IMG/VR virus record: IMGVR_UViG_3300042479_000659 | Length of the DNA: 64,000 nt | Reading direction: 5' to 3' (one strand) | From: an uncultured virus (IMG/VR IMGVR_UViG_3300042479_000659) | Lineage: Duplodnaviria > Heunggongvirae > Uroviricota > Caudoviricetes | In this document: piece by piece, positions 1 through 64,000 of the stretch | Layout: every line of letters begins with the position of its first letter | How positions within the stretch are numbered: position 1 is the first letter of the stretch | Program-made: the position numbers and the translations under genes | Notes under the pieces: model-generated | Databases searched by the model: none | Told to the model about the DNA's origin: nothing | What the model saw: only the letters and a program-made list of their open reading frames with translations

Positions 1-3000
1 TGCATATGGTCGCGTTGATTTAGAAATTCAAGAAGTAACGTATATCGGCGATAGCGTTACTACATCATTTAATTACAGCAATAATTTAGTGTTTGATCTA
101 GCACACCCAGCACAGATCACTGTATTGGTTAATAACTCTATACAGCAGTACGGAGTTGACTACGATCTAAGTTCGACTTCGGTAATATTTAACACTGCTC
201 CGCTTCGAGATTTACCAATTGTGATAACACGAAATATGTTATCACAGCTGGATGCCGAAACATATTATAATGTTGAACAAGACTCAACAGACGGTTCCGG
301 TATACTTGCAACATTTACAGTTGAACGAGTTCGCGGAGACTATGAAGTTACAATTACCGGACCAGGCATATTTTACCAAATTGGAGACACACTTACCATT
401 GACGCGGCCACCATTGGCGGAGGCACATCGCCTGCAAATGATTTAGTCATTACTATAACTGCCATTGAAGGCAGCGGAGCAATCACTGGATTTACATATT
501 CTGGGTCAGGCGTTTCAAATACATCTGTATTTGATTTAAGCACAACACTGTACACCGCTACAAATCTTAATTCTTTCAGTGTTCGGGTCAACGGTGTACT
601 GCAACGTCCTTACATTGATTACACATTTGCAGGAACTACATTAACTTTTGTTACATTACCGGCTGCCGGCGCCAAGATTGAGGTTGAAACTGGGTCATAT
701 TTTGCGTATGTTGAAACTATGACTGGTCCAGCAGGTTCTGGATTTGGAACAAGTGTAGCAACAGCAACAGACGGACAGCAAATAGTAATTGGTGCGCCAA
801 CAGATGTAAACAATGCGTTGATCAATGGTAGCACATACGTGTACGATCGCAGTGTTGCAAGATATCAAGTTGGTATCGGCGAAACAGCAGTGACAACTTT
901 CGCACTGCCCGCTGGGTTCAACACTCCAGTATCTGTCACGCTCAATAATGCGTTCTTAACTGATGCCGATCAAATATTAGGCGGACAATTCACAGTGGCT
1001 GGCAGTGATGTAACACTGGAAGATACTGTAACATTGGCAGTTGGAGACATAATTGAAGTTGAAAGCAATATTTTCCAGCTAGTGCAAAAGATTACAATTA
1101 ACAAGCCATTCGATCAAGCAAGTTTTGGCAGTTCGGTTGACCTGTGCTCAAATAATTGCAGTATCTATGTTGGTGCACCAACTGATGGCACAGTGTTGCC
1201 CGGTGCTGGCAGTGTACAACGCAGTGTAAATCAATCTCGTGTGTACGGAGTAATATCATCTCTGATTCCAAATCCTGTGTTAACAGGTGGCGATACACTG
1301 CGCATTGACAACTATGAAATCGTAATTCCCAACAGCCCCAACAACACTGTAGCCGGAGTTGTTGACGCCATTAACACTGCCAACGAAGGTGTTGGCATCC
1401 CCAATGTACGAGCTTCTGCTCCGGGCGATTTATTCTTTGTTGGTGACGGGGTTGTAAAAACATACGACATTGGTGTAACTTACTCACAATACACCACTTA
1501 CAATCCGTTGGTATATGTTGACACTGTAGTGCAAATTCTCAATGTTGACTATACGTACAACAACAGCACTGGTATTATTAGTTTTATTACTGCTCCTGCC
1601 GAACAATCTAGTATACGTGTGGTGCAAGGAATATTGACATTGAATGTTATAAATTCAGCCGCTGTGTTATCAAACACACGTTTGACTGTGTTGCCCGGTG
1701 TGGTTGGCACAGCGTTTGCTGACTTTGGATTTGTAGATTATGTTTACACACAGACCATAACAAGTCCTGCACCCACCATTGATGCATATTTTGGCGATGA
1801 AGTGGTCATTGACACAACCGCAACAACTCTAGTAGTTGGTGCGCCAAGAGGCAACTTGTACCAACCAGTTACATTTGACAACAACACAACTTATTTTGAC
1901 GACCGTAGTACAGTGTTCTCAACAGTGGTTGTGCAAAGTGGTGTAACATACACATTTGATTATCTACCAAGCGCAACTGACTCTGTCACTAACCCAGGAC
2001 AATTTGTATTTGGCCAACAAATGTACGACGACAGCATTGTTGCACTGGATCAATACGGCACTGCTATCAGTTATGTAACAGGCAGATTGTTGATTGGATC
2101 ACCAGGTAGTGATTTTGGCGACAGTAGCAATGCCAACTATGGTCGTGTCAGCGTGTTTGAAAATGCCGACAGAACACCTGCATGGACAGTGAAACACATA
2201 CAACAACCAGTGGTTGATATTGCGTTGTTAAATTCCGTTTATCTGTATGACAAGTTAGAATCTACTATTACATCGTATTTGGATTTCATTGATCCATTGC
2301 AAGGAAAAATTCTTGGCGTTGCAAGAGAAAATATCGATTACATTGGTGCCGTGGATCCTGCCAATTACAACATCGGTCCTGTTCGCAACGTCGGTAATCC
2401 TTGGGGCGCCGCAAGAGTTGGAGAAATTTGGTGGGACACTAATTCAGTACGCTTCATTGATCCCAATCAAGATGATATTGTATATGCAAGTCGACGCTGG
2501 AGTCAAATATTCCCAGGCAGTAGTGTGGACATTTATCAGTGGATTGAAAGTGATGTAATCCCTGCTGGTTATACAGGACCTGGTACTCCGCTGAGTATAT
2601 TAAGTTACACAGCCCGCTCTGAACTCAACACTGATAATATTTTTGCAACTCGTTATTATTTCTGGGTGCGTAATATATCCACAGTGGCCACCACAGCAAA
2701 CAAAAAGTTAAGCATAAATGCCATTGCCAATTACATAGCAAATCCACGTGCCAGTGGAATTGCCTACCTGGCACCGCTGAATGCCAGTACTGTTGCAATT
2801 TATAATGTGATCAGTTTGATCAGTGCGCAAGATACAATCTTGCACGTTGAGTATGATCGTATCAAGAACGATGACAACGTACACCAAGAATACGAATTGA
2901 TTGCAGATGGCATTGCTGACAGTTTCTTGAGTGCCAGCCTTTATTTAAAATTACAAGATAGTCTAAGTGGCATCAACGCCATTGGTTCACAGGTGCCTGA

Positions 3001-6000
3001 TCCCAGTCTAAGTCCTGCAGAACGTTACGGTGTTGAGTTTAGACCTCGACAAAGCATGTTTGTTGATCGATTTGCAGCATTGAAAAATTATTTTGGATAT
3101 GCCAATCGAATACTGGCAAATTATCCAATATCTGAAACAAAAAGTTTCACACTGCTGAACAGCAAAGACCCTGAGCCAACTACAATTCAGGTCTACTATG
3201 CTGGAACATTCAACACAGGTAACACCTATACAATTTCCTATGTGGGCACCACTGATTTTACTGCAATCGGTGCAGCCAGTAACACAATTGGGGTTTCGTT
3301 TGTGGCCACCGGCTTGGGCGAAGGGTCAGGAACTGCTACATTTGTCAATTGGAACTTGCGTGTTGCTGACTTGACAGAATTGGGTTATCAAAACTTATCA
3401 ATTGTTCCTATTGGTTACCGATACTTGGTAACCGCAGACTCCAGTAACTTTGGTTTCTGGACCATATATGATGTTACTGCTGGACCGCTAGTTGGATCTA
3501 AAGAACTCAGACTTGTTCGTGTGCAAAACTATGATACCAGCCGCTATTGGAGTTATATCGACTGGTATACGCCTGGTTACAACAGCACACTAAATCCTGT
3601 TGCAACTGTTAAAAATTATGCAGAACTCGCCGAGATAACATTCAACACTGCTCCAGTTGGTGCAAGTGTCAAGGTAACAAATGCGCCTGCGGGTAAATTT
3701 GAAATTTATCAGCGTACACTAACAAGTTGGGACCGTGTGGGACTTGAAGACGGAACCATTGAGCTCAGCGCAGAATTATGGAACTACGCACTTGGCAACT
3801 TTGGATTTGACGTTGAAGTGTTTGATGCACAGTACTTTGACCAAGAACCAGTGATTGAAACACGCAAGATTGTTCAGGCAATTAATCAACAACTGTTCAT
3901 TGACGAATTAGCAATCAATCGCAACCGTTCATTGATATTGATGTTTGAGTTTATCATGAGTGAGTTTTCTGCTCCTGCCTGGTTATTGAAAACCAGCCTA
4001 ATTGATGTTAACCACCGAATTCGTTCGCTGATTCCTTATCAAGCATACCGTCAAGACAATCAAGACTTTGTGTTAAATTACATTCAAGAAGTCAAGCCGT
4101 ATCACACACAAATTCGTGAGTTCAACTTGCAGTACACTGGTGACGATGCGTACCCAGGCGCAGTCACTGACTTTGACAATCCTGCGTTCTTTGATGAGAC
4201 CTTAACTGTACCTCAATTCATTGCACCGGTACTGTTGCCATACACACAGTCAACAGCAAATAGCCCAACCAATCCTGATGCAGATACTGCATCAAACGCT
4301 GAGATATGGACAGAAACTCCTTGGACAAACTGGTATAACAACTACACGTTAACAGTTCAATCAGTTGTTATCACCAACACTGGTTCAGGGTATACTGTTG
4401 CGCCAACAATTACAATCACTGGCGATGCCACTACGCCTGCAGAAATGACTGCTGTTGTCAACAGTGCAGGACAAGTAGTAAGCATTGACATTGTGAATTA
4501 TGGTAGCGGATATATTACCACTCCAATCATAACTTTTGTAGGCGGCAACGGATCAGGTGCCGCAGCCTCAGTTGTCATGGGCAACGACCTGGTTCGTCAG
4601 ATAAAAACCACAATGAAATATGATAGATATCAGTACGTGTCTACCATTCAAGAATGGCAACCAAATGTAAATTATGATGATGGCACACAGGTTAGATATG
4701 TTGACCGTGTGTGGCAAGCAAACAGCCCAGACAGTACAGGTGTACAAACTGCTACATTTGATCCTCTAGACTGGATACTGGTAAATGCTGGCACATTGTC
4801 CGGTGTTGACCGTACCATGGGCTTTTACACTCCCACTGTCAATCAACCCGGATTGAGTTTGCCATTGTTGATTGATGGTGTTGAGTATCCAGGCGTACAG
4901 GTGTTTGGTGTTGGTTACGACCAATATCCTGGATTTGACGTGGCACCTTATGATTCAACTCCGTTTGACAACTTGACATATGGTCCAGAAGGTCGTCCAA
5001 CATTTGATCAGACCATACTGGATACTATTTTTGAAAGTCCTTACACTGACCCTTACTTGGGAACACGACCTACCAGTATCAACATTGAAGGTGGTGAATA
5101 CATTGATGTGTTCAGCAGTTATGCGCCAGAAGAACTGGTGCCTGGCAGTGAATTTGATACTCTTGATATTCGTGTTTACACCACACCCGGGGCTGATTGG
5201 GCACGTGATGGGCACGGCTTCCGCACAGAAGTGCGCAAGTTTACTGTTACGTCTGTTGGAGAAACCTACAGTTTTGCTGGCGTTGCTCCGTTCCCGGCCA
5301 CAATGTTAGTTGTAAATCAAACAACAGGACTTGACTTGCTCATTGATGTGGATTACACAGCAAACTGGGCAGAACAAACTATCACGCTGGAATCCAACGT
5401 GGTTGTTGGCAGCGAAATAGTAATCACACTGTATGAAATTGGTGGTGGCAATCAACTGTTCAAACAGTCATTCAATGGCGCAGAAATTGGCAGCTCAGTG
5501 GTTGTACCAATAAAATACTCGTTGATTACCCAATTTGTAATTTTTGCCAATGGCGCACTGACTACAGACTATACATTTGTGCCTTACAGTACTACCAGCA
5601 CCGAAGTAGTGTTTGCCACACCGTACACCATCAACGATTACTTGATGATCAGTGCCATTGGACCAACAACAATTGAAGACACCGAAATTGACTACAGTTG
5701 GTCTGTACCAGTTACGCAGTATATTACAGGTGTGTCAGGTGTGTTAGAGTACGACTTGACCAACAGCATGGAGTACACTAACCCAGACAATTTAGTTGTT
5801 ACTTTTAATGGAATCCGTGCTAGAACGTCTGCAGGCATTGAATACCTGGCAGATGGCACAACAGATTATCTGTTACCAACACGACTGGGTTTTTCACAAT
5901 CACTTATTGCAGACAACGAAGTTCGCGTGTATGTAAATAATATTCCGCAAGTGTTGGGCGTAGACTTCACAGTTGAGCCTTATGATCCTGTCACTCCACG

Positions 6001-7207
6001 TGCAGTGATGTTTACTACACCATTGACATTGGGTGAAAAGATTTTAATTTGTGTCACAACAAACACACAAGTGTCAGTTGTTGGCACCCAATTATTATTC
6101 AATACATATACTGGAATGATACCATCCAATGGAGATATCATTGCAGTAACAAGTTGGAATGATACTCGTCAACAAGACATACTAACACAAGTTTATGTTG
6201 GTCCAGTAACAGGATCTGCATTATTTGCGGAGCCCTACGACACTACTGATTATGATATTGGACTTGTAACTGACGCAGCCGGATCTTATGACTATTCAGC
6301 AGTGCAAAGTGTCACACGCAATGATTTATATCTGAATAGAACAATTCTCAATCCTGATCGCCTGTGGGTGACACTGAATGGTCTTCAGATATTTGTTAAC
6401 GATGGATTTACCATTGTCAACAACACAATAGTATTGGCCAATGGCTATGTTATGTCCGCCACAGACGTTGTGATGATCACTGAGTTTACCAACAGCGTTG
6501 CGCCCGAAGCTATGGCATTCCGTATATTCCAAGACATGCGTGGGGTCCAGGCCACGTACCGTATCACACCTGCTACAACAACGTATCTGGTCCAACCACT
6601 CAGCACCACCGACGACGTCATATATGTACACAATGCGGCTGCACTGAATCAACCAAATTTGGCAGCAAATATATGGGGATTACTGACTATCAATGGTGAA
6701 CGTATCATGTACCGTAACCGTGACACTGCGGCTAACACAGTAAGTGGACTCCGTAGAGGCACAGCCGGTACAGGCGTTGCTAGTCATGCAGTTGACACAG
6801 ATGTGTATAATATCAGTCGCGGTAACTTGTTGCCACCTCAGTTCCAAGATTACCTTGTAAGTAATCTTGACAACGACATTGTGTTGTATCCAATACTGGG
6901 CAACGGAACAAATACTGTATTTGTGGCTGAGCATGTAGATGTGTCTAATTTGGATGACAGTACCACCATAGAAGAAGCAGTGGAAGTTTACGTGGGCGGT
7001 ATACGACAATACGGCGGATATGCTGTGATAGATCCAGGCCCAATGTGTACTGTAGAGTTTGATACGGCGCCACCAGAAGGTGTACAGGTTACTATTTTGG
7101 TACGCAGAGGCGTAACTTGGTATGCACCTGGAATCAATACACCAAGTAATGGCGTGGCATTGCAAGATACTGAAACACAGGCTGCAAGGTTTTTACGTGG
7201 TGAATAA
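1..7207 (+). CDS. Very large virion structural protein (baseplate/tail-associated), 5'-truncated by window edge; FG-GAP-like propeller repeats and Ig-like repeats
   Basis: Frame is open from nt 2 (AYGRVDLEIQ...), so the true start is upstream of the window. Thr/Val/Gly-rich; repeats FGTSVA..IVIGAP, FGSSVD..IYVGAP, FGDEVV..LVVGAP; structural context. Confidence 0.7.
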   Translation, partial: AYGRVDLEIQEVTYIGDSVTTSFNYSNNLVFDLAHPAQITVLVNNSIQQYGVDYDLSSTSVIFNTAPLRDLPIVITRNMLSQLDAETYYNVEQDSTDGSGILATFTVERVRGDYEVTITGPGIFYQIGDTLTIDAATIGGGTSPANDLVITITAIEGSGAITGFTYSGSGVSNTSVFDLSTTLYTATNLNSFSVRVNGVLQRPYIDYTFAGTTLTFVTLPAAGAKIEVETGSYFAYVETMTGPAGSGFGTSVATATDGQQIVIGAPTDVNNALINGSTYVYDRSVARYQVGIGETAVTTFALPAGFNTPVSVTLNNAFLTDADQILGGQFTVAGSDVTLEDTVTLAVGDIIEVESNIFQLVQKITINKPFDQASFGSSVDLCSNNCSIYVGAPTDGTVLPGAGSVQRSVNQSRVYGVISSLIPNPVLTGGDTLRIDNYEIVIPNSPNNTVAGVVDAINTANEGVGIPNVRASAPGDLFFVGDGVVKTYDIGVTYSQYTTYNPLVYVDTVVQILNVDYTYNNSTGIISFITAPAEQSSIRVVQGILTLNVINSAAVLSNTRLTVLPGVVGTAFADFGFVDYVYTQTITSPAPTIDAYFGDEVVIDTTATTLVVGAPRGNLYQPVTFDNNTTYFDDRSTVFSTVVVQSGVTYTFDYLPSATDSVTNPGQFVFGQQMYDDSIVALDQYGTAISYVTGRLLIGSPGSDFGDSSNANYGRVSVFENADRTPAWTVKHIQQPVVDIALLNSVYLYDKLESTITSYLDFIDPLQGKILGVARENIDYIGAVDPANYNIGPVRNVGNPWGAARVGEIWWDTNSVRFIDPNQDDIVYASRRWSQIFPGSSVDIYQWIESDVIPAGYTGPGTPLSILSYTARSELNTDNIFATRYYFWVRNISTVATTANKKLSINAIANYIANPRASGIAYLAPLNASTVAIYNVISLISAQDTILHVEYDRIKNDDNVHQEYELIADGIADSFLSASLYLKLQDSLSGINAIGSQVPDPSLSPAERYGVEFRPRQSMFVDRFAALKNYFGYANRILANYPISETKSFTLLNSKDPEPTTIQVYYAGTFNTGNTYTISYVGTTDFTAIGAASNTIGVSFVATGLGEGSGTATFVNWNLRVADLTELGYQNLSIVPIGYRYLVTADSSNFGFWTIYDVTAGPLVGSKELRLVRVQNYDTSRYWSYIDWYTPGYNSTLNPVATVKNYAELAEITFNTAPVGASVKVTNAPAGKFEIYQRTLTSWDRVGLEDGTIELSAELWNYALGNFGFDVEVFDAQYFDQEPVIETRKIVQAINQQLFIDELAINRNRSLILMFEFIMSEFSAPAWLLKTSLIDVNHRIRSLIPYQAYRQDNQDFVLNYIQEVKPYHTQIREFNLQYTGDDAYPGAVTDFDNPAFFDETLTVPQFIAPVLLPYTQSTANSPTNPDADTASNAEIWTETPWTNWYNNYTLTVQSVVITNTGSGYTVAPTITITGDATTPAEMTAVVNSAGQVVSIDIVNYGSGYITTPIITFVGGNGSGAAASVVMGNDLVRQIKTTMKYDRYQYVSTIQEWQPNVNYDDGTQVRYVDRVWQANSPDSTGVQTATFDPLDWILVNAGTLSGVDRTMGFYTPTVNQPGLSLPLLIDGVEYPGVQVFGVGYDQYPGFDVAPYDSTPFDNLTYGPEGRPTFDQTILDTIFESPYTDPYLGTRPTSINIEGGEYIDVFSSYAPEELVPGSEFDTLDIRVYTTPGADWARDGHGFRTEVRKFTVTSVGETYSFAGVAPFPATMLVVNQTTGLDLLIDVDYTANWAEQTITLESNVVVGSEIVITLYEIGGGNQLFKQSFNGAEIGSSVVVPIKYSLITQFVIFANGALTTDYTFVPYSTTSTEVVFATPYTINDYLMISAIGPTTIEDTEIDYSWSVPVTQYITGVSGVLEYDLTNSMEYTNPDNLVVTFNGIRARTSAGIEYLADGTTDYLLPTRLGFSQSLIADNEVRVYVNNIPQVLGVDFTVEPYDPVTPRAVMFTTPLTLGEKILICVTTNTQVSVVGTQLLFNTYTGMIPSNGDIIAVTSWNDTRQQDILTQVYVGPVTGSALFAEPYDTTDYDIGLVTDAAGSYDYSAVQSVTRNDLYLNRTILNPDRLWVTLNGLQIFVNDGFTIVNNTIVLANGYVMSATDVVMITEFTNSVAPEAMAFRIFQDMRGVQATYRITPATTTYLVQPLSTTDDVIYVHNAAALNQPNLAANIWGLLTINGERIMYRNRDTAANTVSGLRRGTAGTGVASHAVDTDVYNISRGNLLPPQFQDYLVSNLDNDIVLYPILGNGTNTVFVAEHVDVSNLDDSTTIEEAVEVYVGGIRQYGGYAVIDPGPMCTVEFDTAPPEGVQVTILVRRGVTWYAPGINTPSNGVALQDTETQAARFLRGE

Positions 7208-7223
7208 TCAAGGTAAATAAAGT

Positions 7224-7361
7224 ATGAATCAAAGTACACAACCTCAACAGCCAGTGGCACCGGCTAAGAAACCCAATGAAACAGGATCGATTTCTGTTGA
7301 AGGGCATATTCGTATTTTTGACCCAAAAACCAAGGAAGTCATAGTGGAGAAGCGAGCATGA
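7224..7361 (+). CDS. 45-aa protein similar to the N-terminus of the next gene
   Basis: MNQSTQPQQ...SVEGHIRIFDPKTKEVIVEKRA*; preceded by TAAATA (7214-7219); ATGA overlap with next ORF; missing from the ORF track. Confidence 0.7.
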   Translation: MNQSTQPQQPVAPAKKPNETGSISVEGHIRIFDPKTKEVIVEKRA

Positions 7362-7978
7362 TAATTCAGCCCGGCCTGGCCAAAATTGAAGGATTTGTAA
7401 AAATCCATGACCCTGTTACCGGCAAAGTATTGGTAGACAAAAAGAACGCAATTCATTACGAAAATATATCCTATGCCATGGCTCAAACGCTGAGCAATCG
7501 CACCAGTGCTCAAGGCGGCGGCTGGATATATTCCATGGCGTTTGGCAACGGTGGATCCAGTGTAGACCCCACAGGTATTATCACCTATTTGCCCCCTAAC
7601 ACAACAGGGCAAAATGCCACATTGTATAATGAAACTTATGCCAAAGTGGTAGATGATAATTCTGCAGCCAACACTGACAGTGCCAATAACAAAATGACAG
7701 TGTTGCACACATCTGGTAAAGTTTACACAGATATTTTAGTAACATGCCTGTTGGACTACGGCGAACCACCCGGTCAACAAGCATTTGATAACAGTACAAA
7801 CTTCAACGGTGAGTACGTGTTTGACGAACTAGGACTTAAAACATGGAACGGAGCGGCAGATAATTTGCGTCTTATCACCCATGTAATATTTCATCCTGTG
7901 CAAAAGAGTTTGAACAGACAGATACAAATTGATTATACAATTCGGATCCAGACGCTGACAAACCTTAGTGCGGCATAA
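7358..7978 (+). CDS. Putative virion structural protein (tail/baseplate)
   Basis: 206 aa ORF in structural module; ELGL...ITH..F.PVQKS...IDYTI C-terminus resembles tail-fibre-base proteins. Confidence 0.55.
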   Translation: MIIQPGLAKIEGFVKIHDPVTGKVLVDKKNAIHYENISYAMAQTLSNRTSAQGGGWIYSMAFGNGGSSVDPTGIITYLPPNTTGQNATLYNETYAKVVDDNSAANTDSANNKMTVLHTSGKVYTDILVTCLLDYGEPPGQQAFDNSTNFNGEYVFDELGLKTWNGAADNLRLITHVIFHPVQKSLNRQIQIDYTIRIQTLTNLSAA

Positions 7979-7998
7979 ATATAGATATATAATTGCAT

Positions 7999-8006
7999 TA
8001 TAAATA
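7999..8006 (+). promoter_or_regulatory. T4-like late promoter TATAAATA
   Basis: Exact TATAAATA upstream of GGAG RBS and ATG 8029; CATAAATA also at 7974-7981. Confidence 0.65.
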
Positions 8007-8028
8007 CAATTAACGGAGTAAGATACAA

Positions 8029-9312
8029 ATGGCATATACAATCAATCTAACTGACGGTACCTTATTTGCTACTATTGCAGATGGTACCATTAACACTTCT
8101 AGTAACATGGTACTAGTTGGTAAAAATTACGCAGGTTACGGTGAATTTTTAGACGAGAACTTTATCCACTTGTTGGAAAATGCGTCTAACACAACTGCCC
8201 CAACTGCGCCGTTGACTGGTCAACTTTGGTGGGACAAAGCCAATGGATTGATGAAAGTATACAATGGTTCTGCGTTCAAAGTTGTTTCGGCCGCAACTGC
8301 ATCATCCACTGCACCAACTGGCAACGTACAAGGTGATCTGTGGTACGACACAGTAAATGCACAGTTAAAAGTATGGACAGGCACAGCCTGGTTGTTGGTT
8401 GGTCCGCAGTTTACAGCAGGCACAGGCACAACAGGTGCTATTGTTGGCACAATCACTGACAATACTTCTGTTAGTCACGTGGTAATTGAATTGTATGTGA
8501 ACAACAGCATTGTGGGAATTGTCAGTAAAGATGCCGCATTTACTCCACAAGTACCTCTTACAGGATTTACAACAGTACGCCCAGGTATTACATTAAGCAC
8601 ACTGGTAGGAGCGCAGGTTCCGTTGTTTCAGGGCACAGCAACAGATTCACAATTGCTCGACGGTATTGACTCAACTGGTTTCTTGCTAAGAAATCAAAAT
8701 CAAACCACAACAGGTACGTTTGGTGTGTTAAACAACACTGGACTCACAGTTGGTGTAAACCAAGATTTCCGTATTGGTGTCACTGGAACAGCGGCAACAA
8801 TTTATAATCAAACTACCAATGGTAACATTGCATTTAATGTCAACATTGCAGGTACACCAACACAGGTAATGTTGATCAATGGTGCAACTGGTATTGTGTC
8901 AGGTGCAAACGGCATCTATGCCAACTACGCCGACGTTGCTGAACGCTTTGCTGCCGATGAAGTGTTGACAGCAGGAACAGTGGTTGAACTGGGCGGCACC
9001 AACGAAATTACCAGAGTTACTGACGAATTAAGCGAAAGTGTGTTCGGAGTCATAAGTACACGAGCAGCCTATTTAATGAATGCCGTTGCTGGAACTGACG
9101 AAACTCACCCCCCTGTTGCGATGACAGGTCGCGTTCCGGTTAACACCATCGGTGTTGTACGCAAAGGAGATAGGCTAGTGTCTGCAGGCAATGGACTTGC
9201 TCGAGCTGCCCGACCAGGCGAAGCCACAGCGTTTAATGTTATCGGCAGATCCTTAGACAACAAAGCATCCACTGAGCAAGGCACAGTAGAAGCAATTGTT
9301 AAGATTAATTAA
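8029..9312 (+). CDS. Tail fibre/baseplate protein with C-terminal autocleavage/chaperone-like domain
   Basis: GQLWWD/GDLWYD repeats; C-terminal YADVAERF...GVIST...VAMTGRVPV...GDRLVS pattern typical of peptidase-G2-like fibre chaperone domains. Confidence 0.65.
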   Translation: MAYTINLTDGTLFATIADGTINTSSNMVLVGKNYAGYGEFLDENFIHLLENASNTTAPTAPLTGQLWWDKANGLMKVYNGSAFKVVSAATASSTAPTGNVQGDLWYDTVNAQLKVWTGTAWLLVGPQFTAGTGTTGAIVGTITDNTSVSHVVIELYVNNSIVGIVSKDAAFTPQVPLTGFTTVRPGITLSTLVGAQVPLFQGTATDSQLLDGIDSTGFLLRNQNQTTTGTFGVLNNTGLTVGVNQDFRIGVTGTAATIYNQTTNGNIAFNVNIAGTPTQVMLINGATGIVSGANGIYANYADVAERFAADEVLTAGTVVELGGTNEITRVTDELSESVFGVISTRAAYLMNAVAGTDETHPPVAMTGRVPVNTIGVVRKGDRLVSAGNGLARAARPGEATAFNVIGRSLDNKASTEQGTVEAIVKIN

Positions 9313-9323
9313 TAGGATAAAAA

Positions 9324-10319
9324 ATGACATATACCGCAGGAAGTCTAATAGTAGCCACAGACTACAACGGATTCGTTAGCACCAACGGAGCAAACGTAAA
9401 CGGAATCTGGTCCACTGGCGCTGCCACAGCTGGATACGGCGAAACAGCACTGAGCACAGTGAGCACTGGAGCCACTATTTCGGCTACTGAGTGGTCCACC
9501 TTGAATAGTAAAGTTTCAGCAATGGCCAGCCATCAAGGCACTACCATCACCAGCAGAACAAACCCTGTTGTTGGTGACACCATTGCAATTTTAGCCAACA
9601 TGAACACTGACATCACAAACATTACTTCTGCACGTGGTAATGCCGCTGCCAGTGGCGCACAAACAACTACATTCTCTGGTACTACCAGCAAAACATCTAA
9701 CACAGGTTCTGGATCTACTGCTTGGACAATTACTTTTACTCACACTATAACCTGGGCCAGTGCCAATGCTGCTCGTTATTTCTTCAACGCTGGCGGCCGT
9801 ATCAAGTGGGAAACAAGCAAGACTTCAACAGGCCAACTGGCTGATGCTGAATGGAATGACTTAGCAACCACACTGGTTGGGGATCTATTCATTACTGCCG
9901 GCGGCGTACTAAGCCCACAAACAATTGTTGGCACCTCATACACCGGCACAACTAAATCAGGTGGAACTGGTACACCTAACACTTTGGCTACCACAACTGG
10001 ATGGTATGACTTATCAACAAGTGATACACAATTGTATCGCCAATATGCTGACACTGCTCCGTATGCAGGACAGTACATTTCCTTGAATGCCAAAACAGCA
10101 GGCACAGGAACACAATTGGTATTAACCACAACCTGGGTTGATCCAGGTGGTTCTGGTGTAGGTTCCAGTGACGTTATCACTGGTGGAACTGCAACTACAT
10201 CACCATTCTCAGCATTTGGCACAGCACCTGCCACAGTGGTCACACTGTTTGTTCCAAGTTCAACTTACCTAACCAGCGCCGCCTGGGGCACACCAACTAT
10301 TGCAGCCGCAGTTGCTTGA
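9324..10319 (+). CDS. Thr/Ser/Gly-rich virion structural protein
   Basis: 331 aa, very T/S/G-rich, ARYFFNAGG motif, AGGA RBS, followed by terminator. Confidence 0.6.
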   Translation: MTYTAGSLIVATDYNGFVSTNGANVNGIWSTGAATAGYGETALSTVSTGATISATEWSTLNSKVSAMASHQGTTITSRTNPVVGDTIAILANMNTDITNITSARGNAAASGAQTTTFSGTTSKTSNTGSGSTAWTITFTHTITWASANAARYFFNAGGRIKWETSKTSTGQLADAEWNDLATTLVGDLFITAGGVLSPQTIVGTSYTGTTKSGGTGTPNTLATTTGWYDLSTSDTQLYRQYADTAPYAGQYISLNAKTAGTGTQLVLTTTWVDPGGSGVGSSDVITGGTATTSPFSAFGTAPATVVTLFVPSSTYLTSAAWGTPTIAAAVA

Positions 10320-10339
10320 TTGAACTGTAGCGTTTTACC

Positions 10340-10366
10340 AAAAGGGCCTACGGGCCCTTTACTTTT
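10340..10366 (+). terminator. Intrinsic (probably bidirectional) terminator ending structural operon
   Basis: AAAGGGCC-TACG-GGCCCTTT perfect hairpin followed by ACTTTT. Confidence 0.8.
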
Positions 10367-10386
10367 ATCTACACTTCCTGTATAAT
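10358..10386 (+). promoter_or_regulatory. sigma70-type promoter for the modification cluster
   Basis: TTTACT-N17-TATAAT; ATG 10394 follows after 7 nt. Confidence 0.6.
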
Positions 10387-10393
10387 AAACAAT

Positions 10394-10699
10394 ATGAATA
10401 CTGAACAACTAATTGCACACGGCCGGGCTCGGTTTGATCATGCGGCAGCTCGACGGATACTTAAAGAAAAATATCAGGCCAAACTGGTGTTTGCTTACAA
10501 CGGAGGCATGTGGTGTGCCGGTCCTGAACTATTAAACATCTTGGCCACTGTGCCTCCAGGTAATGCAGTGCTGTTAGACTTGTATGAAACCCCTGTGAAA
10601 GTTCGACCTGAAGAGCTGCGCGGCCTGGCCATGACACGCTGGCAAGAGCAAATGAATGCTTGGTTGATCGAATACGAAGAACTTAACAAACAACGATGA
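10394..10699 (+). CDS. Hypothetical protein
   Basis: 101 aa ORF, ATGA overlap with next gene. Confidence 0.7.
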   Translation: MNTEQLIAHGRARFDHAAARRILKEKYQAKLVFAYNGGMWCAGPELLNILATVPPGNAVLLDLYETPVKVRPEELRGLAMTRWQEQMNAWLIEYEELNKQR

Positions 10700-11493
10700 C
10701 CACTGGTGCATTAATATTTGCATTTAATAACGAGCAAACTGATTATCTTTCTATGGCAGCATGGTCTGCCAAAAACATACACAGGCATCTTGGAATCTCT
10801 GTGGCTGTTGTAACTGATTATGAAAACCCTCTAGGTGACTTTGATTATGTTATAAACACTCAAGCACAAAGTGGTGGTCAACGTTATTTTTCAGATTATG
10901 ATACCAATGTAACTTGGCATAACACCAATCGCATGGATGCATACACGTTAAGTCCTTGGGATCAAACGCTAGTACTCGATGCCGATTATGTCATTGCCAG
11001 TGATCAACTGCGTACTGTATTAAACAGCCGTCAAGATTTCATGTGCTATCGATTCGCCCGGGATGTAACAGGATTACAAACATTTGAAGATTTAAACTAC
11101 TTTGGCAATCATCGTATGCCCATGTGGTGGGCCACTGTGATGATGTTCCGTCGGAGCACAGCCTCAGAATTACTATTTGATTCAATGCAAATGATTCGTG
11201 ATAATTGGACACATTACAGGAACCTGTATAAGAATCCTGTTGCAACCTACAGAAATGATCATGCACTTAGTATTGCGTTAAATACTCTAAATGGACATAC
11301 ATTGTGTGTTGATGAGATTCCTGGAACACTGGCAAGCCTCACCCCAGAACATCAATTGACTCAACTTGATGCGGATTCATATAGAGTAGACTTTTTAACA
11401 CCGGATAAAAAAGCACGATGGATTACGCTGACACAAGATTTCCATGCCATGGGCAAACAACAACTAGGAGCAATAGTTGCCAATAGTCTCTGA
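10696..11493 (+). CDS. Nucleotide-diphospho-sugar transferase (GT-A fold, GT8-like)
   Basis: SPWDQTLVLDADY (DxD motif), RNDHALSIA. Confidence 0.7.
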   Translation: MTTGALIFAFNNEQTDYLSMAAWSAKNIHRHLGISVAVVTDYENPLGDFDYVINTQAQSGGQRYFSDYDTNVTWHNTNRMDAYTLSPWDQTLVLDADYVIASDQLRTVLNSRQDFMCYRFARDVTGLQTFEDLNYFGNHRMPMWWATVMMFRRSTASELLFDSMQMIRDNWTHYRNLYKNPVATYRNDHALSIALNTLNGHTLCVDEIPGTLASLTPEHQLTQLDADSYRVDFLTPDKKARWITLTQDFHAMGKQQLGAIVANSL

Positions 11494-12250
11494 ACGTGGA
11501 TATCTAATCCCTGCTATAGACACTGAAACCACTGACTATCTGTCATGTGCAGTTCAGTTGGCAAAGTCTATTAGGCAATGGCACCCCGATGCCAACATCT
11601 CTGTGCTCACAATTAAAAGGTGCAGTGACCCAGTGTTTGATCATGTTATTCCGTTGCCATATGGCAACCTTGGCGGCTATGCCAACGACTGGCAGGTGTT
11701 TCGTGCCAGCCCTTATAGACAAACTATTAAACTAGAAGCAGACATGATTGCTGCCAGCCCTGTTGATCACTGGTGGACTCTGTTTGAGCATCGTGATGTT
11801 GTGATCAGTCAAGGCTGTAGAGACTTTTATGACCAACCTAGTACCAGTAGATACTATCGTCGACTGTTTGACGAAAACAATTTGCCCGATGTGTACAATG
11901 CAATAACCTATTGGCGAGTAAGTAAAACAGCACAGGATTTTTTTAATCTAGTAGAGAAAATCTTTTCAAACTGGAGTTCTTATAAGGCTTTGTTAAAGTT
12001 TCCAGAAGAAGTTCCCAGTACTGATGTGGTATATGCCATGACCGCACAGATCATTGGGCCCGAACTGGTCACACTGCCCGCAGGCCTTGGCCCAACTATT
12101 GTACACATGAAACAACATGTAATTCCTACACATACTGATGATTGGACCGAAGAACTAGTGTGGGAAAATACCGATCCTGGTGTGCGGATCAACACCGTAG
12201 CACAATGGGGATTTGTGCATTATCATAATAAAGATTGGAGATTGCTTTGA
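11477..12250 (+). CDS. GT-A glycosyltransferase-like paralogue
   Basis: SPYRQTIKLEADM (ExD), terminal HYHNK; aligns by eye with the preceding gene. Confidence 0.6.
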   Translation: MPIVSERGYLIPAIDTETTDYLSCAVQLAKSIRQWHPDANISVLTIKRCSDPVFDHVIPLPYGNLGGYANDWQVFRASPYRQTIKLEADMIAASPVDHWWTLFEHRDVVISQGCRDFYDQPSTSRYYRRLFDENNLPDVYNAITYWRVSKTAQDFFNLVEKIFSNWSSYKALLKFPEEVPSTDVVYAMTAQIIGPELVTLPAGLGPTIVHMKQHVIPTHTDDWTEELVWENTDPGVRINTVAQWGFVHYHNKDWRLL

Positions 12251-12549
12251 GTAAAGAAGAAGATAAATTTAAAAAAAGTAAACGTCTATTAAAAGATGAA
12301 AATGCAGTGGCCAGACAAGTTAAGATTGCTAAAGCACATGGGTTAACTGATAAAGACAAAGCAGTTAAAGAGCCGCATCGATTGGCCAAGCATCATGTGA
12401 TGGACTGTGGTAATCCACAATGCCCGCTGTGCGGTAATCCTCGCAGAACACACAAAGACACACTGACAGCACAGGAAAAACGACTTTTCCAAGATGTTGA
12501 CAAAACAACAGATCGACACTCAAACGGTATTCCGCCTGCAGATGAATGA
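12247..12549 (+). CDS. Small basic Cys/His-motif protein
   Basis: HHVMDCGNPQCPLCGNPRR potential Zn site; start TTG 12247 chosen from overlap with upstream stop. Confidence 0.6.
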   Translation: MSKEEDKFKKSKRLLKDENAVARQVKIAKAHGLTDKDKAVKEPHRLAKHHVMDCGNPQCPLCGNPRRTHKDTLTAQEKRLFQDVDKTTDRHSNGIPPADE

Positions 12550-12889
12550 AACAACTGAAAATTTTTGGCTGGCACTAGCAGAGCCTGCGCCGGAACCTGT
12601 GCCTATCTTTTTTAGGTTATACTACAATGAGCGTGGTGAGCCAGTATCCTACAGCATGGAAGACTTGCCAGGTAATTACATAGAGATTGATGCAGAAACA
12701 TATCAACGCAGTAGGTCCAATGTTCGAGTTGTTGACGGCAAACTAGTGCCTGTTGTGTACAAAAGACCCGTTAGCAAGTTAAAACCCAGCACAACCGGGA
12801 CACCCTGTTCAATTGAGAATGTTTCTGTTATTGTGGCAGAAGACCAACCGCATATTAAATGGAGTTTAAAATCAAATGAATCAAATTGA
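12542..12889 (+). CDS. Hypothetical protein
   Basis: ORF overlapping both neighbours. Confidence 0.65.
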   Translation: MNETTENFWLALAEPAPEPVPIFFRLYYNERGEPVSYSMEDLPGNYIEIDAETYQRSRSNVRVVDGKLVPVVYKRPVSKLKPSTTGTPCSIENVSVIVAEDQPHIKWSLKSNESN

Positions 12890-13802
12890 TGTAGCAGACC
12901 TAGACTGCATCTACTTAACCTACGACGAACCACAGAAGGAAGAATTCTGGGTTCGAATTCGCAACATGGTGCCTTGGGCCAAACGTGTTGACGGAGTCAA
13001 AGGGTCTGATGCCGCACACAAAGCTGCCGCAGCCGCAAGTGACACAGAGCGTTTTATCTTAATTGATGGCGACAACATGCCGTACCCAGAGTTCTTTAAT
13101 CAAACCCTAACGTTCCCTACCGCTGACTATGAACAGGCAGTGTTCCGTTGGAGAGCGTGTAACAATATCAACGGACTGATGTATGGCAATGGCGGCATGA
13201 GTTCTTGGACACGTACATTTGTTAACGAAATGAAAACACATGAAAACACAGATGGCACAGCCGCTACCGAAGTAGAGTTTTGTTTTGATCCTTTATACTG
13301 GGCCATGCACGACTGTTATAGTACAACATATCCCAATGGTTCAGCGTTCCATGCATGGCGTGCCGGCTTCCGTGAGGGTGTTAAGATGTGTTTGAACAAA
13401 GGTGTGCGTCCCACTGTGGCAGAGTTCAAAGACCGTGTGCACCAACGCAATCTAGACAACTTGACTGTGTGGCACAATGTAGGACGTGATGCTGAACACG
13501 GAGTTTGGGCCATCGCCGGCGCAAGAATGGGCACATACATGACCATGCTGACCAATTGGGATCACAAACAAGTGCAATGGTTTGATTCGTTAAATGAGTT
13601 GTGGGATACAGTTAAAGACACTGAGCCGGAACTATTGTTAGGTCGCGTAGCCGAAGAGCTGAGCACACAGTTAGACTTGCCAATGGTATGGTATGAAGAA
13701 GAAGCCAGCAAGTTCTTTAAACATCACTATCGTAGCGGCTGGCATAATCAAGGCGTTATGACACGTGAAATTGATGTTATCAGGGCGCAAGAAGGATGGT
13801 AA
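12876..13802 (+). CDS. Putative glycosyltransferase (GT-A-like)
   Basis: YLTYDEP, RVDGVKGSDAAH, FILIDGDN (DxD), YGNGG, AWRAGFRE; similar to C-terminal domain of 31507..34338. Confidence 0.6.
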   Translation: MNQIDVADLDCIYLTYDEPQKEEFWVRIRNMVPWAKRVDGVKGSDAAHKAAAAASDTERFILIDGDNMPYPEFFNQTLTFPTADYEQAVFRWRACNNINGLMYGNGGMSSWTRTFVNEMKTHENTDGTAATEVEFCFDPLYWAMHDCYSTTYPNGSAFHAWRAGFREGVKMCLNKGVRPTVAEFKDRVHQRNLDNLTVWHNVGRDAEHGVWAIAGARMGTYMTMLTNWDHKQVQWFDSLNELWDTVKDTEPELLLGRVAEELSTQLDLPMVWYEEEASKFFKHHYRSGWHNQGVMTREIDVIRAQEGW

Positions 13803-13812
13803 GAAAAACAAC

Positions 13813-15225
13813 ATGGGAGTAGATATTTTATTTTGTTCTGTACCCGGAACTTTTTCCTTTCGTCCTACTCTTGCGCCAGCTGTGTTAAAAAGTTGTGCAG
13901 TTGCAGCTGGTTATACCAGCAAGGCTATTGATTTAAACATTGAAGTCGTCAATCTAATAAATCAAAATCCTAAAAAACTTCTCATTGAGGACTTTTTTAG
14001 ACTACAAAGAATACATCCAGACATAGTGGATGACATTGGCAATTTACTTGATTACTGTGCTGACAGGATCATAAGTTTGAATCCTTGCGTACTAGGGTTC
14101 AGTTTGCTTACTCAAGACAGTCAGTTTTTTACAATTTGGTTATGTTACCATCTTAAAACTTTAAATCCAGATCTTAAAATTGTAATCGGCGGTAGTGGTA
14201 TAAAGCATTTTATAGCAGAATCAAAATTAAACTTTGCCGAACTGCTAAAAACCAACGGATATATTGACGACTATATCAACGGCGATGGGGAATACAGTAT
14301 TGTAGAATATCTTTGCAATAATCTAAGCTACCCTGGCATAAACTCTGGAACTTGGCAACCTATCCCAGATTTAAATGCATTGTGCTATCCTGATTTTGCC
14401 GATTATGATTTTTCGCAATATCAAGATTCTGGTATCCCTATTTGCGATAGTAGAGGATGTGTACGAGCCTGTGAATTCTGTGATGTGATTGAGCACTGGA
14501 AAAAATATCAGTATAGAACTGCTGATAATATTTTTGCAGAAATGCTGCATCAAATCAAACAACACAACATCACAAGATTTTTCTTCTACAACGCATTGAC
14601 CAATGGCAACATGAAAGAATTTCAGAAGTTGTTGGATCTAATGTGCGGTTACAATGACAAAAATCCAACCGCTCAAATCTCTTGGGATGGATACTTTATT
14701 GTTAGAAATAAAAAACAACACCCAGAGGAGTTTTGGCAAAAAATTAAAAAATCAAACGGACATTTACAATTGGGTATTGAAAGTGTGGTAGAGAAAGTAA
14801 GAGTGGCGCTTGGCAAGAATTTTACAAACGAAGACATTGATTATCATCTAGACATGGCTAAAAAATATTCAGTTAAGTTGTTACTACTCCTTATCATTGG
14901 ATATCCAACTGAAACGCGACAAGATTTTGAATTTACAAAACAATGGTTTCAAGATCGCCAACATTATGCTTGCAATCCAATAGATCAGGTAGTATTTTCT
15001 TTGTCTGCAATATTGCCCAATACAAAATTAGAAAGAAAACAAGAAGAATACGGCATTGTCCGAGGTGAAATACCTACAATATGGATGACTCAGGCAACTG
15101 ATATTTCTACGCAAGATAGAATAACTTATTTCAATGAACTAAATGATTTATTAACATCATTAAATATGACTGCCTCCAACGGTGGCTCTAGTATAGACAT
15201 AACTTCCGTTGAGTTAGTTGCATGA
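13813..15225 (+). CDS. B12-binding radical SAM enzyme (class B methyltransferase-like)
   Basis: SRGCVRACEFC (CxxxCxxC), N-terminal cobalamin-binding-like KIVIGG...GDGE, GIES, IIGYPTET. Confidence 0.8.
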   Translation: MGVDILFCSVPGTFSFRPTLAPAVLKSCAVAAGYTSKAIDLNIEVVNLINQNPKKLLIEDFFRLQRIHPDIVDDIGNLLDYCADRIISLNPCVLGFSLLTQDSQFFTIWLCYHLKTLNPDLKIVIGGSGIKHFIAESKLNFAELLKTNGYIDDYINGDGEYSIVEYLCNNLSYPGINSGTWQPIPDLNALCYPDFADYDFSQYQDSGIPICDSRGCVRACEFCDVIEHWKKYQYRTADNIFAEMLHQIKQHNITRFFFYNALTNGNMKEFQKLLDLMCGYNDKNPTAQISWDGYFIVRNKKQHPEEFWQKIKKSNGHLQLGIESVVEKVRVALGKNFTNEDIDYHLDMAKKYSVKLLLLLIIGYPTETRQDFEFTKQWFQDRQHYACNPIDQVVFSLSAILPNTKLERKQEEYGIVRGEIPTIWMTQATDISTQDRITYFNELNDLLTSLNMTASNGGSSIDITSVELVA

Positions 15226-15680
15226 AAATAAATTTAACTTTACTTTGCTCAAATACACGGTGCAATGGGTCAATAAAAATTGAAATATTTGACCAAACAA
15301 GGCTCATTTATACAGGGGAAAATTTACCAAATGGGACAATGGGTATCGACTGTTTGATTAATTGGCCAACTACTATTAACATAATTACTAGTAATAAACA
15401 TCCAGATGACATGGAGGTCGACGCCGATGGTAATATACTTAAAGATAAATCAATTGAAGTCACTGGAATATTAATAAACAATTTTCCTATACATCAAGAT
15501 TTAATTGATAAACTTTTTATATGCCGTGTAGAAGGATCTTCAAATGTTACTCATGAAAATTGGTGGGGATTTAATGGAAAAATAAAAATTATTTTTGATC
15601 AACCAAACCCAATGAGGTATATGTTAGCATTAAAAAATGAATTTAATATAAATCGATTACATTGGGATAAAAATGAATAA
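15222..15680 (+). CDS. Hypothetical protein
   Basis: 152 aa AT-rich ORF, coupled to neighbours. Confidence 0.6.
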   Translation: MKINLTLLCSNTRCNGSIKIEIFDQTRLIYTGENLPNGTMGIDCLINWPTTINIITSNKHPDDMEVDADGNILKDKSIEVTGILINNFPIHQDLIDKLFICRVEGSSNVTHENWWGFNGKIKIIFDQPNPMRYMLALKNEFNINRLHWDKNE

Positions 15681-17079
15681 TAAAGGAGATGAAGTCACAA
15701 CTGACTTTAAATCAAAGTTTCTAAGCGGCGCCGAAGACATGAAGGCTATGTTAGGCTCGAGCATGTGTCTGGCCAAATGGAAACAAGTTAGCCTACACTT
15801 GACCACCGGCCTTAATAACTCCTGTTACCATCCGCCCTTGCATCCGATCTCTGCAACTGACCTACAACGTTCCGGCGGCATACACAACACTGAACACAAA
15901 AAGCAACAACGCATGATGATGATTCGCGGTGAAAAGCCCACAGAGTGTCAGTATTGCTGGAACATGGAAAACTTAGGCAAGCTATCAGACAGACATTACC
16001 GGTCAGGCGAGGCCTGGGCCGCAGTAGACTTTGAAAAAATTAAAAATAGTGTAGGTAATGAGGATGATGTTGTTCCTAGCTACGTAGAAGTCAACTTTAA
16101 TCATGCCTGTAATCTAAAGTGCAGTTATTGTTCACCACAATTTAGTTCCAGTTGGGGAGAAGAAATAGATCGATATGGTGCGTTTCCTACAAGCAAACCA
16201 CATAATGCACCCGAACATTTTGTAGGCAATCGCAAACCTATTCCTGTCAGAGAACACAATCCTTATGTTGATGCATTTTGGGAATGGTGGCCAACACTTT
16301 ATCCAGAACTGGTACACTTTAGAATGACTGGGGGTGAACCACTAATGGACCGGAACACCTACAGGGTGTTTGATTATGTGTTAGAACACCCTAGTCCTAA
16401 ACTACACTTGAACGTAACGTCAAATTTCTCTGTAGAAGATCAACTGTTTAAAAAGTACATATCCTATGTAAAGCGTCTGTGTACACCGGACATTGAACAC
16501 TTTATGCAGTATGTCAGCTTAGACTCTGGTCTAGCACCACAAGCAGAATACATACGCCACGGATTAGACTACAATCGCATGGCCAACAATGTTGAAGAAT
16601 TCTTACGTGATATTCCCAATCGCAACAGTTTGACGTTTATTATTACTATGAACAATTTAACTGTCACTGGTTTGCCTGCACTGTTAAAATGGATACTAGA
16701 ATTAAGAAAAACATATTCGACAACTTATCAACGTGTGTGGTTTGATACTCCTGTACTACGTGAACCTGCTTGGCAAAGTTTACAAATACTTCCAGAAAGT
16801 TATGCACAACAATTAGAACGTGCTAGAGATTTTATGTTGGCTAACATGGTTACAGAAGCTAACCCTTTACACGGATTTAAAGATTACGAAGTGCAACGTA
16901 TTGAACGTGACATTGCGTGGATGCGTGAAGGACAACACAAAGACACTACAACTGCCCAAGCAGATTTTTATCGCTTTTTTGCGGAACACGATCGTAGACG
17001 TGGCACTGATTTCTCAACAGCTTTTCCAGAAATGCGAGCATGGTGGGCAGAATGTGAGTACCATGCTCGGCAATCGTAA
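15673..17079 (+). CDS. Radical SAM protein with N-terminal twitch/SPASM-like domain
   Basis: CNLKCSYC, TGGEP; N-terminal CLAKW...SCYH...CQYC. Confidence 0.85.
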   Translation: MNNKGDEVTTDFKSKFLSGAEDMKAMLGSSMCLAKWKQVSLHLTTGLNNSCYHPPLHPISATDLQRSGGIHNTEHKKQQRMMMIRGEKPTECQYCWNMENLGKLSDRHYRSGEAWAAVDFEKIKNSVGNEDDVVPSYVEVNFNHACNLKCSYCSPQFSSSWGEEIDRYGAFPTSKPHNAPEHFVGNRKPIPVREHNPYVDAFWEWWPTLYPELVHFRMTGGEPLMDRNTYRVFDYVLEHPSPKLHLNVTSNFSVEDQLFKKYISYVKRLCTPDIEHFMQYVSLDSGLAPQAEYIRHGLDYNRMANNVEEFLRDIPNRNSLTFIITMNNLTVTGLPALLKWILELRKTYSTTYQRVWFDTPVLREPAWQSLQILPESYAQQLERARDFMLANMVTEANPLHGFKDYEVQRIERDIAWMREGQHKDTTTAQADFYRFFAEHDRRRGTDFSTAFPEMRAWWAECEYHARQS

Positions 17080-18202
17080 ATTTATCATTGACACAATGAG
17101 CGAGGTTTACAGTATGATGAAACCTTACTCTGACGATGAGTTGTGGGATCTAGGCGCTCACGAAATTCAGCCCAACTCAATCTATCTAATAGGCCGCAAG
17201 CAAATGGTAGAACACACAGATCGTATCAGATCAATGGCTGCTGACCCAACTATAACTGTGATATTTGGCAACAGTGCCGAAGGATCTAAAACAATTGTAG
17301 ATCAATTGCGTGTGTTAAAAATAGAAGACTTAGTGATTTCGGGAAAGATATTGCTGTTGAGTGGCGGCGAAATTGAACCTCAATATTCATATTTGTTGCA
17401 TGAACATTTTATCACACACATACTAGATTATGAAGAAAACATTCAAGCACAACAACGCACTGATGAAATTTTTAACAAAAAAATTAAACCTTATAAATTT
17501 TTATTTTTAAACGGACGGGTACGTTCTCATAGAAAATACCTACTTGAAAGATTGCGTCAGCTGGACATTTTAGACAGTGCAATCTGGACCATGTTAGATG
17601 GCCGAATTCCAAATAATCAATATTTTAGTCTACATGAAAACGGCATAGATGTAATTGGTCAAAATACTGCAATTAAACAGTTGCCTTCAGAATACGAATT
17701 TAAATTTTTTAAGAATAAATCTATTGTGTTGGATTACCCACATAAATTTGCCAAAAATGAATTGTTTGACACCCACTGGGGTGAAATCTATTTAGAACCT
17801 GCCCCGTACATTGACACCTACTTTAGTTTAGTAACTGAAACTGTGTTTGAATATCCTTATAGTTTTAGAACAGAAAAAATTGCCAAACCATTGGCAATGG
17901 GCCATCCGTGGATCTGTGCCTCCAGTGTGGGATTTTATCGAGACATGCACAAATTGGGATTTCAAACATTTGGACATGTGATAGATGAAAGTTTTGATAT
18001 AATCGACAATCATCAAGATCGAATGGAAAGAATAGCAATGATAGTCAAAGATTTATGTCAACAAGATCTTGCAAGTTTTCTAAATGAATGCTATAATGTA
18101 TGTAAATACAATCAACAACACCTTGCAGAATTGCGCACACAGTGTCGCAAAGAGTTTCCTGACCGTTTCCAACAATTTATCAATGAACGATTTAGATTTT
18201 AA
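17063..18202 (+). CDS. Putative glycosyltransferase-like protein ('ET..TEK..K' family, GT10-like C-terminus)
   Basis: FSLVTETVF...RTEKIAKPLAMGHPW...LGFQTF..VIDESFD; six paralogues in window. Confidence 0.5.
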   Translation: MLGNRKFIIDTMSEVYSMMKPYSDDELWDLGAHEIQPNSIYLIGRKQMVEHTDRIRSMAADPTITVIFGNSAEGSKTIVDQLRVLKIEDLVISGKILLLSGGEIEPQYSYLLHEHFITHILDYEENIQAQQRTDEIFNKKIKPYKFLFLNGRVRSHRKYLLERLRQLDILDSAIWTMLDGRIPNNQYFSLHENGIDVIGQNTAIKQLPSEYEFKFFKNKSIVLDYPHKFAKNELFDTHWGEIYLEPAPYIDTYFSLVTETVFEYPYSFRTEKIAKPLAMGHPWICASSVGFYRDMHKLGFQTFGHVIDESFDIIDNHQDRMERIAMIVKDLCQQDLASFLNECYNVCKYNQQHLAELRTQCRKEFPDRFQQFINERFRF

Positions 18203-19541
18203 ACATGAAATTTTAGACACCAAGAGTGCAAGTTTTTGTGCGGCCAAATGGTACAATGCTACCATATGGTTGGGAAGTGGACAAACTACCAGTTGCCACC
18301 ATCCACCGGCACACTCAATTGATCTGGATGCACTGGCCGCCAATCCCTCTGCACTGCACAACACCGCAAAGAAAAAAGATGATCGGCGGCTGATGTTGGA
18401 AGGAAAACGTCCCACAGGTTGTGAATACTGCTGGAAGATTGAAGACATGGGCAAAGATTCCGTATCTGACCGTGTGTACAAAAGTAAAATTTACCCTATA
18501 GAGGCCTTAGATGAAGCATACCGCACACCCCATACAGAAGATGTCAATCTTCGCACACTTGAAATTGCATTCGACCGCACTTGCCAATTTGCTTGTAGCT
18601 ATTGTAACCCTGCTTTCAGTAGCACATGGGTTAATGATATCAAGCGAAGCGGCCCATATGTCGGCCTGGTGTCTGATGGGCGTAATCACTTTACTCATGC
18701 TCATGCTAGCAGTCAACTATACCGATTTGGTGAAACGAATCCCTATATTGAAGCGTTCTTTAAATGGTGGGAAACTGACCTACACCGAACACTCCAAGAA
18801 TTACGAATAACCGGCGGCGAGCCGCTGATGAGTGCAGAGACATGGAAACTGATTGACTGGTTTAAAAACAATCCAGGCAGATCAACCACCCGGTTAGCAA
18901 TTAACTCAAATCTTGGTGCAGATGTAGATGTAGATAGATTGATTGAAAGCACACAGGGCTTGGATGTAGAAATTTACACATCAATGGAAGCCGTTGGTGC
19001 TCACGCTGAATATATTCGAGATGGACTAGATTATCCTGCTTGGGAAAATAATGTAGTTAAATTACTAGACAGTCACGTGGGTGCAGTACACATAATGGCC
19101 ACAATCAATGCACTGTGTTTGACCACACTGCCAATGTTACTGCATTACGTAGTACAACTTAAATCAAAGTATGGTCGTGAACGTGTTAACTTTACATTAA
19201 ATATACTGAGATTTCCTAGTTTTCAAAGTCCACTGGTACTGCCCCGGGCATTGCTTACACGTCATATGCTTGACTTATCTAATTTCCTAAAGCGTTGGAA
19301 AACGGTTCCTGGCATACTGCACGAACACGAAATTAATCATCTACAACGATTAATTGATTATTTAGATGTGGTAAAAACTCCGCACTCAGACGCATTTGAT
19401 ATGCCTAAGTTACACAATGACTTTAAGCAGTTTTACACACAGTATGATCAACGCCGTGGAAAAAGTTTTAAAGATACATTTAAAGATAGTTATCCGATAG
19501 ACGTAACATTATCAACATGGTATGACTCAATACAAGTATAA
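18183..19541 (+). CDS. Radical SAM protein with N-terminal twitch-like domain
   Basis: CQFACSYC, TGGEP; CAAKW...SCHH...CEYC. Confidence 0.85.
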   Translation: MNDLDFKHEILDTKSASFCAAKWYNATIWLGSGQTTSCHHPPAHSIDLDALAANPSALHNTAKKKDDRRLMLEGKRPTGCEYCWKIEDMGKDSVSDRVYKSKIYPIEALDEAYRTPHTEDVNLRTLEIAFDRTCQFACSYCNPAFSSTWVNDIKRSGPYVGLVSDGRNHFTHAHASSQLYRFGETNPYIEAFFKWWETDLHRTLQELRITGGEPLMSAETWKLIDWFKNNPGRSTTRLAINSNLGADVDVDRLIESTQGLDVEIYTSMEAVGAHAEYIRDGLDYPAWENNVVKLLDSHVGAVHIMATINALCLTTLPMLLHYVVQLKSKYGRERVNFTLNILRFPSFQSPLVLPRALLTRHMLDLSNFLKRWKTVPGILHEHEINHLQRLIDYLDVVKTPHSDAFDMPKLHNDFKQFYTQYDQRRGKSFKDTFKDSYPIDVTLSTWYDSIQV

Positions 19542-20805
19542 CTCAACAGATTTAGTACGCCCAACAGATCTAACACAACGTGAAGAGTTTTTATTAAAAG
19601 ATTCCAAAACGTTTTGTATCTACCCTTGGATACACTTACACGCATATCCCACAGGCGAAGCATATCCTTGCTGTCACGCCGAAATGGGTGTGGGCCAAAT
19701 AGGCAACTGTCGTTCAGCCACGTTGACAGAAATATGGAACAGCCCAGAACAAAAACAACTACGTGTTGACATGTTGACAGAAACTCCCAACCCGGCCTGC
19801 GGCCGTTGTTACGAACAGGAAGAATCAGGATTTTTCAGTGGGCGTAAAAGTGCCAACAAGCACCACGGGCATCATGTTAATCGAGTAGATAATACCAATG
19901 AAACTGGGCATGTTGATCAATTTGAAATGACCTATTGGGATCTGCGATTTAGTAATCTTTGCAATTTAAGTTGTCGTAGTTGTGGACATATCTTTAGCAG
20001 TAGTTGGTACAAAGATCAATCCGAATTAGCAGGTCCAGCCTGGGCCGGTCAAAACAAACCTCTTAACTATGCTGGTCGTTTTGCTACTGACCTGTGGGAA
20101 CAACTAATTGAGCACATTGATCATGTAGAGCAGATTTACTTTGCCGGTGGCGAACCCCTGATGATGGAAGAACATTACTTGATTCTAGAAGAACTAGAAC
20201 GTCGTGGCCGCTTTGATGTCAGATTAATATACAACACCAACTTTACACAAACACGCCTCAAAGATAGAACAGTTTTTGATTACTGGCGCAAGTTTGACAG
20301 TGTGGCCGTGGGCGCCAGTTTAGATGCTCAAGGATCACGCGGCGAGTACATACGCAAAGGCACAGACTGGGCTGTGGTAGAATCTAATCGTAGACAAATG
20401 ATGGAAATATGCCCACAGGTAGATTTTTACATTAGTCCTACACTGAGTATAATGAATGCCTGGCATCTTCCAGACTTTCACAGGGATTGGGTCGAAAAAG
20501 GTCTGCTAAAGCCACAAGATCTCAACGTGAACATACTACAAGATCCTGCTTATTTACGCATTGATATTGCACCTGCAGAATACAAACAAAAAATACAACA
20601 CAAATATGAACAACATTTAGAATGGCTACGTCCATTGGATCAGTTAAATCGTGCCACTGTGGGATTTGAAAGTGCTATTGCATTTATGAACAGCACAGAC
20701 AATACACATCTACTAGATACCTTTTGGCGCAAGACGTACGAGCTTGACGCTATTAGACGAGAACATGTACTTGATGTGTTACCAGAATTAAGAGCAATTA
20801 AATGA
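19522..20805 (+). CDS. Radical SAM protein with N-terminal twitch/SPASM domain
   Basis: CNLSCRSC, AGGEP; CIYPW...YPCC...IGN..LTEIWNS...CGRC. Confidence 0.85.
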   Translation: MTQYKYNSTDLVRPTDLTQREEFLLKDSKTFCIYPWIHLHAYPTGEAYPCCHAEMGVGQIGNCRSATLTEIWNSPEQKQLRVDMLTETPNPACGRCYEQEESGFFSGRKSANKHHGHHVNRVDNTNETGHVDQFEMTYWDLRFSNLCNLSCRSCGHIFSSSWYKDQSELAGPAWAGQNKPLNYAGRFATDLWEQLIEHIDHVEQIYFAGGEPLMMEEHYLILEELERRGRFDVRLIYNTNFTQTRLKDRTVFDYWRKFDSVAVGASLDAQGSRGEYIRKGTDWAVVESNRRQMMEICPQVDFYISPTLSIMNAWHLPDFHRDWVEKGLLKPQDLNVNILQDPAYLRIDIAPAEYKQKIQHKYEQHLEWLRPLDQLNRATVGFESAIAFMNSTDNTHLLDTFWRKTYELDAIRREHVLDVLPELRAIK

Positions 20806-22022
20806 ACATACCACATGAAACTTTTTGTGTACTGCCTTGGATCAGTTTAGAGGCAAGTCCTGTTGGGACTGTACGTCCTTGCTGTTTGGCCATGGACGAA
20901 ATCACTGATGACAATGGAGACAAATATAAACTGGCAACTACTGGATTAGTTGAAATACAAAATAGCCGAGCAATGAAAACTCTGCGTGAAGACTTTCTTG
21001 CTGGTAAAAAGCCGCAGAATTGCCGTCGTTGCTGGAATGAAGAACGTGCAGGACGCACTAGCAAACGTATGCACACACTGGACAGACTTAAGCACATGAT
21101 TGATGCTGATGTAGCCTGGACCGCAGATGCTATGCCTTTGATGTTCCTGGATCTTAAACTGGGCAATATTTGTAATTTAAAATGTCGTATTTGCGGCTCG
21201 TGGAGTAGCAGTCAGTTTGCCGCAGAAGAAATCAAATACAATCGTGCCGAAGATACTCGTGGCAACTTTGCTTACCAAATGCTGAAGGACGGTGCCTGGC
21301 CAAGAGAAAGTGTAGAGTTTTGGACGGACCTGGACCAGCACCTGGACAACATACGCTACATTGAGTTCACTGGCGGCGAGCCCTTTATGATTCGAGAGCA
21401 TTTTCAACTGCTACAAAAATTAGTAGACACTGGCCGTGCCAGGCAAGTTGAAATACACTACAACACCAATGGCACACAGTACCCAGAAGAAGGTGAGGCA
21501 ATCTGGAAACACTTCAAGAATGTTGAAATTGCCATCAGCATCGACGATGTAGCAGAACGGTTTGAATATCAGCGTACCAATGCTGTGTGGTCAGAAGTGG
21601 TTGAAAATGTAGCACGTTTTCGTCAACTACGCAGTCGTAACAGTAATATCACATTACAAGCCTGTTGCACTATTAATGTATTCAATGTGTACTATCTCGA
21701 AACAGTGGCCAATTGGTTAATACAACAGGGATTTGATTTTATCTACTGGAACATGATGCACGATGCCTATTACTTTAGTATTAGTACATTGCCAGAGTCG
21801 GCCAAAGCAGAAGTTACTAAACAACTGACTTCTGCAAATGTTCCACCCAAGGTACTTAAAGAGTTTGTCAGTGCAGCCGAGTTTATGAATCGTGGCAACA
21901 GTCTAGATGGACATTTGTTACGTATGAATCTACGAGACCTTGACCATAAGAGAAAGCAAAACTTAGCACAAGTGGCACCAGAGTTTGCGGCATTGATCGA
22001 CTATGACTACAACAAAACCTGA
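20802..22022 (+). CDS. Radical SAM protein with N-terminal twitch/SPASM domain
   Basis: CNLKCRIC, TGGEP; CVLPW...RPCC...CRRC. Confidence 0.85.
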   Translation: MNIPHETFCVLPWISLEASPVGTVRPCCLAMDEITDDNGDKYKLATTGLVEIQNSRAMKTLREDFLAGKKPQNCRRCWNEERAGRTSKRMHTLDRLKHMIDADVAWTADAMPLMFLDLKLGNICNLKCRICGSWSSSQFAAEEIKYNRAEDTRGNFAYQMLKDGAWPRESVEFWTDLDQHLDNIRYIEFTGGEPFMIREHFQLLQKLVDTGRARQVEIHYNTNGTQYPEEGEAIWKHFKNVEIAISIDDVAERFEYQRTNAVWSEVVENVARFRQLRSRNSNITLQACCTINVFNVYYLETVANWLIQQGFDFIYWNMMHDAYYFSISTLPESAKAEVTKQLTSANVPPKVLKEFVSAAEFMNRGNSLDGHLLRMNLRDLDHKRKQNLAQVAPEFAALIDYDYNKT

Positions 22023-23301
22023 CACACTGTGCATGGCGCCTTGGACACACACGTATCTGAGTCCGCAAACAGAACGTCGTATGTGTTGTGCGTCACGAGA
22101 ACCTGCGCAAAGTTTTGAACAGTATATTGACACCGGTACAGGCACAGGCCGGTATACTCCTATTACTTTGGATCAGCACTGGAATAGCGATCATATGCGA
22201 TCAGTGCGACGTCGGATGCTGGCCGGCGAAACGTTGCCTGAGTGCGATGTATGCAATAGCAAACTGCTAAACACCGATGTTTATCGTAGTTATTTTTGGC
22301 ATTTGTTTCGACACAAGTATGACGAGGTAGTTGCTACTACAGATGCCACAGGGTATACCACAATGAAACCTGTAAGTTGGGACTATCGTTTTAGTAATCT
22401 CTGTAACTTTAAATGCAGAACCTGCGGTGATATGCTATCTAGTGCCTGGGAAACAGAACAAAAAACACATGACATGATCAACTGGCACAATCCTAAAAAC
22501 AATTGGATGCAACCAAATGTACGTCAAGAAATAACCAAGTTTCAGGATAAACAAATTGAGGCAGAATTTGCTGAAGCAGTTGAACAACATCGTGTAGAAG
22601 AAGTATACTGGGTAGGCGGCGAACCATTGATGTATGAACAGCACTGGCGCTACATGAAAAGAATAGTAGAACTTGGAGATGGAGAAAGAGTATATGCTAG
22701 GTACAACACCAATCTTAGTCGCGTTGAGTATCGTGGCATTAATTTATATCGTGATATTTTATCTAATATACGCGACTGGCAGATTTGCGCTTCCTTGGAC
22801 GGAACAGAAGATATCGGAGAATACATACGTACAGGTTTGGAGTATGTATCCTTTTTAAATAATTTTGAGCAAGGACTAGCTTATCAAAAGAACCGAAGAC
22901 AAATGCGTCTAGACTTTACACTAACACTGCCCGGAATGTTTGAGATTATCAAAATGGAAAAGTTAGCGCAAAAGTATAATGTAGAGTTGCTGGCTAAAGT
23001 GATATTCAGTTTCGGTCCTGATATTGTTATGAGTCCATTGTCGTTGCCACGTGATTTATTAGAACCGTGGATTGACGAGTTATTACCACAATGCCACACG
23101 CAAGTAATGCGTGATATGCTTGCTCAACTGCGCACACGCCCTACATTTGCTGAACAATGGCCAGACCAATATGCCGCAGGTGTTGCAAAAGGCAAAGCTC
23201 GTGTGTTAAAATTAGAACAGATACGTACACAACCAGTTACAATGACAGACATACTGAGCAACCGGCCTGATGTATTAACGTGGTGGATGAATATACAATG
23301 A
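22003..23301 (+). CDS. Radical SAM protein with N-terminal twitch/SPASM domain
   Basis: CNFKCRTC, VGGEP; CMAPW...RMCC...CDVC. Confidence 0.85.
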   Translation: MTTTKPDTLCMAPWTHTYLSPQTERRMCCASREPAQSFEQYIDTGTGTGRYTPITLDQHWNSDHMRSVRRRMLAGETLPECDVCNSKLLNTDVYRSYFWHLFRHKYDEVVATTDATGYTTMKPVSWDYRFSNLCNFKCRTCGDMLSSAWETEQKTHDMINWHNPKNNWMQPNVRQEITKFQDKQIEAEFAEAVEQHRVEEVYWVGGEPLMYEQHWRYMKRIVELGDGERVYARYNTNLSRVEYRGINLYRDILSNIRDWQICASLDGTEDIGEYIRTGLEYVSFLNNFEQGLAYQKNRRQMRLDFTLTLPGMFEIIKMEKLAQKYNVELLAKVIFSFGPDIVMSPLSLPRDLLEPWIDELLPQCHTQVMRDMLAQLRTRPTFAEQWPDQYAAGVAKGKARVLKLEQIRTQPVTMTDILSNRPDVLTWWMNIQ

Positions 23302-24341
23302 TAGATCAAATTGAAATTACTTTAAAAGGCAATGACAACAGCACTGCAACAGTGTGGATTGATGTTGCAGATAACAGCTTGAGTCACAAATGGCTTGCCG
23401 CATTAAATACTCTGATACGTAACAATTATCATTTAGAAAAGAATTACTGTTTTTTTGGATTTGTGCAAAGTCAACGCAACGCAGAATACTTAACCGAACA
23501 AATGAACAGTAGTATTGCTGCCATTAATGCTGCCAACATTGGATATCATATTGACGATTATTTTTCAACTGCTAATACTATTGCGCCCGATGTAAAGTTA
23601 ATACATGATAAGTTAAACTATCTACATCGTTACTTTGAAGATTTGCAAGGTGTATCGGGTGCAATGAGTACTTTTTATACCAAAGCAGATCCCGCTACAC
23701 AATGGCATATAAGACAATTAAATTTGTTATGTCATGAATACGAAAGTCTTGTTCTCAGTATGCGCAAAGCACTTTATACACCTGAATGGCAACGACCTAG
23801 TCAACTCATGTGTTGGCTACACGCACCGCGATTTGTGTTAGATGAACAAGATTATGAACTGTTTGGAGTTGAAACAATCAATAGGCCACTGGGTGGAGTT
23901 TTTGTAGGCGTAAATAAAGCTGTAGGCAAACACCATTGGGAAGTGTTCAATGATGAAGGACGAGACAGCCGTGTAGGAGAGTTAATAACTACAACGCTAA
24001 AACCACAAACAGAAGCCGCCGGCGACTTTGACATTGAATGGGCCAACAATCCTGGCACATTTCCGTGGCAGCAAAAAACCTTGGCAGATTTTAGAGTATG
24101 GTTAACAAACAACGGGTTTGACCCAGAAGATAAAAGTCTAACCATTGGACATCCGCAGGTGGCACAGGTAGATTTAATCCGTAGTTTTGGAACAGATAAC
24201 TATGTAGATATATGGAACACTTTAGGAAGTCATCTTAATGTGCATAAAATACGCACCAGTGATGCAACAGCTACATATAGCTATAACTGGACAGATTCAG
24301 ATTATGCAGATCAACAAATTAAAATAATACAAGGAACATGA
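23298..24341 (+). CDS. Hypothetical protein
   Basis: ~347 aa ORF with LNYLHRYFE and LNLLCHEYE His/Glu motifs (possible metal site). Confidence 0.7.
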   Translation: MIDQIEITLKGNDNSTATVWIDVADNSLSHKWLAALNTLIRNNYHLEKNYCFFGFVQSQRNAEYLTEQMNSSIAAINAANIGYHIDDYFSTANTIAPDVKLIHDKLNYLHRYFEDLQGVSGAMSTFYTKADPATQWHIRQLNLLCHEYESLVLSMRKALYTPEWQRPSQLMCWLHAPRFVLDEQDYELFGVETINRPLGGVFVGVNKAVGKHHWEVFNDEGRDSRVGELITTTLKPQTEAAGDFDIEWANNPGTFPWQQKTLADFRVWLTNNGFDPEDKSLTIGHPQVAQVDLIRSFGTDNYVDIWNTLGSHLNVHKIRTSDATATYSYNWTDSDYADQQIKIIQGT

Positions 24342-24342
24342 T

Positions 24343-24444
24343 ATGAATTGGATTAAAAATTTATACAATCGTATTCGTTTAGAAATACGCTATCGTAAAA
24401 AACTAAAAGAACTACGCAAACGAGATCCTTTTATCTACAAATGA
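24343..24444 (+). CDS. 33-aa basic peptide preceding carbamoyltransferase
   Basis: MNWIKNLYNRIRLEIRYRKKLKELRKRDPFIYK*; fills the gap exactly, ATGA overlap with 24441. Confidence 0.7.
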   Translation: MNWIKNLYNRIRLEIRYRKKLKELRKRDPFIYK

Positions 24445-25952
24445 AGTTGAAAACATATTTGGGTATCAGTGCCGGGTTTCACGATGCCGCTGTGAGTGTA
24501 ATTCAGTCTGACGGCAGTGTACTTTTTGCCGGACATGCAGAACGCTACAGCAAAAACAAAAACGATGCACACCTAAATGATTCGATCATTGCAGAAGCAA
24601 TGTCATACGCAACTCCGGATGTGATTGCATACTATGAACGTCCGTGGGTCAAAAAACTACAACAACTATATTCGGGACAATATGAGGAAGCCTTTGATTT
24701 TGGGAATTTTACTTTGGATCAGTATTTGCATAAACATCTATCTGATACTGTTCATCGGCAGCAACTACTACGATGCCCTAGAGAATATATGTCCCATCAT
24801 CATAGTCACGCCGCCGCAGGATTCCAATCCAGCCCCTATAACAGGGCCACAGTGGTTGTAATTGATGCAATTGGCGAATTAGACACCGTAACTATCTGGG
24901 GAGCAGAATATGATCGATCAGGCATGGCAACGTATAAAAAACTTTGGACACAGCGTTACCCACATTCAATTGGATTGTTCTACAGTGCGGCTACTGGCAG
25001 CGTTGGCCTACGCCCACTAGACGAAGAATATATCTTGATGGGTATGGCCGCATATGGCAATGCTAGTCACGCTGTTAAAATGCAAGCATTGGTAGAAGAT
25101 GTAGACACCATACGCTTTTGTGAAAATCTACACACAGGAATAGACAGTCAATACCTGCAAGATTTAACTGAGTTTGATATTGCCGCAGGTGCACAAGCCA
25201 TTGCGGAACAATTGATCAACAGCGTGATGCGCAGAGCCAGAGACTTTGGCTGGAGCAACAACTTGGTCTACATGGGCGGTGTTGCTCTCAACTGTAGTGC
25301 TAACCGCAACCTAGGAGAATACTTTGATAATATTTGGATTATGCCTTGTCCTGGTGACGCTGGCAGTAGCCTGGGCGCGGCAGCACTTGCATACGGAAAA
25401 CAGATACATTGGAAAAACGCCTATTTGGGTGGTGTTATTCCAGGTGCTTATCCTGTTGCTGATATTGTATCTTGCTTACTACGCGATAAAATTGTTGGTG
25501 TTGCTAGTGGTCGTGCTGAGTTTGGCCCTAGGGCTCTCGGCAATAGGAGTTTATTAGCAGACCCGCGTGGTGCAGACATAAAGGATCGTGTAAATGATAT
25601 TAAAAGACGACAGCAATTCAGACCATTTGCGCCAGTCATTTTGGAGGAGCATGTTGATATGTATTTTGATATGCCTCATGGCTTCCATAACAGTAGGTAT
25701 ATGCAAGTCATCGCTCGCTGTAGGCATCCTCACATATTTCCTGCTATCGTTCATAGGGACGGCACTAGTAGGGTACAGACTGTTCCCAAGGATGGCTCCG
25801 GAATAAGACAACTGCTAGAAGAATGGTACAAGAACACAGGTTGTCCTATGTTGCTTAACACAAGTCTTAACATACGTGGTGAGCCCATGGTAAATGATCG
25901 TGCAGACGCAGATAGATTTGAACAATTATACGGAGTAAAAGTCTGCTCATGA
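24441..25952 (+). CDS. Carbamoyltransferase (NodU/CmcH/TobZ family)
   Basis: HDAA, HHHSHAA, GGVALNC, GDAG, EFGPRALGNRS, RPFAP, DGTSRVQTV, LLNTSLN. Confidence 0.95.
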   Translation: MKLKTYLGISAGFHDAAVSVIQSDGSVLFAGHAERYSKNKNDAHLNDSIIAEAMSYATPDVIAYYERPWVKKLQQLYSGQYEEAFDFGNFTLDQYLHKHLSDTVHRQQLLRCPREYMSHHHSHAAAGFQSSPYNRATVVVIDAIGELDTVTIWGAEYDRSGMATYKKLWTQRYPHSIGLFYSAATGSVGLRPLDEEYILMGMAAYGNASHAVKMQALVEDVDTIRFCENLHTGIDSQYLQDLTEFDIAAGAQAIAEQLINSVMRRARDFGWSNNLVYMGGVALNCSANRNLGEYFDNIWIMPCPGDAGSSLGAAALAYGKQIHWKNAYLGGVIPGAYPVADIVSCLLRDKIVGVASGRAEFGPRALGNRSLLADPRGADIKDRVNDIKRRQQFRPFAPVILEEHVDMYFDMPHGFHNSRYMQVIARCRHPHIFPAIVHRDGTSRVQTVPKDGSGIRQLLEEWYKNTGCPMLLNTSLNIRGEPMVNDRADADRFEQLYGVKVCS

Positions 25953-27220
25953 CTGATAAACAAGTATTTCCAATCAAAACAGACACAGGATGCTTGCTCA
26001 AGTGGGCCTGGAGCACTGTGTACTTAAATCAAGGCACAAGTGCTAGTTGTCACCGTACAGACCAACAACCCATACCTCCAGACAACTTTGCAAGTTTTCA
26101 TAACCTGCCAAACAAAATAGAAGCCAGGCAAATGATGTTGCGTGGCGAATGGCCACAAGGTGGGTGTCAATACTGCGAAAAGATTGAAACAGCCGGTGGC
26201 ATGAGTGATAGACAATATCAATTGCATGCTAGACATGACCATGATCGCACTCCACACGAGTTGTTTGAAGATCCAGCCACGTTGGAAGTTGTACCTACCA
26301 TACTAGAAGTGTATTTCAACAATGTATGCAACATGGCCTGCTTGTATTGCGGCAGTCACTTCAGTACCAAATGGGAAGAAGAGAACCGACGCTTTGGTGT
26401 GTTTACACAAGGCAATGTAAACTTTGGATACAACACACAATCTAATCCCAACTATGAGCGCATGTTAGCAGACTTTTGGCGTTATCTTGAAGAGAAAGAT
26501 CGTTACAAACACATACGCTACTATCAAATACTGGGTGGCGAGCCTTTCTTCCAGGCTGAATTTGACATCAGCATGGACTTCTGGGAGAGTCATCCCAATC
26601 CAGAACTCACATTTAACATTATTACCAACCTAAAGGTGCCACCTAAAAAGTTCCGAGCCTACATTGATCGCTTTGGCAAGATGGTGGAAGCCGGCGCATT
26701 AAAACGATTGCAAATCACAGGTAGTATAGATGCCTGGGGGCCACAAGAAGAGTATGTGCGGTGGGGACTAGACTTGGCCGAGTGGACAGAAAACTGGGAA
26801 TATCTACTGGATAAAGACTGGGTTGTGATGTGCGTGAACAGTGCAGTGTCGGCATTGACAATTAAAACAGCACCTGAGCTGGTGGAAAAGATAAACGAAT
26901 GGAACGATCGTCGCAATCCATGGAATCCTATCAGTTACAGTTTCATGAGTGTAATGACCCCGCCCGAAATGGTTCCAGACATATTTGGACCAGGTGTGTT
27001 TGAACAGGACTTTACACGTTTACTGGCTGCAATGCGAGAACGCAATCCCAGCGAAGTCAGTGCTAAAGAACACATGCGTGGTATTATGAAACAGATTGTA
27101 GCAGGCCCTCGCAACGCAGAACGTATTGCTGATTTGAAAGTTTATCTAACTGAAATAGATCGACGTCGTGGCACTGATTGGAAACTGTTGTTTCCGTGGT
27201 TAGCGTCACTGCCTACATAA
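25949..27220 (+). CDS. Radical SAM protein with N-terminal twitch-like domain
   Basis: CNMACLYC, LGGEP; CLLKW...SCHR...CQYC. Confidence 0.85.
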   Translation: MTDKQVFPIKTDTGCLLKWAWSTVYLNQGTSASCHRTDQQPIPPDNFASFHNLPNKIEARQMMLRGEWPQGGCQYCEKIETAGGMSDRQYQLHARHDHDRTPHELFEDPATLEVVPTILEVYFNNVCNMACLYCGSHFSTKWEEENRRFGVFTQGNVNFGYNTQSNPNYERMLADFWRYLEEKDRYKHIRYYQILGGEPFFQAEFDISMDFWESHPNPELTFNIITNLKVPPKKFRAYIDRFGKMVEAGALKRLQITGSIDAWGPQEEYVRWGLDLAEWTENWEYLLDKDWVVMCVNSAVSALTIKTAPELVEKINEWNDRRNPWNPISYSFMSVMTPPEMVPDIFGPGVFEQDFTRLLAAMRERNPSEVSAKEHMRGIMKQIVAGPRNAERIADLKVYLTEIDRRRGTDWKLLFPWLASLPT

Positions 27221-28234
27221 TTCTTCAAGACTGGGATTAAACTGTATACGACCTGCATACTCTGAGTACGCACTGGTTAAGAAATACATGGCCGCCAAAT
27301 GATCTGTATGTTCGGCGTTGCCCATTACATCATGCACAGCGTAATCTGTCCAGGTACCCCAATCTTCTAAACGGTTAATTACTCCGCTAAATCCCATGTC
27401 TACACATAGTCGACAGAAGTTCTGCATGTCTTGATAGTTGTCTTGTTGTAGCACAAACTTTAACAGTACTTCTGCACCTGTGCGTTCAGCAGTGTCCTGC
27501 AACCAAGTTAGGTTGGCAATCAACTGTGACCACTGTCCTCCTAGACGCACACGTTCATATACCTCAGCAGAGCCTGCGTCTATGCTGATAAAATACTGTG
27601 TAATGTGATCAAGTATGGGAGAATCATTTAATTGTTTTTTTAATAACAGGCCATTGGTAAACAATCGAATAGTTTGATTAGGCCCTGGCTGAAACTCTCG
27701 TATCAATGGTCGCATGATAGCACTGGCCAGTGGATCTCCGTTGCCACTCATTACAATGTGACAGGGTTCTTTGAATTCTTCTAACAAACGACGTATGTGT
27801 TGTACCTGTGCCAGTTTTCGATCGTAATCGTCGCCAGAGTTGATCATTATTGCTGAAGGCCTGCAACTTGGGCAACGTAGATTACAACTTTCGTCAACGT
27901 TGATGCTGACCACGTGTGTTGTATCTATTTTGCTAGAGTGTACTACACCACACCGATCAACCGCACAATGTGTATATGCCCCAGAATCAATGTTGGCTTG
28001 TAATGCCACTGCTGTATTACTATTCCATACACTGGCCAATGAATCAAAGTCTGAAATTTGTCCTACACTGATTGGCAACCATGCTTCACAACCGCATACA
28101 AAACAATCACCTTTCCAGTCTATAACCAACTGGCGACTGGGCGCATTGCAGTGATTGTCAATTTTTAATTTTAAATCTGCATTGCGCGGTATTGAATTGT
28201 AGGAGTGCTGATTAGCAATTGGTATAACAAACAT
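27206..28234 (-). CDS. Radical SAM protein with N-terminal twitch-like domain
   Basis: CNLRCPSC, GNGDP; CNAP...CFVCGC...CAVDRC. Confidence 0.8.
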   Translation of the reverse strand: MFVIPIANQHSYNSIPRNADLKLKIDNHCNAPSRQLVIDWKGDCFVCGCEAWLPISVGQISDFDSLASVWNSNTAVALQANIDSGAYTHCAVDRCGVVHSSKIDTTHVVSINVDESCNLRCPSCRPSAIMINSGDDYDRKLAQVQHIRRLLEEFKEPCHIVMSGNGDPLASAIMRPLIREFQPGPNQTIRLFTNGLLLKKQLNDSPILDHITQYFISIDAGSAEVYERVRLGGQWSQLIANLTWLQDTAERTGAEVLLKFVLQQDNYQDMQNFCRLCVDMGFSGVINRLEDWGTWTDYAVHDVMGNAEHTDHLAAMYFLTSAYSEYAGRIQFNPSLEELCRQ

Positions 28235-29253
28235 TATAGATATGTTTCTAAGCCGCCGCGGCGTGTCAAGTCCTGTGTACAGCAACTGATGCCACCGTCC
28301 CAGAAATAACTATGTCGCAGTTCTGAAATGATTGGATTGATACGATGCCGTTTACAGAAATCAAACACATCTCTGTTGTACGCACTGAAGATAACGTTTT
28401 CTTCGTCCAGCACTAAACAGTTAACATCAAACACTGTTTCGGCAACAAAACCTGTCCACTTGTTTAGATATGTGTCAACAAACTTTGTAAACTCCTGTGT
28501 AGGGGTTTGTCCTTGCACATACCATGCTCCGGGGCTTTGTTCGTACTTGAACTTGCCTATTTCCATGGCAGCCCAGATACTGCTATCCCAAATCTTTAAC
28601 ACTTCCCAACCGGGAAAGTCTTTGGCTAGATCTAAGTTAACATCGTGCTTGCTTGACAAGATAACACCAGGTTTAAGAATAGCAAACACAGCATCACCGT
28701 GTCCGTCTGTCACTGCTTCGTGAATACGATATTCTGGACCCAAGCAATTGTCCACAATCCAGCGTGTCTGCTCAGGTTTTAAGTAATCACTATTGTCAAA
28801 GAATACGTCACGCCCTACACGTACAATACAACTGGCACTTGCTTGATTTAAGATACAGTCAGCATCCCAACGACCATTGTGTGGATTAACAACCTGGTCA
28901 GCATACTCTGCACAAATGTCATCAAGTTCTTCCATTGGTAACACACGCAGTAACTTTTGTCCCAGACTGATTTGCCAGTCACGTGGAGTCAGTGGTGGCA
29001 AAGGTGCACCACCGTTTTCTGTTTGCCACCACACAAATTGATCCTTGGGCGGCAAGTTGGGACGACGCACACGGGCACCATAGGTTTCGATGGTCTTTTG
29101 CAGGTTGTTTAAATCTTCCTCAGTCTCAGCTAGAATTTGTTGTAGTTGATTGCGCACCTGCGGATTGTCAATAAAGTCAAAATAGTCTGGACTGTAAGCA
29201 CGACCCACAATAACTTCTTCTAAGGGTTGCCAACTGGTGTAGGAATTAATCAT
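28234..29253 (-). CDS. Amidinotransferase (StrB/glycine amidinotransferase superfamily)
   Basis: NSYTSWQPLEEVIVGR N-terminus, TPRD, GHGD, FDVN, C-terminal GGISCCTQDL with catalytic Cys. Confidence 0.8.
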   Translation of the reverse strand: MINSYTSWQPLEEVIVGRAYSPDYFDFIDNPQVRNQLQQILAETEEDLNNLQKTIETYGARVRRPNLPPKDQFVWWQTENGGAPLPPLTPRDWQISLGQKLLRVLPMEELDDICAEYADQVVNPHNGRWDADCILNQASASCIVRVGRDVFFDNSDYLKPEQTRWIVDNCLGPEYRIHEAVTDGHGDAVFAILKPGVILSSKHDVNLDLAKDFPGWEVLKIWDSSIWAAMEIGKFKYEQSPGAWYVQGQTPTQEFTKFVDTYLNKWTGFVAETVFDVNCLVLDEENVIFSAYNRDVFDFCKRHRINPIISELRHSYFWDGGISCCTQDLTRRGGLETYL

Positions 29254-30433
29254 TGTGTATTCTTTCTAATAGAGTATTTAATCTGCTGGCTTTTGAGCTA
29301 CAAAATAACTGTTGATTGTGTTCAACATCTGATCGGCAAGATTCAAACCAGGTGTGCAAGTCTTGTGACTTTAATTGTGCAATTGTTTTACGCACAGCAA
29401 TCCACCGTTCAGTATTATCTTGTATTGTATCGTAACTGTTGTCTACGACATGATCAAATGTACGATAACCCAACTCTCTCAATGCGGCCAACGAACCTGG
29501 GCACCCTACTATAACAAAAGGTTGTCCATGCTTGATTGCTTTGAATGTTTTTTCAGTTAAAAACGCACCACCTGAACCGTCTGCATCAAAATGTGTTTCC
29601 AATACTATATTACAGTAACTATCTGTAAAATGATTGGTTTCTATTAGGTGATGATCGTTATGTTGTTCGTGCGTAAGTGCATCGCAACTGTATGGACCGT
29701 TGCTTAAAAACTGGTTGATATCTGTCCTGATTTCAAGTGTGTCAACTTCGATGGGATTGTCAGTTTCGGCTTCGTCTGTAGTAACGTCTGTCCTATAACT
29801 CCAGTAACTGTTGTTCAACAACCCTGTACGATGTAGGTCTGTCATCGCAGTGGCCCGCCACCATTTGTGTGTTCTGCTTAATACGGTAAAGTCACGCAAT
29901 CGCCGATTGGTGTGTACAGGTGTTGGGGGTATTGCTTGATTACGATGCCAGTATAGAAGTTCGTGATCTGGAAAATATGCAAAGCCAGGAATACCTTCGG
30001 CCGCAGTATTGCCACTGACAAACCGGTAGCAGTTGGGTGGCAGCAAATGATTTTGACACAGTTCATCTAGTCGATCTTTGATACGGAATGGATTGTCACC
30101 TTCGTGATAGTAAAACAGCACAGTCAGTTCTTCTCGCCGTAATTGACGTCGTACTACCTCAGTCATTAAGGCAAAGTAATCAACATCAAAGTTAAAAAAG
30201 CCTAGTCCTACTGTGTAGTAAGCACCACTTGTAAGATTGCTAAGGTCAGATAACTTGTACTTGATGCCGTGTGTGTTGAAATGTTCGTACAACTCAGCAG
30301 GAACTGTGTTGGGCCAATGCTGTACAAATTCACGCCATTCTGTGGTGTAAGGCAGTGCCTGCCAACGTGCTAGTGCAGGATATGCTTTGTTACGAATTAC
30401 GCGGTCAGCAACGAAGTTATTTGCGTAGTCCAT
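29246..30433 (-). CDS. Putative glycosyltransferase-like protein ('TEK' family)
   Basis: NIVLETHF...FLTEKTFKAIKHGQPF...LGYRTF..VVDNSYD. Confidence 0.5.
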   Translation of the reverse strand: MDYANNFVADRVIRNKAYPALARWQALPYTTEWREFVQHWPNTVPAELYEHFNTHGIKYKLSDLSNLTSGAYYTVGLGFFNFDVDYFALMTEVVRRQLRREELTVLFYYHEGDNPFRIKDRLDELCQNHLLPPNCYRFVSGNTAAEGIPGFAYFPDHELLYWHRNQAIPPTPVHTNRRLRDFTVLSRTHKWWRATAMTDLHRTGLLNNSYWSYRTDVTTDEAETDNPIEVDTLEIRTDINQFLSNGPYSCDALTHEQHNDHHLIETNHFTDSYCNIVLETHFDADGSGGAFLTEKTFKAIKHGQPFVIVGCPGSLAALRELGYRTFDHVVDNSYDTIQDNTERWIAVRKTIAQLKSQDLHTWFESCRSDVEHNQQLFCSSKASRLNTLLERIHND

Positions 30434-31508
30434 GGAGCATGCCAGTTAGTTCTGGCCATAATACGTTTGTCAGGCCACCCCTGTAAAAATGGCGGAAGTT
30501 GTGTTCCACGATAGGTAAACACGCACGATGTATTGATTGGCGCTCTCGCTCGCTTTGATTGTCTAGATCTTTTAGTAATTGAGTGACCTTTTCCACACGT
30601 AGTACGTCGTCAGTTTCAGTATCATATGTTTCATCAAATATGTCATCAAATGTTTTAAATCCGTAACTGCGCATATACTCTAAACTGTTGGCAGGCGCAA
30701 CCAATACAAATGGCATTTCTAATGCAATTGCTTTAAATGTTTTTTCTGTTATGTGTGTTCTGCGTCCAAAGTATACAGTTTCGGTAGGAACATATACCAA
30801 ACTGTCTTGTGCTTCTGCATAGTTACCTAGCCAGCAACTGGTCATTTGTTGCGATTCTTCTCCTGCAAACAATCTTGGTAATGCGGCCTGTTCAAACACT
30901 TGCGAAATATCTGGATATGTGTTACAATACTTGTTGGCCACAACACTTATGTCAACGTTTTCGTATTGGCATACTCGTGGCACACTGATATGGTTATGTT
31001 CTAAACCTTGTTTGAATACATTATACAAAAACAACACACGATGATCACGCTTGCCGCCTACAATACGATTGGGACTCATAAAAGTCCGTGTGGGCGCACG
31101 ATCTCTTGCACGAGGAATTAAGAATGACTTATCATACCCACGGAACCAATCTTGACAGGCCCAGCCGTGGTAAAAATAATAGTGACTTTTCCAGCCGTAT
31201 GTTTCACACAGACGTTCAACATACTCTCCATGTTCGCTTACAACAACATGCCCACGTGGTTTTGCCCGTATATCCTTGTTGCGTCTGATAACATCGTCAA
31301 ACAATGATTTATATTCTTCTGTCCAACATGGCTCTTGATCGTGCATCCACACGTAGTCGGTTTCTATGATGTCATCACTGCCCAAGTTAAATAAAGCATC
31401 CGGGTCGGTTCTTCCTGGTGGATCACAAAAAAACAATCTCGTACCTGGTAGATTTTTTTCTATCCAAGGCCAAAAAGTATTATTATAAATCTCGTCTATT
31501 CTTATCAT
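30417..31508 (-). CDS. Putative glycosyltransferase-like protein ('TEK' family)
   Basis: VPTETVYF...ITEKTFKAIALEMPF...YGFKTFDDIFDETYD. Confidence 0.5.
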   Translation of the reverse strand: MIRIDEIYNNTFWPWIEKNLPGTRLFFCDPPGRTDPDALFNLGSDDIIETDYVWMHDQEPCWTEEYKSLFDDVIRRNKDIRAKPRGHVVVSEHGEYVERLCETYGWKSHYYFYHGWACQDWFRGYDKSFLIPRARDRAPTRTFMSPNRIVGGKRDHRVLFLYNVFKQGLEHNHISVPRVCQYENVDISVVANKYCNTYPDISQVFEQAALPRLFAGEESQQMTSCWLGNYAEAQDSLVYVPTETVYFGRRTHITEKTFKAIALEMPFVLVAPANSLEYMRSYGFKTFDDIFDETYDTETDDVLRVEKVTQLLKDLDNQSERERQSIHRACLPIVEHNFRHFYRGGLTNVLWPELTGMLHGLRK

Positions 31509-34338
31509 GTTTGATGTATTTTATTCTGGAAAAAAGCCCAATTTGTTTGCGCATGAGCAGGCAGTAGATACCATTGAACAAGCACAACAGCAAAGTCGTA
31601 CACGGTTTTTCTGGTTTGTAAATTACTTATCGGACTACACTGGCTTTGATTTTCTTTGGGAGCCAGTGCCTTGGCAAGCACACCAGCGACATGCTTGGGC
31701 AAGCCAACACCAACCAGACTCAGGCACATACCTTGTGCCTACAGTAGGCTACATAGACACAAACTATCACACCGATGTAGTATTGCAAAGAATCAACAAT
31801 GAAGAGTCATGGAAAATACACGAATCGATAGATCAAGAGTCATGGGATTGGTCCTGGCATCCAGATCCAGCAGAGCCTCCTTACATCTACGTGTTTGGTA
31901 ATCAATGGAACTTTCCTGAATACAAAGCCAGTGTAGAATATGTTGTTCCTGGAGCAACAGAACGCAAGTACATGGATCTAAAAACAACTAGACTATCGCA
32001 GCCACAGTTGTTTGCACATAATCTAGCAGTGAGCAAGTTTGATTATTCGTGGGAACCCAATCCTTTTGATCCTCCTTATGTGTATGTGTTTGGCAATCAG
32101 TGGAATCCTGGTGTACTAGAACCCACAATAATTTATACAGTACCCGGAGCAACAGAACGCAAGTATGTAGATGACATTGTGGCTACAGTGGCATCTAGCC
32201 CTGCAGACTTTGATGTGTTGCATGATGTTGCTGACTTTGATTATAGTTGGAGACCCGACCCTACGGATCCAGATTACATATACGTGTTTGGCAATGAATG
32301 GTACACAGCAGAGATCATGCCCACAGTGGAATATCGTGTGGGCAATGCCACTGAACGCAAGTACGTGGATTATCCCCGGGCTAGATTACCTGTACGTCAA
32401 GACAACAAGTGGCACACTATACAACAGTGTGACTGGGATTATTCGTGGATTCCTGACCCAGGTGATCCGCCCTACATCTATGTGTTTGGCAATCAGTGGC
32501 ATTCGGCAGAGATCATGCCCACTGTTACCTACACTGTTCCGGGTGCTACTGAACGCAAGTACATGGATTATCCACGTGCTCAACTGCGGGCAACACAGCT
32601 ACACTGGGACAATATTACACATCACGACTATGAGTTTGACTACTCCTGGACCCCGGACCCTGGTGAGCCACCTATGATCTATGTGTTTGGCAATCAACAC
32701 TGGCCAGCAGAGAAAATGTCCATGTTGCGTTACTGTTCAGAACCCAAGGACGAAGGCCTACCTGTCAAGTATGTAGATTACCCTCGAGCCACGCTAGTAC
32801 CCAACAAAGCAATGTGGGTGTTACCCGAGGGTGTGCGCAAAGAACAAGTAGACTTTACTTGGGTGCCAGATCCAGGTGAGCCTCCGTACATATATCAGTT
32901 TGCTACGCAGTGGCAAAAGACCGGCGGTCCACAGTATCATGTACCTGGTGCAACTGAAACCAAATACCTTGAGCATGTAGAGATCAAAATTCAAACTGCT
33001 ACAGTTCCTATTGTGGAGATTGATCACTTGGATGGTGCCGGAGGGCAAGTTCCGGGAGCCATAAAGAAGGTTCGTTACTTTGACAACTACAGAGATACTC
33101 TGATACGGTTAGCAAAGAGCTTACTCGGCGAGCATGAGTTTGTATGGGTGTGTAGCAGTATTTGTGACTACACTGACTTTGACTTTTCGTGGCACCCGGA
33201 AAAATGGCAAAGCACAATGCTACATGTGTTTGCCAGCAATGAACAAAAGTTTGGAGATACATTCTACATGCACGTTCCTACATTTGCGGCTCGTGCAGAA
33301 AAGAAAGCCCTGTTGGAATGGTATTCAGTAAACTATGTGCCCCGGATTCGTGTTCCACGCAGGCCCATGCCTGTGATACAGCACACAGAAGACAGTCATG
33401 TAGATGCAGTCAAGAACGCAACATGGTCAGGTCCATTGGCCACATTCACCACAACTGATTATGTTCCGGACAATGTAGTCACAGTTCCACTGTGGCGCAC
33501 CGAAACCAAAACTATTGTGCCCTTGAGCAAAGGTGCTGCCAGTGTGATTGTTCCGCGAGTGGCAGTAGGTGATATTCGAACACAGTTATACGATTACCCG
33601 TACATTAATAAAACACAACGCATGGGCAAAGAACATCCGTTAGACATTGTGTTTATCAGCAACGGCGAAAAGTATGCTGGTTTTCATGAACAACAATTAT
33701 ATCGATCAGTACAAAGAGACGGGCTTGACTGCAATCACATACATCATTCTACAGGCGTAAACGGCCGAGTGGCAGCATACCAAGCAGCCGCCAGGTCAAG
33801 CACAACACCTTGGTTCTTTGCTGTGTTTGCCAAGCTAGAAGTTGATCCCAAGTTTGACTGGACATGGCAACCTGATCGTATGCAACAGGCCAAACACTAT
33901 ATCTTTCACGCATACAATCCTGTGAATGGATTGACATATGGTCACCAGGCCATGATTGCCTACAACAAGCAGATGGTGTTGGAGAACGCTGGAGCAGGTT
34001 TAGACTTTACACTGGATCAACCACATGAAGTTGTGCCCGTGCTCAGTGGTGTAGCCAACTATAATGAAACACCTTGGATGGCCTGGCGCACTGCATTCCG
34101 CGAAGTGCTTAAACTAAAGGCCAGTCTGCCAGATGTAGAAAGTGAATACCGACTCCGTATGTGGCTCAGCAATGCTGGCGAAGTCCCAAATGCAGAATGG
34201 AGTCAGTGGGGTGCAGAAGATGCAGTAGAGTACTACGACGAAGTGGCCGGCGACTTTGCGGCTCTAAAGAAAAGTTACGAGTGGTCTTGGCTGGCCAGTT
34301 ATGCGTTTATGCGACGCAGTCTACAACCTGATCGCTGA
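31507..34338 (+). CDS. 943-aa repeat protein with C-terminal glycosyltransferase-like domain
   Basis: Six ~65-aa repeats DYSWxPDPxEPPYIYVFGNQW...PGATERKY; C-terminus (FISNGE, NGLTYGH, AWRTAFRE) similar to 12876..13802. Confidence 0.6.
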   Translation: MFDVFYSGKKPNLFAHEQAVDTIEQAQQQSRTRFFWFVNYLSDYTGFDFLWEPVPWQAHQRHAWASQHQPDSGTYLVPTVGYIDTNYHTDVVLQRINNEESWKIHESIDQESWDWSWHPDPAEPPYIYVFGNQWNFPEYKASVEYVVPGATERKYMDLKTTRLSQPQLFAHNLAVSKFDYSWEPNPFDPPYVYVFGNQWNPGVLEPTIIYTVPGATERKYVDDIVATVASSPADFDVLHDVADFDYSWRPDPTDPDYIYVFGNEWYTAEIMPTVEYRVGNATERKYVDYPRARLPVRQDNKWHTIQQCDWDYSWIPDPGDPPYIYVFGNQWHSAEIMPTVTYTVPGATERKYMDYPRAQLRATQLHWDNITHHDYEFDYSWTPDPGEPPMIYVFGNQHWPAEKMSMLRYCSEPKDEGLPVKYVDYPRATLVPNKAMWVLPEGVRKEQVDFTWVPDPGEPPYIYQFATQWQKTGGPQYHVPGATETKYLEHVEIKIQTATVPIVEIDHLDGAGGQVPGAIKKVRYFDNYRDTLIRLAKSLLGEHEFVWVCSSICDYTDFDFSWHPEKWQSTMLHVFASNEQKFGDTFYMHVPTFAARAEKKALLEWYSVNYVPRIRVPRRPMPVIQHTEDSHVDAVKNATWSGPLATFTTTDYVPDNVVTVPLWRTETKTIVPLSKGAASVIVPRVAVGDIRTQLYDYPYINKTQRMGKEHPLDIVFISNGEKYAGFHEQQLYRSVQRDGLDCNHIHHSTGVNGRVAAYQAAARSSTTPWFFAVFAKLEVDPKFDWTWQPDRMQQAKHYIFHAYNPVNGLTYGHQAMIAYNKQMVLENAGAGLDFTLDQPHEVVPVLSGVANYNETPWMAWRTAFREVLKLKASLPDVESEYRLRMWLSNAGEVPNAEWSQWGAEDAVEYYDEVAGDFAALKKSYEWSWLASYAFMRRSLQPDR

Positions 34339-35413
34339 TGTATTCGACTTCTAGGTCTGTTAGTTCGGGATAGATAGGCAGACTTAGCACACGACGAGCA
34401 AGACTAGAACTTGCGGCCAACATGTCTGGGCCAGGATATGCTCTATACAACGGTAGTTCGTGCAATGGGTTTATATAATGTACTCGTGTATCAATCTTGC
34501 GCAGTGCAAGATTTGCTCGTAGCGTATCACGTCCATCAACATCTATAACAAACTTATGAACAGCATGATTGTGTGCATTGGCATCGTTGATCAAACACCG
34601 TATGTCTGTGTGTTTAAAACGATCACGCCAATGATCTGCAATCTTTTGTCTACGTGCTTGCCAATAATCAATATGTCGAGATTTAACCAACATGTGCGCA
34701 CAGTCCAGTTCGCTCATGCGACTGTTAGTTCCTGGATTGCGATGTGTAGGTTTACCATTGTCTCGCCAGGCACGAGCATATTCTGCTAGATCCAAATTGT
34801 CTGTAACAACAGCACCACCATTGCCATAGCAAGCCAAGTTTTTCATGGGATCAAAACTAATTGCCGCACCACCTTTGCCTATTCTTGTGCAGTCAGCCGA
34901 TAACCAATGTTGTGCGGCATCTTCGATTATAAGAGTATCATGTTGTATCCATTGATTCCAAGAGCGAACGTCACCGTGATGCGTAACTGCGGCACCGTAC
35001 AATCCAACCATTGCAATTGCCTGATAACTTAATCCTGCTGGTATTGAATTAGTGTTTAATAATCCCTGTGCATCTGTATCAATGATGTGTATATCCCATC
35101 CTGCACGTAAGAATGCATTGGCAGTGGCCACATAGGTCATTGACGGTATCAGCACAGTAGGAGGATGCGGCACAGGAGATTCCATGGCCCAGTAATTGGC
35201 TAAGATTTCAAGTGCATGTGTGCCTGAATGGCAAGTTACAGCATAACGCACATGATTCTTTCGAGCAAGCCATGCTTCAAACTCCACAGTATTGTTGCCG
35301 TTCATGAGTTGACCACTGCGAAGAACTTCGTCAGTCACATCTAGAATTTCTGTGCGGAGATTGTTATACTGTTTTTTTAAACCAGTAAACGGGATTGTAA
35401 GTCCGGTATTCAT
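34307..35413 (-). CDS. DegT/DnrJ/EryC1/StrS PLP-dependent sugar aminotransferase
   Basis: SGTHAL, IIEDAAQ, SFDPMKNL (PLP Lys), GNGGAV, NSRMSE, LSLPIYP. Confidence 0.9.
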   Translation of the reverse strand: MNTGLTIPFTGLKKQYNNLRTEILDVTDEVLRSGQLMNGNNTVEFEAWLARKNHVRYAVTCHSGTHALEILANYWAMESPVPHPPTVLIPSMTYVATANAFLRAGWDIHIIDTDAQGLLNTNSIPAGLSYQAIAMVGLYGAAVTHHGDVRSWNQWIQHDTLIIEDAAQHWLSADCTRIGKGGAAISFDPMKNLACYGNGGAVVTDNLDLAEYARAWRDNGKPTHRNPGTNSRMSELDCAHMLVKSRHIDYWQARRQKIADHWRDRFKHTDIRCLINDANAHNHAVHKFVIDVDGRDTLRANLALRKIDTRVHYINPLHELPLYRAYPGPDMLAASSSLARRVLSLPIYPELTDLEVEYISDQVVDCVA

Positions 35414-35589
35414 GCATTCTTTGCCCAGGCAATATACCCACCATTGGCATTGCTCCACGGGCAATACTGTTCCCACAATGTGTTTGCTTGCTCTGGATTC
35501 TCTTTCATCAAGAGGTCTAGACTATGCCGGGTCTTGTATCCATCAAGACTCCAATCATGATTTTTTAATGCAGTTTCTAAGTCATTCAT
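35410..35589 (-). CDS. 59-aa hypothetical protein
   Basis: MNDLETALKNHDWS...GGYIAWAKNA*; ATGA overlap with DegT start; not in ORF track. Confidence 0.6.
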   Translation of the reverse strand: MNDLETALKNHDWSLDGYKTRHSLDLLMKENPEQANTLWEQYCPWSNANGGYIAWAKNA

Positions 35590-35600
35590 TTTGTTTATCT

Positions 35601-36566
35601 TTAAAAAGTAGTTTGCCAGTATGAAGATTCACTCAGCCACTTGTAGTAATTTTGGAATCCTTCTTCAACATCCACTTGGGGATTATATCCCAGTACAATT
35701 TTTGCCTTTGTGATATTTAATGCACCGCGACTGGGAAAGTCTGCATCTTTATCTCGGCATTCGATTGTGCCTTTGCCAACAATTTTAACAATCATTTCGG
35801 CAGCTTGTAACAAACTCACCGAATGTGATTTGGTAATATTATATGTATTATTGCTGGCATGTGCAAGAGTCGCGGCTGACACTATGCCATCAGCGGCATC
35901 ATCTACATAGGTAAAGTCTAGCGTCTCCCCTGCCCCATTAACTCGGAGAATGCCGCCTCGCATTGCGGTGAGCATAAACTTGGCAACCACTCGGTCTTCC
36001 ACATCCAAGGGGCCGTATACAGCACTAGGCCTAATAATAGCGTAATCAAAAGCGCCGCGACGATGGTAGTCTTTGACAATGTCTTCTCCTGTTAATTTTA
36101 AGATGCCGTATTGGCCAATGGGTCGGCAATTGTAGTCTTCTTCAACTTGGTCGTCAAAGTCGCCATAGACCATGCTACTAGAAATGTACACAACACGACT
36201 GATACGGTGTTTTTTGGCACTCTCGCAAACATTGATCAAGCCTTCACTCATTACACGACTGCCCCAAGCAGGGTTAGCATTGACAACTTTCTGCCGGGGA
36301 AAACTGGCCATATGGATGACAACTTCAGGTTGGTGTTTATTTACTAACCAATCAAAGTTATCAGCATCGGTGATATCAATGTGATAGATGTTGTTGCCGG
36401 ATATCTTTTTCAAACGTTCTGACATCAAGTAGTCAATTTCAGTCTGCGGAATGATTCCATAGTCAGTACGTGTGTCGGTAACGACAACATCATGCCTTTG
36501 TGCTTCTAATCGTTGCACTACATTGTGTCCAATCAGCCCAAGTCCGCCGGTTACTAGTATTTTCAT
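35601..36566 (-). CDS. NAD-dependent NDP-sugar epimerase/dehydratase
   Basis: TGGLGLIG, ISSSMVYG, YGILK (YxxxK), VYGP, DFTYVDD. Confidence 0.92.
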   Translation of the reverse strand: MKILVTGGLGLIGHNVVQRLEAQRHDVVVTDTRTDYGIIPQTEIDYLMSERLKKISGNNIYHIDITDADNFDWLVNKHQPEVVIHMASFPRQKVVNANPAWGSRVMSEGLINVCESAKKHRISRVVYISSSMVYGDFDDQVEEDYNCRPIGQYGILKLTGEDIVKDYHRRGAFDYAIIRPSAVYGPLDVEDRVVAKFMLTAMRGGILRVNGAGETLDFTYVDDAADGIVSAATLAHASNNTYNITKSHSVSLLQAAEMIVKIVGKGTIECRDKDADFPSRGALNITKAKIVLGYNPQVDVEEGFQNYYKWLSESSYWQTTF

Positions 36567-36898
36567 TTGTTAATTCCACCCCATTTAAGAGTCCAGAAAG
36601 TCTGGTCTTGCTCACTGAGTCTAGCCATGACTTTGAACTTGTGTCCCCATGAATTGTAATCTAATGACTGTATCCAATAAGGTTTCTCTACAGCATGCTC
36701 CATTGTCCATTGCCCTGCTTCACTTTGTTGCCATTGCCATAGCGGCTCTGCGGCATACAATTCTGGATCTTCCACATCTCCCATGGAGAATTCGTGTACA
36801 CATACGTCGTTATAACGCACAGCACGATCGCCGATGAGTTTTACTTCTTCGGCTTTCCAGTGTCTGTAATCAGATTCAGGTCTGTGTGCTATTGCCAT
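36563..36898 (-). CDS. Hypothetical protein
   Basis: 111 aa; GDVEDPELYAA motif; upstream TTGCTA-N17-TATACT (36932-36904). Confidence 0.7.
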   Translation of the reverse strand: MAIAHRPESDYRHWKAEEVKLIGDRAVRYNDVCVHEFSMGDVEDPELYAAEPLWQWQQSEAGQWTMEHAVEKPYWIQSLDYNSWGHKFKVMARLSEQDQTFWTLKWGGINK

Positions 36899-36918
36899 AC
36901 TCTAGTATAGCATAAGGA

Positions 36919-37611
36919 TCAGTTGTTAGCAACCAAGTCGGCTGCCATTGGAAAGATTGCTGTGATGGCTAGAGCGCAAGCTCTTGCAATTTCCATGTGC
37001 TCTTTTTGTGTGCCATTGGCCGCACGTAGCTCAATGTAATGAATCCATGAGCGTAGCGTACCATTCATGTACATACGGCTAATAGTAAGTCCTTCGGGTA
37101 ACACAGCACGGGCCTGTTCTTTGGCAATGCCATTTTTAATTGCCCAAGAGTATTCTTGTTTAACTGAAAACAGCACACGCCGCTGAGCACGTTCCCATTC
37201 AAATGCAATCAACCGTTGCTGTTCATCTGACAGATCTAGTTCTACACTGTTCTGACGATTCTTTGCGTCTTGGAATCGTGCTTCACGCAGAACAAACGCT
37301 TCGTCGAGTTCTTGTGTAGGATCAGCATAACGCTGAGAGAACTCTTGAAAACTAAAACTACGATGACGTAAGATCTGTCTTGCAATATCACGTGTGGTTG
37401 TAATTTCCATACAGGCCGAAACCATTTCCAGTGGGCTCCAGTGTTGGTGTCGAACTAGATACTTGATTAGTTTTTCACTGGTTTCTGTGTTGAGTTGATT
37501 GGCAGGATTGCTGACACGGGCGCAGTACGCAATTAGTTCTTGCGCATCTGCAACACCCTGGTCAGCAAACTCCTGGGTTGGTTGGCTGTAAGATACAAGT
37601 TGTATTTTCAT
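36919..37611 (-). CDS. thyX: FAD-dependent thymidylate synthase
   Basis: HWSPLE, RQILRHRSFSFQEFSQRY ThyX signature. Confidence 0.95.
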   Translation of the reverse strand: MKIQLVSYSQPTQEFADQGVADAQELIAYCARVSNPANQLNTETSEKLIKYLVRHQHWSPLEMVSACMEITTTRDIARQILRHRSFSFQEFSQRYADPTQELDEAFVLREARFQDAKNRQNSVELDLSDEQQRLIAFEWERAQRRVLFSVKQEYSWAIKNGIAKEQARAVLPEGLTISRMYMNGTLRSWIHYIELRAANGTQKEHMEIARACALAITAIFPMAADLVANN

Positions 37612-37910
37612 AAACCGTTTAAGATTTTATTGGTTTCAGGTTGAACAAGATTGGCCACAGCACCAACATCTACCACAAAGTCTATGTCGCGAATTTCGTC
37701 ATCTAATTCTGCAAGGGTACGAGTCAACATCACTTCAATTTCGTCCACACTCATACCTTGCTTTTGTAGTGTGGACAAGTTAAACGTCTTCTGACGACCG
37801 CCGTGAAATTTAAGAATTACTTTCTTGATACATTCTAACGGTACATCAGTTTTGGATACGTCGGCAATAATGTGTTCCCAAGCAGTCAGGAAGTCTTTAT
37901 TGTGTTCCAT
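37608..37910 (-). CDS. Hypothetical protein
   Basis: ORF coupled to neighbours. Confidence 0.65.
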   Translation of the reverse strand: MEHNKDFLTAWEHIIADVSKTDVPLECIKKVILKFHGGRQKTFNLSTLQKQGMSVDEIEVMLTRTLAELDDEIRDIDFVVDVGAVANLVQPETNKILNGL

Positions 37911-38646
37911 CGGCAACAGCAGTCTTAACTTTGTTAGGGCCACGTGTGCGTTTTGCAGACACAGCCGGCTCGGTTGCTACTGGTTTGCTTTTGCTTGGGC
38001 GACTAACTGTGGGATCCATGCGTTCAGCATCTTTCTTCATACGTGCCGCTTCTGCGATCATTGACTTGGCATTTGCTTCCATTACCTGTGCTTGTGACAA
38101 CATGTTGGCAGCAATGTCGCGATCAGTCAACGCACCACCTTCACCGGCTCGCAGTACTGGAGGAGCAACATAACCAGGTGCTGACTTGGCAGCCTGTCCG
38201 GCTTTGTATTCTGCTTCTGCTTTGCGTTTGACTTCTGGCGCTACCATTCCGCGGCTGGCATCATTTTGTGCCATACGCTTGATGGCTTCTTCGCCTTGCT
38301 TCATTTCATTCAACATCTTGTTGAGTTCATCTAGGCGAATTCTTGCATCGCCGGAAGGTGTAACAATGATGTCACTAGAACGTACCTTCTTGATCATGCG
38401 CTCTTGGTGCAGAGTTTCCAAGATAGGACGACCATCTGGGAAGTAACTGCGATGCAGCGCATCGGCAAATTCTTCTGCTGATTGACCAATTGTACTTTCC
38501 AATACCTTTTGCACAGAATCTTGCCAGTGTGCCTGTAGCGTTTCGGGATAGACAACTAGACTCATGTGATCTTCTCCGGGTACCTGACGGAACAAAATGC
38601 AGACCTTACGGTCACCGTGTTTACCAACGTGTTTCATAAATGCCAT
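37897..38646 (-). CDS. Hypothetical protein (coiled-coil C-terminus)
   Basis: 249 aa, GGAG RBS. Confidence 0.75.
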   Translation of the reverse strand: MAFMKHVGKHGDRKVCILFRQVPGEDHMSLVVYPETLQAHWQDSVQKVLESTIGQSAEEFADALHRSYFPDGRPILETLHQERMIKKVRSSDIIVTPSGDARIRLDELNKMLNEMKQGEEAIKRMAQNDASRGMVAPEVKRKAEAEYKAGQAAKSAPGYVAPPVLRAGEGGALTDRDIAANMLSQAQVMEANAKSMIAEAARMKKDAERMDPTVSRPSKSKPVATEPAVSAKRTRGPNKVKTAVADGTQ

Positions 38647-38648
38647 TG

Positions 38649-38852
38649 TTACTCTCCTTGTGTGTTACTGGCCGCAGATTCTTCCTGGGCCTTGGCTTGT
38701 GCTACTACTGCTTCAAGGAAACTGGTTAGTTTGTTGTAAACTTCTCCAATCTCCTTCATTTCTGCGGCACGGAAGGCACCGCGTGTGCTTGCTAAGTCAA
38801 CGATATCTTTTAACAGATTTAAATCGGCGATAGTAATTTCTTTGTTTTCCAT
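38649..38852 (-). CDS. Hypothetical small protein
   Basis: 67 aa; RGAFRAAE motif; TAAATA-N5-ATG upstream. Confidence 0.7.
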   Translation of the reverse strand: MENKEITIADLNLLKDIVDLASTRGAFRAAEMKEIGEVYNKLTSFLEAVVAQAKAQEESAASNTQGE

Positions 38853-38950
38853 ATAGATATTTAATAAAAAAATGTGCAGTGCAAAAGTTTTTTACTGTGG
38901 ATTACACTCAAAACTGGTCACTTAGGACAAATTGATCATCCTAAACTAGA

Positions 38951-39184
38951 TTAAAATTCCACCAATTGCTTTACATCTTTTGTTGGAACCCACATGACAT
39001 TGTGAATGTCTTGTTTGACTTTTACCGGAAGATCGGCATGCACCAGCACACGTTTTTCCTGTGCTCTTACCACAGTACCAATGAATGGCACTCCAGTAAA
39101 ACGGCCAAATACTCTAGTTCCAAGATCAAACTTGGGCCGCGGAGTATCTTTGTTTTTGTCGGCAAAGTATTCGGCATAGCCCAT
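38951..39184 (-). CDS. Hypothetical protein (SH3-like size)
   Basis: 77 aa ORF in gene run. Confidence 0.6.
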   Translation of the reverse strand: MGYAEYFADKNKDTPRPKFDLGTRVFGRFTGVPFIGTVVRAQEKRVLVHADLPVKVKQDIHNVMWVPTKDVKQLVEF

Positions 39185-39411
39185 TATTCAAAATGCTCTT
39201 TTAATGTTTTTACACTTTCACTAATTGTGCATTTAACAATGCCTTGTTGGAATGTGGTCATGGCACAATGCATAGGTGTTGCATCTACAACTTGAATGCA
39301 TTCTTCAATTAACAATTCTGCAAATTTTTCCAATGGAATATACACATCGTCGGGTAAGTTGTCTATTTTTAATCCTGCCTGCAATGCAAGATCGTGTAGT
39401 TTTTGTTTCAT
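39184..39411 (-). CDS. Hypothetical protein
   Basis: LEKFAELLIEEC motif common in small phage proteins. Confidence 0.65.
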   Translation of the reverse strand: MKQKLHDLALQAGLKIDNLPDDVYIPLEKFAELLIEECIQVVDATPMHCAMTTFQQGIVKCTISESVKTLKEHFE

Positions 39412-39413
39412 TT

Positions 39414-39770
39414 TTAAAATCTCATTTTAATATCAAGACGAATATTGCGATTTACTACTTCTAGTCTACCCAAGGTTACTCCGACCATGAATCCCAGCCG
39501 ATTTTCATTAAGGTAATCAAACAAATAATATTGTCCTATCAGTTGTCCTATGAAAAACATATCAATTTTTTGAGTTGATGGATACGTTCCTAATATAGGA
39601 TTAGTTTCGTAGTATATGGGGTTTCTAGAAAGGTATCTAGTCTGGCTCCAGTCCATTGTAGTAAGCACAGTATTAGCAACAAACACCACTTTTTCTACAT
39701 CCGTCCAAGGCCTATTCTCTGCGTTAACATTGGTAAAGAATAATAGTAACAGTGATAGAATAAATTTCAT
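39414..39770 (-). CDS. Putative exported/membrane protein
   Basis: Signal-peptide-like N-terminus; YETNPILG. Confidence 0.6.
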   Translation of the reverse strand: MKFILSLLLLFFTNVNAENRPWTDVEKVVFVANTVLTTMDWSQTRYLSRNPIYYETNPILGTYPSTQKIDMFFIGQLIGQYYLFDYLNENRLGFMVGVTLGRLEVVNRNIRLDIKMRF

Positions 39771-41062
39771 TCTTCCTCTTCACCGAAGTAGGCATATTGT
39801 CCAAATGGTGGAACTATAGTTCTGGTGCCGTGCAAGATGAACACTGTTTCTGTATAGTTCTCGTCGCCCCATGAACCAAATGGGTATCCGTCTGTAAACA
39901 TGACCAGTCGCTTGGGCTCAATCTCGTTGTCTTTCAAGTACCGGTACACACAATCAAAGTCTGTGCCACCACCACCTTCTGGCTCGTAGTCGCAGATAGT
40001 ATCCAAGTTGTCACTGTCGTATTGTACAGGATTGTAAGTTTCTGTATCAAAACTAACAACATGAATTTTATATGCCGGAAACGATTCCATAATGCCTTGG
40101 ACTTCACCAAGCATGTCCTTGGCCATCTCGTTACTAATGGAACCCGACATGTCGATAGCCACTGCAATATCGATCATGGGCTCTAACTTCATGCCCGGCA
40201 TAATAGCATCCATGTCCCAACCTTTACGGCCGGTTCGCATCCAGGTATAGTCACTCTTAATAGTGCTTTCTAACTGCATACGGAGCAGTTCGCGCCAGTT
40301 CATTTTGGGCTCAGTCAAGTCCTTTAAGATACGACGAACACCTGCGGGCAAGTTGCCTGCGCCATCTGCGTCTGCGGCCACTGCCGCCAACATGGCTTCT
40401 TTAATCTCATCTTTAATTTGTTGACGATCTTCTGGGCTCAACTTGGGACGACCCCGGCCTTTTTTATCGCCTTCTTCACCTGAGCCACCGCTGTCGTCAT
40501 CGCCCTCACCATCCAAGTGCTCGTCAATCATCTGTTCCATCAATTTGCCAATGTCGATCTTGTCTGCTTTTTCATACAAGATATCGTACACTTCCTCGGC
40601 ACACAGGCCTTCGTATTTTTTGTCGTACAAGCAAGGAACACTGGTAATGAACTCGCCGACACCGTGCTTCTTCAAGTCCCCGTTCACACAATAGTCGTCT
40701 GCAATATTCCACAGCATGGGATCTCGTTCACCTCTGCGTCCAAAGTGGTCATATACACAATGCAACACCTCGTGTCCAAACAGGAATTCTACTTCTTTGG
40801 GTTTCAGCAGTTTAATGAATTTGCAGTTATAATAGAAGTTACGGCCGTCTGTTGCGGCAGTAGGGCACCATTCGTCTGCGTTGACAAGCTTCAACCGAGT
40901 TGCCAAGTTACCAAAGAAACTGGCCTTAAGCAACAGTCCCACACGGGCTGTGGTCAAAATTTCTCGTACTTCTCGATCCAGTTTAGGATCCATTTTACCT
41001 ACGAGATCTTTAAACTTGTCGTTTTCTTTAGAGTCTGCAGTGGTACCTTTTTTGGCGCTCAT
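39767..41062 (-). CDS. Metallopeptidase-VWA domain protein (DUF2201-like)
   Basis: TAATDG, HEVLH, MIDAS DMSGS, GGGGTDF, FTDG. Confidence 0.85.
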   Translation of the reverse strand: MSAKKGTTADSKENDKFKDLVGKMDPKLDREVREILTTARVGLLLKASFFGNLATRLKLVNADEWCPTAATDGRNFYYNCKFIKLLKPKEVEFLFGHEVLHCVYDHFGRRGERDPMLWNIADDYCVNGDLKKHGVGEFITSVPCLYDKKYEGLCAEEVYDILYEKADKIDIGKLMEQMIDEHLDGEGDDDSGGSGEEGDKKGRGRPKLSPEDRQQIKDEIKEAMLAAVAADADGAGNLPAGVRRILKDLTEPKMNWRELLRMQLESTIKSDYTWMRTGRKGWDMDAIMPGMKLEPMIDIAVAIDMSGSISNEMAKDMLGEVQGIMESFPAYKIHVVSFDTETYNPVQYDSDNLDTICDYEPEGGGGTDFDCVYRYLKDNEIEPKRLVMFTDGYPFGSWGDENYTETVFILHGTRTIVPPFGQYAYFGEEEE

Positions 41063-41120
41063 AACATTCCTTTTGTTGCTTATGTATGTATTATAGCAGA
41101 ATATGCATTATTCGTCAAGC

Positions 41121-41453
41121 TCAAACAGTTTTAGGATGACTCAACATAAACCAATTTAGTTCTTTGTCTGTGGCCACATAGATTCTATAATCATTGTACC
41201 GAGCACTGTATGCCCACAAAGGATTGACATCATCCGGCTCAAACAGCAGGGGATTGGCACTGCCGCTTTTGATCATGGCAACACGGGTTTCAACATCTTG
41301 GCTCCATCCAAATGTCTTATTAAACCATTTCCGACCATGATCAAAATCCAACACACCTGTGCCTTTCCAGTGTGCCTTTGAGAATTCAATCATGTACTGA
41401 AAGTATTCTTTTTGACTGTACCGCTTGTCGAGTCTAGTAATTTTGTATTTCAT
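41121..41453 (-). CDS. Hypothetical protein
   Basis: 110 aa ORF. Confidence 0.65.
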   Translation of the reverse strand: MKYKITRLDKRYSQKEYFQYMIEFSKAHWKGTGVLDFDHGRKWFNKTFGWSQDVETRVAMIKSGSANPLLFEPDDVNPLWAYSARYNDYRIYVATDKELNWFMLSHPKTV

Positions 41454-41460
41454 AATAAAG

Positions 41461-41480
41461 AAGCGGTATCTCTACCGCTT
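41461..41480 (-). terminator. Hairpin/terminator after AAA+ gene
   Basis: AAGCGGTA-N4-TACCGCTT, followed on the minus strand by CTTTATTAT. Confidence 0.55.
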
Positions 41481-41486
41481 CCTTGT

Positions 41487-42572
41487 TTACGCTCTAGCCT
41501 GCAAAATGTACTTGCCGTACTTCTGGTGGAACTCGTCAAAGTTCTTCAGCTTGGTAGGCTGGAATGGCAAGTCGTATGTGGTAAGAGCAATACGAGCACC
41601 CATAACAACTAGTTCTGTCTCAAAGTTCTTCATCATGTAGCCCAGGAAGTTGTCAGACATAGTATGGAACTCTTTGTCTGGCACTTTACGGGCCACTGCA
41701 TCTTTGAGCTCGTAGCACATACTGATGACCAAACTGTACATGGCACTGACTTCTTTAACAGACAGGTCGGTTACCTTGCCACTCAAAATGTCCTCGGGCT
41801 TGGGCAGTTTAGAACTAATCTTACGATGAGCCATAAACTTAACAGCAAGGCCTTCGCCAATTGTACCAGCAATTAAGTTGGTCAAAGTATCGTTGTCTGT
41901 GTCCTCGTCATCCAACAACTGGCTCACAAAGGTCCATGAGCGTGGAGTAGCAAAGGCACGGCTGGCACTCTTAGCGTCAAAGTCGTACAGGTCCTGTTTG
42001 GCAAAACTCAAATAACCCACAACATCTTTGTGGATGTTGTGTTGAACAGCCCAGGCCTGGTAACTGGCAAAGTCCACTTTCATCTCTTGGTGGATGAAAC
42101 GATTGGCAAGCGGAGTAGGCATACGATAGGTAACGCCTTTGTCGCTTTCTCTGTTGCCGGCGGCCACCATAACAACATTGTCCGGCAGTTTATACTTGCC
42201 CACACGACGGTTCAAAATAAGTTGGTAAGCGGCAGCCTGCACGTTGCCTGCGGCACTGTTCATCTCGTCCAAGAACAGCACTACAATAGGATACTGGCTG
42301 GCAGTTTCCTCGTCCGGCAAGTCGATGGGAGGAGCCCAATCCATTTTGCCAATTTCTTTGTTGTAAAAAGGAATGCCTCGAATGTCTGTGGGCTCCATCT
42401 GTCCCAGTCGGCAGTCGTACATAATGCCACCTAGTTCGTTTGCAAGTTCCTCTACCAGTTCACTTTTGCCGATACCGGGAGGACCCCAAAGGAACAATGG
42501 ACGTTTAACTTTAAATGCCTTGAGCAAGCTCTTGCGAGCCTGTGTAGAGGTAACTGTACGGGTATCTGACAT
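41487..42572 (-). CDS. MoxR-like AAA+ ATPase (partner of VWA protein)
   Basis: Walker A GPPGIGKS, Walker B LFLDE, AAGN, LANRF, TPRSW. Confidence 0.9.
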   Translation of the reverse strand: MSDTRTVTSTQARKSLLKAFKVKRPLFLWGPPGIGKSELVEELANELGGIMYDCRLGQMEPTDIRGIPFYNKEIGKMDWAPPIDLPDEETASQYPIVVLFLDEMNSAAGNVQAAAYQLILNRRVGKYKLPDNVVMVAAGNRESDKGVTYRMPTPLANRFIHQEMKVDFASYQAWAVQHNIHKDVVGYLSFAKQDLYDFDAKSASRAFATPRSWTFVSQLLDDEDTDNDTLTNLIAGTIGEGLAVKFMAHRKISSKLPKPEDILSGKVTDLSVKEVSAMYSLVISMCYELKDAVARKVPDKEFHTMSDNFLGYMMKNFETELVVMGARIALTTYDLPFQPTKLKNFDEFHQKYGKYILQARA

Positions 42573-42611
42573 AGTGTTTCCTTGTTGCTAGTGAATGTAT
42601 GTATTATACGT

Positions 42612-42998
42612 TTAAACTGTTTTTCCGTCAACCAGTCTACGGATTCGTACACCCATGTCCTCGGGCGTGTCGCCTTTGCCTGTGAGCATGTAGGCAGTGT
42701 ACTCTACCATGTCGGCCTGTTTGAACTCCAAGGCAATGCCCAAGTTCCGGAACACAAGGTTGACTTGTTTGAGAGTTTCTTCTACTGTTTTTTGCACAAT
42801 GTCTACGTGGTCGGGGTCAACTTCGTCTTGCTCGTAGCCCATGTCACCCAACACGTTGTGAAAGGCTATTTGGTCGTCCATAATGCAAAACTTGCCAAAC
42901 GCCTTGTTTAGGGCGTCGTCACCAAAGTCCTCAATGTGTTCACCAATGTCGTTGCTGTCGATCCAGGAAAGTTCTGTCTGTTTTGTGTATGTATGCAT
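42612..42998 (-). CDS. Hypothetical early protein
   Basis: 128 aa with GGAG RBS and its own sigma70 promoter. Confidence 0.7.
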   Translation of the reverse strand: MHTYTKQTELSWIDSNDIGEHIEDFGDDALNKAFGKFCIMDDQIAFHNVLGDMGYEQDEVDPDHVDIVQKTVEETLKQVNLVFRNLGIALEFKQADMVEYTAYMLTGKGDTPEDMGVRIRRLVDGKTV

Positions 42999-43027
42999 TG
43001 TTGGCTCCTTTTAGTTACTATACAAGT

Positions 43028-43056
43028 ATTATAGCAAAATGGAATTTATTGGTCAA
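43028..43056 (-). promoter_or_regulatory. sigma70 consensus early promoter (one of a family)
   Basis: TTGACC-N17-TATAAT; equivalents at 41090-41118, 42603-42631, 43384-43412, 44099-44127, 46613-46641. Confidence 0.8.
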
Positions 43057-43076
43057 TCGTTTTGTGTGTTGTGTTT

Positions 43077-43352
43077 TTACAACACGTTTCCGTTGCTGTC
43101 AAACACAACTGGATCATTGAATTCAGGGAAATCTAGCCCGTGCGGGGCCAAACATTGTGCTACTCTTAATAAGGTAATGCCTAGAATTTCAGCAATATCC
43201 TCGGGATCAAAATCACCCATAACATAAAGATTACTGATATTCCAATCTACTGATTTTGTAGTATCTACATAATCGTCCGAATCAATATCAGGACCATCAT
43301 CACATTCTAATATTAATCTAGTATCATAATCAGCATATTCAATAACGGGCAT
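43077..43352 (-). CDS. Acidic hypothetical protein
   Basis: 91 aa, AGGAG RBS, own promoter. Confidence 0.65.
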   Translation of the reverse strand: MPVIEYADYDTRLILECDDGPDIDSDDYVDTTKSVDWNISNLYVMGDFDPEDIAEILGITLLRVAQCLAPHGLDFPEFNDPVVFDSNGNVL

Positions 43353-43467
43353 TATCGACTCCTTATTAAGTTACAATACAAGTATTATAGCAAAATGGGA
43401 ATTATGGGTCAACCGGGCAAAAAGTGTCTATTTTTTAAGCAGAATGTAGTGTTGTTTTTACGCAACA

Positions 43468-44073
43468 CTACATTGTAGGGCCGTTGCCGTTCCTAAACCC
43501 AATCTCACCACCTTCTGCTGTGATGCGCTTGTAAACGTCTTCCAACAAAATGGGGGCAAAGTCAGTCTGCTCCACGCATACACAATGATAACGCACATCG
43601 TCCTTGTCACTGTACAATACAGTTCCGGTCTTGGCATCAACGCCACGTGCCTTCTTTACACGACTAGCATGCAAGTGTCCGTGAATGTTGGTACCAAATC
43701 GACCCAAGCTGGCTTCATGCACAGGGATATGACTCAAGATCATCCCGTTCAACACATGGTATGCTCGTAACTCACGAAAGTACTCACGATACTCTGCATC
43801 AGGAAAAATGTCGTGGTTGCCACGGATCAACACTTTGTCTCCGTTCAACCTGGCCAATGTTTTCAAGGCCCGGCGGTTGATCACAACATCACCCAAATGG
43901 TACACCTTGTCCGAAGGACGCACACGGTCGTTCCAACGTTGGATCATTTCTTCATCCATCTCATCAGGATCCGTCCACGGACGCAATTTCACTTCAGGAT
44001 CGTCAGGGTGTGTGAAGCGACAGACACCGGCGTGTCCAAAGTGTGTGTCGCTTACTAAAAATACTGCTGGCAT
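43468..44073 (-). CDS. Calcineurin-like metallophosphoesterase
   Basis: SDTHFGH, HLGD, RGNHD, SHIP, HGHLH. Confidence 0.9.
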   Translation of the reverse strand: MPAVFLVSDTHFGHAGVCRFTHPDDPEVKLRPWTDPDEMDEEMIQRWNDRVRPSDKVYHLGDVVINRRALKTLARLNGDKVLIRGNHDIFPDAEYREYFRELRAYHVLNGMILSHIPVHEASLGRFGTNIHGHLHASRVKKARGVDAKTGTVLYSDKDDVRYHCVCVEQTDFAPILLEDVYKRITAEGGEIGFRNGNGPTM

Positions 44074-44129
44074 CTTGTGCTCCTTTCTTTAAACAACAAG
44101 TATAGCACAAGATGATTTTTTGGTCAATC

Positions 44130-45416
44130 TCAGTATCTATACGTTTCTGGCTTGTATGGACCTGCAACAGTGACGCCAATGTATGCGGCCTGCTTTTCAG
44201 TCATGGTAGTGAGTTCTGCACCAATCTGCTCTAAGTGCAGTCGTGCAACTTTTTCATCTAGATGCTTGGGCAACAAATACAGTCGACCTGTTTCGTACTT
44301 ACTGGTGTTGTTATACAGGTCAATCTGTGCCATCACTTGGTTGGTAAAACTGTTTGACATCACAAAGCTGGGATGACCAGTGCCGCAACCCAAATTAACC
44401 AGTCTACCTTCAGCCAACAAGATAATGCGCTTGCCACTGGGGAAGATAACATGATCTACCTGCGGCTTGATGTTCTCCCACTCACAATCCTTGATGCTGG
44501 CAACATCGATCTCTGTGTCAAAGTGACCAATGTTACACACAATAGCATTGTTCTTCATTTGATCCATGTGCTGGCGTGTGATAACATCTACGTTGCCTGT
44601 GGCAGTTACAAAGATGTCTGCTTTGTCTGCCGCGTATTCCATTGTGACCACACGGAAGCCTTCCATAGCGGCTTGTAAGGCACAGATAGGATCTGCTTCA
44701 GTGACCCAGACCTGGGCCGAAAGTGCTCGCAAGGCTTGTGCAGAGCCCTTGCCCACGTCACCATAGCCGGCTACTACAGCAACCTTGCCTGCAATCATAA
44801 CGTCAGTGGCACGTTTGATAGCATCCACTAGACTTTCTCTGCAACCGTACAGGTTGTCAAACTTGGTTTTGGTCACTGAGTCATTTACGTTGATAGCAGG
44901 CATCCGCAGTGTGCCTGCGGCAATGCGTTCCAACAACTTGTGAATACCTGTTGTGGTTTCTTCTGTAACACCTTTAATGCCAGGGATGAGATCAGGGTGC
45001 TGATCATGGATATAACCAGTTAAGTCATGTCCGTCATCAAGAATCATGTTTGGTGTCCAACCATCTGGTCCACGCACAGTTTGTTCAATGCACCACCAGT
45101 ATTCTGCTTCTGTTTCGCCCTTCCAAGCAAACACAGGAATTCCTTCAACTGCCAATGCCGCGGCTGCTTGATCCTGAGTGCTAAAGATGTTGCAACTACT
45201 CCACCGCACACTGGCGCCAAGTTCAATTAGTGTTTCGACCAGCACAGCCGTTTGAATGGTCATGTGCAAACTGCCCACAATACGTGCACCAGCGAGTGGT
45301 TTGGATCCTGCGTATTCGCGACGAATGGCCATAAGGCCTGGCATCTCGTGTTCAGCAATGGCAATTTCTTTACGACCCCACTCAGCCAGGCTGATATCTT
45401 TAACTTTGTAATCCAT
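44130..45416 (-). CDS. ahcY: S-adenosylhomocysteine hydrolase
   Basis: [57 protein letters not shown], terminal YRY. Confidence 0.97.
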
Positions 45417-45424
45417 ATTTTCCT

Positions 45425-45631
45425 TTAACATTCTATGTCTATGTGTCGACCTTTGTCTAAATCTAACCGAAGATTTCTACTAGTTCGATCTGCAATAATT
45501 TGTTCAAATCTACGTTGTTCAATAACACGGCTATAATCTTCAGACCGCTGTTTTTCTAACCGAGACTGATCCAACCGATACTGTTCTTGATTGTATTTTA
45601 TAGCACTTTGTTCGGCTCTTGATATTTGCAT
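45425..45631 (-). CDS. Hypothetical protein
   Basis: 68 aa ending [10 protein letters not shown]. Confidence 0.6.
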
Positions 45632-45636
45632 TTTGA

Positions 45637-45984
45637 TTAATCCCAATACATTTTATTATTTTTTTGAAAATAATAATCTTTTACTAAATCCATCATGTCG
45701 CTGTGATCAACTCTATACTGCTGGTGGTTCACAGATATTCTTACATAACTTGCTGGAGCACTCTCGGGCCTGGGCGTTGTGATTTTGTAATGAACAAACC
45801 AATGTTGATTTGGCGTTGTAAATGAGCAACCATTGTTGTCAAGCCAATTATCTAGTAGATATTCAAACTGTTCTGCAGACATTGCATACGTGTGTGCATG
45901 ACTATCAGTAATACGTATGGTGATGTCAATTGATTGTTTATCTTTAAACAGATAAATTTTTAATGGTTTTTTAAATGGTAGCAT
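45637..45984 (-). CDS. Hypothetical protein
   Basis: 115 aa; TATAAATA at 45994-45987. Confidence 0.55.
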   Translation of the reverse strand: MLPFKKPLKIYLFKDKQSIDITIRITDSHAHTYAMSAEQFEYLLDNWLDNNGCSFTTPNQHWFVHYKITTPRPESAPASYVRISVNHQQYRVDHSDMMDLVKDYYFQKNNKMYWD

Positions 45985-45997
45985 GTTATTTATAAAA

Positions 45998-46071
45998 TGG
46001 AGCGGGGTAACAGAATCGAACTGTCAGCATTAGCTTGGAAGGCTAAGGTATTACCACTATACGAACCCCGC
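45998..46071 (-). tRNA. tRNA-Gly(TCC)
   Basis: Cloverleaf, anticodon arm TTAGC-CTTCCAA-GCTAA, CCA. Confidence 0.9.
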
Positions 46072-46078
46072 ATATACT

Positions 46079-46154
46079 TGGTAGGACGTGACGGGATCGA
46101 ACCGCCGACAGCTTCGGTGTAAGCGAAGAACTCTACCAACTGAGTTAACGTCCT
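46079..46154 (-). tRNA. tRNA-Val(TAC)
   Basis: CTTCG-CTTACAC-CGAAG, CCA. Confidence 0.9.
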
Positions 46155-46167
46155 AAAAATTCTTTAC

Positions 46168-46241
46168 TGGTCTCGGTAGCAGGAATCGAACCTACGCTCG
46201 AACGTCCCAAACGTTCAGTGATACCATTTCACCATACCGAG
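46168..46241 (-). tRNA. tRNA-Pro(TGG)
   Basis: GAACG-TTTGGGA-CGTTC, CCA. Confidence 0.9.
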
Positions 46242-46247
46242 AAAAAC

Positions 46248-46400
46248 TTAACTGGGAATCATATGAGGCAAATAAGGAACTGCTCTGGGACCGTGTAGTT
46301 GTTGCAACAACTTGCGAGCCTCTTCTGCAGAGTCAGCACCCACACGAGCCTTAAACTCCTTGCCGTCGGGTCCTCTAACTGTTGCTTCGTATAATTTCAT
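46248..46400 (-). CDS. 50-aa hypothetical protein inside tRNA array
   Basis: MKLYEATVRGPDGKEFKARVGADSAEEARKLLQQLHG... Confidence 0.6.
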   Translation of the reverse strand: MKLYEATVRGPDGKEFKARVGADSAEEARKLLQQLHGPRAVPYLPHMIPS

Positions 46401-46415
46401 TTTGTAACTTTAAAA

Positions 46416-46490
46416 TGGTGCCCAATGTCTGATTCGAACAGACGACCTACCGCTTACAAGGCGGTTGCTCTACCCCTGAGCCAATCGGGC
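46416..46490 (-). tRNA. tRNA-Thr(TGT)
   Basis: ACCGC-CTTGTAA-GCGGT, CCA. Confidence 0.9.
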
Positions 46491-46508
46491 GTGTTTCTAT
46501 TTATATCG

Positions 46509-46595
46509 TGGTACGAGTGGCCGGAATCGAACCGGCATGCCTTTTAAAGCGAGAGATTTTAAGTCTCTTGTGTCTACCTATTTCACCACACTCGC
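46509..46595 (-). tRNA. tRNA-Leu(TAA)
   Basis: AGAGA-CTTAAAA-TCTCT, long variable arm, CCA. Confidence 0.9.
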
Positions 46596-46652
46596 ATTTC
46601 TAACTTGTATATATTATACAATAAATCGAGTTAATTGTCAACCTCTAAGAGA

Positions 46653-47159
46653 TTAACTGTTTAGGACTTTGGCAACTGAATTCATCACTGAGGCAATACG
46701 GCCAATGTCACGAAGTTGTTCTACAGAGTAGCCTTCTTGCTTCAATGTTTCGTAATGTGCCTTCACACAGAAGTGACACTTGCCAACAATACTTGCGGCC
46801 AAACTAAATGCTTCAAAGTTTGACTTGGTAGTTCCGCCATGTGACGCAATGGCGTTCATGCGTAGCTGTGCTGGCAATCCTTTCAATGCAGGATCATCAG
46901 CCATTTCAACATAGGGATACCATACGTTGTTCTGTGCCATAATGCTTGCGGCTGTCATTGCCGACTCTGCGTGTACTGGAGCATCTGCTAAAATTACTGA
47001 TAGGATTTTACCGTTGCCGGTTGCAGCCAATGCAGCCACAGCACAACCCATGGCCACATCTGCATCTAGTGTGCTACGTAACAGTACAGCATCAAGATTT
47101 AACTTGGTATCTTTGGCATAGCCTGGCAATGCACCTTTTACTGCGTCAATAAAAGCCAT
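46653..47159 (-). CDS. ahpD: Alkyl hydroperoxide reductase AhpD
   Basis: YAKDTKLNL, MAQNNVWY, CHFCVKAH (CxxC). Confidence 0.88.
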   Translation of the reverse strand: MAFIDAVKGALPGYAKDTKLNLDAVLLRSTLDADVAMGCAVAALAATGNGKILSVILADAPVHAESAMTAASIMAQNNVWYPYVEMADDPALKGLPAQLRMNAIASHGGTTKSNFEAFSLAASIVGKCHFCVKAHYETLKQEGYSVEQLRDIGRIASVMNSVAKVLNS

Positions 47160-47848
47160 TATTTTCTATCACCAAACAACTGCAACAAGTTCAAGAACAA
47201 GTTGATAAAGTCCATGTACAAGGTCAGTGCTCCACGCACTTCTGCTGAATCGCTGGTTTCCATACTGAGTTCTTCACGAATCTTCTGTGTGTCGTAAGCA
47301 GTTAAGCCAAGGAAGATGATAATTGCCAATGCTGAAATTACCATCTGCATCACTGTTGATCCGATAAAGATATTCACAATGCTGGCAATGACAATAGCAA
47401 TCAATCCTACAAACATAAACTTGCCCATGCTGTCTAGACTCTGTTTGGTAAAATAGCCATAGCCACTCATCACTCCAAACAAGATGCCTGCACCCATGAA
47501 TGCTGACACAATTGATCCCATGGTGAACACAGCAAAGATCATAGCAAAACTTAATCCCATCAAGGCTGCAAAGCCGTGCAAGCATAACTGTGCTACACCT
47601 TTACTAGGATTATTACCTAGCACATAGCTGACACCAAAGATGGCTGCCAGTGGTGAAAAGATCACAATCCATTTCATTACACCTGTAAAAAAGAATGCCA
47701 GCAACTCTGGACTAGAGCCCACAAAGTAACTCACAAACATTGACACAATCACAGCCAGACTCATGTGTCCATACACACGGCCCATTGCAGAGTTGATTTC
47801 ACTGGCAGAACGATATGCGATCCCACCTGTATAACTTGTTCCAAACAT
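47159..47848 (-). CDS. Bax inhibitor-1/YccA family membrane protein
   Basis: ~7 hydrophobic segments, TAYDTQKI, ALTLYMDFINLF. Confidence 0.9.
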   Translation of the reverse strand: MFGTSYTGGIAYRSASEINSAMGRVYGHMSLAVIVSMFVSYFVGSSPELLAFFFTGVMKWIVIFSPLAAIFGVSYVLGNNPSKGVAQLCLHGFAALMGLSFAMIFAVFTMGSIVSAFMGAGILFGVMSGYGYFTKQSLDSMGKFMFVGLIAIVIASIVNIFIGSTVMQMVISALAIIIFLGLTAYDTQKIREELSMETSDSAEVRGALTLYMDFINLFLNLLQLFGDRK

Positions 47849-47858
47849 AATTTTCTCC

Positions 47859-48482
47859 TTAAAATTTACCTGATGCTAGTACGATTTGACAAATATGTTC
47901 TAATCGTTCAATGTGTTCAAATGCCCGCCACGGGCTGGTATCTATAGCAACTACACCGTGACCTTTGATGCCCACAATGTCAAAACCAACAGTGCCATCT
48001 TTTCTTAGCCAGAGATTTTCATGGCAACGATCCGCAAGCTCTTGACTAATTGGAGGCACGTCGCCTACGTTCTTGGCCACTTTTGTATAGCGACTAAGTT
48101 CAGGAAAGCTGTCAGCAAGACTGCTTAGTTCAATACCACGATGCATGGCAGCTACACAGTAGGTAGGGTGTAGATGAACCACTACCCTGACATCAGTACT
48201 GTGCTGACCCATTGCTCGTTGTAGGCCAAAATGTAGGGGAATTTCTCCACTGGGCTTGAGATTGGCGCTGATGTCAGAGTAAGGCTCTTCTCTCCATGCT
48301 AAACTGCTGACAATCTTGATCTTTTTAAATTGGTCAGGTTGCATGGTCTGCTTACGGACGCCACTGGGTGTGATATAAAAATGATCACGGTCGTGATGAC
48401 GAATTGACACATTGCCATCACGACTGGTAATCCAGTTGCGTCTATATGCTTCAACCAAGGTATCGCATATAGTTTCTAACAT
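47859..48482 (-). CDS. Class II aldolase/adducin family protein
   Basis: DGNVS, ITPSG, PSGEIPLH, VHLHP, GHGVV. Confidence 0.85.
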   Translation of the reverse strand: MLETICDTLVEAYRRNWITSRDGNVSIRHHDRDHFYITPSGVRKQTMQPDQFKKIKIVSSLAWREEPYSDISANLKPSGEIPLHFGLQRAMGQHSTDVRVVVHLHPTYCVAAMHRGIELSSLADSFPELSRYTKVAKNVGDVPPISQELADRCHENLWLRKDGTVGFDIVGIKGHGVVAIDTSPWRAFEHIERLEHICQIVLASGKF

Positions 48483-49021
48483 TACAGAGTCTCGCCACCT
48501 ACTGTGCGGTTACATGCACACAGTTCACCTGTTTGCAATGCATCCAATACACGAAGTGTTTCTTCTGGGCTACGACCCACGTTCAAGTTGTTCACAGTAA
48601 CGTGTTGAATTTCATTGCTTGGATCCACAATGAATGTTGCACGTAATGCCGCACCTGCTGGAGTATAGAACACACCTAGTTGTTCAATCAAGCTCAACTC
48701 ACCACGCTGTGTGTCAGCAAACTGATGATGGGTGATCTTCTTTAGATCTGCGTGTGCTGTTTGCCAAGCAACTTTACAAAACTCATTGTCTGTGCTACCT
48801 GTAAGCAATACAGCATCACGATCAGCAAAGTCTGATGCCAACTTGTCATAGGCCACAATCTCTGTTGGGCATACAAACGTAAAATCTTTTGGATAGTAAA
48901 CAATTACTTTCCATTTGCCTTCAAACGATTCGTCTGTAATTGTATAGAAAGCATCTTCTGGTTGTCCGGGACGGACACCTGTGACTGCGAATGGGGCTAA
49001 TTTGTCGCCAACTGTTTTCAT
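48482..49021 (-). CDS. ahpC: Peroxiredoxin AhpC
   Basis: YPKDFTFVCPTEI, RATFIVDP, VGRS..E.LR, GELC; GGAG RBS before ATG 49021. Confidence 0.93.
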   Translation of the reverse strand: MKTVGDKLAPFAVTGVRPGQPEDAFYTITDESFEGKWKVIVYYPKDFTFVCPTEIVAYDKLASDFADRDAVLLTGSTDNEFCKVAWQTAHADLKKITHHQFADTQRGELSLIEQLGVFYTPAGAALRATFIVDPSNEIQHVTVNNLNVGRSPEETLRVLDALQTGELCACNRTVGGETL

Positions 49022-49076
49022 GTTATCTCCTTTGTGTTGAATGAAAATGTTTGCAGAAGTTGTTCTGCATGTGTGT

Positions 49077-49162
49077 ATTGTACAGTTATTTACATGAGAA
49101 ATCAACCATCTCTCATGGTTTCTACTGAATATATTTCTATGGCTGCCATAGAAAAAATCAAT
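49077..49162 (-). promoter_or_regulatory. ahpC promoter with upstream OxyR/LysR-like box
   Basis: TTGATT-N17-TACAAT (49105-49077); ATTG-N7-CTAT-N7-ATAG at 49162-49137. Confidence 0.55.
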
Positions 49163-49226
49163 AAAGAAAACCCGCCAAAAGGGGTTGGGTGGGTATTTTA
49201 AACTAGCTCAGAAGCGTGGGTCTTGC

Positions 49227-50546
49227 TCATTGAGATCTTAACCACTGAATTAGTCGTCGATGCAAATTATAAAGTTTTTTACTAGATCCCGGATCTTGTT
49301 TTAATATTTTTTTTCGTATCGCTCTTCGAAATGTGCCACGTGGTTTTTTGGCGAGTCGAAATGCATCTATAAAATTCGTTTTTAATTCTTCAATTACCTG
49401 TTGCTGAAAAATGTCGCTAAAAAAATGTTTTTTGTTAAAATCCGCTATGCGTCTAATTTCTAGTAAAAATTGATCAAACTCTGGTGCGCCAAGAGAATTA
49501 ATTTTATTCATGCTATTGATAATTTTTTCCAGTCTTAGCAAACTATCTGTCTCTTGATCATAACTTTCGTCGATCCAAGGATCAAATGTTTTAAATCCGT
49601 AACTTCTTAGATATTCTAAACTATGCGGGCCTGCTGCCAACACAAATGGATGTCCGCAGGCAATTGGTCTCAGTGTTTTTTCTGTTAGGTGAATTCTTGA
49701 GTCGTCGAATATAGTTTCTGAAACTACACTTATTGCAGTTGAATTAAAATCATCATGATTGTACAGTGCGCTCTCGTTGCTACCACATTGGTTGTCCTTG
49801 AGCAGATCTAATACAGTGATATCTTTGAGTTCAAAATTTATATTTTTAAATTTGTGGTCTCGGTAATGATATCCTTGATCACCTTCGGACATTCTCGATA
49901 TACTGATTTTACTTTGTTCATGCAACCCATGTTTGACCAGCAACTCCAAAAACTTTAATCTGTATTCTCTAGTGTTGCCCCAGGCACGATTGTATATTAG
50001 GAATTTTTTACAAACTTGAGATTGCGATGTTAGCCGAGCATCTATCTCGGCAAATCTATACCAGTCACGAGCAATAATTGCATGGCACCAATAATAAACT
50101 GGTAAAAAATTATTTTGAGAATACTGTTCTAAGTCAACAGAATTTTTTTCAGAATGCAGTAAAATTGCCTGTTCATAAAGAGATCCACACAATAATGGTA
50201 TTGACAATAAATTTTTATCAGCTGCCGCTTGACTGCTTATTTTGGCCACAGTGGGTTCGTTTAACGCAATGTGTAATGACACAGGATCAATATTTGTATA
50301 AAAATCATAATGCAATGGCTCTTGGTCGTGCGCAACAACTGGAATGTTAATAAAATATGTTAGGCCGTCAACGCCATTGGCGTCAAGAGCAGTCAATGTA
50401 TCAAGATCAGTCAATGTATCAAGATCAGTCAATGGTCTAAGGTCAGAAATATCTTTACTACCGTGAGGATAAAATCTGTAAAATGCTGTTGGAACAGGTA
50501 TAATTGATTGCACCCAGTGGTACAAATTGTCTAAGGGAATGTTCAT
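49227..50546 (-). CDS. Putative glycosyltransferase-like protein ('TEK' family)
   Basis: SVVSETIF...LTEKTLRPIACGHPF...YGFKTF.PWIDESYD; HDQEP shared with 30417..31508. Confidence 0.5.
   Translation of the reverse strand: MNIPLDNLYHWVQSIIPVPTAFYRFYPHGSKDISDLRPLTDLDTLTDLDTLTALDANGVDGLTYFINIPVVAHDQEPLHYDFYTNIDPVSLHIALNEPTVAKISSQAAADKNLLSIPLLCGSLYEQAILLHSEKNSVDLEQYSQNNFLPVYYWCHAIIARDWYRFAEIDARLTSQSQVCKKFLIYNRAWGNTREYRLKFLELLVKHGLHEQSKISISRMSEGDQGYHYRDHKFKNINFELKDITVLDLLKDNQCGSNESALYNHDDFNSTAISVVSETIFDDSRIHLTEKTLRPIACGHPFVLAAGPHSLEYLRSYGFKTFDPWIDESYDQETDSLLRLEKIINSMNKINSLGAPEFDQFLLEIRRIADFNKKHFFSDIFQQQVIEELKTNFIDAFRLAKKPRGTFRRAIRKKILKQDPGSSKKLYNLHRRLIQWLRSQ
50391..50434. repeat. 18-bp tandem repeat (x2.4), in-frame TDLDTL
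   Basis: AGTCAATGTATCAAGATC repeated. Confidence 0.85.
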
Positions 50547-50569
50547 GCCATTGGATTTTGTCTTTGAAT

Positions 50570-50905
50570 AAAAGGTAATTTAATTCTGTTACGAGGATAA
50601 ATTACCAAAAACCCTAGGCAGTGTTTAGACTGCCAATGCTTCCTTGGCTGTACGAGCAGAGAACTTGACGTTCTTACCAGAAACAGTTACGGTTTTGTTT
50701 ACGTTTGCATTTACGTTTTTTGCTTCTTCGGCCGAGTTTCCCCAACCCTACGGGTTTCACATTCCCGAGCTGTCCACTTCAATACTTCTGACCCAATCGA
50801 TAGCCTGGTCACCCCCACCTAAATATACCTTATACACTTAGGTGGAGGTGGCGGGAGTCGAACCCGCGTCTTGAATCCATTTTTATCGGCTTCATACAGC
50901 AATAA
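50570..50905 (-). ncRNA. ssrA: Circularly permuted (two-piece) tmRNA
   Basis: Acceptor piece with T-arm and CACCTCCACC (ends 50841) precedes the GGGGGTG 5' end (50816); G3-U70 pair; tag ANVNKTVTVSGKNVKFSARTAKEALAV* at 50708-50625; terminal hairpin plus U run. Confidence 0.85.
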
Positions 50906-50919
50906 CACTTATTTATAAT

Positions 50920-50994
50920 TGGTTGCGGGGGAAGGACTCGAACCTCCGGCTTCCAGGTTATGAGCCTGGCGGTCTACCACTGACGTACCCCGCG
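50920..50994 (-). tRNA. tRNA-fMet(CAT), initiator-type
   Basis: C1:A72 mismatch, CCAGG-CTCATAA-CCTGG, CCA. Confidence 0.85.
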
Positions 50995-51000
50995 ATAAAT

Positions 51001-51090
51001 TGGCGGAAGCGGTGAGATTCGAACTCACGAGGGACGTTAATCCCTGCTGGGTTAGTAATCCAGTGCCATCGGCCACTCGGCCACGCTTCC
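51001..51090 (-). tRNA. tRNA-Ser(ACT)
   Basis: Long variable arm, G73, loop TT-ACT-AA, CCA. Confidence 0.8.
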
Positions 51091-51100
51091 TACAGTTGTT

Positions 51101-51334
51101 TTATGGCAAAATTTCGCTGGATAACACACCAGGTTGTGTGGCTACCCAGTTTGTGTATTCAGTTGCTCTTTCAAGCGTGGGCCATGTTCTTTCAACAGTT
51201 CGATTACCGTTTTCGAGTAGTATCTCTGTTGGCCACTCACCAATCCCTTCTCTCCATGTTATCTCTTTGAGAACATTTTTTGCGGCCTCTGTTAATACGT
51301 ATCCTGCTTCTACGAGTATTTTTGTTTTATACAT
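51101..51334 (-). CDS. Hypothetical protein
   Basis: 77 aa, AAGGA RBS. Confidence 0.6.
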   Translation of the reverse strand: MYKTKILVEAGYVLTEAAKNVLKEITWREGIGEWPTEILLENGNRTVERTWPTLERATEYTNWVATQPGVLSSEILP

Positions 51335-51357
51335 TATATTTTCCTTTAATAAATGTG

Positions 51358-51858
51358 CTAGAATTTTTCATTGATTCTGGCACGATAACTTGCAGTTGAT
51401 AATCCTTTAAACCGATCTGCCGCATAACTGGCAGCAAATGCATTGGGTTTAACTGATGGAGTTACATTACACGTTCCTTTAATGTAGCCAACAGCCTGTG
51501 ATATTACACAACTTGACCCATATTTATTGTCTGGATTGATATCTAAATGTACTTCAACATGACGATTTTCTAATACTTCGCCCAATTTCAAATACAGTTC
51601 CGATACTTTGTAAACTTCATTCATCAGACGCATACTTGGACGTGATGTTTTTTGATCAAAGTCCCGTTCACGATGTACTTCACCAAACAGTTTGCACCCA
51701 CTGTTACCATTGATATGCACCACAACTGCCAACACATAATCAGCATACCAAACACCGTTTACACGATGCCGCACAGAATCACACCCAAGATAAATCTTAG
51801 TCTCGGGAGTTTGTTCTTCAATGAACTTTTTTACTTTAACAAGATTTATCTTTTCCAT
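51358..51858 (-). CDS. RNase H-like YkuK family protein
   Basis: IYLGCDS, RLMNEV, EVHLDIN, AASYAAD. Confidence 0.8.
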   Translation of the reverse strand: MEKINLVKVKKFIEEQTPETKIYLGCDSVRHRVNGVWYADYVLAVVVHINGNSGCKLFGEVHRERDFDQKTSRPSMRLMNEVYKVSELYLKLGEVLENRHVEVHLDINPDNKYGSSCVISQAVGYIKGTCNVTPSVKPNAFAASYAADRFKGLSTASYRARINEKF

Positions 51859-51870
51859 AATATTGTACCT

Positions 51871-51955
51871 TGGTGCGGATGGTGAGACTCGAACTCACAC
51901 GCCTTTCGGCGACGGCTTCTAAGACCGTTGCGGCTACCAATTACGCCACATCCGC
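51871..51955 (-). tRNA. tRNA-Leu(TAG)
   Basis: ACGGT-CTTAGAA-GCCGT, variable arm, CCA. Confidence 0.9.
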
Positions 51956-51966
51956 ATTGTTTTTAT

Positions 51967-52902
51967 TTATTGACCGAGTTTTGTTGCAAATGATTCAAAC
52001 GTGCGGTCCATGGTTTTGATATTTTGCAAATCTAATTTGTAGTCACCAGACTTACTGACCAGATGTTTTTGAACCAATTCAGGCATGGCCAGTTTGATTG
52101 CTTGATTCAGGTCCTTGACAACTTGATCTCGCACTTCCCGAGGAGTGTCTTTTCTTATAAAGAAACTGTATCCTGCCACTAAGTTTTGATAGTCAGAGAA
52201 TCCGGGACTTGTTAAATTAGGCAAATCTGGAAAGTCAGTTGACTTCTTGTTGTCAAACACAAACAGCGGCTTTAGTGTTCCGGCAGTGATGTGTTGATTA
52301 ATATTACCGTAGCTGATAACAGCAAAGTCAAGTTGATTGTTTAAAATATCCACAATTACCTGAGGTATACTTTTGTAGTTGACCAAAATTCCTTTGACTT
52401 TCATCTTGTCTATGGCCAATGATCCGTAAATGTGAAGAGGACTTCCTGCTACAGTGCTACCATATGTTAGTCCTTTTTGTTTGCCTAGTTCTGCTAGCTC
52501 AGTGAGATTCTTGATGTTTCTTTTGCTGTTAGTAACCAATACCCATTGTGGAGAATAGAAATGTGACACTGGTTCAAAATGCTGTTCGTAATCAAATCCT
52601 GTTGATGGTTTTGCACTGGCATAGGCAGTTGATGCGTAGAACAAAATTGTATGCCCGTCTGCAGGGGCCGACATCACATGTTGAGACGCTATGGCAGCGG
52701 CTCCGCCGGGTTTGTTCATTACTACAACGCCAGATTTCCAGATTCCGTCTAGTTTTTCTGCCACAGTTCTTGTGATAAGATCAAGTCCGCCGCCTGCTCC
52801 TGTGGGAACAATTAGTTGTACAGGTTTCTCAGGAAACGACATTGCAGTGGCGCTGACACTTATAACAAGTGCGGTTAATAATGTTGATACAATTTTCTTC
52901 AT
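51967..52902 (-). CDS. Bug/TctC tripartite tricarboxylate transporter substrate-binding protein
   Basis: Signal peptide; FPEKPVQLIVPTGAGGGLDLITR, NKPGG, APADGHTI. Confidence 0.85.
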   Translation of the reverse strand: MKKIVSTLLTALVISVSATAMSFPEKPVQLIVPTGAGGGLDLITRTVAEKLDGIWKSGVVVMNKPGGAAAIASQHVMSAPADGHTILFYASTAYASAKPSTGFDYEQHFEPVSHFYSPQWVLVTNSKRNIKNLTELAELGKQKGLTYGSTVAGSPLHIYGSLAIDKMKVKGILVNYKSIPQVIVDILNNQLDFAVISYGNINQHITAGTLKPLFVFDNKKSTDFPDLPNLTSPGFSDYQNLVAGYSFFIRKDTPREVRDQVVKDLNQAIKLAMPELVQKHLVSKSGDYKLDLQNIKTMDRTFESFATKLGQ

Positions 52903-52923
52903 GGTTGCTTTCTTTAAAATTAA

Positions 52924-54057
52924 TTACGATCCAATGTCGTATTCCTTGCTCCAAATAAACGGCAAGTCATATAACATATTTTGCCGTTTAGTTCGAAATA
53001 GATTGTTATGCTTAAAATGATTTACTAGTGTTGTTTGGTTGTATAGATTATATACGCCTTTTAAGAAGTTTGCGGCCTCGGGTCGTCCAGATTTTAGATC
53101 TTCAACCAGGAATCTACTCTCCGGTGATGCTGTCTCGATGTCTTGCCAAGAACCGGTTAGATTTACATTTGAAATTCCTGCTAAACGTTCACTTAGCATT
53201 TTCTGCGATCGACTCACTCCATAGTTTAATTCCTGGTGTCGCCCGCAATCTAAACTCATTTGTTCAAATCCTTTGGTGGTTTTTTTATAATTGGCCTCAG
53301 CCAGCCCGCCATTGTGTAACTTTAGTTGATTTTGTTGAATGTACTTTTTAACATTGTTCTTGAACACATGACTTTGTTTGACAGCCAGCACTGGATCTAA
53401 AAAGAACGCTTCGATATGTGGCCTATTAAACCCTTGATCTAAAACCATTGCCAGTTGTCTACTAAACCATCGACCGTTTCTATAAACAAGTCTGGGTTTT
53501 TCGTACCCTGTGATGCATTTGAAAGTGTGCCCGCTGTACTTTTGGTATACCGCATCTTCTGTTGTGGTAAATGGAAGATTAAAATATCTAACTAACTCTG
53601 TTCTCTTGCTATTAAAAATCCAGTCTTCGCTGTTGACAAATGGATTGTGTTTGTTAGGTGCTCGGGCATCCAGCAACGTTATTTCGGTATGCGGATCCCA
53701 GTGATTCTTTTTTACCCATTCATACGCACTGGTAGGGAACCATGCAAATTCTTCTGAGGCAGCAACAATTATCTCATCTAGATGTATTTTATGTTTGGCA
53801 AATACATTGTAAATGGTTTGGCTGTCAAACCCACCACTGTAGTATAGCACTAATTTTTCGTATTTGTTCCTGAGCTCAAAGGCTCGATACGCCATTAAAT
53901 TATCAAATGAATCAGTTGATTCTGTAGTCCAGTCAACCTTATCGTATTGATCTTCGTTTAGATAGAACTTGACTGGATGCCCAGTTTCAGTAGAGTTTAT
54001 CCAAGCAAGATATACATTGTTATAAGGTTGGTTGTTTACAGTGTAAAAAGCGTTCAT
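52924..54057 (-). CDS. Adenine nucleotide alpha hydrolase (PP-loop)-like protein
   Basis: LVLYYSGGFDS PP-loop; GYEKP. Confidence 0.55.
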   Translation of the reverse strand: MNAFYTVNNQPYNNVYLAWINSTETGHPVKFYLNEDQYDKVDWTTESTDSFDNLMAYRAFELRNKYEKLVLYYSGGFDSQTIYNVFAKHKIHLDEIIVAASEEFAWFPTSAYEWVKKNHWDPHTEITLLDARAPNKHNPFVNSEDWIFNSKRTELVRYFNLPFTTTEDAVYQKYSGHTFKCITGYEKPRLVYRNGRWFSRQLAMVLDQGFNRPHIEAFFLDPVLAVKQSHVFKNNVKKYIQQNQLKLHNGGLAEANYKKTTKGFEQMSLDCGRHQELNYGVSRSQKMLSERLAGISNVNLTGSWQDIETASPESRFLVEDLKSGRPEAANFLKGVYNLYNQTTLVNHFKHNNLFRTKRQNMLYDLPFIWSKEYDIGS

Positions 54058-54073
54058 TTATTTTTATTTAAAT

Positions 54074-54149
54074 TGGCTCCCCAACGTGGGCTCGAACCAC
54101 GGACCAACAGATTAACAGTCTGCTACTCTACCGACTGAGCTATTGGGGA
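54074..54149 (-). tRNA. tRNA-Asn(GTT)
   Basis: GCAGA-CTGTTAA-TCTGT, CCA. Confidence 0.9.
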
Positions 54150-54155
54150 ATAATC

Positions 54156-54311
54156 TTACTTGCGTTCTTTAGACGAGAATGATGCAGGTGTTGCCTGTGC
54201 ATCAATCATGGCTCTTTTAAATCCGTTGCGATCGTGTTGATCTTTAAACTTTAACAATGCCATCAATGTTTTTGTACGTTTGCTTAGTTTGAATGCTGAT
54301 GTTGTTTTCAT
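54156..54311 (-). CDS. 51-aa basic hypothetical protein
   Basis: MKTTSAFKLSKRTKTLMALL...KRAMIDAQ...; AAGGA RBS, TAAATA upstream. Confidence 0.65.
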   Translation of the reverse strand: MKTTSAFKLSKRTKTLMALLKFKDQHDRNGFKRAMIDAQATPASFSSKERK

Positions 54312-54362
54312 TTGTTTCCTTTGGGGTATTTATTTGGGTAAAATTGCGATATAAATATCTGT

Positions 54363-54548
54363 ATGCAAACGCAAACACAAGATTTTATTTCAGTTAGTGG
54401 ACATCTACAAGTGCATCTGTCACTTAGTGAGTATAACACATCTTATATTTTTGTCAATGATATTTTCAATGATCGGCTAATTATGCGTTACTTTAGTGAT
54501 CATGAAACTGCTGTCAATTGGATCAAGACTCTTAAAGACCACTATTGA
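54363..54548 (+). CDS. Hypothetical protein
   Basis: 61 aa, TATAAATA-N5-ATG. Confidence 0.6.
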   Translation: MQTQTQDFISVSGHLQVHLSLSEYNTSYIFVNDIFNDRLIMRYFSDHETAVNWIKTLKDHY

Positions 54549-54556
54549 TCATATGC

Positions 54557-54632
54557 TGGGGAGAAGTATGGGAATCGAACCCATATTAACGGAATCACAA
54601 TCCGTGGTGTTGACCTTTACACTAACTACTCC
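54557..54632 (-). tRNA. tRNA-His(GTG)
   Basis: ACGGA-TTGTGAT-TCCGT, G-1:C73, CCA. Confidence 0.9.
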
Positions 54633-54637
54633 GTAAT

Positions 54638-54712
54638 TGGTCTCGCTTGCAAGAATCGAACTCACATTCAAGAGGTAGAAGCTCTTTGTATTATCCATTA
54701 TACTAAAGCGAG
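54638..54712 (-). tRNA. tRNA-Arg(TCT)
   Basis: AAGAG-CTTCTAC-CTCTT, CCA. Confidence 0.88.
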
Positions 54713-54714
54713 AA

Positions 54715-54792
54715 TGGCAGAGGGTACTGGATTCGAACCAGTGATCATGGAGTCAAAGTCCAATGCTTTAGGCCAAACTAAGCTAACCCCCA
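54715..54792 (-). tRNA. tRNA-Gln(TTG)
   Basis: TGGA-CTTTGAC-TCCA, G73, CCA. Confidence 0.88.
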
Positions 54793-54803
54793 GTAATAAT
54801 TGT

Positions 54804-54877
54804 TGGAGCGGGATAGGAGAATCGAACTCCTGACTAAACCTTGGCAAGGTTTCGTTTGACCATTAAACTAATCCCGC
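54804..54877 (-). tRNA. tRNA-Gly(GCC)
   Basis: AAACC-TTGCCAA-GGTTT, U73, CCA. Confidence 0.9.
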
Positions 54878-54880
54878 ATG

Positions 54881-54955
54881 TGGTGGTGATGAGTAGAATC
54901 GAACTACCACTGGACTCCGTATGAAGGAGGCGCACTACCGTTATGCTACATCACC
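54881..54955 (-). tRNA. tRNA(CAT): elongator Met or Ile2
   Basis: CTCC-TTCATAC-GGAG, G1-C72, CCA; Met vs Ile2 not resolvable by eye. Confidence 0.8.
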
Positions 54956-54957
54956 GA

Positions 54958-55692
54958 TCAGTCGAAGTAGTATTCAAGATCAGAGAGACCAGCCACGTTA
55001 GAATAATCTAAGCCGTGTATGTAAGACTCGCGACGCAAGTCATTTCCGGGAACCAAGTCTCGGCGAATGTGTGTCAATTCCATACATCCAAAAACGCCAT
55101 CAGTGTCATAGCCCACGTGATTGTTGCCGTGTACGTGTACAATGGCATAGTGCTCTTGCCACCGCTCCACAGCCTGTTGCCATTGTTTGCTACGATTGGC
55201 ACAGTTGTGCCATTCCATTGCAACGCCCACAATACGGTCGCGATGTTGTACGATACTTTCAATCAAACTGTATTCACCACCTTCAATGTCCATCTTGATG
55301 AACACCTGGTCTACGCCCATTCTGTCTAGTGCTCGTGCAAAGTTTTCTGGCCCAATGAACTCTGGCCAATGTTTTACGTTACCTTGAAAGAATTCATCGT
55401 ACATGGCTCGAATATCCAAGTGTCCACGAACAGGCGTATTGATGCTGATACGCATGGTATCTCTGGTGACACTGGCGTCATACATCTGAATTGGATCCTG
55501 TGGCTTGAGATCATGCCAGTCTTGGTCAAATGTAAAATCGTCACCTAGACCAAAACTTAGTAGGCCCTGTGCTTGTTCCACTGCTGAACGTGGCACAATG
55601 TAGCCGCCATCCATTTTTCCACCTAATCTAATTAGGTCAGGCACTGCAACGGGGCAGAGCCAATGTAGTTCTTGGGGTAGTTTAATTTTCAT
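54958..55692 (-). CDS. FkbM-like SAM-dependent methyltransferase
   Basis: RLGGKMDGGY, LSFG, FIKMDIEGGE, HVHGNN. Confidence 0.75.
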   Translation of the reverse strand: MKIKLPQELHWLCPVAVPDLIRLGGKMDGGYIVPRSAVEQAQGLLSFGLGDDFTFDQDWHDLKPQDPIQMYDASVTRDTMRISINTPVRGHLDIRAMYDEFFQGNVKHWPEFIGPENFARALDRMGVDQVFIKMDIEGGEYSLIESIVQHRDRIVGVAMEWHNCANRSKQWQQAVERWQEHYAIVHVHGNNHVGYDTDGVFGCMELTHIRRDLVPGNDLRRESYIHGLDYSNVAGLSDLEYYFD

Positions 55693-55810
55693 AATTTTAT
55701 TTATTGACTGGTTTTACACACCATATAAAAGCACACTATATGCGCCCTGGTTGTTAAGCGTCACTAACAGCCTGCAACCACGCAGGGTAGCCGTGTAATG
55801 TGCTTTTATA

Positions 55811-55884
55811 TGGTAGGGGTGCAGGGGAACGATCCCTGTTTTACGGATTAAAAGTCCGTTACTTCACCTTAAAGTTTCACCCCC
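55811..55884 (-). tRNA. tRNA-Lys(TTT)
   Basis: ACGGA-CTTTTAA-TCCGT; atypical T-loop ATCGTTC; CCA. Confidence 0.85.
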
Positions 55885-56006
55885 AATGGTTCTTGTTTTT
55901 GTGCTCGTCGCAAAGCCTTGTTGGTCTTGCGATGCGCACCTGCTTTGCGAAATAGTGCAAGACGAACGAAGCAGTTACGTTCGCGCACGATCGGTTTATG
56001 TTTCAT
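55869..56006 (-). CDS. 45-aa basic protein whose stop codon lies inside tRNA-Lys
   Basis: AGGA RBS; MKHKPIVRERNCFVRLALFRKAGAHRKTNKALRRAQKQEPLGVKL*. Confidence 0.65.
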   Translation of the reverse strand: MKHKPIVRERNCFVRLALFRKAGAHRKTNKALRRAQKQEPLGVKL

Positions 56007-56025
56007 ACAATTTCCTTTTATAAAA

Positions 56026-56099
56026 TGGTGGAGGATGCGAGAGTCGAACTCGCGAATGAGCCTTGCAAAGGCACCGGTTTCCCACTAGCCTAATCCCCC
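56026..56099 (-). tRNA. tRNA-Ala(TGC)
   Basis: G3-U70, GCC-TTTGCAA-GGC, CCA. Confidence 0.88.
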
Positions 56100-56103
56100 A
56101 ATA

Positions 56104-56302
56104 TGCTCTGCATCCCCCGGCGGTAATTATAGAGTATCAAGATATGACGCTATCATACCCATCACACACTCCTTCCACCCGCTTCCCGGCAGGGACCGTT
56201 CTCGCATTGCCAGCGGCCTTTGGGTTCGAAGACTACCACCCGTAGCTGTCACACTACTTCTCATCGTCAGGGTCTGACTATCCGGAGACACCCGGAACGT
56301 TC
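56104..56302 (-). ncRNA. Unassigned ~200-nt structured RNA between tRNA-Tyr and tRNA-Ala
   Basis: GC-rich, non-coding; ends pair (GTGTCTCCGG / CCGGGGGATGC; GTTC / GAGC). Confidence 0.5.
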
Positions 56303-56386
56303 TGGTGGAGATGATAGGGATCGAACCTATTGTGACTAAGTCGGAGGATTTACAGTCCCCTGCCATACCATTACGGCGGCATCTCC
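56303..56386 (-). tRNA. tRNA-Tyr(GTA)
   Basis: GGGGA-CTGTAAA-TCCTC, variable arm, CCA. Confidence 0.9.
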
Positions 56387-56391
56387 ATGTG

Positions 56392-56466
56392 TGGTACTCG
56401 ATAGCGGAGTCGAACCGCTCTTGCCTGGATGAAAACCAGATGTCCTAACCGATAGACGAATCGAGC
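56392..56466 (-). tRNA. tRNA-Glu(TTC)
   Basis: TCTGG-TTTTCAT-CCAGG, CCA. Confidence 0.9.
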
Positions 56467-56545
56467 AAAAAGAGGAGAGCCACGGTTGCAGGACCTAGTG
56501 TCTCGTTGCCGAGAGAAGTGTCCAGGCGATGCGGCTCTCAAAACT

Positions 56546-56620
56546 TGGCGGTCTGTGGGGGAATCGAACCCCCGTAAGTGGATAGACAATCCACAGTAAT
56601 AACCTCTATACGAACAGACC
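56546..56620 (-). tRNA. tRNA-Asp(GTC)
   Basis: GTGGA-TTGTCTA-TCCAC, G73, CCA. Confidence 0.9.
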
Positions 56621-56628
56621 AAAATCTA

Positions 56629-56843
56629 CTATTTTAAAACATACTAAAGGAACCATTGTGCATCTATGTCTACCTATAGGACCGTCTCCTATAGACCTGC
56701 ACGGTCATTACTGCCTACATGCTCCGCCGCTTTTCTGGACATTTCTGCCCGGTTTCATAGACCTAGCTTGAGCGTGGGCGGCCCCACAGTCCTCGCCTTA
56801 GATCCCTAACGGTGTAGGTAACCTTTAATACGTTTTAAAATAG
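56629..56843 (-). ncRNA. Unassigned ~215-nt structured RNA closed by a ~25-bp stem
   Basis: CTATTTTAAAACGTATTAAAGG ... CCTTTAGTATGTTTTAAAATAG terminal helix; internal hairpins GGGCA-GAAA-TGTCC, CTATAGG..CCTATAG. Confidence 0.55.
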
Positions 56844-56873
56844 CAACCCTTGCAGGTTACCAAAAACAACAAC

Positions 56874-57075
56874 TTTTTAAAGAACGTCTAGTTAATTTCC
56901 TAACTAGTCTCTAGTATAACACAATGGCTATATCTAGTCAATTTGTTTTGCAAAGTCCCTACACTGTGTAGGGTTATTTGCAGATCCAGCTAATTTCTTA
57001 ACTTGTTTCTATTATAGCAAAACGGCATTAAATGGTCAAGTTAGTACTTTAGTATACCCTACAGCAAGTAGGGTT
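56874..57075 (-). promoter_or_regulatory. Tandem sigma70 promoters plus boxB/boxA-like antitermination signal
   Basis: TTGACC-N17-TATAAT (57039-57011), TTGACT-N17-TATACT (56941-56913), GAAA hairpin 56907-56888, CGTTCTTTAAAAA 56886-56874. Confidence 0.65.
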
Positions 57076-57080
57076 ATTAT

Positions 57081-57154
57081 TGGCGTACCTCCAGGGACTC
57101 GAACCCCGACGAACAGTTTTGGAGACTGTGATGCTGCCATTACATTAGAGATAC
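57081..57154 (-). tRNA. tRNA-Trp(CCA)
   Basis: ACAGT-CTCCAAA-ACTGT, G73, CCA. Confidence 0.88.
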
Positions 57155-57160
57155 ATTATT

Positions 57161-57234
57161 TGGTAGCCTGTAGAGGTAACGATCCTCTGTCGCTCGATTA
57201 TCAGTCGAGTGCTCTACCATTGAGCTAACGGGCT
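57161..57234 (-). tRNA. tRNA-Ile(GAT)
   Basis: CTCGA-CTGATAA-TCGAG; atypical T-loop ATCGTTA; CCA. Confidence 0.88.
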
Positions 57235-57241
57235 AAATTTT

Positions 57242-57316
57242 TGGCGGGTCCTGCAGGAATCGAACCCACACCACTTGGTTCGAAGCCAAGCATGATATCC
57301 ATTTCACCAAGGACCC
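57242..57316 (-). tRNA. tRNA-Arg(TCG)
   Basis: CTTGG-CTTCGAA-CCAAG, CCA. Confidence 0.88.
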
Positions 57317-57320
57317 TGAT

Positions 57321-57396
57321 TGGTAGGAACGATTGGACTCGAACCAACCACACCCAGATTTTCAGTCTGGTGCTCTACCTGATGAGCTACGTTCCC
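57321..57396 (-). tRNA. tRNA-Phe(GAA)
   Basis: CCAGA-CTGAAAA-TCTGG, CCA. Confidence 0.9.
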
Positions 57397-57402
57397 ACGA
57401 CG

Positions 57403-57492
57403 TGGCGGTGTGACTCGGACTCGAACCGAGAACCCGGATTACGCCGAGCGACGGTTTAGCAAACCGCTCCGATACCATTACGGGACCACACC
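57403..57492 (-). tRNA. tRNA-Ser(GCT)
   Basis: GCGGT-TTGCTAA-ACCGT, long variable arm, G73, CCA. Confidence 0.9.
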
Positions 57493-58092
57493 GTTGATCA
57501 TTTTCAAATACTCTTGTTGTAATTCTTCCCAATTTAAAATTATGTCTTTGTACCGATACGGACTTGGTTGATGTACATGACCAACTTGCAATTTGTTGTA
57601 GCGTAAATCTAATTTATCAGCAACAAATTTTGCACCTTTATCTATTAGATCTTCATAATAGATGGTTACAACTTTTTTATAACCGGACAAGATTAAATTA
57701 CTTGCCCACATCAAATTATTCACTAACTCAATAAATTCTGCTTTATCAAAAACCAGTGGCTCTACAATCTTGTTGCTGTAATCTTTACCACTCCATTCAT
57801 CAACTAGTAGAGCTACGCACATACTCATCAGTTGGGCAAATATATCTCGTCTGAGACTCAGTATTAATGTCACAGTTGATTTATCTAAATCTCTAATTTC
57901 TATGAGATTATGAAGATGTATCACTGTGTTTTGATCTTTAATACCCTGCTGATATTTTTCTTTGTTGGCTGGGAGCCATATTGCATATGCGTCAGCTAAT
58001 CCCCCTTTAGTGCCTATAGGTCCGGTCAACATTTCTAATATGATGTGACTTCCGGTTCTTCCAGGAGAATAAATTACATATATGTTATTCAT
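57478..58092 (-). CDS. Sulfotransferase-like (P-loop, Stf0-like) protein
   Basis: SPGRTGSHII (5'-PSB-like), RRDIFAQLMS (3'-PB-like), IYYEDL; TAAATA-N5-ATG start; stop lies inside tRNA-Ser(GCT). Confidence 0.6.
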   Translation of the reverse strand: MNNIYVIYSPGRTGSHIILEMLTGPIGTKGGLADAYAIWLPANKEKYQQGIKDQNTVIHLHNLIEIRDLDKSTVTLILSLRRDIFAQLMSMCVALLVDEWSGKDYSNKIVEPLVFDKAEFIELVNNLMWASNLILSGYKKVVTIYYEDLIDKGAKFVADKLDLRYNKLQVGHVHQPSPYRYKDIILNWEELQQEYLKMINGVVP

Positions 58093-58117
58093 TGTTGTAT
58101 TTAAAGATTGATATTGT

Positions 58118-58209
58118 TGGCGGAAGACGGAGGAGTCGAACCCCATCCCTGTTAAGAGAACCTGGTTTTCAAGGCCAGTCGCAGGACCAACCCCGCTGCA
58201 TCATCTTCC
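58118..58209 (-). tRNA. tRNA-Ser(TGA) with 8/4 acceptor/T-stem
   Basis: GGAAGATG/CGTCTTCC 8-bp acceptor, GGGG/CCTC 4-bp T-stem, loop CT-TGA-AA, G73, CCA. Confidence 0.8.
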
Positions 58210-58218
58210 TAAAATATG

Positions 58219-58980
58219 TTAAAGATTTTTAAAAACTTTTTTTATAATTGCACTGCGATCCAGTTTGGAACTGGCACCCAATACAATGACTGCGTACTGT
58301 TGTTTGTTGTGTTCTACCAGCATGGCCACACACCATCCAGCAAGATTGGTAAATCCAGTCTTGCTCACGTCTACACGGTCAAACTCTGTCAACAGTGGAC
58401 GGGATGTGTGAATGAGATTCACAGAGCTGCCACGAGTTCGATCCGACTTTGTTAACTGTACAGTAGACTGTCCGCTGGCTTCTTGTATAAACCAATAGCT
58501 GGCAGCAATCTGTACCATTTCTACTAGATCCCGTGCAGTGGTCACATTGAACACACCTAGCCCCGAAGGATCTACAAATTTAGTATCTTGAAGATTCCAC
58601 ATCCGGGCATGTCGATTCATTTCAGACACAAAGGCAGATCGGCCACCAGGATAGTTCTGTGCAATGGTTTCGGCTGCTCCGTTGTCACTGCTAACCAGCA
58701 TGGCCAGCAACAACTGTTCTCTGGTGTATCTGCCAGGCGGCAATCGACTACCAGTGTTTTTTCTCAGCACCAACTGCTGTTGAAGATCTCTGTTGTGATC
58801 CAATGCAACCATGGCAGTCATCAACTTGGTCACACTGGCCATTGATCTGATTTGATCACTATTTTGGCTCAGTTCCGTGCGCTGTGCATTGATGTTGTAG
58901 ACCAACACAGTGGGCTCACGTGCGTGGGCCGCCGCATTGGATAAGACTGTACAAAAAAACACTGTGGCAAATAGTTTCAT
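58219..58980 (-). CDS. Peptidase S11 D-alanyl-D-alanine carboxy/endopeptidase (PBP7-like)
   Basis: Signal peptide, ASVTKLM (SxxK), SDN (SxN), SKTGFT (KTG). Confidence 0.9.
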   Translation of the reverse strand: MKLFATVFFCTVLSNAAAHAREPTVLVYNINAQRTELSQNSDQIRSMASVTKLMTAMVALDHNRDLQQQLVLRKNTGSRLPPGRYTREQLLLAMLVSSDNGAAETIAQNYPGGRSAFVSEMNRHARMWNLQDTKFVDPSGLGVFNVTTARDLVEMVQIAASYWFIQEASGQSTVQLTKSDRTRGSSVNLIHTSRPLLTEFDRVDVSKTGFTNLAGWCVAMLVEHNKQQYAVIVLGASSKLDRSAIIKKVFKNL

Positions 58981-58998
58981 ATCTTTATTTTGTAAAAT

Positions 58999-59073
58999 TG
59001 GAACACAGGACAGGACTCAAACCTGCATGATACGGATTTGCAATCCGTTGCGTAATCATTCCGCCACCTGTGC
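58999..59073 (-). tRNA. tRNA-Cys(GCA)
   Basis: ACGGA-TTGCAAA-TCCGT, U73, CCA. Confidence 0.88.
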
Positions 59074-59265
59074 ATATACGTCAAACACACTGTTTCCAAT
59101 GTGTGTATTAAAGCACTCTAAAATACTTAGGCTGCCTGTTCTTAAAGAATGCTTTAATACGAACTAATTTTTAGTCCCACAAGAGGGATTCCATCCTAGT
59201 CGCCGCCCGTTTGTGCTTGTTTATAGTGTAGCACAGGACCTCGTTTCCTGTCAACACTTTAGGAT

Positions 59266-59427
59266 CTATGCTGGAAGTTGATTCTTGACTCGCATGCGAG
59301 TTTCGAGCATCAACCTAGCACGTTCCAACTTTTCCCGAATCAACTTTTCACGTTGTTCCGGTGTCAGCGTGTGCTCTGTTGTGTACTTTACTTCACGCAT
59401 TCGTTGTTTTAAATCTAATTTCTTCAT
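59266..59427 (-). CDS. 53-aa basic helical protein
   Basis: AAGGA RBS; MKKLDLKQRMREVKY...EKLERARLMLE...; first ORF after the terminator. Confidence 0.6.
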   Translation of the reverse strand: MKKLDLKQRMREVKYTTEHTLTPEQREKLIREKLERARLMLETRMRVKNQLPA

Positions 59428-59440
59428 TTTTCCTTTTCTA

Positions 59441-59475
59441 AAAACAAAAAACCCTAGGGTTTTTAATCCTAGGGT
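59441..59475 (-). terminator. Intrinsic terminator (putative attenuator)
   Basis: ACCCTAGG-ATTAAAAAC-CCTAGGGT followed by TTTTTGTTTT. Confidence 0.8.
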
Positions 59476-59502
59476 CCTTGGAGTTTGTGTGTAAACTTTT
59501 AT

Positions 59503-59643
59503 TTACGACATGGTCTCCTGGACCCTGGTACCCTCTGGTGTGCGATCATATGACATGCTATTAATTGCCGACCAAATAGAGGGCGCGAAGCCGGCCTGTT
59601 TGGCTGAACAATTTGACATAGAATGTAATACGTTTGTTTGCAT
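59503..59643 (-). CDS. Putative 46-aa leader peptide containing all 20 amino acids
   Basis: MQTNVLHSMSNCSAKQAGFAPSIWSAINSMSYDRTPEGTRVQETMS*; between promoter and terminator; 3' codons carry the antiterminator arm. Confidence 0.6.
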   Translation of the reverse strand: MQTNVLHSMSNCSAKQAGFAPSIWSAINSMSYDRTPEGTRVQETMS

Positions 59644-59691
59644 TTTTGTTTCTTTAAATTTACATACACCTTTTTATTGGCGCATGTGTGT

Positions 59692-59720
59692 ATTGTATAG
59701 GTTTATTTATACAAGGTCAA
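59692..59720 (-). promoter_or_regulatory. Dual promoter: sigma70 with nested late TATAAATA
   Basis: TTGACC-N17-TACAAT with TATAAATA (59711-59704) in the spacer. Confidence 0.7.
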
Positions 59721-59778
59721 CCACTTGGTTGCTCAAAATACAAATTTTTTTCAAGATATTTGCCTTAATAAGTACACT

Positions 59779-60873
59779 ATGCAACAGGCATTCAACGGAG
59801 TACACAGCGGCGAGATTTGGAATCAAAGCCAATGTCTAGTACACGAATACAACATCAATAACACAATATATCAAATACTACGCGATACCGGGTTTAGTGT
59901 AACTGACAATCCACGGATATGGAAAAAATCAAACCAAACAGTGATCGTCTGCCTGGTTGACGATATACGAAGTTGTAGTACAGACTATCACAGTGACTTG
60001 CCCTACTTGTTTGATGCCAATACCACAGTCATAACCGACAACTATATCACTTGTCCCACACAGTACCGTGTGGTAAGATTGCCCGCTAGTTTCTTGGGAA
60101 TCTATCACTATGTGCCCAGCAATTACACATGGCGGCCAGAACGAGATTTTTCTTTTGCAGTAAATCGAATTGACCAACGCAGATTTATGCTGATGTTGGA
60201 AATCGGACTCAGAGTACATTTGCACAAAGGCCATGTAAATTTCAACTGTTATCGTCCAGGAAATTCCGTAGTGTCAGACCCTGCTCTTATTTCCACAACC
60301 CGGGCATTAGAACATTGGAATGACCATTGGAACCAGACCAGCAACGAAGACAAATCAAAATATCAAAAAAGTTATGAATTGCTAACAGCACAAATGCCTG
60401 TGCGCAATTATGAAATAGAACATGATGAAATTTTTAATCGGTCATATGTTAACATTGTGGCCGAAACCTACAGCAGTGACAACAACATATCACTGAGTGA
60501 AAAAATATTCAGAGCATTAGTAACACCTGCTCCGTGGACCGTGTCGTCGGGTCGATACACAGTGGCCTATTTAACTAGCTTGGGATTTGATACTGTGTCA
60601 GATCTAATAGACCACAACCATTACGATAGACTAATAGAAGTGCAAGAGAAGCAACGCATATTTGTATGGAAAAGCCTTGAAACTATTAAATCATTGAAGT
60701 CTCAAGATCTAGCTCTGCTACAAGACAGATGTCAACGTGCTGCCACACACAATCAAACTGTATTGGCCGTAATGGCTGCTCGGTGGCCCAATGACTTTGC
60801 TCAGTGGATCAGCATACTTACACAAACGCTAACCAATCCACAGGCGATCGGGCCCATTCAGTATCAAATTTAA
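59779..60873 (+). CDS. Putative glycosyltransferase-like protein ('TEK' family)
   Basis: VNIVAETY...LSEKIFRALVTPAPW...LGFD...YD. Confidence 0.5.
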   Translation: MQQAFNGVHSGEIWNQSQCLVHEYNINNTIYQILRDTGFSVTDNPRIWKKSNQTVIVCLVDDIRSCSTDYHSDLPYLFDANTTVITDNYITCPTQYRVVRLPASFLGIYHYVPSNYTWRPERDFSFAVNRIDQRRFMLMLEIGLRVHLHKGHVNFNCYRPGNSVVSDPALISTTRALEHWNDHWNQTSNEDKSKYQKSYELLTAQMPVRNYEIEHDEIFNRSYVNIVAETYSSDNNISLSEKIFRALVTPAPWTVSSGRYTVAYLTSLGFDTVSDLIDHNHYDRLIEVQEKQRIFVWKSLETIKSLKSQDLALLQDRCQRAATHNQTVLAVMAARWPNDFAQWISILTQTLTNPQAIGPIQYQI

Positions 60874-61471
60874 AATTCTTAACTTGTGCGTCAAGATAAT
60901 TTTGCATCATTGTCAGTCTGAGATCACTACTGTGCAGATGGTGGCCGGTGCTTTGATCGCCAATTTCTAACCACTCAAGTCCGTAGTCAGCACCAAACTG
61001 TGTGGCAGTAACTAATATTGTTGTGTTGTTGGCATCAAATTGGGTCAGTCTTATCAAGTCTTGATCGTTGTTAATTTGCTGCCAAGTGTTGTATTGTACA
61101 GCGTTCGATGCTGTGCATGTTATAACAACACTGACTGTGGATATTTTGGGATTTAGTTGCAGTGTCATCAGTCGTGTGTCGCCACAATCAACTACGTACT
61201 GTTCATGTTGTTGGTGTATCAACAAGGGCTTTCGTATGGGCTCTTTGTGTAAATTTTGATAAAAATAGTTGACCCGCAGTAATTTTGCAATTTCGTTTTG
61301 CAGTCCCGCCGGCCAAGACAACAAATCAGTGCCATACAAATCTAATGCTTGATTTACCACAGAACAAGATCCTTCGAGTGTCTGTACCGGAGTTAGTTGT
61401 GCAATGGGAAATGCTGGATGATAAAACATACAGTATGTTGATCCAAGTGCTGTTTTTATTATATCTGTCAT
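60818..61471 (-). CDS. Hypothetical protein (possible ParB/Srx-like motif)
   Basis: PIRKPLLI...VVDCGDTRL; TAAATA-N5-ATG start. Confidence 0.55.
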   Translation of the reverse strand: MTDIIKTALGSTYCMFYHPAFPIAQLTPVQTLEGSCSVVNQALDLYGTDLLSWPAGLQNEIAKLLRVNYFYQNLHKEPIRKPLLIHQQHEQYVVDCGDTRLMTLQLNPKISTVSVVITCTASNAVQYNTWQQINNDQDLIRLTQFDANNTTILVTATQFGADYGLEWLEIGDQSTGHHLHSSDLRLTMMQNYLDAQVKNFKFDTEWARSPVDWLAFV

Positions 61472-61498
61472 GTTAATATTTACTTGTAAATACAGGCC

Positions 61499-62431
61499 AT
61501 GATTGAAATACACGGTCCTACTTACACCTACTCTGGCGAGATTCTGTCCAGCCCCGAAATTATTTTGGTTCGTGACCACCACTATAGTCCCGACGAACAC
61601 TGTTATCATGTGGAAAAATTATTGGAAAACAGTTCATGTGATCCGCAACAGCATCTGTTGGTATTTGATCATGTGACAGTACAAGAAGGATTAACTGAAT
61701 ATCCGTATGTTTGTTTACCTATGTTTTTGGCCCGAGAAAATAAAGAATTTATACATCAAGACATACAACCAGATTGGAGCCGTAAAACAGCTACATTCAA
61801 CTTTATGATCAACAAACCCAGATCCAACAGACGTCGATTGTTGGCATTAATCGAACAACATAAATTAACCAATTATTGTCATTCTCTTGCGTGGAAAACA
61901 AATGACATTAATACCATACCTGTAACCAACTATGTCTTTGGCCCCGAAGTTGCGATGGACCAAGGAGTTCGTAACGGTTCATTTAAAAATGCACACACCT
62001 ATAATAAATTGTTGCAGAAAACAGTGTTTGAACCCACTTGTATTTCTTTAATAACTGAACCTGCGTATTATGAAAAAGAAACCATAGTAACAGAAAAGAC
62101 ACTGATGGCATTATACGCAGGAACTATTCCAATGTGGGTCGGCGGTTGGCGCATAGCAGATTATATGGCCAGCATGGGATTTGATGTGTTTGATGATGTT
62201 GTTGATCACAGTTACCAAACAGAGTTGGATCCTGGTCGCAGATGTGATCTTGCAGTGGAACTTAATCTTGGATTGCTGACCAACTTTGATCTGGCACACC
62301 GCAGTCTTAATTTAGTACGTCTACAGCACAATTATGATCTGTTGCAACAAAATGTGTTTTTAAAAGATGTGTTAGAAAAAGCCCGACAGCGACCAGAGTT
62401 GCAGTCAATAGTTGCGCAGGAACTTTTCTAA
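61499..62431 (+). CDS. Putative glycosyltransferase-like protein ('TEK' family, GT10-like)
   Basis: ISLITEP...VTEKTLMALYAGTIPMWVGG...GFDVFDDVVDHSY. Confidence 0.55.
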   Translation: MIEIHGPTYTYSGEILSSPEIILVRDHHYSPDEHCYHVEKLLENSSCDPQQHLLVFDHVTVQEGLTEYPYVCLPMFLARENKEFIHQDIQPDWSRKTATFNFMINKPRSNRRRLLALIEQHKLTNYCHSLAWKTNDINTIPVTNYVFGPEVAMDQGVRNGSFKNAHTYNKLLQKTVFEPTCISLITEPAYYEKETIVTEKTLMALYAGTIPMWVGGWRIADYMASMGFDVFDDVVDHSYQTELDPGRRCDLAVELNLGLLTNFDLAHRSLNLVRLQHNYDLLQQNVFLKDVLEKARQRPELQSIVAQELF

Positions 62432-62770
62432 ATCACCATACAGTTGTGCCATGACTGCTTCACGACTGCCAAACATATAAACACCGGTTGGAATACGTTT
62501 GTCTATTCTAATGTAATACGGACTTTGCAGTTTACGGTCAAGAGTTAACACAATGCGTCGGTTGCCCGGTGTTGGTTTAATTTCTAGTTCATAATGTGCC
62601 AGATCTAACACACGACTGAATACATAAAATCCATGTTCGGTAAGACGCAGGCCACCAGTCTTGCGAATGTTTGCCCACCAAGTCTTAACAGCAACTTCAA
62701 CGGGCTCGGCAAATTCTTCTGGCAGATTGGCCACCAGTGCTTGGGTTAATTTTAGTTTATCACGCACCAC
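62405..62770 (-). CDS. Hypothetical protein
   Basis: 121 aa; GGLRLTEHG, SPYYI. Confidence 0.7.
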   Translation of the reverse strand: MVRDKLKLTQALVANLPEEFAEPVEVAVKTWWANIRKTGGLRLTEHGFYVFSRVLDLAHYELEIKPTPGNRRIVLTLDRKLQSPYYIRIDKRIPTGVYMFGSREAVMAQLYGDLEKFLRNY

Positions 62771-63056
62771 TGGGCTGAACTGTGTCGCCCTGGGTCAACA
62801 ATACCACAGTGAACTTGTCGGTCTTGAACTGTGCGTTTAGTTTCTTTGAAAGATTGTGTGCATGGCCGGGATTGGAGAAACTGACTTTCTTGTACTTGGG
62901 CCCAGGGTGTTGCACTAACATGTTGCTGGTTTTGAGATTGATAGGAGAGTTGTTGTAGAACACAGCCCACACTCCTGCTGACGATAAAACCTGTTCAGTT
63001 TTGTACGTGGTTTTGTTTGTCAGTTCTAGAATAACTTTGGGTTTTGGTCTTGACAT
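62760..63056 (-). CDS. Hypothetical protein
   Basis: MSRPKPKV...KYKKVSFSNPGHAHNL; AGGAG RBS and TAAATA upstream. Confidence 0.75.
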   Translation of the reverse strand: MSRPKPKVILELTNKTTYKTEQVLSSAGVWAVFYNNSPINLKTSNMLVQHPGPKYKKVSFSNPGHAHNLSKKLNAQFKTDKFTVVLLTQGDTVQPSGA

Positions 63057-63099
63057 TCATTAAACTCCTACATTTATTTATGACAAATATAGGGACTTT

Positions 63100-63306
63100 T
63101 TAAAATGCTCCGCCCTTCATTTCCACTGTGATTTCGCTTTCTTGTGCGGCATTTACAGCAGATTCTCTTGCAGCCTGTAGTGCGATCAACAGCCTGGTAA
63201 GGTCAGCATGCAGGTCCTTGGCATCTTTAATGGGCATGGTAAAGTCTCTGGCACCACGTGCTTCAAAGCCTTGAAGGCGTTCAATAAATTTTTGTATGTG
63301 TATCAT
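63100..63306 (-). CDS. Hypothetical protein
   Basis: 68 aa ending EMKGGAF; ATGA overlap. Confidence 0.65.
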   Translation of the reverse strand: MIHIQKFIERLQGFEARGARDFTMPIKDAKDLHADLTRLLIALQAARESAVNAAQESEITVEMKGGAF

Positions 63307-63671
63307 CTTGTCAAGTATCCTTTTAAGTCTGGCGGAGTCCATCCCACTGGCTTGAGCACTTTACCATCTTCGCGTTTACGCACCCGGCCTGTTTCGTGAT
63401 CAATCTTGGCAAAGTTGGTTGCCATAACTTCTTTCCAGGCACCCTCGGCATCAAATCCTGCTGAATGAATGGCACCAATTGTAACAACCAATATATCGAT
63501 CAGCGCATCCAGTTGTTCAGTCAAGTCATCGGCTTCAACTGCTTCTTGCAGTTCTCGATGCTCTTCGTCTATTAGACTCAAATACATTTTATATTGTGAA
63601 ATAGAGTAGGCATCAACCTTTTGGTCACAGGCCTTCATGAACTTTTCTTGATCTCGGAATGGATTTGTCAT
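63303..63671 (-). CDS. MazG-like/PRA-PH NTP pyrophosphohydrolase
   Basis: LIDEEHREL, DALIDILVV, EVMATNFAK, REDGKVLKP. Confidence 0.85.
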   Translation of the reverse strand: MTNPFRDQEKFMKACDQKVDAYSISQYKMYLSLIDEEHRELQEAVEADDLTEQLDALIDILVVTIGAIHSAGFDAEGAWKEVMATNFAKIDHETGRVRKREDGKVLKPVGWTPPDLKGYLTR

Positions 63672-64000
63672 AGTGTCACTTGTTCTTTGTTCTTAAACGG
63701 GCCTTGGTAAGGATAGCGTTGTAGTGCAATCAGTTTGGGATCCTGAATGATCTTCCAATTTCGTCCACGCTTGATAGAATACCATCCTGCGGCAAACCAA
63801 CTTTTGCTTTTGGCAGTCTTGGTATAAATTGGCAAGTGATGCACCACGTCCCACACAGGATTATAACAACGACCTGCTACCGGATACCCGTGTACCACGG
63901 TATTGTCAGGTTTGGATGTTGTTTCTTCTTTGGCAAATACAATGTTTGATTCTTTGGCTGCAAGTTTGATTGTTTTAAATTGCTTTACTTGATTGTTGAT
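63668..64000 (-). CDS. Hypothetical protein, 5'-truncated by window edge
   Basis: Frame open to nt 64000; YTKTAKSKSWFAAGWY, YPYQGPF. Confidence 0.7.
   Translation of the reverse strand: MNNQVKQFKTIKLAAKESNIVFAKEETTSKPDNTVVHGYPVAGRCYNPVWDVVHHLPIYTKTAKSKSWFAAGWYSIKRGRNWKIIQDPKLIALQRYPYQGPFKNKEQVTL

What the first reader, a model, noticed from the sequence alone, without database searches (positions are those of the whole stretch)
59441..59720. Candidate 'pan-tRNA-sensing' leader-peptide attenuator at the head of the phage tRNA region
Seen (minus strand), in order: promoter (59720-59692), 46-codon ORF (59643-59503), intrinsic terminator (59475-59441), then the tRNA region. All 20 amino acids occur within the first 37 codons, with C, W, H, Y, F, K, L and D once each. 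Codons 40-43 (AGGGTCC-A-GGAG, 59526-59515) are complementary to CTCC-AA-GGACCCT (59483-59471), which overlaps the 5' arm of the terminator, so the two hairpins are mutually exclusive. Established: this is the geometry of ribosome-mediated attenuation (trp/his), where a ribosome at the stop codon masks the antiterminator and upstream stalling frees it. Classic leaders carry runs of one amino acid. Inference: a leader that samples every amino acid would trigger read-through into a tRNA set covering all 20 amino acids when any host tRNA is depleted or cleaved. Caveats: the RBS is weak, and internal promoters (~59255, 57039, 56941) could bypass it.
Basis: partly seen in the sequence, partly recalled or inferred. 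Interest (0 to 1): 0.9.

Follow-up and report, generated by a model that had tools for sequence, protein, structure and literature searches.

The report
Phage attenuator with all-twenty-amino-acid leader
A tiny gene at the head of a giant phage's tRNA cluster encodes a peptide of about 46 residues that keeps nearly all 20 amino acids across hundreds of relatives and ends inside an RNA switch between stopping and reading on, so it looks like a sensor that opens the phage's tRNA region when translation falters.

Summary
On the minus strand lie a sigma-70-type promoter, a 46-codon ORF, a long hairpin and an intrinsic terminator that share five bases.

Comparative data support the attenuator reading, by sequence evidence only.
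- Relatives occur in freshwater giant-phage contigs. All are uncultured, and nothing matched among isolated phages.
- The ORF stays open at 41-64 codons in 108 distinct variants.
- Both helices are kept with compensatory changes. The shared base covaries with both of its partners.
- The hairpin averages -23.7 kcal/mol against -13.2 for the terminator, so termination should need a ribosome to melt the hairpin.
- All 20 amino acids occur in 92 of 108 variants, and in 107 of 150 independent representatives at 50% identity or less. Chance gives about 3%. Cys, His and Tyr move between columns yet stay at about one copy.
- The unit is single-copy in three near-complete genomes. It sits before or within the main tRNA array.

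- The terminator is followed first by a conserved 53-aa ORF and a roughly 190-nt structured RNA that is not in Rfam. The tRNAs come after these.
- Coverage of all 20 amino acids is not absolute.
- Glu sits at the edge of the sensing zone.

No expression or function was tested. The closest known system is the mycobacterial whiB7 uORF attenuator.

The parts
59692..59720 (-). Sigma-70-type promoter (TTGACC, 17-nt spacer, TACAAT). The start site near 59685 is inferred.
   Evidence: scores it 10 of 12. TTGAC is present in all 38 distinct upstream regions printed, each followed by a -10-like hexamer about 17 nt on (read by eye).
59663..59686 (-). Hairpin at the 5' end of the transcript. In most other clades it is a 6-7 bp stem with a GNRA-type loop.
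   Evidence: Sequence. The stems differ between clades while pairing is kept, judged by eye on the alignments. No formal pair count was made.
59503..59643 (-). Leader ORF: 46 codons plus TAA, holding all 20 amino acids.
   Evidence: It stays open at 41-64 codons in 108 distinct variants. The stop is TAA in 103 and TAG in 5. In the core, substitutions by codon position are 56/54/104.
59535..59575 (-). Candidate hairpin inside the ORF, with the Trp-Ser-Ala-Ile codons pairing with the Asp-Arg-Thr-Pro-Glu codons. It may be a polymerase pause or synchronising hairpin (inferred).
   Evidence: RNAalifold on a codon-aware alignment of 104 variants gives 12 pairs, each paired in 75-95% of sequences. 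Changes are mostly one-sided. The pairing would explain the invariant synonymous sites seen.
59471..59526 (-). Antiterminator hairpin.
- P1: 59526-59520 with 59477-59471.
- P2: 59518-59515 with 59483-59480.
- P3 (apical): 59510-59488, with the stop codon in its 5' strand.
   Evidence: P1 is paired in 99.3% of cells. On 89 distinct sequences, 15 of 20 pairs show compensatory changes, in 317 cells against 110.8 in shuffles.
59441..59475 (-). Intrinsic terminator: stem 59475-59468 with 59458-59451, then a T-run. It shares 59475-59471 with antiterminator helix P1.
   Evidence: It is paired in 100% of cells, with two covarying pairs. There is one copy per locus in the 82 of 98 loci fetched so far that hold the pattern.
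59266..59427 (-). ORF2: 53 aa with a good Shine-Dalgarno sequence. It is the first gene reached on read-through and its function is unknown.
   Evidence: It is present 72-80 nt after the leader stop in 18 of 20 representative loci. It has no Pfam or NCBIfam family. PHROG 20536 (unknown function) matches at E = 1.3e-4.
59074..59262 (-). Conserved structured RNA between ORF2 and the first tRNA.
   Evidence: alignment by eye. RNAalifold on 17 loci predicts 31 pairs, 17 of them with compensatory changes. No Rfam family matches.
58999..59073 (-). tRNA-Cys, the first of 25 tRNA genes on this strand (45998-59073). Together they cover all 20 amino acids.

Best explanation
This is a ribosome-mediated transcription attenuator carried by a family of uncultured freshwater giant phages.

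Proposed mechanism:
- A strong host-type promoter makes a short transcript whose 41-52-codon ORF is translated.
- The last codons and the stop codon lie inside a stable three-helix hairpin, the antiterminator. Its 3' strand supplies five bases of the 5' arm of an intrinsic terminator.
- If a ribosome runs through to the stop codon while the polymerase transcribes the terminator, the hairpin is melted. The terminator then forms and transcription ends after about 245 nt.
- If the ribosome is absent, or stalls upstream of the hairpin, the hairpin forms first. The polymerase then reads on into a 53-aa ORF, a structured RNA and the tRNA array.
- The leader is under selection to contain every amino acid, mostly once. 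Shortage or cleavage of almost any aminoacyl-tRNA would therefore stall the ribosome and open the region.

Shown here: the anatomy, the conservation, the covariation of both helices, the compositional selection and the synteny with tRNAs.

Inferred: that the ORF is translated, that the ribosome flips the switch, that single codons suffice as sensors, and that read-through transcripts yield tRNAs.
For: 1. Anatomy is as described.

2. The two helices are mutually exclusive and both are conserved.
- Antiterminator P1 is paired in 99.3% of cells and the terminator in 100%, on 41 distinct sequences.
- The shared base covaries with both partners. The triples are G-C-G 19, A-U-A 14, four wobble intermediate types totalling 7, and one mismatch. 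A shared C is never opposite an A.
- The same held in a second set of 72 sequences.

3. The whole hairpin is supported on 89 distinct sequences. Cells paired: 85.9%, against 69.7% in shuffles and at most 52% in slid controls. Fifteen of 20 pairs have both-sided changes. The alignment was fitted to the model.

4. Energetics. Every one of 42 sequences folds to the same P1-P2-P3 hairpin with the stop codon inside it. Mean free energy is -23.7 kcal/mol against -13.2 for the terminator. A second set gave 71 of 72 and -23.7 against -13.0.

5. Signs of translation.
- The ORF is open in all 108 distinct variants.
- Third-position substitutions are in excess in the core (56/54/104). The tail that forms the hairpin shows no codon periodicity (72/79/70).
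- One clade has its ATG only 10 nt after the -10 hexamer, so the mRNA is nearly leaderless.

6. Compositional selection.
- All 20 amino acids occur in 43 of 43 peptide-ascertained variants, in 92 of 108 after RNA-motif ascertainment, and in 107 of 150 representatives at 50% identity or less.
- A multinomial null gives 3.4% complete. Two of 73 six-frame ORFs of similar length in the window are complete.
- In a phylogeny-aware simulation, 0 of 1000 runs keep all tips complete, with a mean of 20 of 42 incomplete.
- Cys is present exactly once in 89 of 104 variants yet spread over 23 alignment columns. His and Tyr are never absent and each spreads over 17 columns.

7. Context.
- A same-strand tRNA gene lies downstream in 50 of 72 loci. 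Twenty-one of the other 22 hold at most 625 nt of downstream sequence.
- The same holds in 60 of 73 loci of the second set.
- The element occurs once in each of three genomes that are 99-100% complete, at the upstream edge of or inside the main tRNA array. Those genomes encode tRNAs for 19-20 amino acids.

8. Precedent. In the mycobacterial whiB7 uORF attenuator, removing the single Trp codon significantly weakened induction by Trp deprivation (passages of PMC10274678 read).
Against: - No expression, ribosome or termination data exist. Metatranscriptome contigs cover the terminator region but cannot show RNA ends or levels.
- The Shine-Dalgarno sequence is weak or distant: AAAGAAAC in the window, and AAGGA 11-14 nt before the ATG elsewhere.
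- Completeness is not absolute. Sixteen of 108 variants and 43 of 150 representatives lack 1-3 residue types, Cys most often.
- An analogous unit in L018 has a 33-37-codon ORF with only 15 residue types.
- Glu usually first appears 9 nt before the hairpin. All 20 types lie at least 9 nt upstream of it in 72 of 108 variants, but at least 12 nt upstream in only 16 of 108.
- The genome whose leader lacks Cys and Leu still encodes tRNA-Cys and tRNA-Leu.
- Leader codons are not enriched for those the window's own tRNAs read: 32 of 46, against 80% in long ORFs.
- Some clades have a consensus promoter immediately before the first tRNA. The tRNAs therefore need not depend on read-through.
- The strongly conserved core, including its synonymous sites, is not needed by a pure composition sensor.
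- No anti-antiterminator was found, so an untranslated transcript should read through.
Confidence: 0.6

Rival explanations
1. The unit is a general translation-state sensor rather than a sensor of individual amino acids. The same ribosome-flipped switch reports only whether ribosomes translate at all, for instance after host shut-off, ribosome-targeting defence or a translation block. On this view the all-20 composition is not what is sensed.
For: The default state without a ribosome is read-through, because the hairpin is about 10 kcal/mol more stable and is made first. No anti-antiterminator was found. Glu lies at the edge of the sensing zone. Leaders lacking Cys or Leu occur in a genome that has those tRNAs.
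Against: This does not explain why 71-85% of very diverse 41-52-residue peptides keep all 20 amino acids. It also does not explain why Cys, His and Tyr relocate but persist at about one copy.
Confidence: 0.15
2. The ORF is an ordinary small phage protein gene ending in a terminator. The long hairpin only stabilises the 3' end or is a processing site, and the ORF product has a function of its own.
For: The core (C/x-x-A-K-Q-x-G-F-M-P..W..D-R-T-P-E) is conserved, with a third-position excess of substitutions. Many phage early units consist of a promoter, a small gene and a terminator.
Against: The shared base covaries with partners in both helices. A mere 3' stabiliser would not need this. With the hairpin formed the terminator cannot form, so the terminator would be useless unless something opens the hairpin. 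The tail codons evolve without codon periodicity. The compositional completeness is also left unexplained.
Confidence: 0.12
3. The conserved core is an arrest peptide of the tnaC or secM type. The nascent chain would stall the ribosome in response to a small molecule or factor, and that stall sets the switch.
For: The conserved Trp and the D-R-T-P-E motif lie just upstream of the hairpin. Conservation is specific to the sequence.
Against: The synonymous sites of these codons are also invariant, and the codons can pair as a hairpin. That points to an RNA-level constraint. In the wider family only G18, W24, D33 and R34 are at least 90% conserved. The compositional signal is left unexplained.
Confidence: 0.08
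4. The region is an untranslated structured RNA, such as a riboswitch-like or protein-binding element, and its reading frame is incidental.
For: Synonymous sites in the core are invariant. Several helices covary. The Shine-Dalgarno sequence is weak.
Against: The frame is open in 108 of 108 variants despite many indels. The stop codon always sits in the apical helix. One clade is nearly leaderless, with the ATG kept. Third-position substitutions are in excess in the core.
Confidence: 0.04

Closest known systems
Mycobacterial whiB7 uORF-mediated attenuator
   Same: A uORF is followed by alternative antiterminator and rho-independent terminator structures. Efficient uORF translation gives termination, and stalling gives read-through. 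The uORF's amino-acid content decides which starvations are sensed. The M. smegmatis uORF holds every amino acid except Cys, and removing its single Trp codon significantly weakened induction by Trp deprivation (passages of PMC10274678 read).
   Different: whiB7 is bacterial and regulates a transcription factor. Its uORF is 25-40% Ala, and its composition varies and is not kept complete; the M. tuberculosis uORF lacks several amino acids. Here the element is phage-borne and near-completeness is conserved across hundreds of variants. The region it controls holds a 53-aa ORF, a structured RNA and tRNA genes.
Classical amino-acid operon attenuators (trp, his, leu, thr, ilv, pheA leaders of enterobacteria; recalled)
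   Same: A promoter-proximal leader ORF, with the antiterminator's 5' arm near the ORF's end. Antiterminator and terminator are mutually exclusive, and a ribosome at the stop codon favours the terminator.
   Different: Those leaders carry runs of one or a few regulatory codons and control the matching biosynthetic genes. They also have a 1:2 hairpin that causes termination when the leader is not translated. Here there is no codon run and no anti-antiterminator was found. Ser is about twofold enriched (13.3% against 5.9%). None of the Rfam families matched, whatever leader models that library holds.
Antibiotic-sensing leader peptides with attenuators (for example the erm, cat and vmlR classes; recalled)
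   Same: A short leader ORF whose stalled ribosome remodels downstream RNA structure.
   Different: Those stalls depend on a drug and on a specific nascent-peptide motif. Nothing here points to a drug, and the feature under selection is composition.
T-box riboswitches
   Same: Both link tRNA status to a choice between terminator and antiterminator.
   Different: T-boxes bind uncharged tRNA directly without translation and have defined Stem I and T-box motifs. No Rfam T-box match was found, and here an ORF is conserved.

Membership tests
Ribosome-mediated transcription attenuator (leader-peptide type) | A short ORF lies close behind a promoter, upstream of the regulated genes. | tested here: met
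   Promoter at 59720-59692 and ORF at 59643-59503. Both are conserved in relatives.
Ribosome-mediated transcription attenuator (leader-peptide type) | An intrinsic terminator lies between the leader ORF and the downstream genes. | tested here: met
   An 8-bp G+C-rich stem and a T-run at 59475-59441. Paired in 100% of cells on 41 distinct sequences, with compensatory changes.
Ribosome-mediated transcription attenuator (leader-peptide type) | An alternative antiterminator helix shares bases with the terminator, and both are conserved. | tested here: met
   Five bases are shared (59475-59471). The shared base covaries with both partners.
Ribosome-mediated transcription attenuator (leader-peptide type) | The antiterminator's 5' arm is placed so that a ribosome at the stop codon masks it and an upstream stall frees it. 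| tested here: met
   The arm begins at about codon 34-46 in 105 of 108 variants (55-57 in three peptides of 62-64 aa). The stop codon lies inside the apical helix, 52-63 nt before the T-run. The geometry fits, but the size of the ribosome footprint is recalled, not measured.
Ribosome-mediated transcription attenuator (leader-peptide type) | Regulatory codons are enriched for the sensed amino acid. | tested here: not met
   There is no run of any codon. Instead all 20 amino acids are present, mostly 1-3 times each, with Ser about twofold enriched.
Ribosome-mediated transcription attenuator (leader-peptide type) | Read-through rises when the ribosome stalls in the leader. | not testable with these tools
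   This needs coupled transcription-translation assays, reporters or Term-seq. Metatranscriptome contigs were uninformative.
whiB7-type broad-sensing uORF attenuator | A uORF of diverse composition is followed by alternative antiterminator and terminator structures. | tested here: met
   The family features were taken from PMC10274678.
whiB7-type broad-sensing uORF attenuator | The uORF is Ala-rich and lies upstream of a WhiB7 transcription-factor gene in Actinobacteria. | tested here: not met
   Ala makes up 6.1% of the family. The downstream gene is a 53-aa ORF of no known family. The context is a phage.
Rfam cis-regulatory leaders and T-box | A match to a curated covariance model. | tested here: not met
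   In window 58900-60000 the only match at or above its gathering score was tRNA. The other five matches at E up to 10 lay far below their gathering scores. In eight related loci, tRNA and one permuted tmRNA reached their gathering scores. A beta_tmRNA and two Plastid-ycf2 matches lay below theirs.

The most novel reading that the evidence does not exclude
Giant phages carry a dedicated sensor of all aminoacyl-tRNAs. The sensor is a 'pangram' leader peptide, evolutionarily held at about one codon for each of the 20 amino acids. Its translation gates an attenuator at the entrance of the phage's own tRNA region. Depletion or cleavage of any host tRNA, by starvation, host shut-off or an anticodon-nuclease defence, would stall the ribosome and switch on a 53-aa protein, a new structured RNA and the phage tRNA set. 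Restored decoding would switch it off again, closing a homeostatic loop.
Probability: 0.45. Interest if true: 0.95.

Novelty: new variant of a known kind. Interest (0 to 1): 0.85.

Why it matters
- **Regulation of phage tRNA genes.** Why large phages carry near-complete tRNA sets, and how they regulate them, is an open question. Recent work lists tRNA-cleaving host defences and phage tRNAs that evade them. I saw only the search listing and the start of the abstracts, for example PMC11555353 and PMC12409363. A conserved translation-gated switch at the entrance of the tRNA region would be, as far as my searches show, the first regulatory element tied to phage tRNA arrays. It would make the idea that phage tRNAs respond to tRNA loss directly testable.

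- **A new signature for sensor leaders.** Selection for compositional completeness in a roughly 46-residue peptide, with rare residues that move but persist, is an unusual evolutionary signature. It could be used to find other sensor leaders.

- **Parts for synthetic use.** The promoter and terminator are generic sigma-70-type and intrinsic elements. The element may therefore work as a portable reporter of translation stress.

Tried and rejected
**Searches that found nothing useful**
- Isolated-phage collection: no DNA match to 59150-59950. No protein match to the 382-aa neighbour. Only chance-level hits (E = 2-3) to a leader peptide. The family is therefore known to me only from uncultured contigs.
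- The window's own assembly is not held. The nearest record, G001, is a 57.8-kb fragment.
- Pfam, PHROGs and NCBIfam hold no family for the leader. ORF2 gave only a weak PHROG of unknown function.
- The protein Atlas search for ORF2 scored 0.82 at best, which is uninformative.
- Rfam gave nothing for the leader or for the downstream structured RNA.
- Our own earlier notes hold nothing for this genome.

**Expression**
- Contigs of four metatranscriptome runs from four studies cover 59432-59488 and relatives of it. Some run on past the T-run.
- Contigs cannot show RNA ends, strand or level, so I draw no conclusion.

**Predictions that failed**
- I expected leaders lacking an amino acid to sit in genomes lacking that tRNA. 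The complete genome G002, whose leader lacks Cys and Leu, has both tRNAs. Fragment G003, whose leader lacks Ala and Cys, also has both. Two records are too few to settle this.
- I expected leader codons to be matched to the phage's own tRNAs. They are not: 32 of 46 are decodable, against 80% in long ORFs.

**ORF-internal structure**
- RNAalifold on 43 sequences proposed one ORF-internal hairpin (columns 46-94).
- The wider codon-aware alignment proposed a different one.
- I report only the latter, as a candidate. Neither has strong two-sided covariation.

**Literature**
- Six searches found no description of a phage leader-peptide attenuator, of an all-20 leader, or of regulation of phage tRNA arrays by attenuation.
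- Subscription-only papers are not covered by these searches.
Full report
**What is in the window**

Read on the minus strand, 59720-59441 holds the following elements.
- A promoter-like site, TTGACC-17-TACAAT, at 59720-59692. It scores 10 of 12.
- A hairpin at the start of the transcript, 59686-59663.
- An ATG ORF of 46 codons, 59643-59503.
- A terminator hairpin, ACCCTAGG / CCTAGGGT, with a T-run at 59475-59441.

The ORF holds all 20 amino acids, eight of them once each. The stretch 59526-59515 inside the ORF is complementary to 59483-59471, which overlaps the terminator's 5' arm. The minimum-free-energy fold of 59435-59560 uses that pairing (z = -4.06; 0 of 200 shuffles fold as well). The pattern GGGTCC-N15-45-GGACCC occurs once in 64 kb, against 0.02 expected.

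**Relatives**

The isolated-phage collection holds nothing similar. Uncultured contigs do. I collected them in four ways.
- 24 loci through the neighbouring 382-aa protein.
- 22 viral loci and 50 metagenome loci through an alignment of the peptide.
- 80 further viral loci through the terminator RNA motif alone.
- A profile search of 1.84 billion representative proteins, which found 201 clusters at E up to 0.001.

Several contigs are 345-365 kb and are rated 99-100% complete, so these are giant phages. Names of the metagenome runs that hold parts of the stretch are mostly freshwater. I did not pursue habitat.

**The ORF is kept as an ORF**

- In 72 sequences (the window and 71 loci; L083, cut by its contig end, was left out) there are 43 distinct peptides of 45-51 residues.
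- Adding the set found by RNA motif gives 108 distinct peptides of 41-64 residues, all open. The stop is TAA in 103 and TAG in 5.
- I counted substitutions by codon position along a minimum spanning tree of the first 43.

| Region | Position 1 | Position 2 | Position 3 |
|---|---|---|---|
| Whole ORF | 200 | 206 | 261 |
| Conserved core | 56 | 54 | 104 |
| Variable N-terminus | 72 | 73 | 87 |
| Tail that forms the hairpin | 72 | 79 | 70 |

- The core therefore behaves like coding sequence, and the tail behaves like RNA structure.
- In one clade the ATG follows the -10 hexamer by only 10 nt, so the mRNA is nearly leaderless.
- Elsewhere the Shine-Dalgarno sequence is weak or far from the ATG.

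**The two helices**

On 42 tail sequences (41 distinct), antiterminator helix P1 is paired in 99.3% of cells and the terminator in 100%. One base belongs to both helices. When it is C (19 sequences), both partners are G. When it is U (22 sequences), the partners are A or G, except for one C in the hairpin arm. The states with G-U wobble pairs look like evolutionary intermediates. The switch between the two states recurs inside at least two clades, seen by eye: L067-L070, and L071-L074 against L077.

Every one of the 42 sequences folds to the same three-helix hairpin. The stop codon lies in the 5' strand of the apical helix, and the apical sequences differ between clades.

A covariance model aligned 98 instances, 89 of them distinct.
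- 85.9% of cells are paired, against 69.7% in shuffles and at most 52% in slid controls.
- 15 of 20 pairs have changes on both sides.
- 317 cells carry such changes, against 110.8 ± 11.4 in shuffles.
- That alignment was fitted to the model, so it leans towards the structure. The P1 and terminator counts come from a plain MAFFT alignment.

The hairpin averages -23.7 kcal/mol and the terminator -13.2. The second set gave -23.7 and -13.0. The hairpin is transcribed first and is the more stable of the two. The terminator should therefore form only if something holds the hairpin's 5' arm, and that arm lies in the last codons of the ORF. This is the logic of ribosome-mediated attenuation (recalled from the trp and his systems). 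Read-through is the default when the ribosome is absent or stalled upstream.

**The all-20 property**

| Set | All 20 | 19 | 18 | 17 |
|---|---|---|---|---|
| 43 peptide-ascertained variants | 43 | 0 | 0 | 0 |
| 108 distinct variants, merged | 92 | 14 | 2 | 0 |
| 150 representatives at 50% identity or less, trimmed to the family region | 107 | 38 | 4 | 1 |

The set found by RNA motif, which owes nothing to the peptide, gave 75 distinct peptides from 80 loci. Of these, 58 are complete, and one is a 12-residue mis-call at a contig end. In the representatives, Cys is the type most often missing (22 of 150).

Three nulls put these numbers in context.
- A multinomial draw with the family's own pooled composition gives 3.4% complete and a mean of 17.3 types.
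- Among six-frame ATG-ORFs of 41-52 codons in the window, 2 of 73 are complete, and one of those is the leader itself.
- A phylogeny-aware simulation on the first 43 used site profiles limited to the residues seen in each column, rates calibrated by parsimony, and a FastTree peptide tree started at the window's sequence. It kept all 42 other tips complete in 0 of 1000 runs. The mean was 20 incomplete tips and the 5th percentile was 9.

The reason is visible in the copy numbers over 104 aligned variants.
- Cys occurs exactly once in 89 variants but is spread over 23 columns. The commonest column holds it in only 51.
- His is never absent and occurs once in 88, over 17 columns.
- Tyr is never absent, over 17 columns.

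Rare residues move but are not lost. That is what selection for presence, rather than for position, predicts.

**Limits of the all-20 reading**

- Glu usually first appears in the conserved Thr-Pro-Glu, 9 nt before the hairpin. All 20 types lie at least 9 nt upstream of the arm in 72 of 108 variants, but at least 12 nt upstream in only 16 of 108.
- Whether a ribosome waiting for Glu-tRNA leaves the hairpin intact depends on how far its entry channel reaches. I recall about 11 nt from the P-site, which would just allow it. This is recalled, not tested.
- A structurally analogous unit in L018 has the promoter, a nearly leaderless ORF of 33-37 codons, a hairpin and terminator sharing bases, and a stop codon in an apical helix. 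It has only 15 residue types and no ORF2.
- Genome G002, whose leader lacks Cys and Leu, encodes tRNA-Cys and tRNA-Leu.
- In the window, 32 of 46 leader codons can be read by the phage's own tRNAs, against 80% of codons in long ORFs. The seven TCN Ser codons cannot be read by them.
- Ser makes up 13.3% of the family, against 5.9% of the window's long ORFs. The leader may therefore weigh Ser more heavily. This is speculation.

**The conserved core**

The codons GCC AAA CAG GCN GGC TTT ATG CCC, then TGG, then GAT CGY ACA CCA GAG are nearly invariant, even at synonymous sites. On a codon-aware alignment of 104 variants, RNAalifold pairs the Trp-Ser-Ala-Ile codons with the Asp-Arg-Thr-Pro-Glu codons (window 59575-59535). 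It finds 12 pairs, each paired in 75-95% of sequences, with mostly one-sided changes.

I regard this as a candidate hairpin. By analogy with the trp leader it might pause the polymerase until a ribosome arrives. That is inference. It does not overlap the antiterminator arm, so it is not an anti-antiterminator.

**What lies downstream**

- A 50-60-residue ORF with a good Shine-Dalgarno sequence starts 72-80 nt after the leader's stop in 18 of 20 representative loci. In the window it is 59427-59266. It has no known family.
- Next comes a conserved RNA of about 190-250 nt (window 59262-59074). RNAalifold on 17 loci predicts 31 pairs, 17 of them with compensatory changes. It is not in Rfam.
Its -35 and -10 hexamers are degraded in close relatives such as L035, L039 and L040, while the pairing is kept.
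- Other clades do have a consensus promoter just before the first tRNA.
- No terminator-like site on the minus strand lies between 59441 and 58647.

tRNA genes on the same strand follow.
- In 50 of 72 loci they start 424-815 nt after the leader stop (1274 nt in two loci). Of the other 22, 21 hold at most 625 nt downstream, and one (L051) holds about 1.5 kb with no tRNA.
- In the second set, 60 of 73 loci have one. Seven of the 13 without have tRNAs just upstream instead.
- The first tRNA differs between clades: Cys, Tyr, Ile, Asp, Trp and others.
- In three genomes that are 99-100% complete the element occurs exactly once. In two it lies about 240-300 nt upstream of the main array. In the third it lies inside the array.
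- Those genomes encode 28-31 tRNAs for 19-20 amino acids. ARAGORN may have missed a long-arm tRNA-Tyr.
- The window's 25 tRNAs cover all 20 amino acids.

**Comparison with what is known**

The mechanism I propose is ribosome-mediated attenuation. The closest described case is the mycobacterial whiB7 uORF. I read passages of PMC10274678.
- Efficient uORF translation gives a rho-independent terminator, and stalling gives an antiterminator.
- Genes related to 18 of 20 amino acids were hits in their activation screen.
- Converting its single Trp to Ala significantly weakened induction by Trp deprivation.

That work shows that single codons can act as sensors in such a switch. The present element differs in four ways.
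- It is phage-borne.
- Its compositional near-completeness is conserved across a very diverse family. The whiB7 uORF is Ala-rich, and the M. tuberculosis uORF lacks several amino acids.
- It has no run or enrichment of one regulatory residue, beyond a twofold excess of Ser.
- It gates a small ORF, a structured RNA and tRNA genes.

Six literature searches found no description of such an element. I file it as a new variant of a known kind.

**Verdict**

The anatomy and its conservation are shown. So is the selection on composition, within the limits of the null models. The ribosome-flipped switch is a strong inference from structure and energetics. Sensing of individual aminoacyl-tRNAs, and the feed into tRNA expression, are plausible but untested.

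My confidence in the attenuator with a composition-sensing leader is 0.6. The bolder reading, a homeostatic loop that responds to any tRNA loss, gets about 0.45.

Noticed in passing
window 59074-59262 (-); also L035, L040, L045, L047, L058, L065, L076, L081, L084, L085, L088, L089, L096 between ORF2 and the first tRNA: A conserved structured RNA of about 190-250 nt lies directly upstream of the first tRNA. It has invariant motifs, such as a hairpin loop AACGAGG and a stretch AAACGGGCGGC. Seventeen of 31 predicted pairs show compensatory changes in 17 loci, and no Rfam family matches. It may be a stable RNA released with the tRNAs; T4 has small RNAs in its tRNA cluster (recalled).
   Followed up: partly
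window 59266-59427 (-): A conserved ORF of 50-60 aa (motif T-L-T-P-E-Q..K-L-I-Q-D-K..E-R-A) is the first gene after the terminator in 18 of 20 representative loci. It has no known family.
   Followed up: partly
L018:3040-3300 (-): An analogous but diverged unit in a relative: a promoter, a nearly leaderless ORF of 33-37 codons with only 15 residue types, a hairpin and terminator sharing CCCCGGA, and the stop codon in an apical helix. The structured RNA follows directly, with no ORF2.
   Followed up: partly
L071, L074, L077, L082 (upstream of the leader ATG): In this clade the leader ATG lies 10 nt after the -10 hexamer, so the mRNA is nearly leaderless and lacks the 5' hairpin. The unit here sits inside the tRNA array, with tRNA-Met and tRNA-Leu upstream.
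   Followed up: no
window 50534-50932 (-); L068:1-209: ARAGORN calls a permuted tmRNA in the window's tRNA region. In L068, Rfam's permuted-tmRNA model scores 53.6 bits (gathering score 47) about 950 nt upstream of the leader. These phages may therefore also carry a ribosome-rescue RNA.
   Followed up: no
G002 and G005 tRNA regions (L218-L223): ARAGORN reports a tRNA with anticodon CTA, which would read the amber stop codon, in two complete genomes. This may hint at stop-codon suppression or recoding.
   Followed up: no
window 51001-51090 (-): A tRNA-Ser is called with the unusual anticodon ACT. The window has no tRNA that reads the TCN Ser codons, which are the commonest codons of the leader (7 of 46).
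   Followed up: partly
window 58219-58980 (-): A D-alanyl-D-alanine carboxypeptidase (Peptidase_S11, E = 4e-35) with a hydrophobic N-terminus is embedded between tRNA genes.
   Followed up: no
L047, L076, L084, L096 just before the first ARAGORN tRNA: By eye, a tRNA-Tyr-like gene with a long variable arm and an encoded CCA end lies there. ARAGORN did not call it, so the 'missing Tyr' in two of the genome tRNA tallies may be a detection gap.
   Followed up: no
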